Source: an uncultured Pseudomonadota bacterium
GTDB taxonomy: Bacteria > Oederibacteriota > Muellerivitia > Muellerivitales > Muellerivitaceae
DNA: 64,000 nt
NCBI GenBank assembly: GCA_963836235.1
Contig: CAWIIP010000004.1
Span: 224,001-288,000 of the forward strand
Direction of reading: 5' to 3'
Shown: positions 1-64,000 of the stretch, one piece after another
Numbering within the stretch: the stretch's first letter is position 1
Layout: each line of letters opens with the position of its first letter
Position numbers and translations under genes: made by a program
Notes under the pieces: model-generated
Seen by the model: the letters and a program-made list of their open reading frames with translations, nothing else
What the model was told of the DNA's origin: nothing
Database searches by the model: none

Positions 1-237
1 GAATTAACTTATAACAACAAAGGTGTCTATTTTGAATCCGGTTTTGCCCGAGGTTTAGGTATGCCAGTTTTTCATTTAATTCGCGATACACATATAGACG
101 GGAATGATAATGAAGGGAAAAAGATTCATTTTGATATTCAACAAGTAATGTATCGTAAATGGAATGACCCACAGGAATTAGAAACGGAACTGGATTCTTG
201 GATCTTCGGTACTATTGGCCCTTTTGAAAAATCCTAA
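1..237 (+). CDS. C-terminal part of a nucleoside 2-deoxyribosyltransferase/TIR-like domain protein (5' end outside window)
   Basis: Frame +1 is open to TAA at 235-237: ELTYNNKGVYFESGFARGLGMPVFHL...IHFDIQ, matching the NxGVYxExGxAxGLGxPV motif of NDT-like proteins. Confidence 0.7.
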   Translation, partial: ELTYNNKGVYFESGFARGLGMPVFHLIRDTHIDGNDNEGKKIHFDIQQVMYRKWNDPQELETELDSWIFGTIGPFEKS

Positions 238-265
238 AAGAAAAACGAAAGGGGCTCAATAAAGC

Positions 266-448
266 TTATTCCCTGGATTTCGCCTCGAAAGAATGATCCC
301 TAATCCTTTTCTTGATTGATTTGGTTAGTTGGATTTCCCAATACCGAAACCAAGTTTTTTGACCTTTTTTGGATTTATGGTGGGGAAAGGTAGGGGCTAT
401 CAGGTATCCAGCAAGGTCAATGGCTAAGTCTTCAACCGGTTTTTCCAC
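266..448 (-). CDS. small hypothetical protein
   Basis: 60-aa ORF divergent from the XRE gene; no recognised motif. Confidence 0.3.
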   Translation of the reverse strand: MEKPVEDLAIDLAGYLIAPTFPHHKSKKGQKTWFRYWEIQLTKSIKKRIRDHSFEAKSRE

Positions 449-666
449 TTTGAAACCTCAGTCGTTTTCTGGCCCAAATAAACAATACCGCATGGAACTA
501 GGAACTCGGTCTTTACCTTCGTAAACAATATGTCCTATCCGCCAGCGTGTCACCCGAAGGCATTTCAAAAGGGCAAAATCGGAATTAAGGGCAAAGGTTG
601 GGTAAATAGCCCCAAGTCGGCCATTCCTAAAGAAATATAGAAAATCAGACTCCAAAGTGTCCTCTT

Positions 667-697
667 TTATAACAATATCTATAGATATTTCTTATAA
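667..697. promoter_or_regulatory. palindromic operator upstream of XRE gene
   Basis: Perfect palindrome AATATCTATAGATATT (674-689) flanked by TTATAA on both sides, ~30 bp before ATG 726. Confidence 0.5.
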
Positions 698-725
698 TAA
701 CCTCCTCCCACATATCTTGTAAAGC

Positions 726-950
726 ATGAAAAAGTCCAAATACGTTGAAGTCCTAAAGTTTGGAGATAATGTCAGGCGTTTACGGATAAAAAAAGGTTTT
801 ACCCAGGAAGATTTGGCCGAATTAACGGGATTACAAGCCGCTTATATCGGTTTTGTTGAAAGGGGAATAAGGTCTCCATCAACTCGGACCACCGCCAAGC
901 TTTACAAGGCTTTGGGTTGCAAGCCCAACGACTTGTTCAAGGGAGTTTAG
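726..950 (+). CDS. XRE-family HTH regulator (R-M controller C-protein-like)
   Basis: FGDNVRRLRIKKGFTQEDLAELTGLQAAYIGFVERG HTH_3 signature, 74 aa. Confidence 0.85.
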   Translation: MKKSKYVEVLKFGDNVRRLRIKKGFTQEDLAELTGLQAAYIGFVERGIRSPSTRTTAKLYKALGCKPNDLFKGV

Positions 951-1088
951 TTGTCCGCGAACGGTCAGTCCTGTCAAAAAGGAGGCTGATTTTAAAAAAC
1001 AACTCTTTTAAATTTCTGCTCTTGCCCAGAAGGTTTGAAAGTTTTATTATTTTATTAAGGAAGGTTTAACCTGTGTAGGCGGCAGATA

Positions 1089-1559
1089 ATGAAACTTTTA
1101 GGCGATCTTTTTTCCAACATATTTCTTATTGGCCTTGTAGTTTTCCTTGGCGTCTTTTGCTTGATGATGGTCTTGGGCGGTATTGCTTTTATCGGCAGGA
1201 TTTTGTTTTACGTTTTTTATCCCCTCTATTTCCTAACATTAAAACCGGCCATTTGGGCATTTAGTTCAATTTTTCAAAGTCGTTGCCCTCAATGCAAAGG
1301 GTTCTTCAAAAGAAAGTTAATCGATTTTGAAGTCGCCAGCGAAGAGGAAATTAGAAAGACAGTAAACCGCATTGATCGGGGAACCATCTATTCCAACAGG
1401 CTTTTTGTTCCAAACATGGGTTATGAAGCCAACCGTAAGGAACAGGTAACCGTAATTCAAAAGACGATTCAAAACCATTGGGAATGTAAAAATCCTACTT
1501 GCGGTCATAAGTGGCTTTCCGAAGAATTCATGGAATACGAAGGTTCCTTGGAAAATTAA
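1089..1559 (+). CDS. membrane protein with C-terminal zinc ribbon
   Basis: Hydrophobic N-terminus, CPQC...CKNPTCGH. Confidence 0.65.
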   Translation: MKLLGDLFSNIFLIGLVVFLGVFCLMMVLGGIAFIGRILFYVFYPLYFLTLKPAIWAFSSIFQSRCPQCKGFFKRKLIDFEVASEEEIRKTVNRIDRGTIYSNRLFVPNMGYEANRKEQVTVIQKTIQNHWECKNPTCGHKWLSEEFMEYEGSLEN

Positions 1560-1687
1560 TAGTTAGTCCCTCGTCCTCTACAATCCCGGTCTAATTAAGT
1601 TAAATACCCAAAATGTCTTTTGGTTGATTGCGCCGAAAAGGTTAGAATCGTTTGGCGTTTGAAACCTAGAGGGTTGGGGGTTCTTGA

Positions 1688-3307
1688 ATGGGTTCAATAT
1701 ATTTAAACGGGTTGAATGTCGAGCAAAGGAAAGCTTTGGTCGAAAAGTTATTTAAAACACAAAATGGTAAGTGTTTTATTTGTGAAAAGGAAATTGACCT
1801 AACTCTTCATTCTGATTCGGTTGACATAGACCATGTAGAACCACAAAAAGTTGGGGGAAAAGATGATCCGAGTAATTTTGCTTTAACCCATGATTCCTGT
1901 AACAGATCGAAGCAAGCAAGTGATCTGCGAGTTGCAAGAGTTCTTTCTCGTTTCGAAAAGATTAAAGAAGAAGTAGAAGCGGCAGTAAATCGTGGCCCGA
2001 ATTTAAGTGATGTTCTGCAAAGGTACCAAGGGGCAAGGTACGACCTCCCAATGAAAATTGAAGACGGTTACATTTCTTTTTCTTTTCCAGATTTAAAGAT
2101 TAATCAAATTGTTAAAGTTCCCTTATATAAGGATGAATTAAGCGGCCTTCAATATTTTTTTGCAAAATTACCAATTGAATATTTGTTCCATGATGATCGT
2201 GTTAATCCGAGATCAGTAGGAGGAAGTCTTCATGGATTGGTGGAGGAGTTTCATAGGAAACGACCCCAACTTCAAATTGGATTGGCTTGGTCCGAATTAA
2301 AGGGAAGCGACGTTCGAGGAAAAATTCAAGTTTTCGATGGACAGCATAAAGCAACCGCCCAAGTGTTGCTTGGGACCAGGGAAATTCCATTACGAGTTTT
2401 TTTAAACCCCAATTTAGATATTTTATTAACGACAAATACGAATGCAGGTACTACGTTACGCCAAGTGGCTTTTGACAAATCAGTCCAAAGACACTTGGGG
2501 AGCGCATTGTTTGCGGATCGAATTCAAAGGTATCGAAAAGACCGTGGTTTGAAAGATGACGATGAGAATTTTTCTGAAAAAGATCTTGTCAATCACTTCA
2601 GGGGTGAATGGCGAGAAATGAGAAAATACATTCTTGATGCGGTAAGAGATTACATTACTCATAACGTAGAAAATAAATTAAAAGATTATGTGGATTTCGC
2701 CGGCAAAGGTAAGGAGAAGCCTTTGTCATATAGCACAATGGAAAAAACATTTTATTCTTTTTTTATTTTACAAGAAGCTTTGGAAACTCCTTTAAATTAT
2801 CGTTTAGATGAGAATGAAAACCCTCGGGAGTTAGAGAAACAACAAATATTGCAATTGATGAATTTAATTGCTGAAAAAATTTATATCGGTCGTTTTGACC
2901 CTGCATTAGGTACAGCTAGAATAGAAAACAAAATTCAAAAAGGCGAGGATGTTCCCGAACCACATTTGATAGCTTATCGGTTGAGTCGTGAAGAAATAAT
3001 TTATACTTGGTTAAAGATTGTGAGAAACATTGCGCATAATTATTTCATCATGACCGGAAAATCAATCCATGAAGAAAAACTCTTTCAATACAAGTTTCCT
3101 GAACCTTTATGGGACAATATTGAGAATTTCCTTGTGAATTTAACCAAGATGCCATTATGGATTAACCGGGATCTTTCTTTATCAGTGTTTGGCGGTAAAC
3201 AAAATAATGAATATTGGCAAACGATTTTCGAGACTGGAAAGACACCATCCGGACAAGCGGTTTTACCGGCGGGTGTAAATTTCATTAAAATGATTCAACA
3301 AAGTTAA
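1688..3307 (+). CDS. HNH endonuclease fused to a ParB/Srx-like DGQH(R) domain (putative defence nuclease)
   Basis: N-terminal CFIC..DIDHVEP..GG.DD.SN...TH.SCNRSK (HNH); central VFDGQHK motif. Confidence 0.75.
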   Translation: MGSIYLNGLNVEQRKALVEKLFKTQNGKCFICEKEIDLTLHSDSVDIDHVEPQKVGGKDDPSNFALTHDSCNRSKQASDLRVARVLSRFEKIKEEVEAAVNRGPNLSDVLQRYQGARYDLPMKIEDGYISFSFPDLKINQIVKVPLYKDELSGLQYFFAKLPIEYLFHDDRVNPRSVGGSLHGLVEEFHRKRPQLQIGLAWSELKGSDVRGKIQVFDGQHKATAQVLLGTREIPLRVFLNPNLDILLTTNTNAGTTLRQVAFDKSVQRHLGSALFADRIQRYRKDRGLKDDDENFSEKDLVNHFRGEWREMRKYILDAVRDYITHNVENKLKDYVDFAGKGKEKPLSYSTMEKTFYSFFILQEALETPLNYRLDENENPRELEKQQILQLMNLIAEKIYIGRFDPALGTARIENKIQKGEDVPEPHLIAYRLSREEIIYTWLKIVRNIAHNYFIMTGKSIHEEKLFQYKFPEPLWDNIENFLVNLTKMPLWINRDLSLSVFGGKQNNEYWQTIFETGKTPSGQAVLPAGVNFIKMIQQS

Positions 3308-3366
3308 TCGAGATTTAAAACTTAAATTTCCAATTTAGATAAATTAGGAAAAATGGGAGTGTTTTT

Positions 3367-6300
3367 TTGTCTATAAAGAGGTTGGACAAAGCCTTAACAA
3401 ATATTTTTAAATCCTATTTACGGGATGTTAAAAGTCTCTTAAATGAGTCTGCGAAAACCCACCGTTTTGTTGCTTTGGTATCCGAACTCTTTCCAGGAAA
3501 CCCCGTAATTAGTGATCTTGCATCGAGCATAGAAAAGAACACTTTGCGAATTGATGAAAATAAGAAGCTTGCAAAGGGACGTATCGATTCTTATTACGGA
3601 AACGCAGTTATTGAATTCGAAAATTCTTTAAAGGTCACAGGCGCTCATGCTGAGGAACAACTAAAAGGGTATGTTGCTGGTATTTGGATTAAAGAACATC
3701 CAAAGCCCGGAAAGGAATTTCGACCTTTAATTGCAGTGGCTTCTGATGGAATTGTTTGGCGAATTTATCGACCGGTATTTGTTTCCTTGGATAATGGAAT
3801 CCCGAATGTCAGACTTGATAAACTTCAGGATTTCATTCTTACAGAAGATAACCTGGATGAATTTTGGGTTTGGCTTACGAGTTTTTTATTTAGGCCACAG
3901 CAAATTGAACCTACCGCGGAACAATTTAGAAGAGATTTTGGAGCTTCAAGTCTGGCCTTCAACGAGGGGAAAGAGGCGTTAAGACAAGCATGGAAAGAAG
4001 CTCAAAAAAACAAAGAAATACTTTTAGCTTTTGAAACTTGGAAAAAGTACCTGACCTTCACTTATGGTCGGCTATCCTCCGAAGACGATTCTCAACTTAA
4101 CAATGAACTTGTTGAATTGTTTTTAAAACATACTTACTTAGCTTGTTTGGCAAGGCTACTAATTTGGGCTTCGCAGTCGAAAGGGAAAGTCGGAGAAGAT
4201 ATAAGAGGAATGATTCATCAGATCATTTCCGGGGTTTATTTTGTTTCAAGAGGATTAGCCAACTTAGTAGAGAATGATTTCTTTCAATGGACTCGTGGTG
4301 AACAAGCCGACATTATCCTGTATCCCATTTGGGAAAGGATACTTGTTCAATTACTAACTTATGATTTGCGGTCAATGAAGGAGGATGTATTTAAAAGTAT
4401 CTACCAAGAATTAGTTGACCCAAAAGACAGGCATGATTTAGGGGAATATTACACACCGGATTGGTTATGCGAACGATTAGTCGAGGAATTATTGCCTAAA
4501 AGGGGGTTCGTATCTGTTTTGGACCCAAGTTGTGGGTCTGGTTCATTTTTAAGAGCGTCAATTTCTCATCTCCTAAAAAATAACCCTGGATTATCCAAAG
4601 AAGAAAAGCTTAACCAAATTCTCCAAAATGTTGCCGGTATTGATATTCACCCTTTGGCTGTCACGATTGCGAGAGCAACATATGTTTTGGCACTTGGGGA
4701 CCTTATGGCGACAGTAAAAAGACCTATTAGGATTCCTGTTTATATGGCGGATTCACTTTTCTTACCAGCGGATGTTACTCAAACAAGCATTTTTGAAGAT
4801 GAAAGTATTGGGATAGAACTTAGTTTCGGCGGGGAAAAGGTAATTATCCCGGATGAATTAGTTAAAAATCCTGATCTGTTTGACAAAGCAATTTCCTCCT
4901 CCACAAAAGTAGCTGTCGATCACGCCATTTCCGGGAAAGAGAACTTAAATAGTTTGAAAAGCTTCTTAGAAAAAGAAGCTCCGGCAATTGGTAAATTTAA
5001 AAACAAAAAGAGTGTTTATACTTCTTTGTGGTCTTACGTTGAAAAACTTACCAGGTTAATAACTTTAAAGCAAAATTCAATTTGGGATTTCATCATAAGA
5101 AATGCTTATAGGCCTGCCATGATAAGAAACCATTTTGATGTAATTTTAGGAAACCCCCCTTGGTTGTCGTATCGTTACATTGAGAACCCCGAATACCAAA
5201 AAGAAATTAAACGACTGGCAGTTGATGAATATAAAATCGCGCCGAAATCACAAAAACTTATTACCCAAATGGAATTGGGTACTGTTTTTTTGGCACATAG
5301 CTTAACGGCGTTTGGAAAAGAAAAGGCAAAGCTTGGTTTTGTTCTCCCGAGAAGTGTTTTAGGGGCTGACCAGCATTCAAATTTAAGATTAAGAAAATAT
5401 TTTGCCCCTATTCGTTTGACTGGGTATTGGGATTTAAAAGGTGTACACCCGTTATTTCGGACTTTATCTTGTGTCCTTTTTGCAGAACACAATGAAAAAA
5501 AGGGGAGTATTGGGGATAGTCTTGATGTCTTGGAATGGGAAGGTGCTCTCGAGGAAAAAGATGTTCGATGGGAAAAAGCCAAAAAATCCCTGAAAGTTGT
5601 AAAGGCTCTTGGACGAGTCAGATTTCACGGCAATAGCAATGCTTTCACTACAAAGGAAGGAAGTTTAGAAGAACAAAAGGTAAGTACGTATTCTGCCCGG
5701 TTTAAACAAGGGGCAACACTTGTTCCCAGAAATTTTTATTTTGTTAACGTTAAAGATTTAGGGAAAAAGGTCGAACCGAATAAACTTTATTGGGCAGAAA
5801 CAGATCCTGAGCAAGCAAAGCAATCAAAGCCAACTTATAAAGAAGTAAGAATGAGCGGTCATGTCGAAGGACGATTCATATTTTCTACGGCTTTGGCAAA
5901 ACACTTACTCCCGTTCGTTTTATTGGACACCCCAAAGGTCGTATTGCCTTCAGAATACAAAAATGGATATTTTAATGTTGTTACTTCAGAAGAATTGAGA
6001 CAAAACGGTTTTAGAGAAATGGCAGAATGGATGTCGAAAGCGGAGAAGATTTGGAACAAAAAGAGGGAAGACAAGGCTATAAACCAAACGGCTTATGAAA
6101 GAATTGATTATCAAAAAGGAATTTCTGCCCAAAGTTTAAATCAAAGATACCTTGTACTTTATAATGCGGCAGGGAAAAACATTTCTGCTGCTTACTTTGA
6201 TAGGAGCACCTCTCCATTGCCTTTTATTGTAGAGAGCAAACTTTATTGGATGGACTGCGCTTCAGTTGAAGAATGTGATTATGTCAGCGCCATCTTAAAT

Positions 6301-6588
6301 TCTGAGATAGTGAACGAAAGTATGAAACCATTTCAATCCGCAGGATTACTTGGCGAAAGAGATATTCACAAAAAAGCTCTTGGATTACCAATACCCGCAT
6401 TCGACCCAAAAAATATTTTGCATAAGGAAATTGCTGATCTTGGTAAAGCTTCTAGAATTAAAGCGGCGACTTTGGTAAATCCGAAATTTCTCGAATCATC
6501 TTTAGCGAAACAAAGAGGAAATATTAGGGAAGGTGTAAAAGAAATTCTTGATAAAATTAATCCTTTAGTTAAAGGCCTTATTACTTAG
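3367..6588 (+). CDS. type IIG/IIL-like fused restriction endonuclease-N6 adenine methyltransferase
   Basis: GEYYTP, DPSCGSG (motif I), NPPW (motif IV); N-terminal GRID..(x)IEFE nuclease-like motif; C-terminal TRD-like region; 1073 aa. Confidence 0.85.
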   Translation: MSIKRLDKALTNIFKSYLRDVKSLLNESAKTHRFVALVSELFPGNPVISDLASSIEKNTLRIDENKKLAKGRIDSYYGNAVIEFENSLKVTGAHAEEQLKGYVAGIWIKEHPKPGKEFRPLIAVASDGIVWRIYRPVFVSLDNGIPNVRLDKLQDFILTEDNLDEFWVWLTSFLFRPQQIEPTAEQFRRDFGASSLAFNEGKEALRQAWKEAQKNKEILLAFETWKKYLTFTYGRLSSEDDSQLNNELVELFLKHTYLACLARLLIWASQSKGKVGEDIRGMIHQIISGVYFVSRGLANLVENDFFQWTRGEQADIILYPIWERILVQLLTYDLRSMKEDVFKSIYQELVDPKDRHDLGEYYTPDWLCERLVEELLPKRGFVSVLDPSCGSGSFLRASISHLLKNNPGLSKEEKLNQILQNVAGIDIHPLAVTIARATYVLALGDLMATVKRPIRIPVYMADSLFLPADVTQTSIFEDESIGIELSFGGEKVIIPDELVKNPDLFDKAISSSTKVAVDHAISGKENLNSLKSFLEKEAPAIGKFKNKKSVYTSLWSYVEKLTRLITLKQNSIWDFIIRNAYRPAMIRNHFDVILGNPPWLSYRYIENPEYQKEIKRLAVDEYKIAPKSQKLITQMELGTVFLAHSLTAFGKEKAKLGFVLPRSVLGADQHSNLRLRKYFAPIRLTGYWDLKGVHPLFRTLSCVLFAEHNEKKGSIGDSLDVLEWEGALEEKDVRWEKAKKSLKVVKALGRVRFHGNSNAFTTKEGSLEEQKVSTYSARFKQGATLVPRNFYFVNVKDLGKKVEPNKLYWAETDPEQAKQSKPTYKEVRMSGHVEGRFIFSTALAKHLLPFVLLDTPKVVLPSEYKNGYFNVVTSEELRQNGFREMAEWMSKAEKIWNKKREDKAINQTAYERIDYQKGISAQSLNQRYLVLYNAAGKNISAAYFDRSTSPLPFIVESKLYWMDCASVEECDYVSAILNSEIVNESMKPFQSAGLLGERDIHKKALGLPIPAFDPKNILHKEIADLGKASRIKAATLVNPKFLESSLAKQRGNIREGVKEILDKINPLVKGLIT

Positions 6589-6655
6589 TATTAAGATTAT
6601 TCTGAGCTTGACCGAGACTTAATTTGGTAGTTCGGCACCAAATAAATAAATGGTT

Positions 6656-7141
6656 TTATTTTAAAAATTCTTTAGCCAATTCCTTTGCGTTGTAAACCAA
6701 ACAAGGCCATGTCCCTCCATCTTTTGGGGGTATTTGAAAAACCCAAAACATGAGTTTCGCATTATCATCGGGTAAAATAAGTAATCGAAGTTGTTCCTTT
6801 GTAAAACCCCGGACTACATAATTTCTTTTATCTTGTTCTGAACGGGTGGAACGAAAAATTTCTGCATCTGTTTCTCTGAAAAAAATAGGCATTGCCATTT
6901 TGAAAGGCGTTGGTCCCACAAGCAATACATAATAGTTCCCAGTTATTCTCCCCTTGGACAATTCCATCAATCCCCAAAATGGCTGACCTTCCACGTTTTC
7001 ATCAGGTAATAGTTTTTTTATTCGTTCACGAAAATCACTTAAAAATTCCTTTTTTTCTGTTTCCGACAAAACCCTATGGGGTGAAAAATTCCATTTAAAT
7101 TGTTTTGCAAAAAACTTTAGGTATTGCATTAAAGCTTTCAT
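6656..7141 (-). CDS. hypothetical protein, coupled to XRE repressor
   Basis: 161-aa ORF overlapping the stop of the upstream XRE gene by 4 nt. Confidence 0.6.
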   Translation of the reverse strand: MKALMQYLKFFAKQFKWNFSPHRVLSETEKKEFLSDFRERIKKLLPDENVEGQPFWGLMELSKGRITGNYYVLLVGPTPFKMAMPIFFRETDAEIFRSTRSEQDKRNYVVRGFTKEQLRLLILPDDNAKLMFWVFQIPPKDGGTWPCLVYNAKELAKEFLK

Positions 7142-7404
7142 TTTGGGTCTTTGTCCCTTTTGGGATTCGAATCATTGGGGAAAAAATCATGTATTGAACA
7201 ACACAAAGCTTTCGCAAGCCTGTACAAGACCCAAGTTGGAATTTGGATTACTTTTTTACGTTCCCAACGTTGAACCGTCCTGGGCGCCACTTCCACCTTT
7301 CCAGCAAGATCCTCCTGAGTGATCCCTTTTTTGATCCTCATTTCGGCTATCCGATGTTGGATTTCTTTTAAAAATGAATTTTCAGAAGGGCTTAAATTGG
7401 ACAT
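7138..7404 (-). CDS. XRE-family repressor divergent from the T4SS operon
   Basis: RIKKGITQEDLAGKVEVAPRTVQRWE HTH; likely start ATG 7404, preceded closely by TACTAT (possibly leaderless). Confidence 0.8.
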   Translation of the reverse strand: MSNLSPSENSFLKEIQHRIAEMRIKKGITQEDLAGKVEVAPRTVQRWERKKVIQIPTWVLYRLAKALCCSIHDFFPNDSNPKRDKDPK

Positions 7405-7436
7405 TTTTGAATAGTATTTCACGCAAAATACTCTTT

Positions 7437-7457
7437 CCACGACCTCTGGGGTCGTGG
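7437..7457. promoter_or_regulatory. inverted-repeat operator in divergent promoter
   Basis: CCACGACC-N5-GGTCGTGG between the XRE gene and the operon start. Confidence 0.45.
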
Positions 7458-7576
7458 TAAAAATTTTTGAATAATTGAGAATTACCTCCAAGTCATTCGG
7501 GCAAAAACCATTAGAAAGCTCAAATAAAGCTTTCGGTTTAACGGGGGAGGCCCGCCCTGGACTTATGGAGGGTTAT

Positions 7577-8665
7577 ATGAAAAAGAATTCCGCTATCATT
7601 TTGGGAATATCGCTGGTCGTAATTTCCGCTTTTATTTGCTCAATAGGCTGTAAAAACAGCGGCCCTTCAACCCCTTACGATATTGGATTTACCCCAACCC
7701 CTGTCCGTATTTATGGGCCAGTTAATGCCTTTGTTGAGGATAAAGGGATTGCTGTCCCCAACCTGTTGGTTCAGGCGATACCCCCTTCCGGTGTGACAAT
7801 CTTCAGCCAATCCACCACGGCAAGCGGGATTGCAACCTTTAACCCGCCTTATCTTGAATTGGGGAATTGGACTTTTGTGGTTCCGGCCCAAACCCCGTTC
7901 CCCTATGCCCCTAGCACCATCACCATGCCCGTGTCAGTCGTCAATGAAACGGCCAACTTCAACACGGCGGGGGCTACAATTTATTTGACCCCGACTGTGC
8001 CGGAATCTTTCACTTCAACCAACCCCGGCTCCCCCTATACCTACAGCATGATTTACAGCCAGCCCGGAAATTTGTTCATTCCGGGAAAAATCGCCTTTTC
8101 CGGATTTCCAACAAATTGGAGCGCGTCTTACGGACCAGCGACGATTGGATATGGGAATTCCGACACCGGCTCCGTTACTGTTGTTGGTGTCAATTGTGTG
8201 GACAGGCAACCCAGTTTCGCAGTGACCGCTCTCGATTTGGAACCAACGCCTTATCCCCGCGCCAACAGTTCACCACAGACCATCACCAAAAGTTTCACAT
8301 CGACGGTCACCGTTACTTGGAACACGACTGGGTTGAATTCCGATTTCTGCAACAACGGAACTGCAATTGGAATCGTATATGGAACCCTTACTGTTTCAAC
8401 TTCCAATGCTTGTTCTTACGATGCCGTTGTTTCAGTTTCAATGAACGCGGGGAATTGTTGTTACAGCCAATTCCAGACACCCAATGGAAACGTCTCAGCC
8501 GCGAATTGTGGCGGGGGTGGAGTTAATTTTGGACCGGGGTCCTATAACTGCACTGTCCTGAGTGGTGCCACTTGGGGAGCCCTTAATTGTTCCTTCAACG
8601 GTGTCTCACATACCGTGAACGTTCCGACATCGGGTTCTGTCCAGCTTTTAAGCACAAGTTACTAA
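7577..8665 (+). CDS. Cys/Thr/Ser-rich surface lipoprotein (adhesin-like, Ig-like folds)
   Basis: GGAGG RBS, signal peptide with lipobox-like SIGC, beta-rich composition, paired Cys in C-terminal domain. Confidence 0.7.
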   Translation: MKKNSAIILGISLVVISAFICSIGCKNSGPSTPYDIGFTPTPVRIYGPVNAFVEDKGIAVPNLLVQAIPPSGVTIFSQSTTASGIATFNPPYLELGNWTFVVPAQTPFPYAPSTITMPVSVVNETANFNTAGATIYLTPTVPESFTSTNPGSPYTYSMIYSQPGNLFIPGKIAFSGFPTNWSASYGPATIGYGNSDTGSVTVVGVNCVDRQPSFAVTALDLEPTPYPRANSSPQTITKSFTSTVTVTWNTTGLNSDFCNNGTAIGIVYGTLTVSTSNACSYDAVVSVSMNAGNCCYSQFQTPNGNVSAANCGGGGVNFGPGSYNCTVLSGATWGALNCSFNGVSHTVNVPTSGSVQLLSTSY

Positions 8666-8677
8666 GGGGCCTGGATT

Positions 8678-9433
8678 ATGAAATATCTACCGGCACTTTT
8701 ATTGATTTGTTTGATTTATGGATGCGGAAAAGGCCCTTCTGGACCGACCGGGCCTCAAGGTTCCCCTGGTACGGGTATCCCTTCATTTCAATTGGAATTC
8801 GAGCAAGGGATATTTCCCGACGCCGGATATTCCGGAGTTGACACCCACTGGCTGGATGGAAGCAATCCCAATACAGCGCCGGGTACGGGGGAGATTGAAG
8901 TAGCCACCGGAACAACCACCTCGAATGTGGCTTTGGGGTTAGTGAGGTTCGACCTTTCTTATGGCATTCCATCAAACGCCACAATCACCGGCGCAAGTCT
9001 GGAATTAACAACCGAAACCGGTTCGATCCTTTCAGGCGGGACTTATGTTTTTGGCATCCATCAAGTCATCCAGCCACCTGCCGGGCAGGTGCCTTGGAAC
9101 GACTCAAGTACATGGAATGTTTTGGTAACCCCATATGGTTGGGACGGGGGGACCAGTTCTCCCGTTACGGCGGGGGCCGATTACAACTCGACCCCGATGG
9201 ACGCTGTGACTGTTACCGCCTCGCAGGTCAACGCAACCCAAATTCTCCTAGCTTGGAATATCACGCCTGCCCTTGCCCAGGTTTGGGTGAACAAAGCCAA
9301 TAACAATTACGGAGTTTTGATTTCGCCGGAACCAGAAATAAGCGGGTCGGTTTCAGGCTTTATTTCGTTTTGGGATAACACGGGGAACTCCCAACAAAAA
9401 CCAAAGATGATTGTTTCTTACACCATTCCTTGA
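8678..9433 (+). CDS. lipoprotein with short collagen-like repeat and DNRLRE-like domain
   Basis: IYGC lipobox, GPSGPTGPQGSPG, LVRFDLS..IPSNATITGASLEL, NNYGVLI, KPKMIVSY. Confidence 0.75.
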   Translation: MKYLPALLLICLIYGCGKGPSGPTGPQGSPGTGIPSFQLEFEQGIFPDAGYSGVDTHWLDGSNPNTAPGTGEIEVATGTTTSNVALGLVRFDLSYGIPSNATITGASLELTTETGSILSGGTYVFGIHQVIQPPAGQVPWNDSSTWNVLVTPYGWDGGTSSPVTAGADYNSTPMDAVTVTASQVNATQILLAWNITPALAQVWVNKANNNYGVLISPEPEISGSVSGFISFWDNTGNSQQKPKMIVSYTIP

Positions 9434-9442
9434 GGTGGATAT

Positions 9443-10660
9443 ATGAAAAAGAGAATATCTATTTTTGTGGTCCTGATTTTATTTCATTCGGTGATGGCTT
9501 ATGCCAAGACAAAACCGAAAACCACCCCTACCCCAAGCCCAACTTCAACCCCGGAACCTAAGCCCCGGTGGGTCCCGCCACCCTATGTTGGCAACGACTC
9601 CAAAGTCCTCAATGCGACTGTTGCGGCCCATTACGAGAGTGCCGCTTCCGGGAACCTTGGCTATTCCTTATTCGACCTTTCTGGTATCCGAAAACTCGAC
9701 GAGAACGACGTTTCGGCCCAAGGGACCGTCCGGTTCATGAAATATTTTTCCAGTTCGGATGATGTAGGGGAACTCCAATTGAGGGAAGCCAATCTTTCCC
9801 TTTCCGAGCCCTGGATTGAAGTAAGGTTGGGCCGGATGGATTTGTCCGATATCGCAAGTACCACCCACTTTTTTGGGCGTTATCCCTTGATGGGTTTGAG
9901 GCGATTGGACGGGATCAAGGTTTATATCCCTTTCAAGTTTTTCTTCGGAGTTGAGGATTACAAGAGCGTTTCAAGCCCGCCGACATCGTTAAGCTTTTTT
10001 TATTTTCCAACCCTTCTTTCGGCCCAGGACGCTGTCATTGACGGTTCCCAAGGTTATTTCATGGGACAGGCCCGCATGAAACTCAATTTCGGGGATATTC
10101 GGACAGTCCTTCTTTTCAACATGGGGGCCAGCTCGTCGGATGATTTTGAATACTCCTCCATGAGTGGGAATCCTGCCTACTCCATTTGTGGGGAGGCCAA
10201 CTTCAGCAGGGATTACACCCTTTACTTCGAATACGGGGTTCAGGATTCCGCCAGGTCGGGCGATACGAGCGCATTCACATTTGGGGGAAAAGCCGAGCAT
10301 CTATTTACCTTCGACTTCCTCTCCCTCGACCAAGTCATTCTGGAAGTCCAAGTTCCGATTGCCAACAATCCCAATAATCCATTTACAGGCGGGAACGGCA
10401 TTGATCCGGCATCCGCAGTACTCCCTCAGACCGCTTTGTATGGGAAGGCGCGGATTCGAATTCGGTCTATTTTCATTGATTTCAACATCACTGATTCTTT
10501 GGGCGATTTCACCTTCGCTCGGTTGAATCCCAACAACATCAACACACCTTTACCCATGCCGGTGGGTGGGGGGAATGAGACGGACGGCCTGGAAATCCCG
10601 CTTCTCTCATCCGGTTACAACAACTACGCCTTCAGCGTGGATACGGGGGTTCAGTTTTGA
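9443..10660 (+). CDS. secreted protein, probable outer-membrane beta-barrel
   Basis: Signal peptide, PT linker, LREANL..EVRLGR porin-like motif, amphipathic strands, terminal Phe (GVQF). Confidence 0.6.
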   Translation: MKKRISIFVVLILFHSVMAYAKTKPKTTPTPSPTSTPEPKPRWVPPPYVGNDSKVLNATVAAHYESAASGNLGYSLFDLSGIRKLDENDVSAQGTVRFMKYFSSSDDVGELQLREANLSLSEPWIEVRLGRMDLSDIASTTHFFGRYPLMGLRRLDGIKVYIPFKFFFGVEDYKSVSSPPTSLSFFYFPTLLSAQDAVIDGSQGYFMGQARMKLNFGDIRTVLLFNMGASSSDDFEYSSMSGNPAYSICGEANFSRDYTLYFEYGVQDSARSGDTSAFTFGGKAEHLFTFDFLSLDQVILEVQVPIANNPNNPFTGGNGIDPASAVLPQTALYGKARIRIRSIFIDFNITDSLGDFTFARLNPNNINTPLPMPVGGGNETDGLEIPLLSSGYNNYAFSVDTGVQF

Positions 10661-11163
10661 AAGGGGCATTTCTTTTCATCATTTTTTGGTTTGTTTCCAG
10701 GGCCTTGGCCCAGGACGGCAACCCATTCACGGACGTCCGGGACAGGGACCAATGGTCTATAGAACAGGTTATGGAGCATAAAGCCCCCGTGGATTCATGG
10801 GATGGAAGTTCAAATGAAGGAGGCACCCACCGGGGAAAAAGACCTGCTCCAATTGCTCCCCCAACCGCGACTCCTTTTCAAACTAAATCTTACAACTTCC
10901 AAACCGAAACAGACGAGGCCAAGGTCGGCGCATCCATTACGGATAACGGTTCCAATTTCACCATAGATATTTCCTGTGACCAAACGATCCAGGGTTGGCT
11001 TTTGAAATTCCAATCAACCAAGCAGGTTTTCCTGAAAGGGGGGGCGCCCACGGATAACCCTTACAAATGCCGGATCGCGGTGGACCGGCCCTATATCAGG
11101 GACTTTGGACTGACCGTTTATGTCACCCAAGACAGTGATCCGGCTTTTATCCAACTCTTTTAG
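10657..11163 (+). CDS. secreted hypothetical protein
   Basis: Signal peptide (ALA-Q); coupled to neighbours. Confidence 0.6.
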   Translation: MKGAFLFIIFWFVSRALAQDGNPFTDVRDRDQWSIEQVMEHKAPVDSWDGSSNEGGTHRGKRPAPIAPPTATPFQTKSYNFQTETDEAKVGASITDNGSNFTIDISCDQTIQGWLLKFQSTKQVFLKGGAPTDNPYKCRIAVDRPYIRDFGLTVYVTQDSDPAFIQLF

Positions 11164-11172
11164 GCGGTAAAG

Positions 11173-11622
11173 ATGGAAAACCAAATACAGAAGTCGGAAA
11201 ACTTAAAGACTTTTCATCCTTCATTTTATCAATGTACGCCCGTGCTTTTTCTCCCCTTTCCGTTGTTTCTTTTTGTCCTCTTGGGAGTCCGGCTTTATTA
11301 CATCCTAATGCTGTTTTGGTTCATGGAAATGTCGTTTCTTTTATTTATCTGGGTTTACCTCACAACCACTCTCTACGTCATCAGGCCCGACCGAATTGAA
11401 ATCAAAACCGGGATATTCGTTAAGCGGTCAAGAACCGTCCCTTTCGACCAAATCATAAATATCACCTGCAAACAGAGCATTGCCCAAAGGCTTTTTAGGA
11501 TTGGGGACATTTTCATAGACACTCCCGGAGGGAAACCTTTTGAGTTGGCTTTGGCGGGGGTCGAGAGACATGAAGAGATGGCGGAATTTCTATTTGCCTT
11601 GAAAAAAAGAGGCAATCCATGA
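11173..11622 (+). CDS. membrane protein with bacterial PH domain (bPH_2/YdbS-like)
   Basis: Two TM helices, then Y.I.PDRIEIKTGIF.K.SRTVPFDQI.NIT.KQSI.QRLFRIGDI. Confidence 0.8.
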   Translation: MENQIQKSENLKTFHPSFYQCTPVLFLPFPLFLFVLLGVRLYYILMLFWFMEMSFLLFIWVYLTTTLYVIRPDRIEIKTGIFVKRSRTVPFDQIINITCKQSIAQRLFRIGDIFIDTPGGKPFELALAGVERHEEMAEFLFALKKRGNP

Positions 11623-12485
11623 AGGTCATACTTCTTTGTTTTTTGATGTTTAGTGGGGCTTGCCAACTGGTTTTGGCCGACACAACTTCCGACGATCCTA
11701 AAACGGAAGAGGCGTTGAGGAACAATGTCATCGACTTTAGGGATTGGTTGATGAAACAACTTTCCCAATTTCCCAAAGCCGACCCGCATAAAACAGGGAT
11801 GATCCTAAGAAATTATGCATCTCTTCCAAGAAAGAACCGGGTCATCAATGCCAACCAATACAACCAAGCGGCCAAATCAGATTGGGTGAAAGGCCAAGTT
11901 TTGCAGGGCCTTTCCACCTTGAGCCAACAGCTTGCCAATACCGCAGGGACGGCTTTAGCTCCTCAAAGCGCAAGCCAGCTTCAACAATACTCGACTCAAT
12001 TGGGTCAAAGTAACGATCCCCAATTCCAACAGGTTGGAACTCTTTACTCCCAGGAAGCCCAGGCCTTACAAGCAGGGAACACCCAGGGGGCCAACCAAGC
12101 GGCCAGCCAGGTCGCCGCCGTTCCCCAGCCCAATGTCCCGCCAGGATACCAACCCACCCAAAACGAAACATCACTGGCCGCGACCCTTAACCAGATCACC
12201 GGAAGCCTTATCGGTGCGGTCGTTGAGGCAGTTATCGCCATTTATGGCGGACCGGTTGCGGCCTCCCTGTTTTCACCGGCAATTATGTCGATTTTTGGGG
12301 GTGGGCAGAATACCGGAAGTGCCCTAGCAACAGCGCCGAACCCCGCAACGGCGCTTAACACGGGGGGAGTCAATGTCGCACAAACGGGAGGGGGAGCGTT
12401 GATGCAACAGTTGGGTAGTGTGAATGTCAAACCGCTTCAACCCCAAAATTCCGCAAATGCCGGTGCCGCACCACCGGCCCAATAA
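11619..12485 (+). CDS. secreted Gln/Ala-rich protein, possible VirB5/TrbJ-like minor pilin
   Basis: Signal peptide, Q-rich helical core, position just before pilin and VirB6. Confidence 0.45.
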   Translation: MKVILLCFLMFSGACQLVLADTTSDDPKTEEALRNNVIDFRDWLMKQLSQFPKADPHKTGMILRNYASLPRKNRVINANQYNQAAKSDWVKGQVLQGLSTLSQQLANTAGTALAPQSASQLQQYSTQLGQSNDPQFQQVGTLYSQEAQALQAGNTQGANQAASQVAAVPQPNVPPGYQPTQNETSLAATLNQITGSLIGAVVEAVIAIYGGPVAASLFSPAIMSIFGGGQNTGSALATAPNPATALNTGGVNVAQTGGGALMQQLGSVNVKPLQPQNSANAGAAPPAQ

Positions 12486-12508
12486 ATATCAATGATCGGA
12501 GAAATTAA

Positions 12509-12871
12509 ATGAAAAAAAGAAACTTTATCAATTCTATAAAGCAGGTAGGGATGACGGGCTATCTCCTCATTCTTGCGGATAAGGCCAATGCACAAGCGAT
12601 TACCAGTATGCCGGAACTTTCCCCGATAAAACTGATGATCCTTTTTGTACTGGATGCTTATGGGGTTTGGAAACTATTGCAATGCGTTAAGAACGTCTTG
12701 GATCACCTCGCCGATTCAAGTAAGGGTGATCCGGCGGCTAAAGATCGGATTTGGGGAAGCGTTCTGGCTTTCATCGGGATACTTATGGTGGGGGTAATGG
12801 TCAATGTTTTAATTCTCAAAGCGGGAGAATTTGGGGCGAGGCCGGTTAGTTCTGTCCTGTCCGGGAATTGA
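12509..12871 (+). CDS. VirB2/TrbC-like pilin
   Basis: Long signal ending ANA-Q, two hydrophobic helices separated by a KGDPAAKDR loop, 120 aa. Confidence 0.6.
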   Translation: MKKRNFINSIKQVGMTGYLLILADKANAQAITSMPELSPIKLMILFVLDAYGVWKLLQCVKNVLDHLADSSKGDPAAKDRIWGSVLAFIGILMVGVMVNVLILKAGEFGARPVSSVLSGN

Positions 12872-12878
12872 TCCATTC

Positions 12879-14792
12879 ATGAAAAGAGTTCTTCAACTCC
12901 CACCCCTAATTTGTTTTTGCCTTTTGACCTCGACTTCCTGGGGGGTCTCGGTGTTATCGACCGATAGCGGCCCCACTTCACAGACAATCGAGCAGGGAGT
13001 TTCGGCAGGGATTTTCGATTCCATGACGCAACACGCGGGGGATTGGGTCGCCAATGGGATGAACAAAATCGGGAATTGGGCTTTGCAAACTTTATTTGCG
13101 ATTTACGATAAATATATTGGAACTTTCCTGATTATGATCCCCGATTTGGCATCTCCCCAAACCTATACCGCATTAACCAATGGCTCCCTTAATACATCCG
13201 CCAATGCAGTCCAAGTCGTTCTAAATATTCTAAAAATTACCAGTGGGACAGGACTTTTCATCCTGATAGTAGGGTTTGTTATAGATACGGGCCAAAGGTC
13301 ATCCGGTTTGTGGGATAGGTTTGTCGATGGATCAACCGTGATTGGGTTCGTTGCGGCTTTCCTTTTTCTTTTCGCTTGGCCGACCGTTCATTCCTACCTG
13401 ACCAATGGGATAACGGCGATGGGTTATTACATTTATAACCAGAATACTTTGCGCACTTCCGGCGTTTTGGAGGGCATCCAGAATATTGACCTAAATTCTG
13501 ATGGTGTAGCGACTTCCGTTCAATTGGCCCAATTTGATTTCCGGGGAAATTTCATCACGATTCAGGGAATCATTTGGAATCTTATTTATCTCATTTCCAT
13601 TTCCTTGGTCGTCTTGGGTTTCTACAACTGTTATTCGGCGGTATCCGCGGGGGATTCCCAGAAAGGCAGTTATAAATTTTTTCAGGCCGTTGCCGGAATC
13701 ATCCTGATTCTCGGTGTTCCCACAATCATCCATGTTTTTATCGACAAAGGAGCCGACGCTTTGGGGACCCAACAAGCCATTCCGGGGCAATCCCTTACTC
13801 CTTTTTCCATGCAAGGATTGGTTCAGGATAACGGCGTTCAGTATCCCCAACAACAGGGGCAAGCCCCGCCCAACATTGGAACAGCAGGCAATAGTACCCA
13901 AGTTCCTGGAACAAGCCGTTTAGCGATATTTTCTGCTGGCCTTGTGAAATGCGGAGTTTCTATTTGGGGACTCATCGTCTGCTTTTCGGTGGTCTTCGCA
14001 AAGTTTTTCCAAATTTTGAATCTTTGGGTCATGTTCATCCTCGGTCCCGTTTTCATCGGGTGCCTTGGGCACCCGGCCACTTCCTCTATTTTTTGGGGCG
14101 CGGCCCGGTACTTTTTAAAACTCATCCTTTATTCCGTAATTTGGGCAATCACCCTTGTCGGCCTCTATTTGATTCCAAACATCAATTGGGGTGTGGAGAC
14201 AATTGGTGTGAACAGTCTCTTGACGGCAGTCGCCGTACTTGCCGGTCTTCAAATGATCGCCAACGTCCAAGAATTCGCATCCCTTTTCACAACCTTTTCA
14301 GGCGCAAACCTGAGAGGCGAAGGTTACAAGGAATCCTACCGGGATACCAAGGCAGCCCTTGGGTCGGCCAATTCATTACGCCTGGGAACATTTGGAGCCC
14401 TTCAAGGCGCATCGGGTGAGACAAGTCAAGGGTTGGCCGCCGCCACGGGTGCGGCATTCGGGTCAATTATTCCCGGTGTGGGGACGGCTAGTGGTGCCCT
14501 GGCAGGGCAAAAGACGATGAAAGGTTTTAACTCTTTAGCCAAATTGGGGTCTATGGGTGGCAGGGGAAAGGGTGAGGAAGAATCGGACAATCCGATTTCA
14601 AAAGCCCTTAAAAAGTTTTCCGGCAATGTAATTTCCAAGAATCTTTCTAAGGAAGACCAACAAAACAAGTCCTACTCGGTGGATGAAAGAAAAAAACGCC
14701 AATTGGTCAGTGAATACGCAAAAAAACTCCAAGGCAAGAAACCAAATCCGAATTCAGGGTATCAGGGACCAAAAGGGAAGAGGAGTGTCTAA
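12879..14792 (+). CDS. VirB6/TrbL-like polytopic membrane protein
   Basis: Multiple TM helices, LWVMFILGPVFIGC...TSSIFWG VirB6-like motif, Gly/Ala-rich then basic C-tail; likely start ATG 12879. Confidence 0.7.
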   Translation: MKRVLQLPPLICFCLLTSTSWGVSVLSTDSGPTSQTIEQGVSAGIFDSMTQHAGDWVANGMNKIGNWALQTLFAIYDKYIGTFLIMIPDLASPQTYTALTNGSLNTSANAVQVVLNILKITSGTGLFILIVGFVIDTGQRSSGLWDRFVDGSTVIGFVAAFLFLFAWPTVHSYLTNGITAMGYYIYNQNTLRTSGVLEGIQNIDLNSDGVATSVQLAQFDFRGNFITIQGIIWNLIYLISISLVVLGFYNCYSAVSAGDSQKGSYKFFQAVAGIILILGVPTIIHVFIDKGADALGTQQAIPGQSLTPFSMQGLVQDNGVQYPQQQGQAPPNIGTAGNSTQVPGTSRLAIFSAGLVKCGVSIWGLIVCFSVVFAKFFQILNLWVMFILGPVFIGCLGHPATSSIFWGAARYFLKLILYSVIWAITLVGLYLIPNINWGVETIGVNSLLTAVAVLAGLQMIANVQEFASLFTTFSGANLRGEGYKESYRDTKAALGSANSLRLGTFGALQGASGETSQGLAAATGAAFGSIIPGVGTASGALAGQKTMKGFNSLAKLGSMGGRGKGEEESDNPISKALKKFSGNVISKNLSKEDQQNKSYSVDERKKRQLVSEYAKKLQGKKPNPNSGYQGPKGKRSV

Positions 14793-15083
14793 ATGGCTAT
14801 TCCTTTAGAAAAAGAATCCAAAATGTGGGGTCTCTTTTATACCTCCGATTTTAACAAATTGATGTTTGCCATTATCGGCAACGCCCTTGCCTTCATGGTG
14901 TTTTTCATTTTTTGGGGCCTTGAAGGCGCATTAGTCCTTTTCTTCGCAACCATGATCCTCGTGACCACTTACTACGTCATGAAGAGTTTTTGGCCCGAAA
15001 AATACTTTGAAAACATCATCCGTTACCACAACGAACCAAAACAATATTTTCCCGGCGGGGAAGCAAGCGAGTTTGAGAAATGA
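14793..15083 (+). CDS. VirB3/PrgI-like membrane protein
   Basis: 96 aa, two TM helices, ...PKQYF tail, directly before VirB4. Confidence 0.6.
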   Translation: MAIPLEKESKMWGLFYTSDFNKLMFAIIGNALAFMVFFIFWGLEGALVLFFATMILVTTYYVMKSFWPEKYFENIIRYHNEPKQYFPGGEASEFEK

Positions 15084-17647
15084 GAAATTTCTTCATACCA
15101 AAAAAGAAGCCAGATTCAGTAGCGGGACTACTCAGGATAAAAGCAGTCGGACCGGGTTACATCGTTTTAAGGAATCCTGAGCAATATGTCTCAATATTTA
15201 GGATTGCGGGAGGGTTGAATCCTTGGATGGAAGACCCGGATGTTTTGGGGGAGAAAATCCGAAAGCTTGATTCAATCCTATCGGATTTGAGAAGAGGCGA
15301 GGAAGTCCAATTCCTGACTAAAAGAATTAAGGCTGATGCTGAATCCGCGATTGAAAAATTTGACGAAAGGATTCACGACAATGCCCCAGAGGTTTTCAGG
15401 AACCAATACCCAGAGTTTTTTCGGAATTGGCTAAGACAGTTTTATGACCAACAGAAAATATGTCATTACCGGTCCTATGTCCTATTTACCATCCCGCCAC
15501 CCCGATCTTCAAAACCCACCAAGGATTTTTTGAAGATTGAGGAAGTGCTTCGAAGGGGGAAATCCTGGGCATCCCAACTCAATATGGTCGGAATGGATGT
15601 TCAGGAACCAACGGAAGAGGAGATTTACTCACTTCTTTTTGAGGAATTATCCCAACAACCTTTTTATGGGAATCCCCAAAGATTCAAGAATGCCGTTGGA
15701 GTTTCTGGGGGGGACTATGGTTTACAAACATTAAGAGAAATGTTGACCACCTATCCGTGGGATTTTAGGGAACCAACTTACTTCAAGGTTGGGGATGTCT
15801 TTGGCAAAACCCTTTATGTGACTGAATTCCCATCTTTCAACGAAGAAAACCTTTTCTTCCAGGAGCTTTACGAACAAACCGATGATTTCAAAATCTCTCT
15901 TTTTGTGAAGGGAGTAGACATCTTCCGGGCTCAATCAATCGTGGAAAAACAAATTCAAGCCGACCAAGGGGCTATTTGGAAAAGAAAGAACGTGATGAAT
16001 TTCGATGCGAAAGCGGCTTTGGATTATCGCCAAAGCGTTCTCGAGCTTGTATCGGAAAGAAGAACATCCCTCGCAAAGTTTTCCCTCTACGTGACCCTCT
16101 TTTCCGACAATTCCAAAAAACTTATGACCAGTTTCGAGAGTTTGACCAGGATGTTCAAGAACGTCCATCCCTTATCAGGTTACGGCGAACAGAAGAGGCT
16201 TTTTCTTTCGACTATCCCGCAGGCAACCGATGAAGCTGGACATGAACACCTTCAAGCCACGGCTGTCATCGCAAACGCGATCCCCTGTCTTTATGACCCC
16301 ATTGCAGATACGGACGGTGTCCCAATCGGGAAAACACTTTCCGGCGAAATGGTTCAATTAAATTTGTGGGGGAGGGAAACGGAAAACTGGAACGTCCTGG
16401 TAGTTGGGTCTTCCGGCACGGGAAAGTCTTTCAGCATCAACCAACTGCTTATAAAAAACCTGCCCATGAACCCCTACGTCATGATTATCGATAAATCCCA
16501 ATCTTATAAAACCCTGTGCAGGCTGGCTGGTGGTCGCTATTTGAATTATGACTTGGATAGCTCCCATCACTTGAACATCTTCGACTATCCCCTTGATGAG
16601 GTTAAGGCGCTAGACGGTGAAATCGATCCCGATCATATCGCCAACATCATCATGTATTTGGGAGTAGTCCTTGCGAATATCAAGGATAACCGGATTGAGG
16701 AAGCCGAGGAGTTGGACAAAGCCCTTCTCCAAGAAGCCGTAAAACAAACCTATAAGAACACCATCGGGGAGAACAGAGTTCCTCTCTTGAGGGATTTAAG
16801 GGAAACACTTTTCAAAATGGCCGATGACAAGAAAGTACCGGCCCAATTCCAATACATTTGCCGGAAACAATCGGAAGTTTTGAAACTCTTCACCGGAAAG
16901 GGAATGTACGCCAACCTAACCGACCGGGAATCGACCGTCAACGCGGACAATTCATTCATCGTTTTCGATACATCCGGGATAAGTGATAACGACAAAAAGG
17001 CCGTAGGATTGGCGGTCTTTGTTATCTCCAATTACTGCCTTAATAAGGCAAAGCAGAACAAAGAATTAAACCGCCTTTCCCAATTGGCGATGGATGAATG
17101 CTGGTATTTAGCTCAGTATCCCGCAGGCCTAGCCTTCCTATTAAGAATCGCAAAGACCGCCCGGCATTTACGGCTCCAACCCATTTTCGCCACCCAAGAA
17201 ATTGGAGAGTTTTTCGGGGTGAAGGGTGTTGAAGCAATCCTCAAGAACACTTCCACAAAAATACTCTTAAAGCTGGTCGGGGACGACATCGACCACGCAA
17301 AAGGACTCCTTCAGTTAAATCCAACCCAAGTTGAGAAGGTGATGAACCTCCATTTGGTTAAGGGTGTCTATTCCCAAGCCTTGATCCACCAAACTCTTCG
17401 GCAGGGAATCGTGAACATTTTTCCCGATGAATTGGCTTATCACATCGCAACGACTTATGGCCCGGAAGCGGCAGTCCGTGACCATTACCTTGAAACCTAT
17501 TCGAGCGAGGAAGACCCATTAACGACTTTGGGAGCAATCAGCAAATGGATTGAGGACAAGGAAAACAACTGTGTTTTGAAACCAATCGTTAGGGAACAGG
17601 ACAAATTGCCCATAGTCAAAAAGGCGGAAGAGGTAGTGATGAAATGA
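15080..17647 (+). CDS. virB4: VirB4/TraC-family T4SS ATPase
   Basis: Walker A GSSGTGKS, IIDK..SY..LC..AGG, Walker B MDECW, ARH...ATQ; 855 aa. Confidence 0.9.
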   Translation: MRNFFIPKKKPDSVAGLLRIKAVGPGYIVLRNPEQYVSIFRIAGGLNPWMEDPDVLGEKIRKLDSILSDLRRGEEVQFLTKRIKADAESAIEKFDERIHDNAPEVFRNQYPEFFRNWLRQFYDQQKICHYRSYVLFTIPPPRSSKPTKDFLKIEEVLRRGKSWASQLNMVGMDVQEPTEEEIYSLLFEELSQQPFYGNPQRFKNAVGVSGGDYGLQTLREMLTTYPWDFREPTYFKVGDVFGKTLYVTEFPSFNEENLFFQELYEQTDDFKISLFVKGVDIFRAQSIVEKQIQADQGAIWKRKNVMNFDAKAALDYRQSVLELVSERRTSLAKFSLYVTLFSDNSKKLMTSFESLTRMFKNVHPLSGYGEQKRLFLSTIPQATDEAGHEHLQATAVIANAIPCLYDPIADTDGVPIGKTLSGEMVQLNLWGRETENWNVLVVGSSGTGKSFSINQLLIKNLPMNPYVMIIDKSQSYKTLCRLAGGRYLNYDLDSSHHLNIFDYPLDEVKALDGEIDPDHIANIIMYLGVVLANIKDNRIEEAEELDKALLQEAVKQTYKNTIGENRVPLLRDLRETLFKMADDKKVPAQFQYICRKQSEVLKLFTGKGMYANLTDRESTVNADNSFIVFDTSGISDNDKKAVGLAVFVISNYCLNKAKQNKELNRLSQLAMDECWYLAQYPAGLAFLLRIAKTARHLRLQPIFATQEIGEFFGVKGVEAILKNTSTKILLKLVGDDIDHAKGLLQLNPTQVEKVMNLHLVKGVYSQALIHQTLRQGIVNIFPDELAYHIATTYGPEAAVRDHYLETYSSEEDPLTTLGAISKWIEDKENNCVLKPIVREQDKLPIVKKAEEVVMK

Positions 17648-18243
17648 CGGAACCGAACGAAAAAGATGATTTGAAATTCTTGGAAAAGTTGGATGAGGAA
17701 CCGAAGAAATCTGGTTACACCCCCGCGATTCTTGTCGCTATTGCGTTTGTTGGGCTTGGAATCGCGACGACTCTTTTATGGGGAAGAACGAAGATTTTGA
17801 ATTCCCCTAAAACCGACGTATCGAACACAACGGATCAACAAGCGGTAAGCCAGGAGGCTCAATATTCCGACATCATAAACTTCGCCGAAAAATTCACAAT
17901 CATGGTTTTCAACGTGAACTATACCGATATCAACCACCAGGAAGACAAAGTGGCAAACCTTATGAGCGACAACATGATGTCTTACTACCAGGATGCTTTT
18001 CTTGACCCTAAATGGATTGCCTTCATTACAGACAATAAGGCCTATGTGACCTACCAGGGAATTGAACGGTCAACGGTCGAGAACACCGATGGAACCCACT
18101 ATTGGGTCCGGGTGATTGGTAAATGCCTCTACAACTCCGATACCAGAGGGTTTGGCTCCCAGATTGAATTGCCGTTTCACCTGGTAGTTGTCGTCAAGAA
18201 GGACAACGGAAAACTAATCATTACGGATTTTCAAAGGTTATAG
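17644..18243 (+). CDS. VirB8/TcpC-like (NTF2-like) bitopic protein
   Basis: Single TM helix then FAEKFT..FNVNY..., NTF2-like C-terminal strand GKLIITDF. Confidence 0.6.
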   Translation: MTEPNEKDDLKFLEKLDEEPKKSGYTPAILVAIAFVGLGIATTLLWGRTKILNSPKTDVSNTTDQQAVSQEAQYSDIINFAEKFTIMVFNVNYTDINHQEDKVANLMSDNMMSYYQDAFLDPKWIAFITDNKAYVTYQGIERSTVENTDGTHYWVRVIGKCLYNSDTRGFGSQIELPFHLVVVVKKDNGKLIITDFQRL

Positions 18244-18887
18244 CGATGGAAGATCTTATTTTACGGATTAATCCTCAAATTGCTCGGCGCTACCTGCAAG
18301 CGGCCAATTTTTACTTTGTGACCGATAGTTATCTTGATGCTTTGAAAAAATTTGAAGGCCTTTTGGTTGGACACGAAAAGGAAGGGTATTCCGAAACGCC
18401 TTGGATATATGCCAAGTTCAAAAAGCCTAACCTCGTTTTAAAAACCATAAATCGAATCAACGAATTCTTTCCAACCTTCACAAAAAGAATTGCCTTTGTC
18501 GCTAGAGCCCAATTTTTACTTGGGATTTACCTGTTTTATGTCAAAGACGACCACGGAAAGTTAATCATCACGGATTTTAAAAGGCTTTGATCGATGGAAG
18601 ATAACGTATTGCAGATAAACCCGGAATTAGCCCGAAGATGCCTTCAATCTGCCCATCTATATATGGAAACAAACCGTTACCGTGAGGCCTTGAAGCTTTT
18701 TGATGACGTTATTGGCAAATACCAACCCCAAAACATTGAAGCCCATCTGGAATCGGCAAAGATTTATGCCAAGTTCAAAAAGCCTAATTCCATATTAAAG
18801 GTAATAACCCGTCTCCATAATTTCGCTGAAAAAACTCCCGAAAGTCTTGTCTTGCTTGGTAGAGCCCAATTTTTTCTTGAGCTTTAT
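18193..18887 (+). repeat. diverged tandem duplication (~345-bp unit: ~18193-18530 and ~18540-18887)
   Basis: Both copies contain the virB8-like 3' end, stop, CGATGGAAGAT and the TPR start; identical 23-mer TATGCCAAGTTCAAAAAGCCTAA in both. Confidence 0.85.
18246..18590 (+). CDS. chimeric ORF: TPR N-terminus of the DGC plus C-terminal strand of the VirB8-like protein
   Basis: MEDLILRINPQIARR ~ MEDNVLQINPELARR; ends VKDDHGKLIITDFKRL ~ VKKDNGKLIITDFQRL. Confidence 0.7.
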   Translation: MEDLILRINPQIARRYLQAANFYFVTDSYLDALKKFEGLLVGHEKEGYSETPWIYAKFKKPNLVLKTINRINEFFPTFTKRIAFVARAQFLLGIYLFYVKDDHGKLIITDFKRL

Positions 18888-20066
18888 AGCGATTGCGAAG
18901 AAACGCTTAAAGAAATCTTTTTCAAGACGAGAGACTTTCCCGAAGCAGTCGCCTTGGAAGGGGAATTGTGTATCCATACCGGGAAATACGAAGCCGCGAT
19001 CGAAAAGTTTGAAAGTTTAAGCACTAGATATCCCAAGAATTACAACTATCTAGCCCTTTTGGCCCTTGCCCAATATGTAGGCGGACGATACCACCGAACA
19101 ATTACCAATTGCACCACGATCATGAAAACCGGGTTTGCCGATCCCAAAGTCACGAAATTGTACGAAATGGCGAGAAAAAAGAAACGCCGCGAGGCTTTGG
19201 GAAAGTTGAGGAAGGTTAAACCCCTCAAGTGGCTTTTTGCCCAATTGTTTGACCCGTTTTTGGAAAGCGAAATGCGGGCTGAATCTCAAAGCCAAACAAC
19301 ACATGAAGATCTTGTTCAAGAAACATTGGTGGACCATAGAACGGGCCTTTTTAATGACCGGGCCGCTACACAACAAATACCCGCCCTTGCCGCCCGGAGG
19401 AAGTCCCAATTCTTCTTGACCATGGCCGATATCGACTTTTTCAAATCTTTCAACGACGTCCATTACAACCATCAGGTCGGAAACGCTGTTTTAAAAGCCC
19501 TCGCAAAGGCGGGACAGAAAATATTCTCAAAAAACAATATTTGGCGATATGGCGGGGAAGAGATTGTTTGGGCCTTGGACACATCCGAAGACCAAGCAAT
19601 CGAAAAAGCGGAACAATTCAGGAAGTATTGCGAAGAAAGCGTGGTTGAAGAAGCAAATGAGATTATCAAGAAAGAAGGAATTAAACATTTTGCGGACGGC
19701 CTAGATCATAAAAAAGATGAGGTCTTCTATATCTACTATCCCGTAACCATCAGCCAAGCCATTGTTCAATGGGGTGAAGACGGGACAAACCTGGAAAGCG
19801 TACTAACGGCGGCGGATAAGGGCCTCTATACCGCAAAGGAAAGCGGTCGAAATGCGGTGGTCTATAGGGGAGCCCTAAAGAGTAGCGGGAAACGCCCTAT
19901 TAAGTACACTCCTGAAATCCTCGGAATTCTCCATGAACAATCCATCAAAAAAGGTTCGCCCCATTGGTGGGCTCACATTAAAGGTCTTTCCGAGAAGGCA
20001 CGGGAAGAAGCCCTTGAATACGCAAGGAACACTTTAAGCAACAAGGAGGTACCCTCCAAAAAATAA
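18594..20066 (+). CDS. TPR-repeat diguanylate cyclase (GGEEI)
   Basis: TPRs, DHRTGLFN, DIDFFKSFND..HQVGN, RYGGEEI, ADKGLYTAKESGRN. Confidence 0.9.
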   Translation: MEDNVLQINPELARRCLQSAHLYMETNRYREALKLFDDVIGKYQPQNIEAHLESAKIYAKFKKPNSILKVITRLHNFAEKTPESLVLLGRAQFFLELYSDCEETLKEIFFKTRDFPEAVALEGELCIHTGKYEAAIEKFESLSTRYPKNYNYLALLALAQYVGGRYHRTITNCTTIMKTGFADPKVTKLYEMARKKKRREALGKLRKVKPLKWLFAQLFDPFLESEMRAESQSQTTHEDLVQETLVDHRTGLFNDRAATQQIPALAARRKSQFFLTMADIDFFKSFNDVHYNHQVGNAVLKALAKAGQKIFSKNNIWRYGGEEIVWALDTSEDQAIEKAEQFRKYCEESVVEEANEIIKKEGIKHFADGLDHKKDEVFYIYYPVTISQAIVQWGEDGTNLESVLTAADKGLYTAKESGRNAVVYRGALKSSGKRPIKYTPEILGILHEQSIKKGSPHWWAHIKGLSEKAREEALEYARNTLSNKEVPSKK

Positions 20067-20105
20067 TTTATGGCGTTGGTCTAAAACAAAAAAAGGAGAA
20101 AGAAC

Positions 20106-20408
20106 ATGGGCTTAAAAGTCAGGATTACCAGGATGTATCCGTATGACGGGGAACACACGAAGGCTTTTGTGGGGGCCAAGGTCCTAATATCCGGGCGTGT
20201 CTTTGGTTACAACGAATTGACACTTGTGAAAAAGAAGGAAGGCAATGGTTTGTTTCTTGGTCTTCCCTCAAGACCCGGAAGACAGGAGGGGGAATACCAC
20301 GACATTTGTTATATGGACCCGAACACTCGGAAGGAAATTGAAAAAATCGCCATTTTGGAATACGAAAAAAAGGTAAAGGAAAACAAAACCTCGGAAAAAC
20401 AGGATTAA
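20106..20408 (+). CDS. spoVG: SpoVG-family nucleic-acid-binding protein
   Basis: KAFV...GLFLGLPSR..EGEYHDICY...RKEIE...EY. Confidence 0.75.
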   Translation: MGLKVRITRMYPYDGEHTKAFVGAKVLISGRVFGYNELTLVKKKEGNGLFLGLPSRPGRQEGEYHDICYMDPNTRKEIEKIAILEYEKKVKENKTSEKQD

Positions 20409-20466
20409 GTGAGAAGCAATTCTTTCCATTTCAAAAACCGTTTTAAGGGTCTGGCGGAGGGAAATC

Positions 20467-20742
20467 ATGTCCGAACGTAGAAGTGGAGACAGGCGGAATA
20501 AGATTCAAAATCGCCTTTTGAGCGACAAACAGGTCGCTGAATTGGCAGGGGTTCCGGTCAATACCGTTCGTAAGTGGAGACAGATTGGAACCCTACCCTT
20601 TGTCAAAGTCGGTCGTCATCCGAGGGTTTGGATGTCGGAATTCGAAAAAACTTTCCATCAGCCAAAACCAAATGGCCCTTGGGAACAAATCCCTGATGAT
20701 GGTAAAATGCCAGGTGCTGGGAACATTAGGAGGAAGTTATGA
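20467..20742 (+). CDS. excisionase-like HTH_17 protein
   Basis: LLSDKQVAELAGVPVNTVRKWRQIGTLPFVKVGR; overlaps the integrase start. Confidence 0.8.
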   Translation: MSERRSGDRRNKIQNRLLSDKQVAELAGVPVNTVRKWRQIGTLPFVKVGRHPRVWMSEFEKTFHQPKPNGPWEQIPDDGKMPGAGNIRRKL

Positions 20743-21848
20743 GCAAGCCTAATGTTCATGGATTGCCTTCGCATCTTCGTAAGGATGCGGAGGGTTATTT
20801 TTTGGACTACTTTATCCAGGAAGGCGGTTTGAAAAAAAGGAAAAGAGTCCGGTTGGGCCACGTACCTTTGGCCCAGGCCAAAAAGATCCTCGCTCAAAAC
20901 ATGACGGATATGTTGGAGCAAAGGTTTTTGGAGGTTGACCGGAAAAAGGTGACTTTTAACGAAGCCGCCGATTCCTTCTTGGCTTATTCCCAGGGCAGGA
21001 AAAAGAGCCACCGAAACGACATTCCAATTGTCGCGAGGTTCAAGGCTTTTTTTGGAAACCGGTACCTGGAAAGTTTGACCCTGGACCATTTGGAGTCGTA
21101 CATTCTCCGAAGGCAAAGGGAAGGCCAAGTGAACCACAAGGGGAAACCCTTGTCGGGAACCACCTTGAACAAGGAAATCGCCTGCCTCAAGACGATTATC
21201 CATAGGGCTATTCGAAACGGCCAAATAGACCGTGATCCGATAGTCGGTATTAAAAAGTTCAAGGAAATTCCGCGGGATAGGACTCTTTCGCCAGAGGAGT
21301 GTCAGGGACTTCTCGTGGCTTGTTCCAACCACCTGCGGCCCATCGTCCAATTGGGTTATTCAACTGGAATGAGGTGCGGGGAAATACTAGGTTTGAGGTG
21401 GGAGCAAGTGGACTTTAAGAATAAAGTGATATTCTTAGAGGCTTTGGACACAAAGACCCAGGAAAAGAGGGAAGTACCGCTGAGCGAGGCTTTAGTAAGG
21501 CTTCTTCAGAATGTTCCCAAGACTCTTGGTAGTCCTTATGTGTTCACCTATAGAGGGAAGCGAATGGTCAGCGTGAAGACAGCTTTCAAAATAGCGTGCC
21601 GAAGGGCTGGGGTTGAGAATTTCAGGTTCCATGACCTCAGGCATTGTTCGGTCACGAATATGAGGAAAGCGGGGGTTAGTGACAACGTCACCATGTCGAT
21701 TCACGGTCATAAGTCAGGCGCAGTATTTAGGAGATATGACCGGGTAGACAGGGAAGACCGCCACAAGGCCCTTGGAAAAGTTGAAAGTTTGATTGACACG
21801 CATATGACACTCGTGGAAAATCAGTCTCCCCTTGAAGGGAGTAAGTAA
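20739..21848 (+). CDS. tyrosine recombinase/integrase
   Basis: TGMRCGE, K(T), FHDLRH, GHKS, RY catalytic residues. Confidence 0.95.
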   Translation: MSKPNVHGLPSHLRKDAEGYFLDYFIQEGGLKKRKRVRLGHVPLAQAKKILAQNMTDMLEQRFLEVDRKKVTFNEAADSFLAYSQGRKKSHRNDIPIVARFKAFFGNRYLESLTLDHLESYILRRQREGQVNHKGKPLSGTTLNKEIACLKTIIHRAIRNGQIDRDPIVGIKKFKEIPRDRTLSPEECQGLLVACSNHLRPIVQLGYSTGMRCGEILGLRWEQVDFKNKVIFLEALDTKTQEKREVPLSEALVRLLQNVPKTLGSPYVFTYRGKRMVSVKTAFKIACRRAGVENFRFHDLRHCSVTNMRKAGVSDNVTMSIHGHKSGAVFRRYDRVDREDRHKALGKVESLIDTHMTLVENQSPLEGSK

Positions 21849-21879
21849 TGCAAAACCCTTTTGTGGAAAGGGTTTTGCA
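21849..21879 (+). terminator. hairpin after integrase
   Basis: TGCAAAACCCTTT-N5-AAAGGGTTTTGCA perfect inverted repeat. Confidence 0.6.
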
Positions 21880-21905
21880 AGATGGAACGTAGATTGTAAA
21901 AAGTT

Positions 21906-21961
21906 GAGCTAGCCGCCTTGTAAGCGGCAGGTCACCGGTCCGATTCCGGTCGCCAGCTCCA
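21906..21961 (+). mobile_element. att site: 3' fragment of tRNA-Thr(TGT) marking the right end of the integrative element
   Basis: Anticodon arm GCCGC-CTTGTAA-GCGGC, T arm ACCGG-TCCGATT-CCGGT, 3' CGCCAGCTCCA; the complementary 5' acceptor strand (GCTGGCG) is absent. Confidence 0.85.
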
Positions 21962-21991
21962 TTTTTCAAATTCATGTTGTTAATAGAAATT

Positions 21992-22043
21992 AAAAGCCTT
22001 TGTTTGCAATGACTTTAACCAGTTTTGCAGACAAGGGCTTTTT
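21992..22043. terminator. long hairpin downstream of the tRNA fragment
   Basis: AAAAGCCTTTGTTTGCAA...TTGCAGACAAGGGCTTTT. Confidence 0.5.
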
Positions 22044-22163
22044 CATGTAACGGCAACAAAGCCACTCAAAGAATAACAAGAAGCCCATGACAACCGGTGA
22101 AGAAAAGCCCAATGAATAGGTTTCCGGAAGCGGAATTTGCGTCCGGAAACCATGGCCAATGGC

Positions 22164-23240
22164 CTAAGCCTTAAGGATGACTTTCAAGGCATTTTCTTTC
22201 GCCGCGTTGCCGAAAGTGTCATAGGCCTTCATGACGTCGGAGAGGGCGAACTTATGGGTTCCCATCCTCTTGGCGTCCAGCTTCCCGGACTGCAACACCT
22301 TCAACAGCATGGGCGTGGTCACCGTGTCCACCAGGCGGGTGGTGATGGCCATGTTGCGGTCCCAAAGCTTTTCCAGGTGCAACTCGGCGGATTTGCCGTG
22401 AACCCCGATGTTGGCGATCCTTCCGCCGGGCGCGATGATGTTTTGGCAGGTCTCGAAGGAAGAAGGGACTCCGACGGCCTCAATGGCCACATCCACCCCA
22501 TCGCCATGGGTCAGCAACCTCACTCGCTCCTCCACGTTCTCGTCCTTGAAATTAATGGTATGGGTCGCCCCGAAAGTGCGGGCCACCTGGAGCCGGTTAT
22601 CATCCTGGTCGATCAGGATGAGCTGGGCGGGGGAATAGAACTGGGCGGTTAAGAGCGCGGCCAAGCCGATGGGGCCGGAGCCGACGATGGCTACCGTATC
22701 CCCTGGTTTCACCTGGCCATTGATCACACCGCACTCGAAGCCGGTAGGGAAGATATCCGACAGCATGACGATGGCTTCTTCGTCGATCCCCTCGGGCGCG
22801 TGGTAAAGGCTGTTATCCGCGTGGGGAACGCGGACATATTGGGCTTGGGTTCCGTCAATCATGTTTCCTAATATCCAACCACCGTTGCGGCAATGGGAAT
22901 ACATCCCCTTTTTGCAATAATCGCATTTGCCACAGGACGTGATGCAGGAGACCAGAACCTTATCCCCTTTTTTGAATTGGGTGACGCCAGCACCGATTTC
23001 CTCCACGACCCCGACGCCCTCATGGCCCAGGATACGACCATCGGTCACGGTGGGTACGTCACCCTTCATGATGTGGAGGTCGGTTCCGCAAATGGTAGAA
23101 GTGGTGATACGGACAATGGCGTCGGTGGTTTCCTTGATGGCTGGTTTTGGCTTTTCCTCCCAAGCCCTTTGACCGGGTCCGTGATAAACCAGTGCCTTCA
23201 TGGTGGTCGTGGTTTTTTCTTCCTTGATCATCGTCTTCAT
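22164..23240 (-). CDS. zinc-dependent alcohol dehydrogenase (MDR family)
   Basis: ICGTDLH, GHEGVG, CGKCDYC, GSGPIG. Confidence 0.95.
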   Translation of the reverse strand: MKTMIKEEKTTTTMKALVYHGPGQRAWEEKPKPAIKETTDAIVRITTSTICGTDLHIMKGDVPTVTDGRILGHEGVGVVEEIGAGVTQFKKGDKVLVSCITSCGKCDYCKKGMYSHCRNGGWILGNMIDGTQAQYVRVPHADNSLYHAPEGIDEEAIVMLSDIFPTGFECGVINGQVKPGDTVAIVGSGPIGLAALLTAQFYSPAQLILIDQDDNRLQVARTFGATHTINFKDENVEERVRLLTHGDGVDVAIEAVGVPSSFETCQNIIAPGGRIANIGVHGKSAELHLEKLWDRNMAITTRLVDTVTTPMLLKVLQSGKLDAKRMGTHKFALSDVMKAYDTFGNAAKENALKVILKA

Positions 23241-23306
23241 GGCTACTCCTCCTCTGAACGAATCATTAACTTCAACATTAACCTATTCCTAAAAACCTCG
23301 GCTTCA

Positions 23307-23322
23307 TATGACTGAGGTCATA
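23307..23322. promoter_or_regulatory. Crp/Fnr-type box 1 (bidirectional adh/ppsA)
   Basis: TATGACTGAGGTCATA; -10-like TATCAT (+, 23344) and TAGGTT (-, 23285), each 21 bp from the box edge; second box CTTGATCCCTATCATG at 23335-23350. Confidence 0.8.
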
Positions 23323-23374
23323 CCTTGAGGTGGCCTTGATCCCTATCATGAAATCGAAAGCCTAAAAGAGGAGG

Positions 23375-25793
23375 ATGGTCATGGCGGATTCAAGCGAATG
23401 GGTGAAAAGATTCGAGGAAGTGGGTATGCGGGACATCCCGTTGGTGGGCGGCAAGAATGCCTCCCTGGGTGAAATGACACAAAATCTCGCGAAAGCGGGA
23501 GTGAAGGTGCCCGAAGGTTTTGCAATCACCTCCAAGGCCTATTGGGATATTTTGGAGCAAAACCGTTTAGAGGGCGCGCTGGATCACCTGGCCGCAGAAG
23601 CGGAAAAGAGCCCGAAAAAACTCAAGACCGTGGGAAAGGCCGCGCGGGGTCTCATGCTTCACGCCCAATTTCCCATGGAACTCACATTAGAAATTCGCCG
23701 TGCCTATCGGGACCTTTGCGAGAAAGCAGGGGACGGGAATTTGGCGGTGGCGGTGCGTTCGTCCGCTACCGCGGAGGATTTGCCGGACGCTAGCTTCGCG
23801 GGACAGCAAGAAACCTTCCTAAATGTCAGGGGGGAAAAGGCGTTGTTGGACGCCTGCCGAAAATGTTACGCCTCTCTCTTCACCGACAGGGCCATCAGTT
23901 ACCGCATCGAGAAGGGTTATTCTCACACGAAGGTGGCCCTGTCCATCGGCATCCAGCGGATGGTGCGCTCCGATATCGGAAGTTCAGGGGTCATGTTTTC
24001 CATCGATACTGACAGTGGCTTTCCCAAGGTCGTCCTCATCAACGCGGACTATGGACTGGGGGAAACAGTGGTACAGGGCGAGGTGGATCCGGACGAATAC
24101 ATGGTCTTCAAACCCCTTTTGGAAAATCCCGGATCTGATTCCTATTCTGGAAAAAAAGCGCGGGGGCAAGAAAGTCAAAATGGTTTACCGCCCGGGGGGA
24201 GAGGGCACCCAACTTAAAAAAACCAGTTCGAAAGAGCAAACGAGCACCGTATTGACCAATACGGAAATACTCCAATTGGCCAAGTGGGCCGTTCTGGTGG
24301 AAAAGCATTATGGCAAGCCCATGGATATGGAATGGGCCAAGGACGGGAAGACGGGGGAACTTTACATGGTTCAGGCCCGGCCTGAGACCGTCCAATCCCG
24401 CAAAAAGGCCGGGGTATTAAAGAAGTATAGTTTGAAGGAAAAAGGCCAAGTTCTTCTGACTGGAATGGCGGTCGGGGACGGCATCGCCTCGGGCCAAGTG
24501 TGCCGGGTGAAGAGCGCCAAGGAGATCGCCAAATTCAAGGAAGGTTCCATCCTCGTGGCCGAGATGACCGATCCGGACTGGGTGCCCATCATGAAAAAGG
24601 CCAAGGGCATCATCACGGACCATGGAGGCCGCACTTGCCACGCCGCCATCGTGAGCCGGGAGCTGGGCATCCCCGCGGTCGTGGGCACGGCCCGGGCGAC
24701 CCATATCCTCAAAAGCGGGCAACCGGTCACCCTTTCCTGTGCCGAAGGGCTGCAGGGCGAGGTGTATCAGGGTGAACTAGCCTTCGAGGAAAAGGAGATC
24801 CGGCTGGATCAAATGGCGGACACTCGGACGCAGATATTGATGAACATCGCCAGCCCCGACGCGGCTTTCCAGTGGTGGCACCTTCCGGTCAAGGGAATCG
24901 GCCTGGCCCGGATGGAATTCCTGGTAAGCGACACTATCAAAGTTCATCCCATGGCCCTAGTGAATTTCCAAAAGTTAAAGGACAAGAAAGCTAAACGGCA
25001 AATCGCCGAAATCACCCAAGGCTATAAAGATAAAACCGAATATTTCGTGGATAAGCTTGCCCGGGGACTTTGCCAAATCGCGGCTACCCAGTATCCCTAC
25101 CCGGTTATCGTGCGCTTGAGCGACTTCAAGACCAATGAATACGCCAACCTCATCGGCGGGGCGCCCTTCGAGCCAAAGGAGGAAAACCCCATGATCGGCT
25201 GGCGGGGCGCGTCCCGCTATTACAGCCCTGGCTACCAGCCGGGTTTCGAGCTGGAATGCAAGGCCTTGAAGCGGGCGAGGGAAGTGATCGGGCTGGACAA
25301 TATCGTTGTCATGGTGCCCTTCTGCCGGACCACGGGGGAAGCGGATAAGGTGTTGGCGGTCATGGAAAGCCAGGGGTTGAAGCGGGGGGAGAAGGGTTTG
25401 AAAGTTTACGTGATGTGCGAGATACCCGCCAACGTCATCATGGCCGAGGAATTCGCCAAGCGCTTTGACGGCTTTTCCATCGGTTCCAACGACCTGACCC
25501 AATTGACCCTGGGGGTGGACCGGGACTCGGGGGTCCTTAGCAAGCTTTTTGACGAGCAGGACGAGGCGGTCAAGCGTTCCATCGCGGAAGTCATCCGCCG
25601 CTGCAGGGCCACCGGCACCAAAATCGGCATCTGTGGCCAAGCCCCTAGCGATCATCCCGATTTCGCGGCTTTTTTGGTGGAATGTGGAATCGATTCCATT
25701 TCGCTCAATCCCGATTCGGTGGCGGCGGCTTTGAAAAGTGTGGCGGAACAGGAAGCGAAACAAGAGAAAGGCCGGGGGAAGGGGGCGGCATGA
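23375..25793 (+). CDS. ppsA: phosphoenolpyruvate synthase, split by a +1 frameshift at CCC 24128-24130 (probably sequencing error)
   Basis: VGGKNASLGE, RSSATAEDLPDASFAGQQET, GGRTCHAAI, FSIGSNDLTQL across two ORFs. Confidence 0.9.
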
Positions 25794-25936
25794 ATCGAGA
25801 TTGGCACTCGCGCCATAAAATGCCGAAAAAGCCGACTGTTGAGCAACGGAAACGATGGCATTTAGGTCACGCCGAACATTGCGGGTGCCGGCCCATTCCA
25901 CCGGGTTTGTTAAGGAAAGTTGGAAAGATGAAATAA
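25790..25936 (+). CDS. small His/Cys protein (WH...WH.HA.HC.CRPIP)
   Basis: ATG overlaps the ppsA stop; MNRDWHSRHKMPKKPTVEQRKRWHLGHAEHCGCRPIPP. Confidence 0.65.
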   Translation: MNRDWHSRHKMPKKPTVEQRKRWHLGHAEHCGCRPIPPGLLRKVGKMK

Positions 25937-25985
25937 CCGAGTCTGAGCCTTTGTGGTTCTTTTTGAAAAGTAAGAGGAGGCGGCT

Positions 25986-26792
25986 ATGAAAACTAAAATG
26001 GGAAGCCGATTCGGAAAGAAAATCGAGGACTGGATCGGAGAAGCTTGTTTTGGTTGCTTGGAAAATACCTATATTCCAAAAGCTTTGCAAAAGCAGGTAT
26101 CGAAACTTTTTAAAAGAAACAGAACTCAGTCCACCCCGAAACCCACCCCTTTAAAGGTTACGACCCGCCCGTTGAAAAACAAAGGGTTACTGGGAATAGG
26201 CTTGTTCATTTTTGGGGCGGCTTTAATCCCGTTCCGGTTATTGGCCCAGGAACTGGCGCCCAATCAAAAGTGGATTGAACAGGCCGACGCCGGTTTTGTC
26301 TTTCCCGTCAGTACCAATGTTTCATCGGTGTTCAATGTGGGCTTGGGGGGAGACATTCTGGTGGGCTATCGATTCGACCGCAATTTCAGCCTTTCCACGG
26401 ATTTGGGTTATTACGATTGTGACCAGAAGGGGCCTTCCGGCGCGGCGGCCGGGGAATGGATTTACGTGCCCTTAATGGAAGTGGCACGGTACAACTTCGG
26501 TTCCGGCAGGATCCGGCCATATGTCCTTTTGGGGACGGGCGTGGCTTTCAATAATTACCATGAAACCCTCATCAACCTGGGCCAAAGCCTGGACCTCAGC
26601 CGAGTGGGAACCGATTTTTTATTGTCTCCCGGCGCCGGGGTCTTGTTTGTGGTTTACAGCGACGCGGCCGTTTATCTCCAGGCGAGGATGGACATGAATT
26701 TCACGCCGAATAGAAGCTTAAGCAGCCCCGTGGTGGACAATCCGTCAATTTTTATTCCCGTCAAGGCGGGATTGAGCTTTTTCGTGCTCTGA
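25986..26792 (+). CDS. outer-membrane beta-barrel (OmpA-TM/OmpW-like)
   Basis: VGYRF, RPYVLLGTG, GAGV strands, internal signal-like segment. Confidence 0.7.
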   Translation: MKTKMGSRFGKKIEDWIGEACFGCLENTYIPKALQKQVSKLFKRNRTQSTPKPTPLKVTTRPLKNKGLLGIGLFIFGAALIPFRLLAQELAPNQKWIEQADAGFVFPVSTNVSSVFNVGLGGDILVGYRFDRNFSLSTDLGYYDCDQKGPSGAAAGEWIYVPLMEVARYNFGSGRIRPYVLLGTGVAFNNYHETLINLGQSLDLSRVGTDFLLSPGAGVLFVVYSDAAVYLQARMDMNFTPNRSLSSPVVDNPSIFIPVKAGLSFFVL

Positions 26793-26802
26793 TCCGGAAA
26801 CT

Positions 26803-26818
26803 TATGACTGCGGTCATA
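26803..26818. promoter_or_regulatory. Crp/Fnr-type box
   Basis: TATGACTGCGGTCATA; TAGGAT at 26840. Confidence 0.8.
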
Positions 26819-26871
26819 AAGGTTTTAGCCAAGCCGTCCTAGGATGAGGTTAAGGGAAGAAGAGGTGTTCC

Positions 26872-27213
26872 ATGGCGGATGAAAGAAACTCTTCGGAAAA
26901 AAGTCAAACCGGTTTTTTTCAGACGGCGGGGAAAGCCTTCGATTTTTTGGCCGCTATCCGGATTTTTTTCACCGAAATCAAGGAGTCGATCCTACAGCAT
27001 TGGGATTGGTTCCTTCGCCGGGTGGAGTATCTTTTTGTCGTTTATTTGTGGATTTCGGTCGGCATTCTTTTGATGGTCCTTGGAATATTCGACCTCTTAA
27101 TCGACTTCTGCCGGATCTCACGGGGAGTGGTATTTTCTCTCGGCGGATTGTTGATTTTACTGGTCGCGGTCATTTTTTTACAGGCGGCCAAGATGAAAAG
27201 ACGCGGAAAATAA
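26872..27213 (+). CDS. two-TM membrane protein (YqjE/holin-like)
   Basis: Two TM helices; next to a DUF883-like gene. Confidence 0.55.
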   Translation: MADERNSSEKSQTGFFQTAGKAFDFLAAIRIFFTEIKESILQHWDWFLRRVEYLFVVYLWISVGILLMVLGIFDLLIDFCRISRGVVFSLGGLLILLVAVIFLQAAKMKRRGK

Positions 27214-27230
27214 AATAAGAAGGGGGAATT

Positions 27231-27581
27231 ATGGCACTCAAGGAAAAGGCTTCGGCCGCGTGGAGCGAACTGAAGCAGAAATTGCAGGATAAGGAAAACC
27301 GGCGCAGGGTGAAAGAGGAGATTGAGAGGCGGTTGAAGCAGGGACGGGAGGCTTTTGACCGCGTCGAAAAGGAACTCAGGGATCCCGAGAATGAGGCGCG
27401 GTTGGAAAATAAATTATTTGACGCCCAGCGGAAATTGAAAAAAGCGAAGGCCGAATTCGCGAAGAAGAAGGCTGAAGCCGTCAATTACACCAAGGACAAT
27501 CCCGAAAAGGCGCTAGTGATCGCGGCGGCGGCGGGGGCCTTGGCGGGGGCTCTTTGGACAGTTTTAAAGCGAAAAAAATAG
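27231..27581 (+). CDS. ElaB/YqjD/DUF883-like tail-anchored protein
   Basis: Coiled coil then YTKDNPEKALVIAAAAGALAG.L. Confidence 0.7.
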   Translation: MALKEKASAAWSELKQKLQDKENRRRVKEEIERRLKQGREAFDRVEKELRDPENEARLENKLFDAQRKLKKAKAEFAKKKAEAVNYTKDNPEKALVIAAAAGALAGALWTVLKRKK

Positions 27582-27593
27582 GACGGTGGAACC

Positions 27594-27788
27594 ATGATGA
27601 AAAACGCGCATAAAAAGGAACCCCGATTCTCCGATGCGGATATTTTAAAGCCTGCGCATCATCAGTTGAGGGAAGCGGCTTATTACCGCTGGTTAGACCG
27701 GGGGATGCCTGAGGGGGAAGGACTGGAAGACTGGTACGAGGTGGAGAATAAGTGGAGGGACAATATCGTTCCTTCCCGAAATGATTAA
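27594..27788 (+). CDS. DUF2934 protein
   Basis: LREAAYYRWLDRGMPEG..LEDWYEVE. Confidence 0.85.
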   Translation: MMKNAHKKEPRFSDADILKPAHHQLREAAYYRWLDRGMPEGEGLEDWYEVENKWRDNIVPSRND

Positions 27789-27811
27789 AACAACTTTCAA
27801 AAAGGATCGGA

Positions 27812-28057
27812 GTGAATAACGTAGTAAGAAGCAAGGAGGATGTCATGACGATGATTAAAGAAAGAAAAACGGTGTCAAAGCATTTGGAGACGGGGAAGCC
27901 TGTGGAAAAGATGACCAAGGAAGATCTGGAAATGGCGGCTTATTTCCATTGGCTGGGCCGGGGATGCCCCAGCGACGACGCGCTTACCGATTGGATCGCC
28001 GTCGAAAAAAAATGGGGGCAGGAAGCTATTTCCGACAAAATGGACGTGCAGGCCTGA
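27812..28057 (+). CDS. DUF2934 protein
   Basis: AAYFHWLGRGCPSDDALTDWIAVE. Confidence 0.8.
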   Translation: MNNVVRSKEDVMTMIKERKTVSKHLETGKPVEKMTKEDLEMAAYFHWLGRGCPSDDALTDWIAVEKKWGQEAISDKMDVQA

Positions 28058-28077
28058 AAGCCGGTTAAGGAGGAGCC

Positions 28078-28416
28078 ATGAAAACGGAATTGATGGAAAA
28101 ATTCAAATGGCGCATGGCCAAGTGGCTTTGGGCGCCGCCAGGAGAGATGCCCGTCTCCGATAAAAAATACGCCGAGTGGATCAAGCCCGAGGGAAAGCCC
28201 GTCAAAAACAAAAGACAGCGCCAACCATTGGCGGGGCGCGGAACTCCCCTGGGTGGAACCAGGCCCATCGAGGAATTTTACCATCGGGGCCCTTATTCCC
28301 GGCATGAAGCGCGGGCCCGCCATACTCCCAAAGCGGCATTGCCCTTTAGGGGTAAAGGTTTCAAAGTGGAGAGGCGCTCCAATCGGAGCAAAACCCGCAG
28401 GGCGGAAGGGAACTAA
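28078..28416 (+). CDS. basic hypothetical protein
   Basis: Strong AAGGAGG RBS, operon position. Confidence 0.55.
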   Translation: MKTELMEKFKWRMAKWLWAPPGEMPVSDKKYAEWIKPEGKPVKNKRQRQPLAGRGTPLGGTRPIEEFYHRGPYSRHEARARHTPKAALPFRGKGFKVERRSNRSKTRRAEGN

Positions 28417-28419
28417 GTC

Positions 28420-29028
28420 ATGCATCACATCATGGCGAAATTCTGGTGGATATTAGCCGTCCGGGGGATTTTAGGGATTCTCTTGGGTCTGGTTTCCATT
28501 GGGTGGATTATCGCCTTGAACGGATATTATCCGGATGGTTTTGGTTTGTCCCTTTTCGCGAAGTGGGCGACGATCGTCGCGACGTTGGTTTTGCTCTTGG
28601 GGCTTTACGCTTTTCTGGACGGTTTTTTTGCCGTTCTTTTGGGGGCTCAGGATTATGGGGACGGCCGCCGTTGGTGGACCCTTATAGTGGAGGGCATCTT
28701 GAGCATCGGTTTGGGGGTTTTAACTTGGCTCAAACCGGATTCGGTTTTGTTAATGCTCCTCTATTGGGTGGCGGGTTGGGCTTTTCTCACGGGTTTTCTG
28801 GAAATTTTCCAGGCTTTTGACTTGAACGAATATAAGGAAAGAAGGCGTCCCCTATTCTTCGCCGGGCTTTGTTCCGTAGTATTCGCGGTGTTGATCCTCG
28901 CTTTCCGGGAGGGTGGAATAACGCTCGTCTGGCTGATGGGAACCTATGCCTTCGCTTTCGGAATCCCCCTGCTTGTTTTTGCCTTCCGTTTACGCAGTTT
29001 TACCCCTGTTTCCCATCGGACCCGATAA
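28420..29028 (+). CDS. HdeD/DUF308 membrane protein
   Basis: WWILAVRG, GLYAFLDG, WAFLTG.LEI. Confidence 0.85.
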   Translation: MHHIMAKFWWILAVRGILGILLGLVSIGWIIALNGYYPDGFGLSLFAKWATIVATLVLLLGLYAFLDGFFAVLLGAQDYGDGRRWWTLIVEGILSIGLGVLTWLKPDSVLLMLLYWVAGWAFLTGFLEIFQAFDLNEYKERRRPLFFAGLCSVVFAVLILAFREGGITLVWLMGTYAFAFGIPLLVFAFRLRSFTPVSHRTR

Positions 29029-29161
29029 CCGCCGGTTCTTTAACTTTCCTAAAAAACCAAAATTTACGCCTTTTTTCTTCAACTTTCCCTTGTGACTTGG
29101 CGAAGTAAAACAGTAAAATTTTTCATTCTGTTTTTACCTTCTATCCGGGAAAGTCCTGCCA

Positions 29162-30370
29162 TTGAAGAAACAAAAGAAGGTCAAAAAACCAGTCGTTAAA
29201 GGACGAGCAAAACCCAAGTCCCTTTCAGGATTCAAGGAACTTCGTAAGGCCGGAGACCAGGTGGACCGGTTCAAAGGGGTCTTGGAAGCCGCGCCCGACG
29301 CCATGGTTATTGTGGGAAAGGATGGAAAGATCATCCTGGTGAACGCCCAGACCGAAATCCTTTTTGGTTACAACCGGGAGGAATTACTGGGCCAACGTAT
29401 CGAGATCCTCATCCCAGAGCGTTTTCGAGCCCATCATCCGGGCCAACGCGGCGGCTATTTTGTTTCCCCCAATGTAAGGCCCATGGGTCCGGGACTCGAT
29501 CTTTACGCCCTTCGGAAGGACGGGACTGAATTTCCGGCGGAAATCAGCCTGAGCCCGGTAGAGACACCGGATGGCATTTTTGCCACCGCCGCCATCCGGG
29601 ACATTACCGAGCGCAAAAGGCAAATGGAGGAAGAGAACCGGCGCATGCAGGAAGCCAGCCGCCTCAAGAGCGAGTTCCTGGCTAATATGTCCCATGAGCT
29701 CCGAACTCCCCTGAACGCCATCATCGGTTTTTCCGAACTGATGTACCATGAAAAGGTCGGCCCGGTTTCGGAAGAACACAAGGAATACCTGGGCGACATC
29801 CTCACCAGCGCCCGGCATCTTCTCCAGCTCATCAACGACGTGTTGGACCTGACCAAAGTGGAAGCAGGCAAGATGGAGTTCCGCCCTGAAGTCTTAGATT
29901 TAGTCAAAGTTGTCCGGGAAGTGAGGGACATCTTGAGGGGTCTGGCCAGCCCGAAAGGCATCCAAGTGGAAGTTCAAATCGACCCCCTCCTCACGAAAGT
30001 GGTCCTGGATGGTTCGAAATTCAAGCAAGTGCTTTATAACTACCTGTCCAATGCCCTCAAATTCACTCCTGATCAAGGGCGGGTAACCATTCACCTGAAC
30101 CCCCTCAACCAAACTATGTTTCGCCTCGAGGTAGAAGACACGGGCGTTGGCATCAAACCGGAAGATATCCACAAACTTTTCATCGAATTCCAGCAATTGG
30201 ACGCGGGTTCGGCCAAGAAATATGCCGGGACAGGCCTGGGGCTGGCCCTGACCAAACGAATCGTGGAGGCCCAGGGCGGGAAGGTGGGAGTTCGGAGCGA
30301 GTTTGGGAAAGGAAGCGTATTTTTCGCCGAATTCCCGATCGAAATGAAGGGGGTGTCCGGTGGCCGGTGA
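29162..30370 (+). CDS. PAS-domain sensor histidine kinase
   Basis: [36 protein letters not shown]. Confidence 0.95.
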
Positions 30371-30743
30371 AACCATCCTGATCGTGGATGACAGTCCTAT
30401 CAATTTGAAGCTGGTAAAGGTGTTATTGATCAAGGAAGGATACCAGGTGCAAACCGCTATTGACGCGGAGGAGGGCTTAAAATCCATCCAGGTTTCCAAG
30501 CCCCGATTGATCCTCACGGACATCCAGTTACCCGGCATGGATGGACTGGAAATGACAAGAAGGCTCAAAGCCTCTCCTGAAACCGCGGATATTAAGGTGG
30601 TTGCCTTGACGGCTTACGCCATGAAGGGTGACGAAGAAAAGGCCCGGGCGGCGGGCTGCGACGGTTATATTACCAAGCCAATCGATACCCAGGCCCTGCC
30701 GGGTTTGATAGCGAAGCAACTCCAAAATGGAAACGGAAAATAA
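30360..30743 (+). CDS. single-domain response regulator (DivK-like)
   Basis: [24 protein letters not shown]. Confidence 0.9.
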
Positions 30744-32142
30744 AGTGAGCAAAATCCTCGTCGTGGACGATGACGCGATTGAACGCCGGCTCTTGACCAC
30801 CCTTCTGGGCAAGGTGGGAGGTTACGAGGTGGTGACGGCCGAAACAGGCCGGTTGGGCTTGGAGCGGGCCGTCGAATCGGTGGAAGCGGTTCTTTTGGAC
30901 CTTCAACTTCCCGACATGAGCGGCATGGAGGTTCTCCAGAAACTCAAAGCATCACGCCCGCAGCTTCCGGTGCTCATGCTGACCGGGGTGACCGACATTC
31001 AAAAGGCCGTGGAAGCCACCCGGTTGGGGGCCTACAACTATCTCACCAAACCTTTTGAGAATGATCACTTGCTCCTCAACGTTAGGCACGCGCTTGAGAA
31101 AAACGAGCTTCTGGCCCAAATGGAGGAACTCCGCCAGAGGGCGGGCAAGGGCCCGGCCCTCAGCCGTATCTTGGGAAAAAGCCGTGGCATCGAAGAAGTA
31201 CTTAGCCAGATCAAAAAGGTGGCCGGTTCCACCCTCACGGTGCTAATTCAGGGAGAAACGGGAACAGGCAAGGAACTGGCGGCCCGGGCACTGCACGAGG
31301 AAAGTCCAAGGCGCAATAAGCCCTTTGTGGCCATTGATTGCGGGGCCTTGGCGGAAAATCTTCTGGAATCGGAACTTTTTGGCCATGAAAAGGGAGCCTT
31401 TACCAGCGCGGACCGCCGGAAAGAGGGGCAATTGGTTCTTGCCCAGGGAGGAACCCTTTTCCTGGATGAGGTGGGAAATCTCCCGGTCGGCCTACAGGCC
31501 AAATTGCTGAGGGTTTTGCAGGAACGTCAGGTGAAACCAGTGGGCGCTGAAAAATCCATTGCCATCGATGTCCGTTTCATCGCGGCGACCAACGTGCCGC
31601 TAGAAGAAGAGGCCAAGGCGGGAAAATTCCGACAGGACCTTTATTACCGCTTGGCCGAGTTTACCCTCAAATTGCCACCATTAAGGGAGCGGCGGGAAGA
31701 CATCTTGCCCTTATCCCAAAAGTTTCTGGAAGAAGCCTCCTTGGAACTCAGGCGTACCGTCGGATCTTTTTCGGGAGATGCCGAAAAGCTTCTTTTGGCT
31801 CATGTTTGGCCCGGCAACATTCGAGAACTTCGCAATGTCGTCCGCCAGTCGGTTTTGTTGGCTTCGGGCCCGATTGTTCAAGTAGAACAAATCAAAGATC
31901 TTTTAAAGGGAACCTCCGCCTCCCTGGAATCGCCTGGGCCGGTGGAGGTGCCCATCCTGCCGGGACAATCGCTCAAGCAAATCGCTGAGAACGCCGTGGA
32001 AGAGGCAGAAAAACAAGCTATTCGGAGCGTTCTTAAGTCCACCAAGGGAAATAAGAGCCAAGCCTCCAAAATCCTCAAAACGGACTATAAGACTCTTCAT
32101 GTCAAGATCAAGAAATACGGTCTGAAAGCCTCCGAAGAATAA
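30727..32142 (+). CDS. sigma54-dependent NtrC-family response regulator
   Basis: Receiver, GETGTGKE, ESELFGHEKGAFTSA, WPGNIREL, Fis HTH. Confidence 0.95.
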   Translation: METENKVSKILVVDDDAIERRLLTTLLGKVGGYEVVTAETGRLGLERAVESVEAVLLDLQLPDMSGMEVLQKLKASRPQLPVLMLTGVTDIQKAVEATRLGAYNYLTKPFENDHLLLNVRHALEKNELLAQMEELRQRAGKGPALSRILGKSRGIEEVLSQIKKVAGSTLTVLIQGETGTGKELAARALHEESPRRNKPFVAIDCGALAENLLESELFGHEKGAFTSADRRKEGQLVLAQGGTLFLDEVGNLPVGLQAKLLRVLQERQVKPVGAEKSIAIDVRFIAATNVPLEEEAKAGKFRQDLYYRLAEFTLKLPPLRERREDILPLSQKFLEEASLELRRTVGSFSGDAEKLLLAHVWPGNIRELRNVVRQSVLLASGPIVQVEQIKDLLKGTSASLESPGPVEVPILPGQSLKQIAENAVEEAEKQAIRSVLKSTKGNKSQASKILKTDYKTLHVKIKKYGLKASEE

Positions 32143-32198
32143 AAGCGTCAAATTAAACACGAATGATCCTTCCGGACGTCGCTGCCTATGGCATGGCC

Positions 32199-32220
32199 AC
32201 TATGGCGTTAACGCCATAGT
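32199..32220. promoter_or_regulatory. putative enhancer (bEBP-binding palindrome)
   Basis: Perfect 22-bp palindrome ACTATGGCGTTAACGCCATAGT plus half-site CTATGGC at 32186. Confidence 0.55.
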
Positions 32221-32277
32221 TCCCGCTTTTTCCCCAAGTCCCTCTTCCAAAACACCCTGTTTTTAACCATTTTTCAG

Positions 32278-32294
32278 CGGCATTGTCTTTGCTT
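32278..32294 (+). promoter_or_regulatory. sigma54 -24/-12 promoter
   Basis: CGGCATTGTCTTTGCTT = GG-N10-GC, ~50 bp before ATG 32344. Confidence 0.65.
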
Positions 32295-32343
32295 TATACC
32301 CAATAGAAGTTATCCAGTTTTCCAGAAAGCAAGGACCTTCAAC

Positions 32344-32748
32344 ATGCTGAACGAACCCATTCTTATCGTGGACGATAATTTGATGAACCTGAAACTCGAG
32401 AAAAGACTCCTAGAAGCGGAGAAATATCAGGTGCTCACGGCGCAAAACGCTGAAGAGACCATAAAGCTCCTGGAGTTTTTCCACCCTCGGCTGATCCTGA
32501 TGGATTTTCAATTGCCGGGTTTGGATGGCGTGGAACTTACCAAAAAAATAAGGTCAAATCCCGAATACCGGAAAATGGTCATCTTGATGGTGACCTCTAA
32601 CGACCAGCAGGGAGACGAAGCCAAGGCAAAAGCCGCGGGATGCGATGGTTACCTGCTCAAGCCCATCGATACCCAGGCTTTGCCGGCCATTATCGCAGGT
32701 TATTTGAGGGATGGGCATGGCACCGGCCAATCCGGGAACAAAAAATAA
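32344..32748 (+). CDS. single-domain response regulator (paralog of 30360)
   Basis: [29 protein letters not shown]. Confidence 0.9.
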   Translation: MLNEPILIVDDNLMNLKLEKRLLEAEKYQVLTAQNAEETIKLLEFFHPRLILMDFQLPGLDGVELTKKIRSNPEYRKMVILMVTSNDQQGDEAKAKAAGCDGYLLKPIDTQALPAIIAGYLRDGHGTGQSGNKK

Positions 32749-32790
32749 TCAATCGAAAGCAGCCTGGAATATTTTGGCAAGGAGGACAAT

Positions 32791-33489
32791 ATGCTGACTA
32801 TCAACAAGAACCGGACGACCTCATTTTCGGCAACGCCCCGCAGTTTTCTCGCCACGACGAATATCTTTAAAGCCGTTCCCGTTGAGGCTTTGAGGGAAAT
32901 TGAGCGCCGAGTGGTTGAGAAAAAATTCCTCAAGGGCGCGTCTCTTTTTCTGGAAGGCGATCCGGCCCAATATGTGTGGTTTGTCAAGGAAGGACATGTG
33001 AAGGCGGTCATCAACGCCCCCAATGGGCGCTGCCAGACCCTTTGCATGGTGGGCCCCCAAAATATGTTTGGCTCCTGCTGTTCTTTAAACGGGAACGCCT
33101 ACACTTGCAATGGGGTTGCCGAAACCGATGTCACCGTTGTTTCTTTCCCCCTGTCCGATTTCCTCGCTTTGATGGGGCGCTATCCCCAAATTTCCCTGGC
33201 CGTGGTGGCGCATGTTTCCAAGCGCCTACGTCATTCCAAGGACATGCAAGCCTTCGAACAGGAAAGCGTCGAAAAGCGAATCCTGCATGTTTTGGTGGAT
33301 ATGGTGGGGGAATTCGGGAACACCATACCTTTGACCCGCCGGGAGATCGCGGAAATGGCCGGCACGACCGTGGAAACTTCCATACGCACCTTTTCCAGGC
33401 TGGAGGGGGAGGGGCTGGTTTCCACCGTTCGCGGGAAAATCACCGTTAAAAGCCTTCAAGTCTTGAACGACTATTTGGAAAAGGAGTGA
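32791..33489 (+). CDS. Crp/Fnr-family transcriptional regulator
   Basis: cNMP-like barrel containing 5 Cys; HTH LTRREIAEMAGTTVETSIRTFSRL. Confidence 0.9.
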   Translation: MLTINKNRTTSFSATPRSFLATTNIFKAVPVEALREIERRVVEKKFLKGASLFLEGDPAQYVWFVKEGHVKAVINAPNGRCQTLCMVGPQNMFGSCCSLNGNAYTCNGVAETDVTVVSFPLSDFLALMGRYPQISLAVVAHVSKRLRHSKDMQAFEQESVEKRILHVLVDMVGEFGNTIPLTRREIAEMAGTTVETSIRTFSRLEGEGLVSTVRGKITVKSLQVLNDYLEKE

Positions 33490-33683
33490 TGATGGGCTCT
33501 TGGAACCGGAAAGCAAAAACCGACCGTCAGGGCAAAAAACGTTCCGCATTGAAAGGTCTCCTGCGATTCGAGAAAACCGTGCCGGTTTATTCGCCTAAAC
33601 CGGAGGCCGTAAACCCGCTCTTCTATATCGCCTATTCGGCCGAATTTCCGAAACCGGCCTTCAAGCACGCATAAGAGGGACCC

Positions 33684-33992
33684 ATGACTGAACCTCAGAG
33701 CGGTTTGTGGGACAGGATGATCCAGCACCTGCGGGATTATGACCACCGAAGCCTTTCCTTCCACGGTTTAGTTTATCACCTGAAAAAAACGGTCGAAGTC
33801 GTGGAACTCGAGGAAGGGGAATTCTTGCGGGGTTGGCGCGGGGTTTGGAACCCTCTCGCGGAAATCGTCCGTCAAAATCCCGCGGCGGATGTCGACCCCA
33901 TGGAAGTCCAGCCCCGGGTCGAACATCTGCGGACCTTTTTAATTTTCGGAAAAAGTAAATACTCCCCCAAGAACCCTTTCGCGCAACCCTAG
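33684..33992 (+). CDS. hypothetical protein
   Basis: RBS GAGGG, 102 aa. Confidence 0.55.
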   Translation: MTEPQSGLWDRMIQHLRDYDHRSLSFHGLVYHLKKTVEVVELEEGEFLRGWRGVWNPLAEIVRQNPAADVDPMEVQPRVEHLRTFLIFGKSKYSPKNPFAQP

Positions 33993-34048
33993 AAGGCCGC
34001 GGGAAAAACGAAAATCCAAAAAACCTACCCTAAATTGAATCTTGAGTT

Positions 34049-34064
34049 TATGACAGGGATCATG
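34049..34064. promoter_or_regulatory. Crp/Fnr-type box
   Basis: TATGACAGGGATCATG; TAGGTT at 34086. Confidence 0.75.
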
Positions 34065-34120
34065 GCGGCCTTTTTCAAAGGGCGATAGGTTAAAGCCGTG
34101 AGATCCTAAAGGAGAGACCC

Positions 34121-34420
34121 ATGAAGCCAAGTCTAACGGGTAAAAAAACCGATTGGGTCCAAACGCTGAAACCGGGCGATGAAATCACCTTGGATATGAC
34201 GGCGCTGGTCGAAAATGGGCTTGAACCCATGTCGGCTGTTTTGGAGACGGTGGAGGACATGAGGCCTTGCCAATGCCTCCATGTGGTTTTCTGCCATGAA
34301 CCGCTTGTTCTTTGCAAGGCGTTGGAGGAAAGGGGTTTTGAACATTACGCCCAATGCAGGAAGGGTGTTTGGGACATCTACTTTAGGCAAAAGGATTGCC
34401 CCTGCCCCGGACACTTTTAA
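34121..34420 (+). CDS. DUF2249/TusA-like protein
   Basis: LD......EPMSAVL......LHVV..HEP..L...LEERGF...W.IYF. Confidence 0.75.
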   Translation: MKPSLTGKKTDWVQTLKPGDEITLDMTALVENGLEPMSAVLETVEDMRPCQCLHVVFCHEPLVLCKALEERGFEHYAQCRKGVWDIYFRQKDCPCPGHF

Positions 34421-34467
34421 TAAAAATGTTTTTGCCTTAAGTGAAGGTTTTTTTAAGGAGGTCAGTC

Positions 34468-34986
34468 ATGAAAAAGTTATTTTTTCTTTTGGCTTTAATT
34501 CTGGCGGTGGGACCCGTCTTGGCGGATGATTTGCATCCGGTGGCGCAGGACCAAGCCATCCAGCAATACCAAGATTTCTGGAAAACCGAGACGCCTGATC
34601 CGATGAATCATATCGTTTGGAAGCTTTATGTTTACCGGGCAATTCCGCCAGCCGCAAATCCCAAAAGCGCTTTGGAGTTCCTCGTTGGCGGATTGTCTCC
34701 CTACCACAATTATTATGTCCGGCTTAATATCAACCAATTGTACAACTTCCTGCATCCCCTTCCGCAAAGGGGGGATGTCATTGTGGTGAGCGGCCGAGTC
34801 CGCGACCACCGGGATTACCACGCGACTCTCCCGAAGAAGGAAGTGATTTTAAAGAGCCTTACCCTGGATTTGGACGACGCGAACGCCGTGCCTAACGAAC
34901 ATTTTGACCCTTCGGTGTGGCCCAGCCCCACGCCTGGGGCCGCCCCAGCAGTTTCACCCGCGGTCGGCAATCCAACCTCGCGTTGA
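34468..34986 (+). CDS. secreted hypothetical protein (OB-fold-like) with Pro-rich tail
   Basis: AAGGAGG RBS, signal peptide MKKLFFLLAL. Confidence 0.7.
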   Translation: MKKLFFLLALILAVGPVLADDLHPVAQDQAIQQYQDFWKTETPDPMNHIVWKLYVYRAIPPAANPKSALEFLVGGLSPYHNYYVRLNINQLYNFLHPLPQRGDVIVVSGRVRDHRDYHATLPKKEVILKSLTLDLDDANAVPNEHFDPSVWPSPTPGAAPAVSPAVGNPTSR

Positions 34987-35086
34987 ATCTGTTATGGATC
35001 GTAAACGAAAATAAGACTTTTCTTTAGCATGAATCTTAAAAGGGGAGGCGTTCGCCTCCCCTAAAAATAAAACCATGGAGGAAGAA

Positions 35087-35212
35087 ATGAAAAAAGTTAA
35101 AGCGAGAGCTAAAAAAGTTTATAAAGCCTGCGCTGGATGCGGTGGAAAAATATTGAAAAGCAAGGGAATGATGTCGCGTGGCAAGTTTTATTGCTGTGCG
35201 GGTTGCAAATAA
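35087..35212 (+). CDS. 41-aa metal-binding peptide (CxxC...YCCxGC, TRASH/metallothionein-like); not on ORF track
   Basis: GGAGG RBS; MKKVKARAKKVYKACAGCGGKILKSKGMMSRGKFYCCAGCK. Confidence 0.65.
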   Translation: MKKVKARAKKVYKACAGCGGKILKSKGMMSRGKFYCCAGCK

Positions 35213-35263
35213 CCTGCGAGTGAAATTTTGAGGGGAGAGGTCCCTTGGCCGAAGGAAGAGTTA

Positions 35264-35623
35264 ATGAACACTATTTTATGGATTTTACAATTTTTGTTAG
35301 CTGGAATCTTTCTGTGGGACGGTTACCTTAAGTATTACAAGCCTGAAACGATGAAAGCGCAGGGCTTGGAGGATATGGGACTTCTCCTCTTCATCGGTTT
35401 ATGCGAGATGTTCGGGGCGGGGGGTTTACTTCTTCCCGCCCTCATGCGTGGGATTTCCTGGCTAATACCTTTGGCCGCATTGGGGATCGCCATGATCATG
35501 ATTCTTGCCGCCCGTTTCCGCCTAAAACGCCATGAAGCCAAGGCCGCCGGGCTCACCTTCCTCCTGCTGTTCCTGTCGGTTTTCGTGGCCTGTGGACGGT
35601 TCTTTCTTTCTCCGCTGGACTGA
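35264..35623 (+). CDS. DoxX-family membrane protein
   Basis: LWILQFLLA..F...G.LK, FIGLCEMFGA.GLLLP. Confidence 0.85.
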   Translation: MNTILWILQFLLAGIFLWDGYLKYYKPETMKAQGLEDMGLLLFIGLCEMFGAGGLLLPALMRGISWLIPLAALGIAMIMILAARFRLKRHEAKAAGLTFLLLFLSVFVACGRFFLSPLD

Positions 35624-35668
35624 AGAGGGCTGATAACGGGTATGATGATCCCCAATCGTCCTTGAGTT

Positions 35669-36328
35669 TTGGGGGCGGCTTCAGATCAACACGGGGTTTC
35701 TGTTTTGCTCGACTACTTGCAGTCCTTACTTACGCACTACGGTTATTCGGCCCTTTTCTTCGTGCTTTTCCTGAACAACCTCGGCATTCCCGCTCCCGGG
35801 ACTTCGATCCTTTTGGGGGCCGGTCTTTTCGTGGGGAAAGGGATTCTTTCTTTTTGGATGACGGTCGTCACCGCCACGGCAGCCTGTTTCCTGGGAAGCA
35901 ATTGCGGTTATTGGCTGGGCCTGAGGTTTGGACTCCCTCTTTTGGGCAAGATCCATTGGCTCCACCTCACCCATCAACGGATCAAGCATATGGAACGGTT
36001 TTTCAAAAGGTACGGACCAAAAGGTGTCTTCTTTGCCCGGTTCGTGGCCTTTCTTCATCCGCTCATCGGCCTTATGGCAGGCGTCGGAAAAACGCCGAAA
36101 GGTCCTTTCCTCATTTACAACCTTGCCGGTGCGGCGGTCTATAGCCTGCTTTATACCCTGGCGGGGAATTGGTTCGGGTCCAAATGGGGGCTCCATAATG
36201 TCTGGATGGTTCATATGAGCTCTTACATCCTTTTATTGGTGGTCGTCCTCATTCTCTTGAGTCTCTTTTGGCGCTATTCCATTCATAGTTTTTTGGGTTA
36301 TATATATTTCAAAAAAAGGCGCCGGTAG
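35669..36328 (+). CDS. DedA-family protein (true start probably ~35705)
   Basis: LTHYGY, GIPAPG, FFKRYG..GVFFARFV, AG. Confidence 0.85.
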   Translation: MGAASDQHGVSVLLDYLQSLLTHYGYSALFFVLFLNNLGIPAPGTSILLGAGLFVGKGILSFWMTVVTATAACFLGSNCGYWLGLRFGLPLLGKIHWLHLTHQRIKHMERFFKRYGPKGVFFARFVAFLHPLIGLMAGVGKTPKGPFLIYNLAGAAVYSLLYTLAGNWFGSKWGLHNVWMVHMSSYILLLVVVLILLSLFWRYSIHSFLGYIYFKKRRR

Positions 36329-36399
36329 TATCGGCCAGGTACCCCTTAGCATCCTACCGGGCATCCAAAGGGCTAAATAGGTTAAACTGTCGCTTCAAC

Positions 36400-36633
36400 C
36401 TATGGATCGTATTGGCTTTGGTTTTTTTTATTTCTTGAACCTTCTTTTTCCTCGTGGACTTCCAGGATGGGCTCGATCCTGGCAAACTCCTCAAGGGATA
36501 TCTGGTGGGGCTGGCCGCCGGAAACCTCAATCAAGCAGATGGGTTCTTCCGCCGAACTGGAGATGGCTGAAACCTGGTCGAGATTCAGCCATAAATTCTT
36601 ATTGTCGATCGTCTTGACGTGAATGAAGGGCAT
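36400..36633 (-). CDS. small hypothetical protein
   Basis: GAGGAG RBS, follows SDR. Confidence 0.6.
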   Translation of the reverse strand: MPFIHVKTIDNKNLWLNLDQVSAISSSAEEPICLIEVSGGQPHQISLEEFARIEPILEVHEEKEGSRNKKNQSQYDP

Positions 36634-36645
36634 GCTTTCTCCTCC

Positions 36646-37437
36646 TCAAGAAAGCAGCATTCCGCCGTCCACGACCACCAATGCGCCGGTCATGTAATTG
36701 GCGGCGCCGGAGGCCAGGAACAGCACCACTTTGGCGATGTCATCGGGAACCCCCATGCGCTTGAGGGGGATCCGGCTCATGAAACCGTCCATCATTTCCT
36801 TCATTTGGGCCGGCGTCATACCGCTTCCCGCCAGGGGTTGGGCGGTGCCTTCGGTGTTGATCCCGCCGGGCGCGATGGCGTTGACCAGGATGCCATGGGG
36901 GGCCACTTCCACCGCGAAGTTCTTGGTGAAACTCAGGACTCCGCCTTTGGAAGCGTCATAGGCCGCCAAGCCCACCATGGAAGGGTGGACGCTGTCGATC
37001 GAGGCGATGTTGATGATCCGGCCCCGGCTTTCCTGCTTCATCATTTGGAGCGCCGCTGCCTTGGACAGGAAGGCCATACCCCGAAGGTTGATGGCGTAAA
37101 CCTTGTCGAAGAGGGCGGAGTCCATTTTCAGCATCGGAACTTGGGGGTAAATACCAGCGTTGTTGACCAGAATATCCAGTTTCCCGAAATCACTCACGCA
37201 GGCCTTTACTGCCTTTTCCCAACTCTCGTCCTTGGATATATCCAGAGCCAGGGTCCGCACCTTTCCCTTTTTTAAGCGGTTTGGCACGTTCTCCAGGGCT
37301 TTTGGATTCACGTCAACCACCATCACTTCGGCACCCGCTTCCACCAACCGTTCGGTGATTCCGAATCCGATACCCAAGGCCCCGCCAGTGACAATGGCGG
37401 CTTTTCCTGTTATGTCAAAAGGATTTGTGTTTTCCAT
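36646..37437 (-). CDS. SDR-family oxidoreductase
   Basis: TGGALGIG, NNAG, YDASK. Confidence 0.95.
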   Translation of the reverse strand: MENTNPFDITGKAAIVTGGALGIGFGITERLVEAGAEVMVVDVNPKALENVPNRLKKGKVRTLALDISKDESWEKAVKACVSDFGKLDILVNNAGIYPQVPMLKMDSALFDKVYAINLRGMAFLSKAAALQMMKQESRGRIINIASIDSVHPSMVGLAAYDASKGGVLSFTKNFAVEVAPHGILVNAIAPGGINTEGTAQPLAGSGMTPAQMKEMMDGFMSRIPLKRMGVPDDIAKVVLFLASGAANYMTGALVVVDGGMLLS

Positions 37438-37502
37438 GACCGACCTCCAAACAATATGCTTTCAACTTATTTATTAGGATGCACCCAGAATAATTTTGCC
37501 GC

Positions 37503-37567
37503 TATGACAGGGGTCATGTTGCGGACTACCGAATCCCGAACTTTGAAATTATATGAGCCCTGTCATG
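37503..37567. promoter_or_regulatory. two Crp/Fnr-type boxes in the SDR/ric divergent promoter
   Basis: TATGACAGGGGTCATG (37503) and TATGAGCCCTGTCATG (37552); CATCCT (-) and GATAAT (+) at the same spacing. Confidence 0.75.
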
Positions 37568-37642
37568 CGTGAAATCTCAAGGAATAAAGATAATGATTAA
37601 TCAATAGGGGAAAGAGGGGCCTTGGGTTGAAGGAGGAGTGAA

Positions 37643-38377
37643 ATGAAAGTCGATCCAGCCCAGGCGGTGGGGCAAATCGCCGTCGAATTCAAGGAAGCCA
37701 TTCCTGTTTTCGAAAAATTCAACATCAATTATTATAGCGAAGGCAATAGGACTTTGCGGGAAGCCTGCTATATCGCGGGTGTGCCGATGGAGAACATCGC
37801 GGCGGCCTTGGAAGAAGTCCAGCACCGCCACCAGGAATGGTACAAGCAGGAACCGGACTGGTGGAATGAGTCCATGGCGGATTTGATCGTCTATATCGTG
37901 GGCGTCCACCACGTTTATACCCGTGGGCAACTGAACCGAATCGAGGAAATGCTGGATGCCCTGACGGCGAAGAAGGGCAAGTCGAACCCCGAGCTGATCG
38001 CCGTCCGGCGTCTTTTCCTGAAGATGGCCGAGGACTTGCGGGTCCACCTGTTGCGGGAGGAGGAAACGGTGTTCCCCTACTTGATCCAAGCCGAAAGGGC
38101 GGTACAGCGCAATGAGCCCATCCCCCGCCCCTTCACGGGTTACAACAGTTTTACCCATCCCATCCGCGCCCTGCTCTTTGAGCACGGTATGATGGACCGG
38201 GAATGGAGGGACATCGTGCAATTGACCCATCATTTCGAGCCGCCCGCCTCCCAGCGTAAAATGCTGCGCCCCCTCTATGAGGCCATGAAGGAACTGGAAA
38301 AGGACGACGAAAAGCACATCCACCTGGAAAATAATATCTTGCTCAAGAAGGCCACCCAAATGGGCCTGTTGGATTAG
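37643..38377 (+). CDS. ric: Ric/YtfE/ScdA-like hemerythrin di-iron protein
   Basis: HH.YTR, HL.REE..FP, EH, HIHLENNIL; N-terminal DUF542 with DYCCGG degenerated to NYYSEG. Confidence 0.85.
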   Translation: MKVDPAQAVGQIAVEFKEAIPVFEKFNINYYSEGNRTLREACYIAGVPMENIAAALEEVQHRHQEWYKQEPDWWNESMADLIVYIVGVHHVYTRGQLNRIEEMLDALTAKKGKSNPELIAVRRLFLKMAEDLRVHLLREEETVFPYLIQAERAVQRNEPIPRPFTGYNSFTHPIRALLFEHGMMDREWRDIVQLTHHFEPPASQRKMLRPLYEAMKELEKDDEKHIHLENNILLKKATQMGLLD

Positions 38378-38562
38378 TGCGTACCGCTACCAGCCAGCAC
38401 GTTGTTAAAGGATTTTCCACTTGCAGGATTTGGTAATAGATTTTCCCATTTCTTTCGATCGAGGGCCCGACTTTTAGCATGATCCATAAAGGACGCTGGG
38501 TTGTGGAGGCCCTTTTTCCATGGTTCCCCGGCGCACCCGGTCCTCCGGTTCCCGAAGGGAAA

Positions 38563-38817
38563 TCACTTAAACTTTTCTGCAAAGAGGTTATAAAGCCAGG
38601 CGAAGAGAACTCCGCCGATTCCCCCGTCCACCAGGGCGTAAACCAGACCGATCAGGCTTCCCATGGGGCTTATGTTGTAACCCCGGTAAATATGCCCAAT
38701 TCCAAAGAGGCCGTGGGTCGGCCCCTCAAAAAGAATGACCCACCAAGTCAGGAAGAAAAGCCCTACCCCCCATATTAAACTAAAAGTTAAACCGAATGCT
38801 TTGATGTTTAGCCTCAT
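38563..38817 (-). CDS. small two-TM membrane protein (often annotated 'bacteriophage holin')
   Basis: KAFGL..WG...Y.GY..S..GSLIG..YALVDG.IGG..FAWLYN. Confidence 0.75.
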   Translation of the reverse strand: MRLNIKAFGLTFSLIWGVGLFFLTWWVILFEGPTHGLFGIGHIYRGYNISPMGSLIGLVYALVDGGIGGVLFAWLYNLFAEKFK

Positions 38818-38902
38818 CGCATACTCCTTGAAACGAAAATTACGGACCCAGTTTGTTCCAACGGCTTCTCCGCTAAAGGTACTTTAATAATTACGAGGAG
38901 AT

Positions 38903-38918
38903 TATGATCGCTGTCACA
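38903..38918. promoter_or_regulatory. Crp/Fnr-type box (bidirectional)
   Basis: TATGATCGCTGTCACA; TATCCT (+, 38940) and TACCTT (-, 38881). Confidence 0.75.
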
Positions 38919-38955
38919 TCCATGGCATGGCATGGGAATTATCCTGGGACGGTAG

Positions 38956-40744
<1,789 letters not shown>

Positions 40745-40748
<4 letters not shown>

Positions 40749-41032
40749 CGCCCCCCAAGGACGTGGAAAAACTCCAGACCCAAGTCCGCAAGGATGTTTC
40801 CCGGATCAAGGGGGCCGAAAAGAACCGGCCCACCTTGCTGGCCCAAACCGCCTACCTGGGAACCTTAGGGATCGTCATCGCCCTGCCCATCGTGGCGGGG
40901 GCCTATCTAGGACATTGGCTAGATGAGAAACTTTCCGGGTTTTCCTTCAGTTGGACGGTCTGCCTGATCGTCCTGGGGGTCTTTATCGGCGCGACCAACG
41001 CCTATTTCTTCATCCGGAGGGGGGAATCATGA
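40745..41032 (+). CDS. atpQ: AtpZ/AtpQ-like protein
   Basis: LGTLGIVIALPIVAGAYLGHWLD. Confidence 0.85.
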
Positions 41033-41724
41033 TGTCCACCGGCCTCTTTCAAGGTGTTCTCATTCATATTGGGGTTTTTCAAATCACCGGAAGCCTGGTG
41101 GTGACTTGGCTGATTATGGCCGTCCTCGCGGTGGCCGCTTGGGCCATGACCCGCCGGTTGAAGGACAGCCCCGGAAGCCTCCAGGCCGCCCTTGAGGCCG
41201 TGGTGACCTTGATCGAGGACGCGATCGAGGAGGTTTTGCCCGGCAAATCCAAGCTGGTTTTTCCCTTTGTGGCCACCTTGTGGATCTTCATCGGCCTGGC
41301 CAACCTGATCGGCCTGTTGCCGGGCTTCAGTTCCCCCACCGGCGACCTTTCGGTGACCGCAAGCCTCGCCTGCCTGGTTTTCCTCTCGGTCCATTGGTTC
41401 GGCATCCGGTCGGAGGGCTGGCTGGGGTACCTGAAACACTATACGAGCCCCAGCCCCGTCCTGATTCCCTTCGAGTTGATCAGCGAGTTTTCCAGGACCT
41501 TAGCCCTGGCGGTCAGGCTTTTCGGCAACGTGATGAGCCTGCAGATGGCGGCGGCCTTGGTGCTGATGGTGGCGGGGTTCCTGGTTCCCATACCGCTCTT
41601 AATGCTTCACATCATCGAGGCTGTGATTCAAGCATACCTCTTCGGGATGCTTGCCTTGATTTACATCGCCGGGGGTATTCAATCGCAGGAACTCCGGCAT
41701 CAAAAAGAAGGAGGAAAATCATGA
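41029..41724 (+). CDS. atpB: ATPase subunit a
   Basis: SRTLALAVRLFGN, IQAYLF..L...YI. Confidence 0.95.
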   Translation: MMSTGLFQGVLIHIGVFQITGSLVVTWLIMAVLAVAAWAMTRRLKDSPGSLQAALEAVVTLIEDAIEEVLPGKSKLVFPFVATLWIFIGLANLIGLLPGFSSPTGDLSVTASLACLVFLSVHWFGIRSEGWLGYLKHYTSPSPVLIPFELISEFSRTLALAVRLFGNVMSLQMAAALVLMVAGFLVPIPLLMLHIIEAVIQAYLFGMLALIYIAGGIQSQELRHQKEGGKS

Positions 41725-41990
41725 ATGGAATGACATGGGTTGTCGTCGTCTCAACGGTGGTGGCGGGGTTTGGAATCGCCCTGGGGGCGATGTTTCCGGC
41801 CCTGGCCATGGGAAAAGCCATCAGCCAGGCGCTGGACGCCCTCTCAAGGCAGCCGGAAGCGGAAAAGTCGATCACCCGAACTTTGTTCGTGGGATTGGCC
41901 ATGATCGAGTCGCTGACCATCTATTGCCTGGTGGTGGTGCTCATCATCCTTTTCCGCAACCCCCTGCTCCAGTACCTGCTGAAGCCGTAG
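41721..41990 (+). CDS. atpE: ATPase subunit c
   Basis: RQPEA, LAMIESLTIY. Confidence 0.95.
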   Translation: MNGMTWVVVVSTVVAGFGIALGAMFPALAMGKAISQALDALSRQPEAEKSITRTLFVGLAMIESLTIYCLVVVLIILFRNPLLQYLLKP

Positions 41991-42007
41991 GAAAAGCGAG
42001 GCCCTTC

Positions 42008-42754
42008 ATGGAATTTAATTGGACGACCTTTCTCTTGGAAACGGTCAATTTCCTGGTCCTGGTTTGGATCCTGGAGCGGTTTTTTTACGCCCCGGTGAAG
42101 CGCATCATCGCCGAAAGGCGGGGCGCGATCGAGAAAAAAATCGAGGACGCCGAAAAAACCCGGACCGACGCCGATGAACTGCGCTTGAAGTACGAAAACC
42201 GCCTGAAGGACTGGGAACAGGAAAAGGCCCGTCAAAGGGAAGACTTCCAAAAGGTAATGGATGAGGAGAAGAACCGGCAAATGAAACTGTTGAAGGATTC
42301 CCTTGGAAAGGAAAAAGAAAGGGTGGAAGCCAGGGAACAAAAGCGACTTTCCGAAATTCTGGAAAAAAATGAAAGGGAAGCCGTCCGGCAGTCCTTGAAA
42401 TTCCTCTCCCGCATTTTGGAGGCTTTGGCGTGCCCGGAAATCGAGTTAAAAATGATCGAGTTCACCCTGAGAGCCATTTCCGATAAGGACTCCAAGGAAG
42501 CCGGGTTGATTCGTTCGGGTTTCGCAGGCACCGGAACCGAAGTGGCGGTCAAATCCGCTTTTGTTTTGAACGAGGATTGGAGGAACCGGCTGGCGCAAGC
42601 CTTGAAGGCGGCCTTGGGGAGGGAAGTGAAAGTGCTTTTCGCGACGGCGCCGGAGCTTCTCGCCGGGCTCGAAGTGACTTGCGGTTCGGTGGTTTTACAG
42701 GCCAACCTGCGGGACGAATTGCGGGCTTTCGAGGGGGAGAGCGGCCATGAATGA
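42008..42754 (+). CDS. atpF: ATPase subunit b with delta-like C-terminus
   Basis: [20 protein letters not shown], coiled coil, PELLAGLEV. Confidence 0.9.
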
Positions 42755-44225
42755 CCTTGCCACGTCACCCTTATCCCGCCGTTCGGAGTGGATCGAAAGG
42801 TACCGTTTCGCGCCCAGGGCCAGGGAGGTCGGAAAGGTGGTTTCGGTGGGGGACGGCATCGTTTGGATCGAAGGGCTTCCCTCGGCGGCCATTGACGAGG
42901 TGCTGGACTTGGAAACCGGCGGTCATGGTCTGGTATTCCACCTGACTGAAAAACTGGTGGGGGCTATCCTGTTCAAACAAACCGAGAATCTTACGGCTGG
43001 GACGGGGGCCCGGCACGCGGCCCAGCGGCTGAAAATCCCGGTCGGGGACGCCCTTTTGGGGCGGGTGATCGATCCTTTGGGGATGCCCTTGGACGGGAAG
43101 GCTCCTCCCCTCTGTGAAGACGAAAATGAGATCGACGTCGCGTCGCCCCCCATCACCGCGAGGGATTTCGTGAACCGGCCTCTCCTGACGGGAAACAAGA
43201 TCATCGACGCCCTCATTCCCATCGGGAAGGGCCAACGCCAGCTTTTGATCGGCGACAACGGCTTGGGAAAAAGCTCCCTCGCCATTGATGCCGTGGCCAA
43301 CCAGAAGGGCAAGAACGTCTTGTGCGTTTACGTGCTGACCGGCCAAAAGCGCTCCAGCATCTTGAATACGATCCAAATGCTCAAGGACGCGGGAGCCTTG
43401 GACAACACGGTGCTGGTCGTCGGCGAAGCCACCGCCCTCCCGGGACTGCAATATATCGCGCCCTTCGCCGGATGCGCGGTGGCCGAATATTGGATGAGGC
43501 GGGGACGCGATACCTTGATCGTTTACGACGACTTGACGGCCCATGCCGACAGCTACCGGGAACTCTCCCTCCTTTTGCGAAGGCCGCCGGGGCGGGAGGC
43601 CTATCCCGCCGATATTTTTTTCCTGCATTCGAGGCTCTTGGAGCGGTCCACCTGCCTGTCCCCGGAATTAGGCGGGGGGAGCATGACCGCCCTGCCCATC
43701 ATCGAAACCAAGGAAGGGGAAATGGCTTCTTATATTCCCACCAACCTGGTTTCCATCACGGACGGCCAGATTTATTTTGACGCTGCCCTTTTTTCAGCCG
43801 GATTTTTGCCGGCCATTGACGTCACCAAGTCCGTTTCCCGGGTGGGCGGGGCGGCCCAGCCGAATGAAATCAAACTGGAAGCCGGGCGCATGAAGCTGGA
43901 TTACCTTCAATTCCTGGAACTGGAGGTTTTCACCCGTTTTGGCGCCAAGCTGGAGGCGGGTATGCAGAAAAAAATTAACCGGGGCCGCGTGCTGAGGGAA
44001 ATCCTCAAGCAAAGCCGCCTTACCCCGGTTTCGGTGGAATGCCAGATGGGCTGGCTTGTGGCATTCAACAACGGATTGTTGGATGGTGTCAGCCCGGAGG
44101 AAATCGGGGTTCAACTGGACCGTTTATTCCAATGGGTCGGCTCCCGGGAGTTGAAGCTTTCCGACTCCCGCGAAAGGTGGAGCGAGGTCCTGGCGGGTTG
44201 GAGAGGGGAAAAGGCGCCGCCATGA
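42747..44225 (+). CDS. atpA: N-type ATPase alpha subunit
   Basis: [29 protein letters not shown]. Confidence 0.95.
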
Positions 44226-45043
44226 GCAAACTTTCCGATCTCAAGGCCCAGCTCCATACCTTGGGGGAAATCAATAGCATCTTGAACGCGATGAAAAACC
44301 TTTCCATCGTGGAAATGACCAAAATTTCACGCCTCTTGGCTACCCAAAGGAAGGTGGCGGAAAGCATCCAGGAAGCCTTGGCGGATTTTGAGTCTTTTTA
44401 CGGAACATTAGGGTCAAACCCGCCTGGGGAAGGGTTGCTTTGCGTCCTGATCGGGTCCGAGCGGGGTTTTTGCGGCGGGTTCAATGAGAAGATCGCGGCC
44501 CATTTGGAAAAGGTGGGAGCCGGTTATCTGGCCGTGCGGATTTTGACGGTGGGCCGGAAACTCGCGCTGAAGTTTGAGGGGGACCCCCGGCTGGCGGGGA
44601 CGATGGAGGGGCCCAGCGCCGCTGAGGAAATTCCCGCGACCATCTCCACCCTTTGCGACCGGTTGAAGGACTTCCCCGGCTTCCGTTGGATGATCATTCA
44701 TAATGACGGGGGTGAGGCCAATCTGAAGACCCTGGAAACCTGTCCTTTGGAAGTCAGGGGCCAGGAACCCAAGGCCCTCTTTCCTTTTCCGCCGCTTTTG
44801 AACCTGCCTTCAAATGAACTGTACCCTTTATTGCTGGAACAGCACCTTTTCGCGGTGCTCTACAGCCTCTTTTACCTTTCTTTCATGGTCGAAAACCGGG
44901 AAAGGCTTCGCCACATGGAAGGCGCGCTGGGGAAAATCGAGAAGGATTGGAATCGGATGAAATTGCGGGCGAACGCCCTCAGGCAGGAAGGCATCACCGA
45001 GGAGTTGGAGATTATCCTCTTGAGCGCGGGAGACGGGCGGTGA
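44222..45043 (+). CDS. atpG: ATPase gamma subunit
   Basis: [29 protein letters not shown]. Confidence 0.9.
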
Positions 45044-45087
45044 GTTTGTTTTCAAGGCGGTATTTTTAAGAACTCTTTTCATAAATC

Positions 45088-45103
45088 TATGATGAGAGTC
45101 ATA
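45088..45103. promoter_or_regulatory. Crp/Fnr-type box
   Basis: TATGATGAGAGTCATA; TAGACT at 45125. Confidence 0.75.
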
Positions 45104-45146
45104 AGGTTCTTTGTTCTGTCCTCTTAGACTTAATTTTAGGAGGGCG

Positions 45147-47120
45147 ATGATGAGCCTGATCGAAGCCAAGGACCTTTTCAAAATCTATCACCTGGGCACG
45201 AATGAGGTGCGGGCGCTGGATGGGGTTTCCCTGACGGTGGAAGAGGGTGAATTCCTCGCCATCATGGGTCCTTCCGGGTCCGGCAAGTCCACCATGCTCC
45301 AAATATTGGGCCTCCTGGACACGCCTGATTCGGGTTCCTATAAGCTGTTGGGAAAGGAAGTTTCCACCCTTACTGAGGATGAACTGGCGGTCATCCGAAG
45401 CCAGACCCTTGGCTTCGTGTTCCAGACTTTCAACCTCTTATCCCGCACCAACGCCCTTGAAAACGCCGCCTTGCCCCTGCTTTATGCCGATCCCCATGAT
45501 CCCCACGACGATCCTAAAATGCTTTTGGAAGAAGTGGGCTTGTCTAAAAGGGAAGACCACCGGCCCAACGAGCTTTCGGGAGGACAACAACAGAGGGTGG
45601 CCCTGGCGAGGGCCCTGGTCAACCGGCCCAAACTGATCATGGCGGACGAGCCGACGGGCAACCTGGATACCAAAAGCTCCCTTGAAATTATCGGGCTCCT
45701 GGAAAAACTGAACTCGGAAGGCATCACCGTCATCATGGTCACCCATGAGGAGGATATCGCCCGGCACGCCCACCGTATTATTCATATGCGGGATGGGAAA
45801 ATCGTCGAGGACCTCAAAGGTTCCGGTTCCACCCTCAAAACCGCGGAAGGGCGGACGCCGAAAGTTTCGGTTGAAACAAAGGCCTTTACCGCCTTCAACC
45901 CTAAAAGGGTGGAGGAGTATTTTCACCAGGCTTTCCGGGCTCTGATGGCCAACAAGGTCCGGGCGGCCCTTTCGTTCCTGGGCATCCTCATTGGGGTGGG
46001 GGCGGTTATCACCATGCTGGCCATCGGGACGGGTGCCCAAAAATCCATGCAGGAGCAAATGGCCTCCCTAGGAACTAATTTAATCGTCCTGGTTCCGGGG
46101 TCCATCCAGGTGGGGGGAATCCAGCAGGGGACCGGCTCCTGGAGCCGCATCCTGCCGCAATACGCCCTGGCCATGGCCGAGGTTCCCATGGTCAAGGCGG
46201 TAGCCCCCGAAGTCACGGGGCGGGTCCAAACGACTTACGCGGACCAGAACTGGAACACCCTCTTGAGCGGCACCGCGCCCAGTTACGCCGAGATGAGGGA
46301 TGCCGAACCGATCTACGGGCGTTTTATCAATAACGACGACGTGGCCCGGCGCAAGAGGGTATGCCTGCTGGGCATGACGGTCATTAAACAACTTTTCGGC
46401 AAGGCCAATCCCATTGGAGAAGAGATAAAAATAAACCGGGTGAGTTTCCAGGTGATCGGGATATTACCGGTCAAAGGCTCCAACGGCTTCCAGGACCGGG
46501 ACGACCTGATCCTGGTGCCCTATACCACCGCTATGCACCGCCTTTTCGGAAAGCTTTACGTCAACCAGGTGGATATCGAGGTGGACAAACTGGAAGATAC
46601 GGACGCCTGCGGGGACGCCGCTAAGGCGTATATGATGAAACTCACGAACATCCCCAACCTGCCGGGCAACGAGAACGCCTACATGGTCCGCAATATGGCG
46701 GACATCCAAGCCATGTTCACCAACATGACCAAGATTATGACCCTGCTTTTATCCTGTGTGGCGGCCATCTCGCTGTTAGTCGGGGGCATCGGCATCATGA
46801 ACATCATGCTGGTTTCGGTCACCGAGCGCACGAAGGAAATCGGCCTTCGCAAGGCCATCGGCGCACGCCGCCTGGACATTCTCTCCCAGTTCCTGATCGA
46901 GGCCATGACCATCAGCCTCATGGGAGGAGTGGCGGGAATCCTGGTGGGATGGGGTTCTTCCATCGCCATTTCCCTCTTCGCGGGATGGCAAACCATTATT
47001 ACGCCCTTCTCCGTCATCATCTCCACCCTTTTTTCGGCGGTGGTGGGAATCGCGTTCGGCCTTTGGCCCGCCTATAAGGCATCACGCCTGAGCCCCATCC
47101 TGGCTCTTCGTTACGAGTAG
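45147..47120 (+). CDS. macB: MacB-like ABC transporter (ATPase-permease fusion)
   Basis: GPSGSGKS, LSGGQQQR, GGIGIMNIMLVSVTERTKEIG. Confidence 0.9.
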   Translation: MMSLIEAKDLFKIYHLGTNEVRALDGVSLTVEEGEFLAIMGPSGSGKSTMLQILGLLDTPDSGSYKLLGKEVSTLTEDELAVIRSQTLGFVFQTFNLLSRTNALENAALPLLYADPHDPHDDPKMLLEEVGLSKREDHRPNELSGGQQQRVALARALVNRPKLIMADEPTGNLDTKSSLEIIGLLEKLNSEGITVIMVTHEEDIARHAHRIIHMRDGKIVEDLKGSGSTLKTAEGRTPKVSVETKAFTAFNPKRVEEYFHQAFRALMANKVRAALSFLGILIGVGAVITMLAIGTGAQKSMQEQMASLGTNLIVLVPGSIQVGGIQQGTGSWSRILPQYALAMAEVPMVKAVAPEVTGRVQTTYADQNWNTLLSGTAPSYAEMRDAEPIYGRFINNDDVARRKRVCLLGMTVIKQLFGKANPIGEEIKINRVSFQVIGILPVKGSNGFQDRDDLILVPYTTAMHRLFGKLYVNQVDIEVDKLEDTDACGDAAKAYMMKLTNIPNLPGNENAYMVRNMADIQAMFTNMTKIMTLLLSCVAAISLLVGGIGIMNIMLVSVTERTKEIGLRKAIGARRLDILSQFLIEAMTISLMGGVAGILVGWGSSIAISLFAGWQTIITPFSVIISTLFSAVVGIAFGLWPAYKASRLSPILALRYE

Positions 47121-47179
47121 GCTCGAGGCAAGAGCCGACTGGTGATTTAATCGCGGATTTTAAAAACCAATTTTTTGAA

Positions 47180-47195
47180 TGTGATTCCCATCATA
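47180..47195. promoter_or_regulatory. Crp/Fnr-type box upstream of the ncRNA
   Basis: TGTGATTCCCATCATA; TATCAA(T) at 47217. Confidence 0.65.
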
Positions 47196-47228
47196 GTTCT
47201 ATTTCCGGTACTGTTGTATCAATAGAAC

Positions 47229-47638
47229 TGTAGAAGGTGTTCCAAGGTGAGGCACCCCTTGGGTGCGGCGGGGACTGAGGTCCCAAACCGAAAAGGAGCA
47301 CCGCCGTCGAAAGCTGGTGGAACTGGTAAGGGTTCCGGTTTTAAGCGCCTTATAGGCCGCTGCGGGGACTGAGGTCCCAAACCGTGAAGGAACCCGGCCT
47401 GGCGAAGCCGGTGAGATCCGCGGGATTTGGATGTCAACGGTTATGGCTTCTTGGTTGAGGTCCTGAAGCTGGGACTTTACGAAGTATTTTTTGGAGGTAT
47501 GTCGGAACAATCGTCGGAAAGGTTCACGGGTTGCGTTTCAATGACGCGGGGCAAAGGCCCAAAACTAACAAAGAACCTTGCTGAAGATGTCGCTGATGGT
47601 GGTTGAAGCCCCGGGGTACAGGGTCCCGGGGCTTTTTT
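47229..47638 (+). ncRNA. putative structured ncRNA with two tandem domains (family not recognised)
   Basis: Exact 23-nt repeat GCGGGGACTGAGGTCCCAAACCG at 47268 and 47362, covarying closing stems, own promoter and terminator, no convincing ORF. Confidence 0.6.
47606..47638 (+). terminator. intrinsic terminator
   Basis: AAGCCCCGGG...CCCGGGGCTTTTTT. Confidence 0.85.
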
Positions 47639-47683
47639 ATTTATGGGCAACGACTCCAGGGTTCTTGCCTATAAAACCTCGAA

Positions 47684-47699
47684 TGTGACCCCGGTCATG
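47684..47699. promoter_or_regulatory. Crp/Fnr-type box
   Basis: TGTGACCCCGGTCATG; GAAAAT at 47721. Confidence 0.65.
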
Positions 47700-47785
47700 T
47701 CCCATGTGGAAGATGAGAGAGAAAATTACATAGAGAAGTGAGAAAGAATTTATATTTCACGGGCTTTTTGGATTGAGAGGGAGCC

Positions 47786-48502
47786 ATGAAAATCGGAAGA
47801 AAAAACTGGGGCGCAAAGCCTATATTCAAGAACCGGGAAGAAGCGGCCTATCTCCTGGCTCGGAAACTATCGCCCTACCGGAAATGGAATCCCCTGGTCT
47901 TGGCGGTGCCCCGGGGCGGCGTCCCCATGGGAAAGATCATCGCCGACGAACTTCATGGGGAATTGGACGTGGTTTTGGTCCATAAACTTCGCGCCCCAGG
48001 TGACCCGGAATACGCCATTGGAGCCGTATCCGAGGGAGGAACCCTTTACCGTCCGCCCTTTCCCCAGCATCATTGGATCCCCAAGGATTACCTGGAACGG
48101 GAAATCCAAAATGAGCTTCACGCCTTGGAACAGAGACGAAAACTTTATACACCGCATCATATGGCCCATAGTCCCGCCAACCGGATCGTCATTCTGGTGG
48201 ATGACGGCATCGCCACGGGTTCCACCTTATTGGCGGCTATGGGGGAATTGGATACTCATAAGCCGGCCAAAGTGGTGGTAGCGGCCGCGGTGGCCCCTCC
48301 AGAGGCCGTTGAGAAATTAAAGACGGAAGCGGATGAAGTGTTGATTTTGACCGTGCGTCCTGATTTTCAAACGATCGGTGAGTTTTTCAACGACTTTTCC
48401 GAGGTTCCTGACACCGAGGTCATCCGGATATTGGCGGAGGAGTCGCGTCCAAAACCGGTTTTTTCGGTGGACGCCATTCCTTTGCGAGGGAGAATTCGAT
48501 GA
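47786..48502 (+). CDS. phosphoribosyltransferase (Rv0571c/Rv2030c-like)
   Basis: LAVPRGGVP, VILVDDGIATGST. Confidence 0.9.
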   Translation: MKIGRKNWGAKPIFKNREEAAYLLARKLSPYRKWNPLVLAVPRGGVPMGKIIADELHGELDVVLVHKLRAPGDPEYAIGAVSEGGTLYRPPFPQHHWIPKDYLEREIQNELHALEQRRKLYTPHHMAHSPANRIVILVDDGIATGSTLLAAMGELDTHKPAKVVVAAAVAPPEAVEKLKTEADEVLILTVRPDFQTIGEFFNDFSEVPDTEVIRILAEESRPKPVFSVDAIPLRGRIR

Positions 48503-49170
48503 GCGAGCATTACGCCTGGGAAAAACCTTTCTTCAAAAACCGGGAGGAAGCGGCCGAGCTTCTATCCGGAAGGCTGGTGGATTACAAAGGGCAAAATCCC
48601 TTAGTATTGGCCATTCCCCGGGGAGCGGTACCGATGGGTCGGATTATTGCCGATAGCTTGGGCGGGGAATTGGACTTGGTCCTCGTTCACAAGGTGGGGT
48701 CGCCCGAAAATCCGGAATCGGCCTTGGGGGCGGTGGGGGAAAACGGGGAATTTTACGAGGCGCCCTTTGCCCGGTCCTTGGGCTTTTCGGAAGAATCGCT
48801 TCAAAAAGAAATTCGGATTCAAACCGAAGCCTTAAAACAAAAACGAAAGTTTTATCTTCCCGGCAAGCCCATTTACAAAGCGGAAGGGAGGGTGGTCATC
48901 CTGATGGATGATGGAATCGCCACGGCTTCCACCGTCATGGCCGCCATCCGGGATATTCGCCACAAAGGGCCCTTAAAGGTGGTGGTGGCCTCGCCCGTAG
49001 CGCCCCCGGAAGCCGTGAATATCATCCGCCAGGAGGCCGATGAGTTGGTGATATTGACCGTCCAAACCGATTTCGCGATGGTCAGTGAATTTTTCGAGGA
49101 CTTCCGGCAGGTAAGCGACGAGGAAGTGTTAAAAAACCTAAAAAGCGTGGCGTCCTCTATCGGAAAATAA
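48499..49170 (+). CDS. phosphoribosyltransferase paralog
   Basis: LAIPRGAVP, VILMDDGIATAST. Confidence 0.9.
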   Translation: MSEHYAWEKPFFKNREEAAELLSGRLVDYKGQNPLVLAIPRGAVPMGRIIADSLGGELDLVLVHKVGSPENPESALGAVGENGEFYEAPFARSLGFSEESLQKEIRIQTEALKQKRKFYLPGKPIYKAEGRVVILMDDGIATASTVMAAIRDIRHKGPLKVVVASPVAPPEAVNIIRQEADELVILTVQTDFAMVSEFFEDFRQVSDEEVLKNLKSVASSIGK

Positions 49171-49207
49171 AAATTTATCAACAAAACCCACTTGTTGAAA
49201 AGACCCG

Positions 49208-50332
49208 TCAATTATTCACCGATTCCCTGGCCGCGAGGATTTCAGCGGGAACATAAGAACAAAAGGGGTCGGCGCCCATCACATCCCCGGTCAAGGCGTA
49301 GGCCCTGGCTCTGGAGCCGCCGCAAAGGCGGCGGTATTCACATCTTCCGCATTTGCCATTGAGGGAGTCCGTGTCCCGCAGTTTTTGAAAGAGGGGGCTT
49401 TCCCGGTAAATCTCGTTCAGGGGCTGGTCCTTCACGTTGCCGGCGGAAAGGGGCAGGAAACCGCTGGGGCAAACATCCCCCTTGTGGGAAATAAAAACGA
49501 ACCCCCGGCCATCACCCACCCCACGGGCGGTCCTCAAGAGAACCGGATCGGGTTGAAACTTCAGGGCTTCGGGAAGCTCCCGGGGCGTTATTCCATAATT
49601 CTGGAGGATCACCCTGCGAAAATGGTGGGCCTCGGTGGTTTTGATGTCGAACCAATTCATCTTCAAGATGTCATAAAGTTGGTTCAACACCTTTTCGGTT
49701 TCCTTGGCGTTCAAGGCTTGGCTTTTTTGCGCGCGGCCCGTTGGGACCAAGAAAAAAACAGACCATAGGGCGATGGAGAAGGGAACGATGGCCCTCGAGA
49801 TATCCCAAACCTGGCCCTGGTTGTGACGGCTAATGGTGGTGTTGATTTGAAGCTGGATGCCCAGTTCCCGGATTTGGCGGGAGGCTTCCAAAAACCGGTC
49901 AAAAGTCCCGGGGACGCCCCGGAAAGCGTCAAAGGTGGCGGCGTCGGCTCCATCCAGGGAAAGGGAAATGCGGCTCAAGCCCGCGTCCCGTAATTCCTTG
50001 AGACGGTCATAAGTTAAAAGCGGAGTGATGGAGGGGGCCAAGGCGAAGTTCATCCCGCGTTTAGCGCATTCCTTGACCAGCCGGGTCAAGTCCGGCCGTT
50101 TTAAGGGGTCCCCGCCGGTCATGACGAAAAGGGGGACACCCCAGTCGGCCAACTGGCGGATCAAATCGAGGGCCTGCTTGGTATCGAGTTCACCGGGATA
50201 GATTTGGGATTGGGCTTCGGCCCGACAATGCACGCAGGCCAAATCGCAGGCCCTCGTCGCTTCCCAAATGGCGATATAGGGGCGGTCGGCGTAACGGGCG
50301 GAAGGTTTTTGTAAGGTGGAGGATTTTTCCAT
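49208..50332 (-). CDS. radical SAM/SPASM protein (AhbC/D-NirJ-like)
   Basis: WEATRACDLACVHCRA, TGGDPL, CGRCEY..CGGSRARAY..DP.C. Confidence 0.9.
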   Translation of the reverse strand: MEKSSTLQKPSARYADRPYIAIWEATRACDLACVHCRAEAQSQIYPGELDTKQALDLIRQLADWGVPLFVMTGGDPLKRPDLTRLVKECAKRGMNFALAPSITPLLTYDRLKELRDAGLSRISLSLDGADAATFDAFRGVPGTFDRFLEASRQIRELGIQLQINTTISRHNQGQVWDISRAIVPFSIALWSVFFLVPTGRAQKSQALNAKETEKVLNQLYDILKMNWFDIKTTEAHHFRRVILQNYGITPRELPEALKFQPDPVLLRTARGVGDGRGFVFISHKGDVCPSGFLPLSAGNVKDQPLNEIYRESPLFQKLRDTDSLNGKCGRCEYRRLCGGSRARAYALTGDVMGADPFCSYVPAEILAARESVNN

Positions 50333-50402
50333 TTTGAGCTCCTATGTGTTGAAGGGTTATCAACAGGTTTCAATTAATTTAAGGGACTAAAGGAGCCGCC
50401 AG

Positions 50403-50418
50403 TATGATGCCCGTCATA
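50403..50418. promoter_or_regulatory. Crp/Fnr-type box
   Basis: TATGATGCCCGTCATA; TAAATT (-, 50381). Confidence 0.75.
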
Positions 50419-50478
50419 ATCCGAGTTCCGAAGCGGTGTTGAGATGATCATGGAATGTAAATAAAAAGGCGGGAAAAC

Positions 50479-51414
50479 ATGCGAAAAAGTAAGGGCGATT
50501 CGTGGGTTCCGTCCGATGTTTTACGGGAAGTTCGGGGCGTCCTCCTCCTTGTCTTGGGCCTTAACCTGACGATTTGCGTCGGCAAGTTGATAGTAGGTTG
50601 GTCCGTGGCCTCCCTTTCTATGGTGGCCGATGGTTTTCATTCCCTGATGGATGCCATGGCCAATGGGTTGGGTTTGGCCAGCGTATGGATCGCCGCAAAA
50701 CCCGCCGACAAAGACCACCCTTATGGTCATCAAAAGTTTGAGGTTTTGGCGGCCCTGGGAACGGCGGTTTTGATGGGGGTGGCCTGCGTTGAGATTTTGG
50801 CGGACGCCTTGAGGCATCTTGGAACAGCTGCGGCCTTGCCCCACCCTAGTCCGCTTTCTTTTTTCGTTATGGGAGGAACGATGGTCATCAATGGCTGGAT
50901 CTCCTGGTACGAGTCCCGGAAGGGCCAGAAACTCCAAAGCCCCCTTCTGGCGGCAGATAGCGCCCACAACGGAAGCGACTTGCTTTCATCGGCTTCGGTC
51001 TTGGCCGCTTTGGCGGGAGCAAAACTGGGTTGGGGTTGGGCCGATTTGGGAGCGGCTGTCCTAGTGGTGGCAGTGGTAGGGAGGGCTGCTTGGGGAATAT
51101 TAAACCAGGCCCAGCAGGTTTTGGCCGACCACATCATGGTGGACCCCGCTCGGGTTATTCGGGCCGTCAAGGCCGTACGGGGAATCCTTTCCTGCAACAA
51201 GGTGAGGAGCCGTGGAATGCCGGGAAATGTTTTCGTGGATCTGCATGTCCAGGTATCGCCCCGATTAACCACCTTGAAGGCCCACGGCCTCACCCATCAG
51301 GCGATGGAAGCGGTCAAAAGGGCCGTTCCGGGAGTTAAAGAGGTTTTCGTCCATACCGAACCTCCCGAACTGCCTTCGAAATTAAGGAAATCCGCGGGGA
51401 TACCTCATCTATGA
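50479..51414 (+). CDS. cation diffusion facilitator (FieF-like)
   Basis: ADGFHSLMD, PADKDHPYGHQKFE, DLHVQV, VHTEP. Confidence 0.92.
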   Translation: MRKSKGDSWVPSDVLREVRGVLLLVLGLNLTICVGKLIVGWSVASLSMVADGFHSLMDAMANGLGLASVWIAAKPADKDHPYGHQKFEVLAALGTAVLMGVACVEILADALRHLGTAAALPHPSPLSFFVMGGTMVINGWISWYESRKGQKLQSPLLAADSAHNGSDLLSSASVLAALAGAKLGWGWADLGAAVLVVAVVGRAAWGILNQAQQVLADHIMVDPARVIRAVKAVRGILSCNKVRSRGMPGNVFVDLHVQVSPRLTTLKAHGLTHQAMEAVKRAVPGVKEVFVHTEPPELPSKLRKSAGIPHL

Positions 51415-51425
51415 TTCGCGTCATA
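51410..51425. promoter_or_regulatory. Crp/Fnr-type box
   Basis: TATGATTCGCGTCATA; TTTAAT at 51448. Confidence 0.7.
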
Positions 51426-51534
51426 AAGGGTTTAACGGGAATGACTGTTTAATGGGTCTTTGTTTAGGCATGGTATTTTTTGAAGGACGGCTTCCAAATG
51501 CGCATGTTCTTTTTTGAATTTCAAAGGAGTTTTA

Positions 51535-52985
51535 ATGACAGAACCAATGATCATCCAAGGCGGCATGGGAGTGGCAGTCTCCAATTGGAGACTGGCCCAG
51601 GCCGTGTCCCGAACGGGACAATTAGGCGTGGTCTCGGGGACGGCCCTCGAAAATGTCCTGGCCCGCCGGCTTCAATTGGGGGACCCGGATGATTCTCTTC
51701 GCCGTGCCCTGAGACATTTTCCAAACCCCGCCATCGCCCAAAGGATATTAGACCGTTACTTCATTCCCGGCGGAAAGGCCGAGGGGGTTGCTTTCAAGAA
51801 CTCGCCCATGTTTTCCCTGAACTCACCCCGGGAGTTGGTTGAGCTGACGGTCGCGGCCAATTTCGTCGAGGTATTCTTGGCGAAAGAAGGGCACCGGGGG
51901 CCGGTCGGTGTCAACTATCTGGAGAAAATCCAGCTTCCCACCCTGCCCTCGCTTTATGGCTCGCTTTTGGCGGGTGTGGATTATGTGCTGATGGGGGCGG
52001 GAATACCCCGATCCATTCCCGGCATTCTGGATCAGCTGGTTTTGCACCAGAAAGTATCCTTGAAGATCAATGTCCATGGCGCCGCCGCGGAGGACGATTA
52101 TCAGGCGACCTTCGATCCGAAAGACATCATTGAATCGCCCGGCGCGGTCTTGAAAAGACCCAAATTTATCGCCATCGTCTCCTCCGAAGTATTGGCCATC
52201 AACTTGGCCCGAAAATCATCCGGAAAGGTAGACGGGTTTGTCATTGAGGACCCCAGCGCTGGGGGACACAACGCTCCCCCAAGAGGGCCCCTCCATTTAA
52301 GCGACAAGGGCGAACCGCTTTACGGGCCCAAGGATAAGGTGGATTTGGAAGCCTTCCGAAAACTGGGCTTGCCTTTCTGGCTGGCCGGATCCTGCGCCGA
52401 TCCCAAAAAACTCAAGGACGCCATTTCCCAAGGCGCCACCGGTATCCAGGTAGGAACCGTATTCGCCTATTGCGAGGAATCGGGGCTTATGGACCGGATC
52501 AAACACAGAGTTTTGGCGAAAACCTTGAGGGGAAGGGAGGAAGTTTTCACCGATCCCCAGGCTTCTCCCACGGGCTTTCCCTTTAAGATTGTGCAGTTTG
52601 GAAGGAACCCTATCCGAGGAGAAAGAATATAAGGCCCGGCCAAGGGCCTGTGACCTGGGTTACCTTCGGACCGCCTTCAAGCGCAAAGACGGGACGGTGG
52701 GTTACCGCTGTCCGGGGGAACCGAAGGGAAGTTTACCTCCAAAAAGAGGGCAAGGAAGAGGATATGGATGGCCGCAAGTGCATCTGCAACGGCTTGATGG
52801 CCGGCGTCGGGCTAGGCCAAAAACAAAAGGGCGGATACCAGGAAAAGCCTTTAGTGACCTCGGGGGACGACCTTGCCCGCATCGTCACCTTCCTCAAGGG
52901 AGACAAACTTTCCTACAGCGCCCAGGATGTCATCCAATACCTATTGGGGGCTTTTACGGTGGGGTTAGGACCCGTCACCGCTTAA
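51535..52985 (+). CDS. nitronate monooxygenase-family flavoprotein, two +1 frameshifts (TTT 52597, GGG 52726; probably errors)
   Basis: IIQGGMGVAVS, AGGHNAPPRG, SPTGFPFK, then CDLGYLR..CP.EP and RKCICNGL in successive frames. Confidence 0.85.
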
Positions 52986-53015
52986 GTGTTTTCGGCTTCT
53001 CCCGCAGACCCCTAT

Positions 53016-53493
53016 CGGCCAGCCGGGAGGTACGATACTCGAAATACCTCAAATTCCCTTATTTGAATTGTTAGCGTCGCTAACAATTACCCCCCCTATT
53101 CTTCCAATTTCCACCCTGTCCTCCGGCTTAGGCCAAATTCCCTTATTTTAATTGTCCGAGTGTCGGACAATTAAAACCCTAGCTCCGGGGTTTAAGAGGG
53201 GAGGGAACCCCGCTACCCGGGTTACCTCACCTCAGAGCGGCCAGCCGGGAGGCTCAATCCCCGTAATACCGAAAATTCCCTTATTTTGAGAATTGCAAAT
53301 TGCAAGAACTGCCACCCCTATCCTTCCAATAAATGGCAACCAGACTTTAAAAAGTTCCCGCGGGGAACTTTTGGCTCCCGAAAGTTCCAATTTCTTATTC
53401 CGGTGGAACATAGCTACCCAGCCACCCTATCCTCACCCGTCTATCGGACACTATCGGACAACGTGGCCGATAGTGTCCGATACTGTCCGATAG
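53016..53493. repeat. mosaic repeat/palindrome array
   Basis: AAATTCCCTTATTT x3, CGGCCAGCCGGGAGG x2, three 23-bp palindromes, TATCGGACA/TGTCCGATA cluster. Confidence 0.7.
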
Positions 53494-54269
53494 AAATGCC
53501 CCCTTTTTAAGGGTTTCATAAAGGCCATAATTCTAACGACCATAATTGCCGTGACTCGGATAGGATTATGGCCGTTATGGGAATGATTTGGCCGATAGAC
53601 GGACAGGGCTTGGCCCCTGTGCCGAAACCACCAGTTGAGGCACTAGCTTTGGGTGCGCCAGGCCATAGGTAAAAAAGGCACGGTGCTGTTCCGGTTGAGA
53701 ATGCGAGGGCTTTGTCTGACACTCCGTAGGCCAAGGCATTCTGTATAGCCCCCAAAGGGGATAGAATCAGATCGTTTCAAGAGGGCTTGGAACGAAATGG
53801 AAAATGGAAGCCAGGCACCTTTTTTTTACAACATGCAACGATTTACGTACTTAATGGGACGAACGCGTCCAGAGGCAGTGAACGCATAGATTTCAAGGAC
53901 TTTGGGGGCCAAGGAAAGGTTCTGGGAATAGCCAAGGGGAGATTCCGGGCCATAAATTTCCACGAATTCCCTTGGTGGAGTGTTGCAAACTGGTTTGAGG
54001 TGACCGTAAAGCCTTCAAAAAGGAATTTTTAGAGGTGCCCTTAATAGATAATTTTAAAAAAAAGATAAGAGATGCGTTGCATAAAGGCGAATAAAAAAGC
54101 TCTGCTCCTTTCTGGAGTCAAGGGGGCCAGACATATAGATTGTACTTTAGAAATTGCCCTCTCCCCCATGCGGTCCGATCTCGTTTTTCTTAGTTATTCT
54201 GGGCGTGTCATCTTGTTCATTCGGTAGGATAATCATCCAATTTTGAATCATCTTTAAAGCGATCTATAT

Positions 54270-55656
54270 ATGAGCCCTCAAGAAAAATCTAAAGCCGAAA
54301 ATGGAATTTTTGCCTCTTCGGAAAAATCCAAACGAACCATGAAATTTATACCTTTTATTTTTCTAGGGTATTTAGCATTTGCGAGTTGGGGAGTGTGGGT
54401 GATCTATGAAAGAGTTGGCGCCACCCCCAGGGTTATATTTCTTGTTTCCTTGAACGTTTTAATGTTTTTTTATTTATTCATAAGTATTTATGGTTTTAAG
54501 AATCGTCAAAGACGTTTTGAACTATCTTCTGACGGACTTACTTGTGTTGAGGGAAACGGGGAAAGAATAGTGGCTCCATGGGATCAGATTGGGCAGTTAA
54601 AGGAACCCATGGACGGAGGGGGCTTTAACTCTGTTTGACAAGGCTGGCAAGAAGATTTTCACCATTTCCACGATGCTAGTGGAGGGGTTTGAACAACTTA
54701 AAAATCGGGTTTATGACGAATTCGACAAAAGGAATCCCAAGTCTAATGCAAATGTTTTGGTTTATCCCATGGCTTCATCCGCTCGGACAATTTTCATGTT
54801 CGGCGGAGTCTTTTTTCTCCTTTTCTTTATTTTCACGGTTGCGGATGTTGTTTATGAGACCTTCCATCCATCATCCCATATTGCTCATCCATGGGTGATG
54901 CTGGGGATACTTTACGTTGGATGCCCTTTTTGGGCAGGGTGTGCTTATTACTGCCTCATTCATGGATTGAAAGTCAGCAAAAGTAAGATTGAACTGAGCG
55001 ACGCGGGGATTGCCCGTTTAGAAAAGGATGGCAGTAAGGTTTTTATCCGGTGGGATGATGTGGCGAGGCTGACGAAAAGGGAAAGGATGAAACAGATCGG
55101 GGTTTACGGCCTTTCTGACAACAAGAAAGTCATGGTCGACTTTCAATTTGAAAGGTTTGAACAAATTAGAGACAGGATTTTGAACGAGTTCGAGAAAAGA
55201 TTCAGACTTCCCTCCATGCCGGTGACTTATGGGTCCCTCCCGGTGTTTCCCAACTCTCTGCCTTTTTTATTCATCGCTACCTTCGTTGGCTTAATTATAT
55301 TGGCTTGGGTGAACGACACCCGGCACCAGACTTGGGCCTTTGTGTTCATTGAACTCATGCTTATAATTTTTTACGCGTTGATTCTTTACGGGGAATCCCG
55401 TCTTGTAAAAACTATCAGCTTGGACGGGCAAGGTTTGACGCTTTATAAGGTGTTCGGAAAAATATTCATTCCTTGGGACAAGTTGGTTGGAATCGATCAA
55501 GAATCTAAAATGGTTCAACATGGCCGGTACTTTCTAGTTAAATTAACTGCGATGGATGGGAAATCCTATCCCTTTGACGACCCCTTGGCCCGCCGACTTG
55601 AAATTTTTATTACCCTGAAAAAACTATTGGAAACGAAGAAAGCCAAGTCTGGTTAG
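54270..55656 (+). CDS. membrane protein with three TM+PH-like repeats; +1 frameshift at G-run 54618-54622
   Basis: Repeated (I/F)ELS.DG(L/I).......I.WD modules across two ORFs. Confidence 0.65.
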
Positions 55657-55818
55657 AAAATTCCACAAGGGTAAAAAAAGTTATAAAATGCTTTTCCGGC
55701 GGTTTGCCAAAACACTTCGCGTGATGTACTCCATGAGGATGGCGTACAGAATTTACTTATATTGGAAGTACTTCTTTGAGTTTTTCCCCGAAAACAACCC
55801 TGGGGTATACCGGATTAG

Positions 55819-56103
55819 TTACGAATGGTGGGAAATTCTTCCGTCGGCGACCTTATGAAGCACGCTGGAAATAAAGGTTTGGTAGGGAACGCCTTCCTCC
55901 ATCGCCTTGAGCTGGATGGCCTTTAGGTCGTATTCGGAAATCCGGATGTTGATACGCTGGTTTTTCTTGAGCGTCTCCCGGGCATAAGCCTCGTATTTCC
56001 TTTTTTCCCCGGAAAGGTTTTTAACGCTCTTCAGCTCGCCGGCCTCGTAGGCCCGGAGGATTTCCTGTTCGTCCTTGGTTAACTTATCTTTCATCTTGTC
56101 CAC
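55819..56103 (-). CDS. BrnA-like/CopG antitoxin (orphaned)
   Basis: EQEIL..YE.GELKSV...RINIRIS..DL..I..KA.EEGVPYQT.ISS.LHK. Confidence 0.85.
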   Translation of the reverse strand: MDKMKDKLTKDEQEILRAYEAGELKSVKNLSGEKRKYEAYARETLKKNQRINIRISEYDLKAIQLKAMEEGVPYQTFISSVLHKVADGRISHHS

Positions 56104-56158
56104 CCCTTTTCAGGTAACGTTGTAAGGCCTTTCGGCTTGGAATGATGGTGATGAGCCT
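56083..56158 (-). pseudogene. C-terminal remnant of a BrnT-like toxin
   Basis: Translates RLITIIPSRKALQRYL, the typical toxin C-terminus; the rest is replaced by relE. Confidence 0.6.
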
Positions 56159-56165
56159 TTGGTTT

Positions 56166-56426
56166 TCACCGGTAAACTTCCCGCCGGTTGCCGATCTTAA
56201 CCACCATCACCGATTTTTCCTCATCGTTTATCGAATAGATCATCCGCCAATCGCCCTGTCGGAGCCGGTATCTTTCCTGGCCTTCCAGTTTTTCACAGCC
56301 GTGGGGCCTGGGCTGATGGGCCAAACTTTTCAGCTTTTCCACGATCTTTTGAATGTCCCGGGCCGGAATGGACCGGAGTTCTTTCTCGGCGCTTTTTTTA
56401 AGCGATACCTTATAGGAGTCCGTCAC
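56166..56426 (-). CDS. relE: RelE/ParE toxin
   Basis: AEKELRSIP, PRPHGCEKLEG..YRLRQGDWRMIY, GNRREVYR. Confidence 0.92.
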   Translation of the reverse strand: MTDSYKVSLKKSAEKELRSIPARDIQKIVEKLKSLAHQPRPHGCEKLEGQERYRLRQGDWRMIYSINDEEKSVMVVKIGNRREVYR

Positions 56427-56634
56427 GCTTAAGGTCTTTCAGGACGGATTCCAGGCTGCGGGAGGGTTCTTTGGAGCGTTTCTCAAAGGCCTCGTAGTCA
56501 GCCGCGTCTTCCCGCAGGGAAAATTTCAAAGCCTCATTCACCAGGTAAGAAAGGGTTTTTTCGGAATGGGCGGCCTTAATCTTCGCGGCCTTGAGAATTT
56601 TAGGATCCAAATAAAGGGTTGCTCTGGTATTCAT
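56410..56634 (-). CDS. RHH/CopG antitoxin
   Basis: RATLYLDP...KAA....S.LVNEAL..EDAAD; overlaps relE. Confidence 0.85.
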   Translation of the reverse strand: MNTRATLYLDPKILKAAKIKAAHSEKTLSYLVNEALKFSLREDAADYEAFEKRSKEPSRSLESVLKDLKRDGLL

Positions 56635-56816
56635 GGAATCACCTCCAAAATCAAATTATCATCATGGTGTTATGACGTCAAGGCGTCATTTCCTGAAAAA
56701 TCAGATTTCTCCCGAGCATCGTCAGCCCGAATCAAAATCCCCATTTGCTCTTCAAAGCCATAATGAAAAAGTTATAAAATACGTCCTGCCAAATAGGATT
56801 CAATAAGGGATGAAAC

Positions 56817-58517
56817 ATGAGGATGGCGTACAAAGTTTACTTATATTGGAAGTACTTCTTTGAGTTTTTCCCCGAAAACAATCCGGGGGTATACCGGAAA
56901 AGTTTTACCTGCATGAGATGGGGCTTGGGGCTGTTTCTTCTTTTCGTTGCCACTTTTATTTGGCCAACGCCCAACTGGCTTTCCTTTGGTTTGCTTTGGG
57001 CCGCGAGGGTGGGGTTGGCTTGGCTGGCTTTTGGCATTGGCTATTTGGCCTTTCATTTCGGGAAGGCCTTGATAGAGGACATCCGGCAATATTACTCGCG
57101 GAAACGCCATAAAAAGTTGGATAAGACCCGCTTTTACGCCTCGCCGATGAAAAGCCACATCCGCCTTCCGGCGGCGGTGGAAGTTCCCATCGCCCGCATC
57201 CAGTTGGGTGAGCCGATTCGAAGATATATCAACCCCGATTCGGTCCAAAGGATGGCTCGTTCCTTGAGCCGGGAGGGGCTTCTCAAACCCATCAAGGTGC
57301 GGCCCCTGACGCCCGCGGAAAAGGCCAATGACCCGGAACACGACCACAAGCTGGTCGGCGGGCAGATAAGGGTTCTGGCGGCGCTTCAAATCGGATGGAC
57401 CCAAATCCGCGCCCATATCCTGGATCTGGGCCCGGATGATGAAGCCTACGAGGCTATATCCGATAACCGGCACCCCCTCACCATTTGGATCAATCAATAC
57501 GAGGAACTTTGGGAGGACATGAAGAAACATCCCACCCTGACGGCAAGGCGGGCGGCTGAGGCCAACGACATAGACCCGAGCGAGGTTGAGGCTTTGCTGG
57601 AGGCGCTGGACCTTTTGACGCCCAGGGCCCGCAAGAGAGTTCGGGAAAGCATCCTGAGCGAGGAGGAGGATTTTATGGAACTGCGCATGGAGCCGATTGA
57701 TAAACACGAGGCCATCGCCCTAGCGGGTTTGACCGGGCTTTGCCATGACCTGGACCTGACCCGGGAGCTGGTGGAAAGGGCCATCGAGGTGAGCATCAAG
57801 GAGGGGATGCAGGCGTTCCATATTTATAAATTAGTGGAATGGATCAAGCAGGGCTATTACCCGGAGGATTACGACAAAGAGAACAATGGCAAACCCCTGC
57901 AAAGTTGGAAGGAGCGGGACAGCGCTGAAGCCGAATGGATCAAACCCGCGGACGGTACGACGCTGACCGTGGCCCCCATCGTTGTCAGCCGGAAGCCCGC
58001 CGGGGAAGGCGAAGGGTCCGTGGGCGAGAGCGGGGGACGGGAGGAGCGAATACCCACGGAAAATATCCGTGAGTCACCCTACGACCAAAGGGTCGTCCAA
58101 GAAGGCGGGTTAAAATCTTACGTCCAATTCATCCACCGGTGCCTGAGGCTCAAGGGCTTGGGGACTTCCCGGAAGAACAATTATGAATGGGGCGCCAGGT
58201 CCGTCATGGCCTGGTACGACCCGGCTCAAAACCACCGGTTTCCTCTGTTTGACCCGGGGCCCGGAAGGATCGAGGAGCCGGTTTATGTTTTTTACATCAC
58301 GAAGGTCGGGGGAAAACCCCTGCGCTGGATCGCCGCGGCGGAGGTAGAGGATATTCTGCGGGGAAACCACATTCGAAGTGAGCCGTTTTGGAAGAAGGAT
58401 TACACCGAATATGTTCAGGCAGGCATCTTGGACCGGCTGGACAAACCGGAGGGCGTCTGGGCCGGGGGCTCCTGCGGTTTCGTGAAGGTTGTTTATGAGG
58501 ATGAAAAAAAACCATGA
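56817..58517 (+). CDS. ParB/Srx-domain protein with N-terminal TM helices
   Basis: Two TM helices; RRYINPDSVQRMARSL..EGLLKPIKVR..LVGGQIRVLAA. Confidence 0.7.
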   Translation: MRMAYKVYLYWKYFFEFFPENNPGVYRKSFTCMRWGLGLFLLFVATFIWPTPNWLSFGLLWAARVGLAWLAFGIGYLAFHFGKALIEDIRQYYSRKRHKKLDKTRFYASPMKSHIRLPAAVEVPIARIQLGEPIRRYINPDSVQRMARSLSREGLLKPIKVRPLTPAEKANDPEHDHKLVGGQIRVLAALQIGWTQIRAHILDLGPDDEAYEAISDNRHPLTIWINQYEELWEDMKKHPTLTARRAAEANDIDPSEVEALLEALDLLTPRARKRVRESILSEEEDFMELRMEPIDKHEAIALAGLTGLCHDLDLTRELVERAIEVSIKEGMQAFHIYKLVEWIKQGYYPEDYDKENNGKPLQSWKERDSAEAEWIKPADGTTLTVAPIVVSRKPAGEGEGSVGESGGREERIPTENIRESPYDQRVVQEGGLKSYVQFIHRCLRLKGLGTSRKNNYEWGARSVMAWYDPAQNHRFPLFDPGPGRIEEPVYVFYITKVGGKPLRWIAAAEVEDILRGNHIRSEPFWKKDYTEYVQAGILDRLDKPEGVWAGGSCGFVKVVYEDEKKP

Positions 58518-58542
58518 GGCGTCTTCGATCAGGCAATAGCTT

Positions 58543-59033
58543 AAACAAAAAAGGCCGGACCCCCAAAGGAGACCGGCTTTTTGTTCCTAAACTTTAGTAC
58601 ATCAGCCGGCGCGGGTCGCGCCGTTGGAACTGGCGGAATATTGATTATTTGCCGTTTCTACGGCAATATCGCAAAAAGGAGGCAACCATGAACGCTTCAC
58701 TGAAGACCACCTTGCGCCTGGACGGGGAACTGTTAAGGCGGGCGAAAAAGTACGCCATCGAGAGGGACGAGTCGCTGGGAGAAGTGATTGAACAGTCCTT
58801 ACAACTTTTTTTAAAGCAAAAGGGGGTCATGGCAAGGCCGGGAGACTCCCATTTTTACCGCTGGGCGGAAACCTTGGCCAAGAAGAAAGGTTTTTCACAC
58901 CTTAAGGAAGCCGATGTCGTCAGGCTCGTTAGGGAAAGCCGCGAAGGGGTCAGGTAACATCTTGAGGCAAACAAAAAAGGCCGGACCCCCAACAGGGCCC
59001 GGCCTTTTCTTCTTAAACTTTAGTACATCAGCC
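58543..59033. repeat. 65-bp direct repeats (58543-58607 and 58969-59033): terminator plus last codons of cyc2
   Basis: AAACAAAAAAGGCCGGACCCCCAA....CCGGC.TTT...TAAACTTTAGTACATCAGCC in both. Confidence 0.9.
58688..58957 (+). CDS. orphan RHH antitoxin-like protein
   Basis: AGGAGG RBS; KTTLRLDGELLRRAKKYAIERDESLGEVIE. Confidence 0.75.
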   Translation: MNASLKTTLRLDGELLRRAKKYAIERDESLGEVIEQSLQLFLKQKGVMARPGDSHFYRWAETLAKKKGFSHLKEADVVRLVRESREGVR

Positions 59034-60393
59034 AAGCCACGACCGACAGGGTATTGTTGTCGGTGGCTTGATCGCCCGCCGCGTCGTAAACACCCGTCGA
59101 GCCGGAGAATTTAGTGAAGTAAATGTATTGAAGGCCCAATTTAGTGTTGTACCAGGGGACGAAATTAAGCTCGGTAATGAAACCCTGGGTATCGGGGGTG
59201 TTGGTGAGATTGCCCGCGTAAGTCATCGCGTCCGCCGAGCCGGTGGTGGAGAAATAACCCAAGCTCAGGCCGATCTTGCGGTCGTAATAATAAGTCGCGT
59301 CCAACTTGACCGCTGTCAGGGTATCGGTGGGGTTGGCGGTGGCTTGAAGGTATCCGTTGGTGTAATCCAAGGTCTGGTTCTCCCAAATGGCTGACCCCTT
59401 CAAGGTGAAGCAATTTTGCTGGCTCACGTACTGGTATTGGGCATCGATTCCAAGGTCGTTAAAGTGGTCCTGGGGCCCCACGATCGGGTTGCCATCGGGA
59501 ATGGAGTGCTCATCCAGGCCGAAAAGGCCGACTTCCACCGAGTTTTTATCAAAATCCTTGGTCAAGGCCACCCGGTAATAGGGAGTAAATCCCTGGATGG
59601 CGTTATAGCTGTTCACCGCGGCTCCGCTAAAACCCTGGGGTGCCGAACGGTAGGCGCAAATTTCAGCGTAAAGAAGCTGGTTCCAGAAAACATAGCCTCC
59701 CAAGCCGCCGACGTTGGTGCCAAGACTTTCCACCTGGGTGCTGGCAAGCGGGGTTTGGGCCGAGTGCCCGGTGAAATAGGGGAAGGACCAGGCCGGGACG
59801 GTATTGAAGACGTCTTGGACGGTCGGATTATTATTGGCGGTCAATCCGTAAACCAAGTCCGTGTTGGCCACCTGGATTCGGTCCGCGAACCTGATGTCGG
59901 TGTTATCCGCGCCCAGGGTCCCTGAGGCGGAATCGTAAGTGACCTGGACGAAGGCTCCCATTTGGGGGGAAATCCTACCCGCGTAAAAGAGGCTGAATTG
60001 GGAAGGAAATTCCAAACTGCCGCTCTTGTCCGAGGCCATATCGGCGGTCCCGGGACCACCGGCGGAAGCGGAACCGGCTAAAGCCGGATTCTTCACGAAG
60101 ACATCGGCGACCTGGAGCATGGCGGCCAGGGGCGGGGTGTTGTTGATCTCCAGACGGGTCCCGTCGGCATCCGAGGCGTCCTTCAATTCGTCGGTGTTCG
60201 TGGTGGTATAGCCGTTGAGCTTGAAGGTTCTCCCGTAGGTCGTCAATTCCGGGAAAATGGTATGGCAAGCCGAGCAGGACATTCCTGTCTGCCGGGCGAA
60301 GCTGGGAAGGGCTTGGGCTGTTGGGGCCAGTCCCGCCATACACAGGGCCATCAGGGCGGCTCCAGTCCAAATTTTTACCGATGTGATACGCAT
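59020..60393 (-). CDS. cyc2: Cyc2-type monoheme cytochrome c-porin fusion
   Basis: ALPSFARQTGMSCSACH..FPELT..GR.FKLNGY N-terminal signature followed by a beta-barrel ending in Tyr. Confidence 0.85.
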   Translation of the reverse strand: MRITSVKIWTGAALMALCMAGLAPTAQALPSFARQTGMSCSACHTIFPELTTYGRTFKLNGYTTTNTDELKDASDADGTRLEINNTPPLAAMLQVADVFVKNPALAGSASAGGPGTADMASDKSGSLEFPSQFSLFYAGRISPQMGAFVQVTYDSASGTLGADNTDIRFADRIQVANTDLVYGLTANNNPTVQDVFNTVPAWSFPYFTGHSAQTPLASTQVESLGTNVGGLGGYVFWNQLLYAEICAYRSAPQGFSGAAVNSYNAIQGFTPYYRVALTKDFDKNSVEVGLFGLDEHSIPDGNPIVGPQDHFNDLGIDAQYQYVSQQNCFTLKGSAIWENQTLDYTNGYLQATANPTDTLTAVKLDATYYYDRKIGLSLGYFSTTGSADAMTYAGNLTNTPDTQGFITELNFVPWYNTKLGLQYIYFTKFSGSTGVYDAAGDQATDNNTLSVVAWLMY

Positions 60394-60476
60394 GTCACCA
60401 CCTCCAAGGTTTTTATTCAACCGACTTTTCCGAATTACTTGTTCATTGACGCGCCACCCGCGCCCGGTCCCTGCTT

Positions 60477-61448
60477 TTAATTTCCCCAGCCCGTATGTTC
60501 CTCGAACTTCTGCTGGGAGATTAAATAAGCGATGATGGAATTCATTTGATCGAGGTCCAGGTTATCCCTCCAACTGGGCATGAAGAGCGGAGGTTCGGGC
60601 CCGTTGGGATCGGCTTTCAAGGGAGGGCTTCCGCCTTGGATGGTCTTTACGACTGATTTATAACTGGCTATTACGAGAGTGGGGTCGGATATACCTTCCG
60701 CGGTTTTAATCTGGTCTGGGTCCTGGTTTTTCTCCAACACTTTCGTGAAGGCCTCCACTTCATCCTTGTTTTGAAGATTTATTTTCGAGGCCAGGGTGTT
60801 CAAGGCCGGGACCGTGCCCCGGGCATAGTTGAAATTGGGGACCCCGCCTGCCCCTTCCACTCCGTGGCAGGTGACGCAACCACGGGTTTGAAAGAGGAAA
60901 TGGCCCTTTTGGGTGATGTCCACGAAAGAAGGCAGGGGGGAGGTCATGGACCCCATCATGCAAAGGGGCTCGTTAATAATGGGGGCGGTTTTGGTGTCGA
61001 TGTCCTTCCCGACGGCCACCAAGCCTCTCATATTCAGCATGTGGAAATGGCAGTCTCCGCAAACGGCGGTGCAGTAATAGGGATAAACCCCCTCGTTTTT
61101 CGCCTGGAAGTTCACCACTTCGGTATGACCGGGAATCAACTCGATGGGGCCGATCCCCATTTCGGGCATATAAAAGCGGTGGACGACGTCGGCGCTGCGA
61201 AGGATAAGGTGGACTTGCTCGCCCGCCTTGAGCCGGATTTCGGCGGGTTTGAAATCACCCATCCAATAGTTGAATCCCGTGACATCATCCTCGGTCCAAA
61301 TGCCTTTCGTCGCGATTCCGGTTAATACGATGGTCTTGGCGTTTTTTTGGCTCTCCATCCTTTGTTTTTGATAACCAAAGGGGATGGCGAAGGCGCCCAC
61401 CACGGCTGCCACGGCAAGGACGCTGGAGATTATTTCCCTGATTTTCAT
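60477..61448 (-). CDS. CuA-type cupredoxin-cytochrome c fusion
   Basis: DVVHRF..CTAVCGDCH (CuA-like), CVTCHG heme, MP.W axial Met. Confidence 0.85.
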   Translation of the reverse strand: MKIREIISSVLAVAAVVGAFAIPFGYQKQRMESQKNAKTIVLTGIATKGIWTEDDVTGFNYWMGDFKPAEIRLKAGEQVHLILRSADVVHRFYMPEMGIGPIELIPGHTEVVNFQAKNEGVYPYYCTAVCGDCHFHMLNMRGLVAVGKDIDTKTAPIINEPLCMMGSMTSPLPSFVDITQKGHFLFQTRGCVTCHGVEGAGGVPNFNYARGTVPALNTLASKINLQNKDEVEAFTKVLEKNQDPDQIKTAEGISDPTLVIASYKSVVKTIQGGSPPLKADPNGPEPPLFMPSWRDNLDLDQMNSIIAYLISQQKFEEHTGWGN

Positions 61449-61463
61449 TACGATCCTCCTGGT

Positions 61464-62984
61464 TCAGTTCACGTAAAGTTGGATGAATAACAAAACAATG
61501 GCGGTGTAGAAAATGGCCATGGGGGCGGCGAACCGCACCTTGGCTTTGGCGTCCTCATAAACCTTACCGGCTTGTTTGAAGGTGGATTTCAAGGTCAAAA
61601 TCAGTCCCAAGGCCATGATGGCCACCTGAATCGTGGGCATCAATTGGGGAACGATGGGGGACCAGGGAGTATGGGCCGTGTGGAAAAGATCCCAACCCCA
61701 GCCAAAGGGATCGGACATGGTGACCAGGATATAGCTGCCGTTGATGAAGATGAGCGGCAGGCTGAAGGCGATCCAGGCCAAGAGTCCCAGGGGCACCAGG
61801 GGATAGGCCATGAGAAGGAAGGATTCCTTCCAGGGCTTGGGAGGAGCCCCCGCCACCCGGCGGGCCAACCAATGGAAAGCCGAAAAGATGGTGGGGATGA
61901 TCACCATGGGAAGGGCCCATAAGCAAAGGGCATAGCCGATGAAATAGGGAAGGCCCTTGCCGCTTTCGGTGAAATTGGCCACGTCCTTGAAGAATCCCCA
62001 GGGGCCCAGGTAAATGACGCTGTAAGCCAGGGCCAGGGCCAGCATGATGAAGGCCTTCCAGGCTTCGTCGTAGCCTTTCAGTTTGGTGTCGGTGGCGAAG
62101 GGGCGCAGACGCACCGTCATGTTGTCGTGGGGACAAGACTTGATGCATTCCATGCACATGCCGCAGTAGTTGTTTCGCTCCATTTTGCTGGGGAAGTTGA
62201 ACCAGGGGCAGCCCCAGCCCCGCTCGCTGCCCACCAGACAGCTCTTGTCATGGCATTTCAGGCAAACATCCGCGTCCTTGGACCGGACCTCGACCGTTGA
62301 GGTCATGGCATAGAGGCTTAGAAAACCCGAGACCGGACAGACGTAATTGCAAAAGGCCCTCTGCCGGAAGACCACGTGCAGGATGGTGGCGACCACGATG
62401 AGGGTGCCCAATACCACCACGCTGACGATGGGCCGGGTGAGGTAAAAGGCGCTGAAGGTGCAAAGAAGCAGGAAGCTGATGTTTTGCATCCAGATGTTGG
62501 AAAGGGCTTTGGGCCAGCGCAGGTTCCAGCCGAAATAACGGTTGATGCCCACCTTGGTGCCTCGGGCGCCAGGGGTGGCCATCTTAGGGGTGGTGAGTGA
62601 CCCCCGTTGAATCCATTCCCCGAAAAAAGGAAAGGGACAGACGGTGCACCATATGCGCGAAAGGAAAGGGACCAGCGCGCTGATGAGAAGGAACCACCAG
62701 AAGATCCACACGAAAACGATGAGGATATTCCGGTTGCCGACAGGCGTGCCCCAAATCCCCGCCGCCAAAAAGACGAGGAACAAAAACAGGTTGGGCAGGA
62801 TGAGGGCGAATTGGAACCAACGTTGTTTGACCAGCCACTTGAGCGGGGGAAAGGCTTTTAACAGGTCAAATCGCCAGCCCTCCGGGGGGGGTGGAGGAGT
62901 TAAAGGCGTTGGAAGGGATCGGGAGACCTGAACAGGATTTGGGACCGGCTGGGAAATTGGATTGGGATTTATCGCTTCGCTCAT
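61464..62984 (-). CDS. NapH/MauN/NosR-like polyferredoxin membrane protein
   Basis: RIWCTVCP, FCNYVCP, CLKC...C, CGMCMECIKSCP; about 10 TM helices. Confidence 0.85.
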   Translation of the reverse strand: MSEAINPNPISQPVPNPVQVSRSLPTPLTPPPPPEGWRFDLLKAFPPLKWLVKQRWFQFALILPNLFLFLVFLAAGIWGTPVGNRNILIVFVWIFWWFLLISALVPFLSRIWCTVCPFPFFGEWIQRGSLTTPKMATPGARGTKVGINRYFGWNLRWPKALSNIWMQNISFLLLCTFSAFYLTRPIVSVVVLGTLIVVATILHVVFRQRAFCNYVCPVSGFLSLYAMTSTVEVRSKDADVCLKCHDKSCLVGSERGWGCPWFNFPSKMERNNYCGMCMECIKSCPHDNMTVRLRPFATDTKLKGYDEAWKAFIMLALALAYSVIYLGPWGFFKDVANFTESGKGLPYFIGYALCLWALPMVIIPTIFSAFHWLARRVAGAPPKPWKESFLLMAYPLVPLGLLAWIAFSLPLIFINGSYILVTMSDPFGWGWDLFHTAHTPWSPIVPQLMPTIQVAIMALGLILTLKSTFKQAGKVYEDAKAKVRFAAPMAIFYTAIVLLFIQLYVN

Positions 62985-62994
62985 GTTCTCTCTC

Positions 62995-63462
62995 CTACTT
63001 TATTTTCTTTTCCAACCAAGAAGCGTGATCGCCTTCCAAAGCGGCTAGATCCTTGAAAAGAGAGGCCAGTTCCTTGTCGTTCACGGTTTTCATCGCCTTT
63101 TCGTAAAAACTCTTCGCTCTTTTTTCCGCCTCGTAAGCCAACTGGTAAACCTGTTTGGCTTTCAAACTATCGAAAATCAGGTGCTCGGAGTCGTCCATGT
63201 CAAAGGCCTCAACCACTTCTTCCACGTCGAAATTATCGACCTCGGGAACGGGGCCCTTGAACAGCTTCTGGAATTTGGACTGGAGGAGTTCCTCGTGGCT
63301 GCTTTCTTCCTGCGACATTTCCTCGAAGTTCCGGGAAACCTCATCGTCATAACCGTCGAACATCTCCGAGAAGTTGTGCAAGGCTTTTTGGTTGGACCTT
63401 TCGATGGAGATGGCCAGGGCCAACACTTCCTTCGGGGAAAGGTCCTGTAGTTTCCTTTTCAT
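62995..63462 (-). CDS. ferritin/rubrerythrin-like protein
   Basis: ALAISIE, EESSH, AYEAE..A..FY, LEGDH. Confidence 0.85.
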   Translation of the reverse strand: MKRKLQDLSPKEVLALAISIERSNQKALHNFSEMFDGYDDEVSRNFEEMSQEESSHEELLQSKFQKLFKGPVPEVDNFDVEEVVEAFDMDDSEHLIFDSLKAKQVYQLAYEAEKRAKSFYEKAMKTVNDKELASLFKDLAALEGDHASWLEKKIK

Positions 63463-63992
63463 GGTTGGGCTCCTTGCGGAATTTGGGGCTTGGCGGAAGG
63501 CCAAACCAGGATGAACCCGGCCAACAGCAGACCCGTCATGAGCCCCAGGGCCTGGCCGAAGAGGGAATTGGGTTCCACCAGCATCACGCCCATCATGAAA
63601 GGATGCATATAGCCGCAGGTCATGGAACAGCGGTACCGGAACTTCCCACGCTTGTCGGCGGTAAAGACGATCTCGTCCGCGGGGGCAAAGGCCCAGGCTT
63701 GGGAAGGGTGACGCAATTGGATTCCGGATTTTCCGGCTTCCGCGATGGCGTCAATATCGTAACCCTCCATGTAAAAGCCGTGGGTCACGTCCCTGGAGGA
63801 AAATTTAATGTGAACCTCATCCCCCTGGTTGACCTTGATGATCGATGGATCGTAGGCGTACTTGTGGGCCAGGATGTTGAAATCACGCCTTTGGGGCTTG
63901 GGGGCTTCCGGGGTGGTGAAGGCTGGCAGGACGAATCCCGCCGCCACGACCAGCACCGCCAAAGTCCATTTACCGTTGTTTCTTGAAGCCAT
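63459..63992 (-). CDS. CuA cupredoxin (CoxB/NosZ-C-like) with two TM helices
   Basis: DVTHGF..CSMTCGYMHPFM. Confidence 0.85.
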   Translation of the reverse strand: MASRNNGKWTLAVLVVAAGFVLPAFTTPEAPKPQRRDFNILAHKYAYDPSIIKVNQGDEVHIKFSSRDVTHGFYMEGYDIDAIAEAGKSGIQLRHPSQAWAFAPADEIVFTADKRGKFRYRCSMTCGYMHPFMMGVMLVEPNSLFGQALGLMTGLLLAGFILVWPSAKPQIPQGAQP

Positions 63993-64000
63993 TTTTTCTC

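Follow-up and report, generated by a model that had tools for sequence, protein, structure and literature searches.

Five open reading frames lie co-directionally on the minus strand within 59020–63992 of the window (the whole stretch of DNA analysed, 64,000 nucleotides), and a terminator follows them:

63459..63992, minus strand: CuA1, 177 aa, a membrane-anchored CuA cupredoxin with a hydrophobic helix at its N- and C-terminus
62995..63462, minus strand: ferritin/rubrerythrin-like di-iron protein (PF02915), 155 aa, cytoplasmic; an accessory gene
61464..62984, minus strand: NapH-like protein, 506 aa, an Fe-S membrane protein of the NapH/NosH superfamily
60477..61448, minus strand: CuA2–cytochrome c fusion, 323 aa, with an N-terminal TM anchor, a CuA domain and a monoheme c domain
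59020..60393, minus strand: Cyc2-family monoheme cytochrome-porin, 457 aa
58966..59019, minus strand: intrinsic terminator hairpin closing the operon after cyc2, an inverted repeat of -31.4 kcal/mol with a U-run

The CuA1 and di-iron genes share an ATGA overlap, and a clear GGAG ribosome-binding site precedes four of the genes, that of CuA1 being cut by the window end. Since a GGAGG site precedes the ATG at 60393, this codon and not the TTG at 60420 was taken as the start of cyc2. A promoter scan of the locus gave one candidate where 2.8 would be expected by chance. The identical five genes recur in identical order at locus L001 of an FCPU426 genome, the closest relative, whose NapH-like protein is 84% identical, so that the gene order is not due to chance. 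Upstream of them L001 carries a blue-copper protein gene and then a divergent histidine kinase. An operon joining Cyc2 to two CuA proteins, a NapH-like protein and a ferritin-like protein had been proposed in a sequence-only reading of this DNA, and the ribosome-binding sites, the terminator and the order shared with L001 confirm it. The same reading had noted no heme-copper oxidase subunit I; in agreement, tblastn gave no match to oxidase subunit I or to NosZ in the window up to base 64000.

Proteins encoded at the locus

CuA sites follow the ligand pattern His ... Cys-x3-Cys-x3-His-x2-Met, and the complete set is present in both CuA1 (H71, C122, C126, H130 and M133) and CuA2 (H90, C126, C130 and H134 plus Met). 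All five CuA1 ligands are invariant in 74/74 aligned homologs; among CuA2 homologs the first His is kept in 45/45, both Cys in 44/44, the second His in 43/43 and the Met in 39/43. The copper centres are presumed to be loaded. Both proteins match cupredoxin, COX2 and NosZ C-terminal families weakly. NosZ itself is a protein of about 600 aa with a beta-propeller CuZ domain; here its C-terminal CuA region alone is matched, at 32 and 47 bits against a cut-off of 625. The C-terminal part of the CuA2 fusion matches a cytochrome c family, its monoheme domain carrying C191xxC194H195 and M290. A second heme in this protein was considered and rejected, as the CGDCH in question belongs to the CuA ligand loop; the extra Cys of that loop occurs in 18/43 homologs.

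The NapH-like protein has about nine TM helices, an additional membrane domain at its C-terminus, a Cx2CP and a Cx3CP motif (each in 117/118 alignment rows) and two [4Fe-4S] motifs of NapH/MauN type, formed by Cys 241–284. Charge bias and the complex model described below place these motifs, as we infer, on the cytoplasmic side. Cysteines 113, 116, 212, 216, 241, 249, 259, 274, 277, 280 and 284 are conserved in 115–118 of 116–118 rows, and position 244 is occupied by Cys in 75 of 118 rows and by His in the other 43. Family searches returned Fer4_5 and NapH models far below cut-off (28.1 bits against 213.05 for TIGR02163, 28.8 against 234 for NF007013), and in place of the two CX3CP motifs that mark NapH/MauN the first motif is Cx2CP. 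Of the periplasmic FMN-binding domain of NosR and RdhC there is no sign, neither as a Pfam match nor as a long outside loop. A NapG-type periplasmic polyferredoxin was found neither among the five window genes nor among recurring neighbour families. A b-heme in this protein was rejected, as no alignment column reaches 50% His; because heme ligands are absent, the trans-membrane electron route in the core is unexplained, and this counts against the explanation that we prefer below. With an AF2 model of pLDDT 92.8, Foldseek gave no match at E ≤0.001, and the matches from VIA-align were all generic helical bundles, the best at Z 9.0 over 92 residues, which is no proof of a new fold. PDB sequence searches for solved relatives returned nothing meaningful, and the ESM Atlas only hypothetical, Fer4_5 or porin clusters. 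Plasmid homologs are distant (21–26% identity), and CuA neighbours are absent from the annotation at all four plasmid loci opened of the seven with NapH-like homologs.

Multimer modelling, which the sequence-only reading had suggested as a check, predicts that CuA2 docks onto this protein, with a binding score of 0.77 against 0.00 for the best control. Runs agreed in at least 94% of contacts, and partner pLDDT was at least 81. The score mark is reached by 116/157 solved and 2/215 mismatched pairs, counts that apply only roughly here. In the model the CuA2 TM helix packs on TM1 of the NapH-like protein and the CuA2 CuA loop on CuA1. The model supports CuA2 binding.

The di-iron protein matches Rubrerythrin (PF02915, E 9e-13) and resembles the N-terminal domain of MbfA, and it lacks a hydrophobic segment. 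The MbfA iron exporter fuses this erythrin domain to a VIT1 membrane domain; the window match to NF045676 (69 bits, cut-off 450) covers model positions 1–143 of 318 only.

Window Cyc2 shows the features of Clusters 1–3 of its family: a signal peptide region, a single CxxCH, a 16-strand porin and, at 457 aa, more than the minimum of at least 365 aa. The family is defined by AXPXFAR[Q/K][T/Y] upstream of CxxCH and PXL downstream (PMC8406198), and the window protein matches both strictly. Its AF2 model has 16 long porin strands (mean pLDDT 76, heme region <50), and the top Foldseek matches are all porins (best E 5e-9); Pfam and NCBIfam gave no family match. Full-length identity to plasmid homologs is 33–40%. 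By tree (which leaves out L019) and full-length homology, its lineage includes Burkholderiales, Acidiphilium and Methylocystis homologs, groups that have been linked to Acidithiobacillus Cyc2 (PMC10654088). Window Cyc2 thus probably belongs to Cluster 2.

The conserved core and its neighbours

We surveyed the best 80 of at least 532 genome matches to the NapH-like protein, spread over many bacterial phyla and archaea. The conserved unit is a CuA protein, the NapH-like protein and a second CuA protein; Cyc2 is not part of it. A CuA motif lies upstream of the NapH-like gene in 75 loci, four of the misses being at contig starts and one an insertion fusion (L046). Downstream, the motif is strict in 65, variant in eight and not found in seven, five of those truncated. 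Fusions of CuA1 with the NapH-like protein are seen in 9/80 loci and, among 69 long representatives chosen from the best 150, in 23. On a quick NapH-like tree (from which L027, L044 and L046, being short, were omitted), Cyc2 occurs in 17/32 loci of the window's clade and in none of the 45 of clade B, which is mostly monoderm; the core is found without Cyc2 in archaea, Chloroflexota and Bacillota. The sequence-only reading of a Cyc2 conduit therefore holds insofar as a conserved electron-transfer module is joined to Cyc2, but the linkage itself is accessory (17/80). Our literature search found no description of this core, subscription papers being thinly covered; the CuA/NapH-like/CuA relay is widespread and apparently undescribed.

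Two distant Cyc2 lineages have been recruited to the module, and its 17 Cyc2 homologs comprise seven strict motif matches and ten variants. Full-length Cyc2 is always accompanied by a blue-copper gene (16/16 loci); the di-iron gene is present in only 4/17 Cyc2 loci and in 9/80 overall. Among the genomes that carry Cyc2 are Desulfoluna and one of the Desulfobacteraceae, both anaerobic sulfate reducers, which speaks for the outward flow proposed below. Elsewhere the usual neighbours of the window's Cyc2 lineage are c-type cytochrome genes (all four plasmid loci opened). Among the best 120 matches listed, only 3/13 close Cyc2 relatives on contigs >15 kb could be matched, indirectly, to a contig bearing a NapH-like match, so this lineage is often found without the module; for the three pairs, equal contig sizes (74,794, 44,301 and 82,863) support co-location.

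Heme-copper oxidases encode subunit I together with subunit II. CoxA was found in one locus of 80 (L067; tblastn with an A-family query, which distant cbb3 subunits may escape). The core adjoins NosZ in three loci, Idr-like clusters in four and type II DMSO-family enzymes in two. None of these nine shows Cyc2, an exclusion that is informative in only three loci of two lineages (uncorrected Fisher p 0.011, non-independent). The four Idr-like loci (L011, L013, L015 and L061), so called because IdrA identity rests on gene content, combine AioAB-like genes with two cytochrome c peroxidases, the composition defined for IdrABP1P2, for which Lindowbacteria and Planctomycetaceae members have been named (PMC8692401). 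The DMSO-family neighbours could be oxidases, because their scores fall below every cut-off.

A GltD/NfnB-like FAD–NAD(P)H domain is inserted at the first ferredoxin Cys in 22/23 longer homologs and also in L046; homolog P0261 is fused to a DMSO-reductase heme-b subunit and CuA. The inserts are akin to the Fe-S flavoproteins of GltD/NfnB/DsrL type, which are absent from the window copy and its neighbourhood; neither the window nor L001 has a GltD-like or terminal-reductase gene nearby. At L004, L005 and L008, the GltD-like gene is followed by a Rieske/cytochrome b cluster, of which it may be a part.

Direction of electron flow

We propose that CuA1, the NapH-like protein and CuA2 would form a three-subunit inner-membrane redox complex, modelled with its Fe-S centres toward the cytoplasm and its two CuA centres side by side outside. 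It may act like NapGH or NosGH with copper centres in place of NapG, taking electrons from quinol and/or cytoplasmic NAD(P)H or ferredoxin and passing them to high-potential carriers. In the window organism these would run from CuA1/CuA2 through the fused cytochrome c to a soluble blue-copper protein, whose gene is expected just past base 64000, and on to Cyc2. Cyc2 would then reduce an extracellular or pore-bound oxidant, for example chelated Fe(III) or Cu(II), and so serve respiration, the acquisition of metal or detoxification. We give this outward conduit an even chance of being correct.

CuA centres lie at about +250 mV, menaquinone at about -74 mV and NAD(P)H at about -320 mV. Because the CuA potential lies above the other two, outward flow would be downhill. 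NapH and NosH pass menaquinol electrons to periplasmic reductases (PMC5928378, PMC13685413). The module shares with NapGH/NosGH, and with NosR and RdhC, a membrane protein that carries two [4Fe-4S] motifs and, on the cytoplasmic side, two Cys-Pro motifs, an outside redox partner and adjacent periplasmic reductases (PMC5928378). It differs in the length, helix number and first motif of the membrane protein, and in having two CuA proteins as partners instead of NapG or an FMN domain. Besides the quinone link read into it earlier, the NapH-like protein may have one to cytoplasmic NAD(P)H.

The opposite direction, which we regard as unlikely, would make the locus an Fe(II)-oxidation conduit. Electrons would enter through Cyc2, pass blue copper, cytochrome c and CuA to the membrane protein, and end either on quinone, an uphill step, or, downhill, on the cytoplasmic di-iron protein, which would reduce O2/H2O2. 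The position that CoxA has in the rus operon would fall to the NapH-like protein. The family features of Cyc2 and its constant blue-copper neighbour fit this, and the parts list parallels the Acidithiobacillus cyc2-cyc1-cup-coxB-coxA-rus arrangement (PMC10654088), the rus operon (Cyc2-Cyc1-Cup-CoxBACD-Rus) having Cyc2, a c-type cytochrome, CuA and, as in module relatives, a blue-copper shuttle. Fe(II) oxidation is the activity of all three members of the Cyc2 family that have been tested biochemically (PMC8406198, PMC13741234), and no reductive Cyc2 was found in the literature consulted. Here the operon includes the di-iron gene, which most Cyc2 loci lack. The module differs from the rus operon in having no CoxA, CoxC or CoxD and in its two CuA proteins, which are predicted to dock on an Fe-S membrane protein. 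Against inward flow, oxidase subunit I is absent from 79/80 loci and the window, the core does without Cyc2 in 45/45 clade-B loci, the step from CuA to quinone would be uphill, and the NAD(P)H-domain insertions match outward flow. Context and fusions thus favour outward (reductive) flow over metal oxidation: a non-oxidase module joined to Cyc2 survives from the metal-oxidation conduit first envisaged, whereas its oxidative direction is disfavoured.

It is also improbable, in our judgement, that the locus serves copper or metal homeostasis instead of respiration. On this reading the Fe-S protein would reduce metal as CcoG does, and Cyc2 and the cupredoxins would manage the redox state and transfer of copper that is to be taken up, loaded into enzymes or detoxified. 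CcoG, a cupric reductase (PMC8475189), is like the NapH-like protein a ferredoxin-like membrane protein with a link to copper genes. Neighbouring genes encode PCYCGC (28 of 80 loci), P1B ATPase (10), YtkA (4), NosL (3) and SCO (2) proteins, copper-handling genes predominate around the Chloroflexota loci, and some distant members of the family carry a fused NosL, YHS, HMBD or YtkA domain. However, SCO, TlpA, NosL and ATPases are also tools for building CuA sites, and the module is equipped for electron transfer, with complete CuA ligand sets, a fused cytochrome c and Cyc2; the Idr-like and DMSO-family neighbours are copper-free. CcoG is marked by a C-terminal Ig-like domain and a cbb3 gene context, whereas Pfam gives Fer4_5 only, without the CcoG C-terminal domain, and the module has CuA partners and no recognised cbb3 oxidase genes nearby.

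More speculatively, the core could be a heme-free, copper-based alternative to Rieske/cytochrome b, splitting the two electrons of quinol between outside CuA at high potential and cytoplasmic Fe-S/flavin toward NAD(P)H, or the reverse, with NosZ, Idr, DMSO-family enzymes and, as extracellular terminal, Cyc2 as interchangeable end modules. We think this a long shot, but it fits the potentials, because menaquinone falls close to the average of CuA and NAD(P)H. Very improbable is a role in reporting the periplasmic or extracellular redox state to an adjacent two-component system: histidine-kinase families occur in 36 and response-regulator families in 41 of 81 clustered stretches (80 loci and the window end), and distant relatives carry the name of cyclic-nucleotide-binding proteins, but the window proteins have no signalling domain, and fusions to catalytic flavoprotein and heme-b domains indicate electron flux. 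That an ordinary oxidase or nos cluster starts past base 64000 and ends in this locus, an arrangement which the sequence-only reading named as a refutation and to which the three nosZ-adjoining loci lend some colour, was rejected as barely credible, since L001 has a blue-copper gene and a divergent kinase in that place, CoxA and NosZ are rare (1/80 and 3/80), and the sole CoxA, at L067, lies several kb off behind a two-component system.

Implications for the core and for Cyc2

The two CuA centres of the core belong to neither an oxidase nor NosZ, and for its membrane subunit PDB, Foldseek and VIA-align searches found no solved structural relative. Some clade II NosZ, iodate-reductase-like and DMSO-family enzymes may find in the core the membrane electron donor that has been missing for them. 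If quinol splitting were true, the core would be a new respiratory complex, with Cyc2 as an interface that is reductive or works in both directions.

In genomes of uncultured microbes, cyc2 serves as a marker of iron oxidation, and the marker's authors flag Clusters 2 and 3 as unverified (PMC8406198). The module defines a set of cyc2 genes from two distant lineages whose partners suggest different wiring, possibly in the opposite direction. One carrier, at L014, is a cultured strain, Desulfoluna limicola ASN36, so the question can be tested. As electrons more likely flow outward than inward, module-linked Cyc2 genes may not mark iron oxidisers.

A five-gene operon in the window

The sequence-only reading placed Cyc2 in an operon with two CuA proteins, a NapH-like protein and a ferritin-like protein, and this operon is real. 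At 59020–63992, it comprises five co-directional ORFs:

63992–63459, minus strand, CuA1 cupredoxin
63462–62995, minus strand, rubrerythrin/ferritin-like gene
62984–61464, minus strand, NapH-like Fe-S membrane protein
61448–60477, minus strand, CuA–cytochrome c fusion (CuA2)
60393–59020, minus strand, Cyc2

Intergenic gaps measure 0–83 nt, GGAG sites precede four of the five starts (the site of the fifth is cut off by the window end) and a strong hairpin with a U-run directly follows cyc2. As that reading also held, oxidase subunit I is absent: tblastn gave no match to it, to NosZ or to a GltD-like gene anywhere in the 64-kb window. Past cyc2 lie unrelated small DUF6364 and toxin–antitoxin genes and a ParB-like ORF. 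The small DUF6364 gene (58649–58957) is flanked by a 65-nt direct repeat (89%; 58543–58607 and 58969–59033) consisting of the last cyc2 codons and terminator, and has the look of a small insertion that duplicated its target. A CopG-type antitoxin, a ParE toxin and a second DUF6364 gene occupy 55819–56634.

Elsewhere in the window, a low-GC segment (1688–21848) encoding an HNH nuclease, a type IIG-like restriction-methylase, TrbL/VirB6, a TraG/VirB4-like ATPase, a GGDEF protein and an integrase is a probable integrative conjugative element. The F-type ATP synthase operon (38977–45043) has an alternative order (beta first, then a, c, b/delta, alpha, gamma), which we take to resemble the N-type ATPase arrangement, and adjoins a ScdA/hemerythrin gene (37643–38377). 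Two tandem phosphoribosyltransferase-like genes with a TIGR04053 radical SAM protein above cut-off (47786–50332), together with a Crp/Fnr regulator (32791–33489), possibly form a low-oxygen response region. The PEP synthase gene (23375–25793) seems divided between two overlapping frames (PPDK_N positions 2–228 and 228–318), likely by a frameshift or sequencing error, and a nitronate monooxygenase-like gene (51514–52985) apparently continues in a second frame (52650–52985), a possible frameshift.

The conserved core and its modelled architecture

Both window cupredoxins carry the full set of what we take to be the CuA ligands. In alignments, all five ligands of CuA1 are invariant (74/74 homologs), as are two His and two Cys of CuA2, with Met in 39/43. 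CGDCH of CuA2 was rejected as a heme site, being part of the CuA loop; the real site is C191–H195, with M290.

The NapH-like protein gave a confident model (pLDDT 92.8) with about nine predicted transmembrane helices; its Cx2CP and Cx3CP motifs and two [4Fe-4S] motifs are all placed on the positively charged, presumably cytoplasmic side. No conserved His that might ligate heme b was present in the aligned homologs. At position 244 of the 118-row alignment A3, a [4Fe-4S] ligand, Cys occurs in 75 rows and His in 43, a swap that may tune the cluster potential. The protein scores far under NapH cut-offs, and a search for solved structural relatives found none. Its family is large: 2091 of 8000 scored candidates matched, and 648 representatives reach E ≤ 1e-30.

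A synteny survey and multimer modelling had been set as checks, and both uphold the core, the latter at the level of prediction. A single genome scan returned at least 532 relatives, of which we examined the best 80. Of these 80 loci, 75 have a strict CuA motif in the 2 kb upstream; the exceptions are four loci at contig starts and L046, an insertion fusion. In the 3 kb downstream, 65 of the best 80 have a strict motif and 8 a variant one; none was found in the other 7, five of them truncated. Hosts of the best 80 span Acidobacteriota, Planctomycetota, Fidelibacterota, Bacteroidota, Thermodesulfobacteriota, Gemmatimonadota, Chloroflexota, Bacillota and archaea. Proteins of a Dehalococcoidia bin (L052) and an Acidobacteriota bin (L055) are near-identical, probably through a misbinned contig. 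A single ORF joins CuA1 to the membrane protein in nine of the best 80 loci.

In a three-chain model, the CuA2 binding score was 0.77, against 0.00 for the best of three controls; runs agreed in at least 94% of contacts, with partner pLDDT of at least 81. In calibration, which applies only roughly to the present complex, 116/157 solved and 2/215 mismatched pairs passed. The prediction supports CuA2 binding. Its anchor is predicted to pack against TM1 and its CuA domain to rest on conserved outside loops (74–86, 184–189 and 425–438), with the CuA1 and CuA2 ligand loops in modelled contact.

Cyc2 and its linkage to the core

The window Cyc2 agrees with the sequence criteria published in excerpts of PMC8406198. 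It is modelled as a 16-strand porin; confidence in the heme region is low. Its full-length relatives include plasmid proteins of Burkholderiales, Methylocystis and Acidiphilium which, set against the groups in excerpts of PMC10654088, suggest that it may belong to Cluster 2.

A quick tree covering the window and 77 loci (3 short rows omitted) separates two clades, each with SH-aLRT of 88: clade A (32 loci from diderm phyla, window included) and clade B (45 loci, the majority from Chloroflexota, Bacillota and archaea). Cyc2 accompanies the core at 17/32 clade-A loci (16 full-length, one cut by a contig end) and at 0/45 clade-B loci. The copies belong to two distant Cyc2 lineages. ARKY-type Cyc2 sits upstream of the core in fifteen loci, and a truncated copy lies downstream in L019. 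The window and its closest relative among the best 80 of at least 532 (L001, candidate division FCPU426, NapH-like protein 84% identical) have ARQT-type Cyc2 downstream; this type shares only the heme region with ARKY-type and groups with proteobacterial homologs in a Cyc2 tree. The match to L001 suggests that the window comes from a related host. That the core has recruited Cyc2 from two lineages, and at two positions, speaks for a functional link between them. Against an obligatory link, Cyc2 is found in 17 and missing from 6 of the 23 clade-A loci with at least 3 kb visible upstream, and only 3/13 close Cyc2 relatives on long contigs sit on a contig of the same length as that of a top NapH-like match, an indirect measure.

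Every one of the 16 loci with full-length Cyc2 also has a gene for a secreted protein bearing a His...Cys-x2-His-x2-Met type-1 copper pattern. Since this gene lies directly upstream of CuA1 in L001, we predict one past base 64000 of the window.

Proposed direction of electron flow

The sequence-only reading proposed a possible outer-membrane-to-quinone conduit for metal oxidation or metal uptake. We favour the opposite direction, and give an even chance to a three-subunit CuA/Fe-S/CuA complex that would export electrons outward to high-potential carriers, the path in the window organism ending at Cyc2 acting on an extracellular oxidant. Fusions, reductase neighbours and redox potentials point this way. 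With the usual potentials, electrons would run downhill when passing from quinol or NAD(P)H to CuA, and uphill in the opposite sense. A GltD/NfnB-like FAD-NAD(P)H domain is inserted at the first ferredoxin Cys in 22 of 23 homologs longer than 886 aa, two of the 22 being also fused to CuA1; in the remaining homolog the fusion partners are a DMSO-reductase heme-b subunit and CuA1. Six further loci have a separate GltD-like gene downstream, which in three may belong to the following Rieske/cytochrome b cluster.

The core adjoins clade II NosZ in 3/80 loci, putative type II DMSO-family enzymes in 2/80, and AioAB-like genes with two peroxidases, the idrABP1P2 pattern, in 4/80. Excerpts of PMC8692401 name idrABP1P2 members in Lindowbacteria and Planctomycetaceae. 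Cyc2 was seen in none of these nine loci, an exclusion informative in only 3 loci of 2 lineages (p 0.011, not independent). The core would work like NapGH/NosGH, NapH and NosH passing electrons from menaquinol to periplasmic reductases according to excerpts of PMC5928378 and PMC13685413. Cyc2 potentials of 208 mV, and of 560 mV at pH 4.8 (excerpts of PMC13741234), do not forbid outward flow.

Inward Fe(II) oxidation, possibly ending at the cytoplasmic di-iron protein, is an unlikely alternative. In its favour, every tested Cyc2 protein is an oxidase and the operon resembles the rus operon; a di-iron gene occurs in only 4/17 Cyc2 loci among the best 80 of at least 532. Copper handling, which we judge equally improbable, draws on neighbours in the best 80 of at least 532 loci (PCYCGC 28, P1B ATPase 10, YtkA 4, NosL 3, SCO 2), on NosL/YHS/HMBD fusions in the family and on the precedent of CcoG (excerpts of PMC8475189). 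Redox sensing appears very unlikely. That the genes are the tail of a standard cluster is hardly credible; oxidase subunit I occurs in 1/80 loci (best 80 of at least 532).

Other family members show further associations. L004 (12728–19520), L005 and L008 carry, after the module, a GltD-like flavoprotein, a Rieske protein, a split cytochrome b6 and 8-heme and monoheme cytochromes, an arrangement that we take to resemble the Rieske/cytochrome b complexes of anammox type that include an NAD(P) subunit. Five loci (L009, L014, L029, L034, L051) have MacB/FtsX permease and FtrD-like (PF10080) genes downstream, with NosL genes in three, hinting at a possible link to metal import or export. Family fusions with thioredoxin-like plus CuA, monoheme or c554-like cytochrome domains include P0271, P0278, P0337, P0372, P0385 and P0404; P0278 unites thioredoxin-like, CuA, membrane Fe-S and NAD(P)H flavoprotein domains.

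The module falls outside NapH, NosR/RdhC, CcoG, heme-copper oxidases and NosZ, and, compared by descriptions, differs in composition from the Sideroxydans and Tenderia cupredoxin clusters. The open literature, to which our search was confined, yielded no description of it. We conclude that the module is real and belongs with the NapH-type systems, possibly in a categorically new bioenergetic role.
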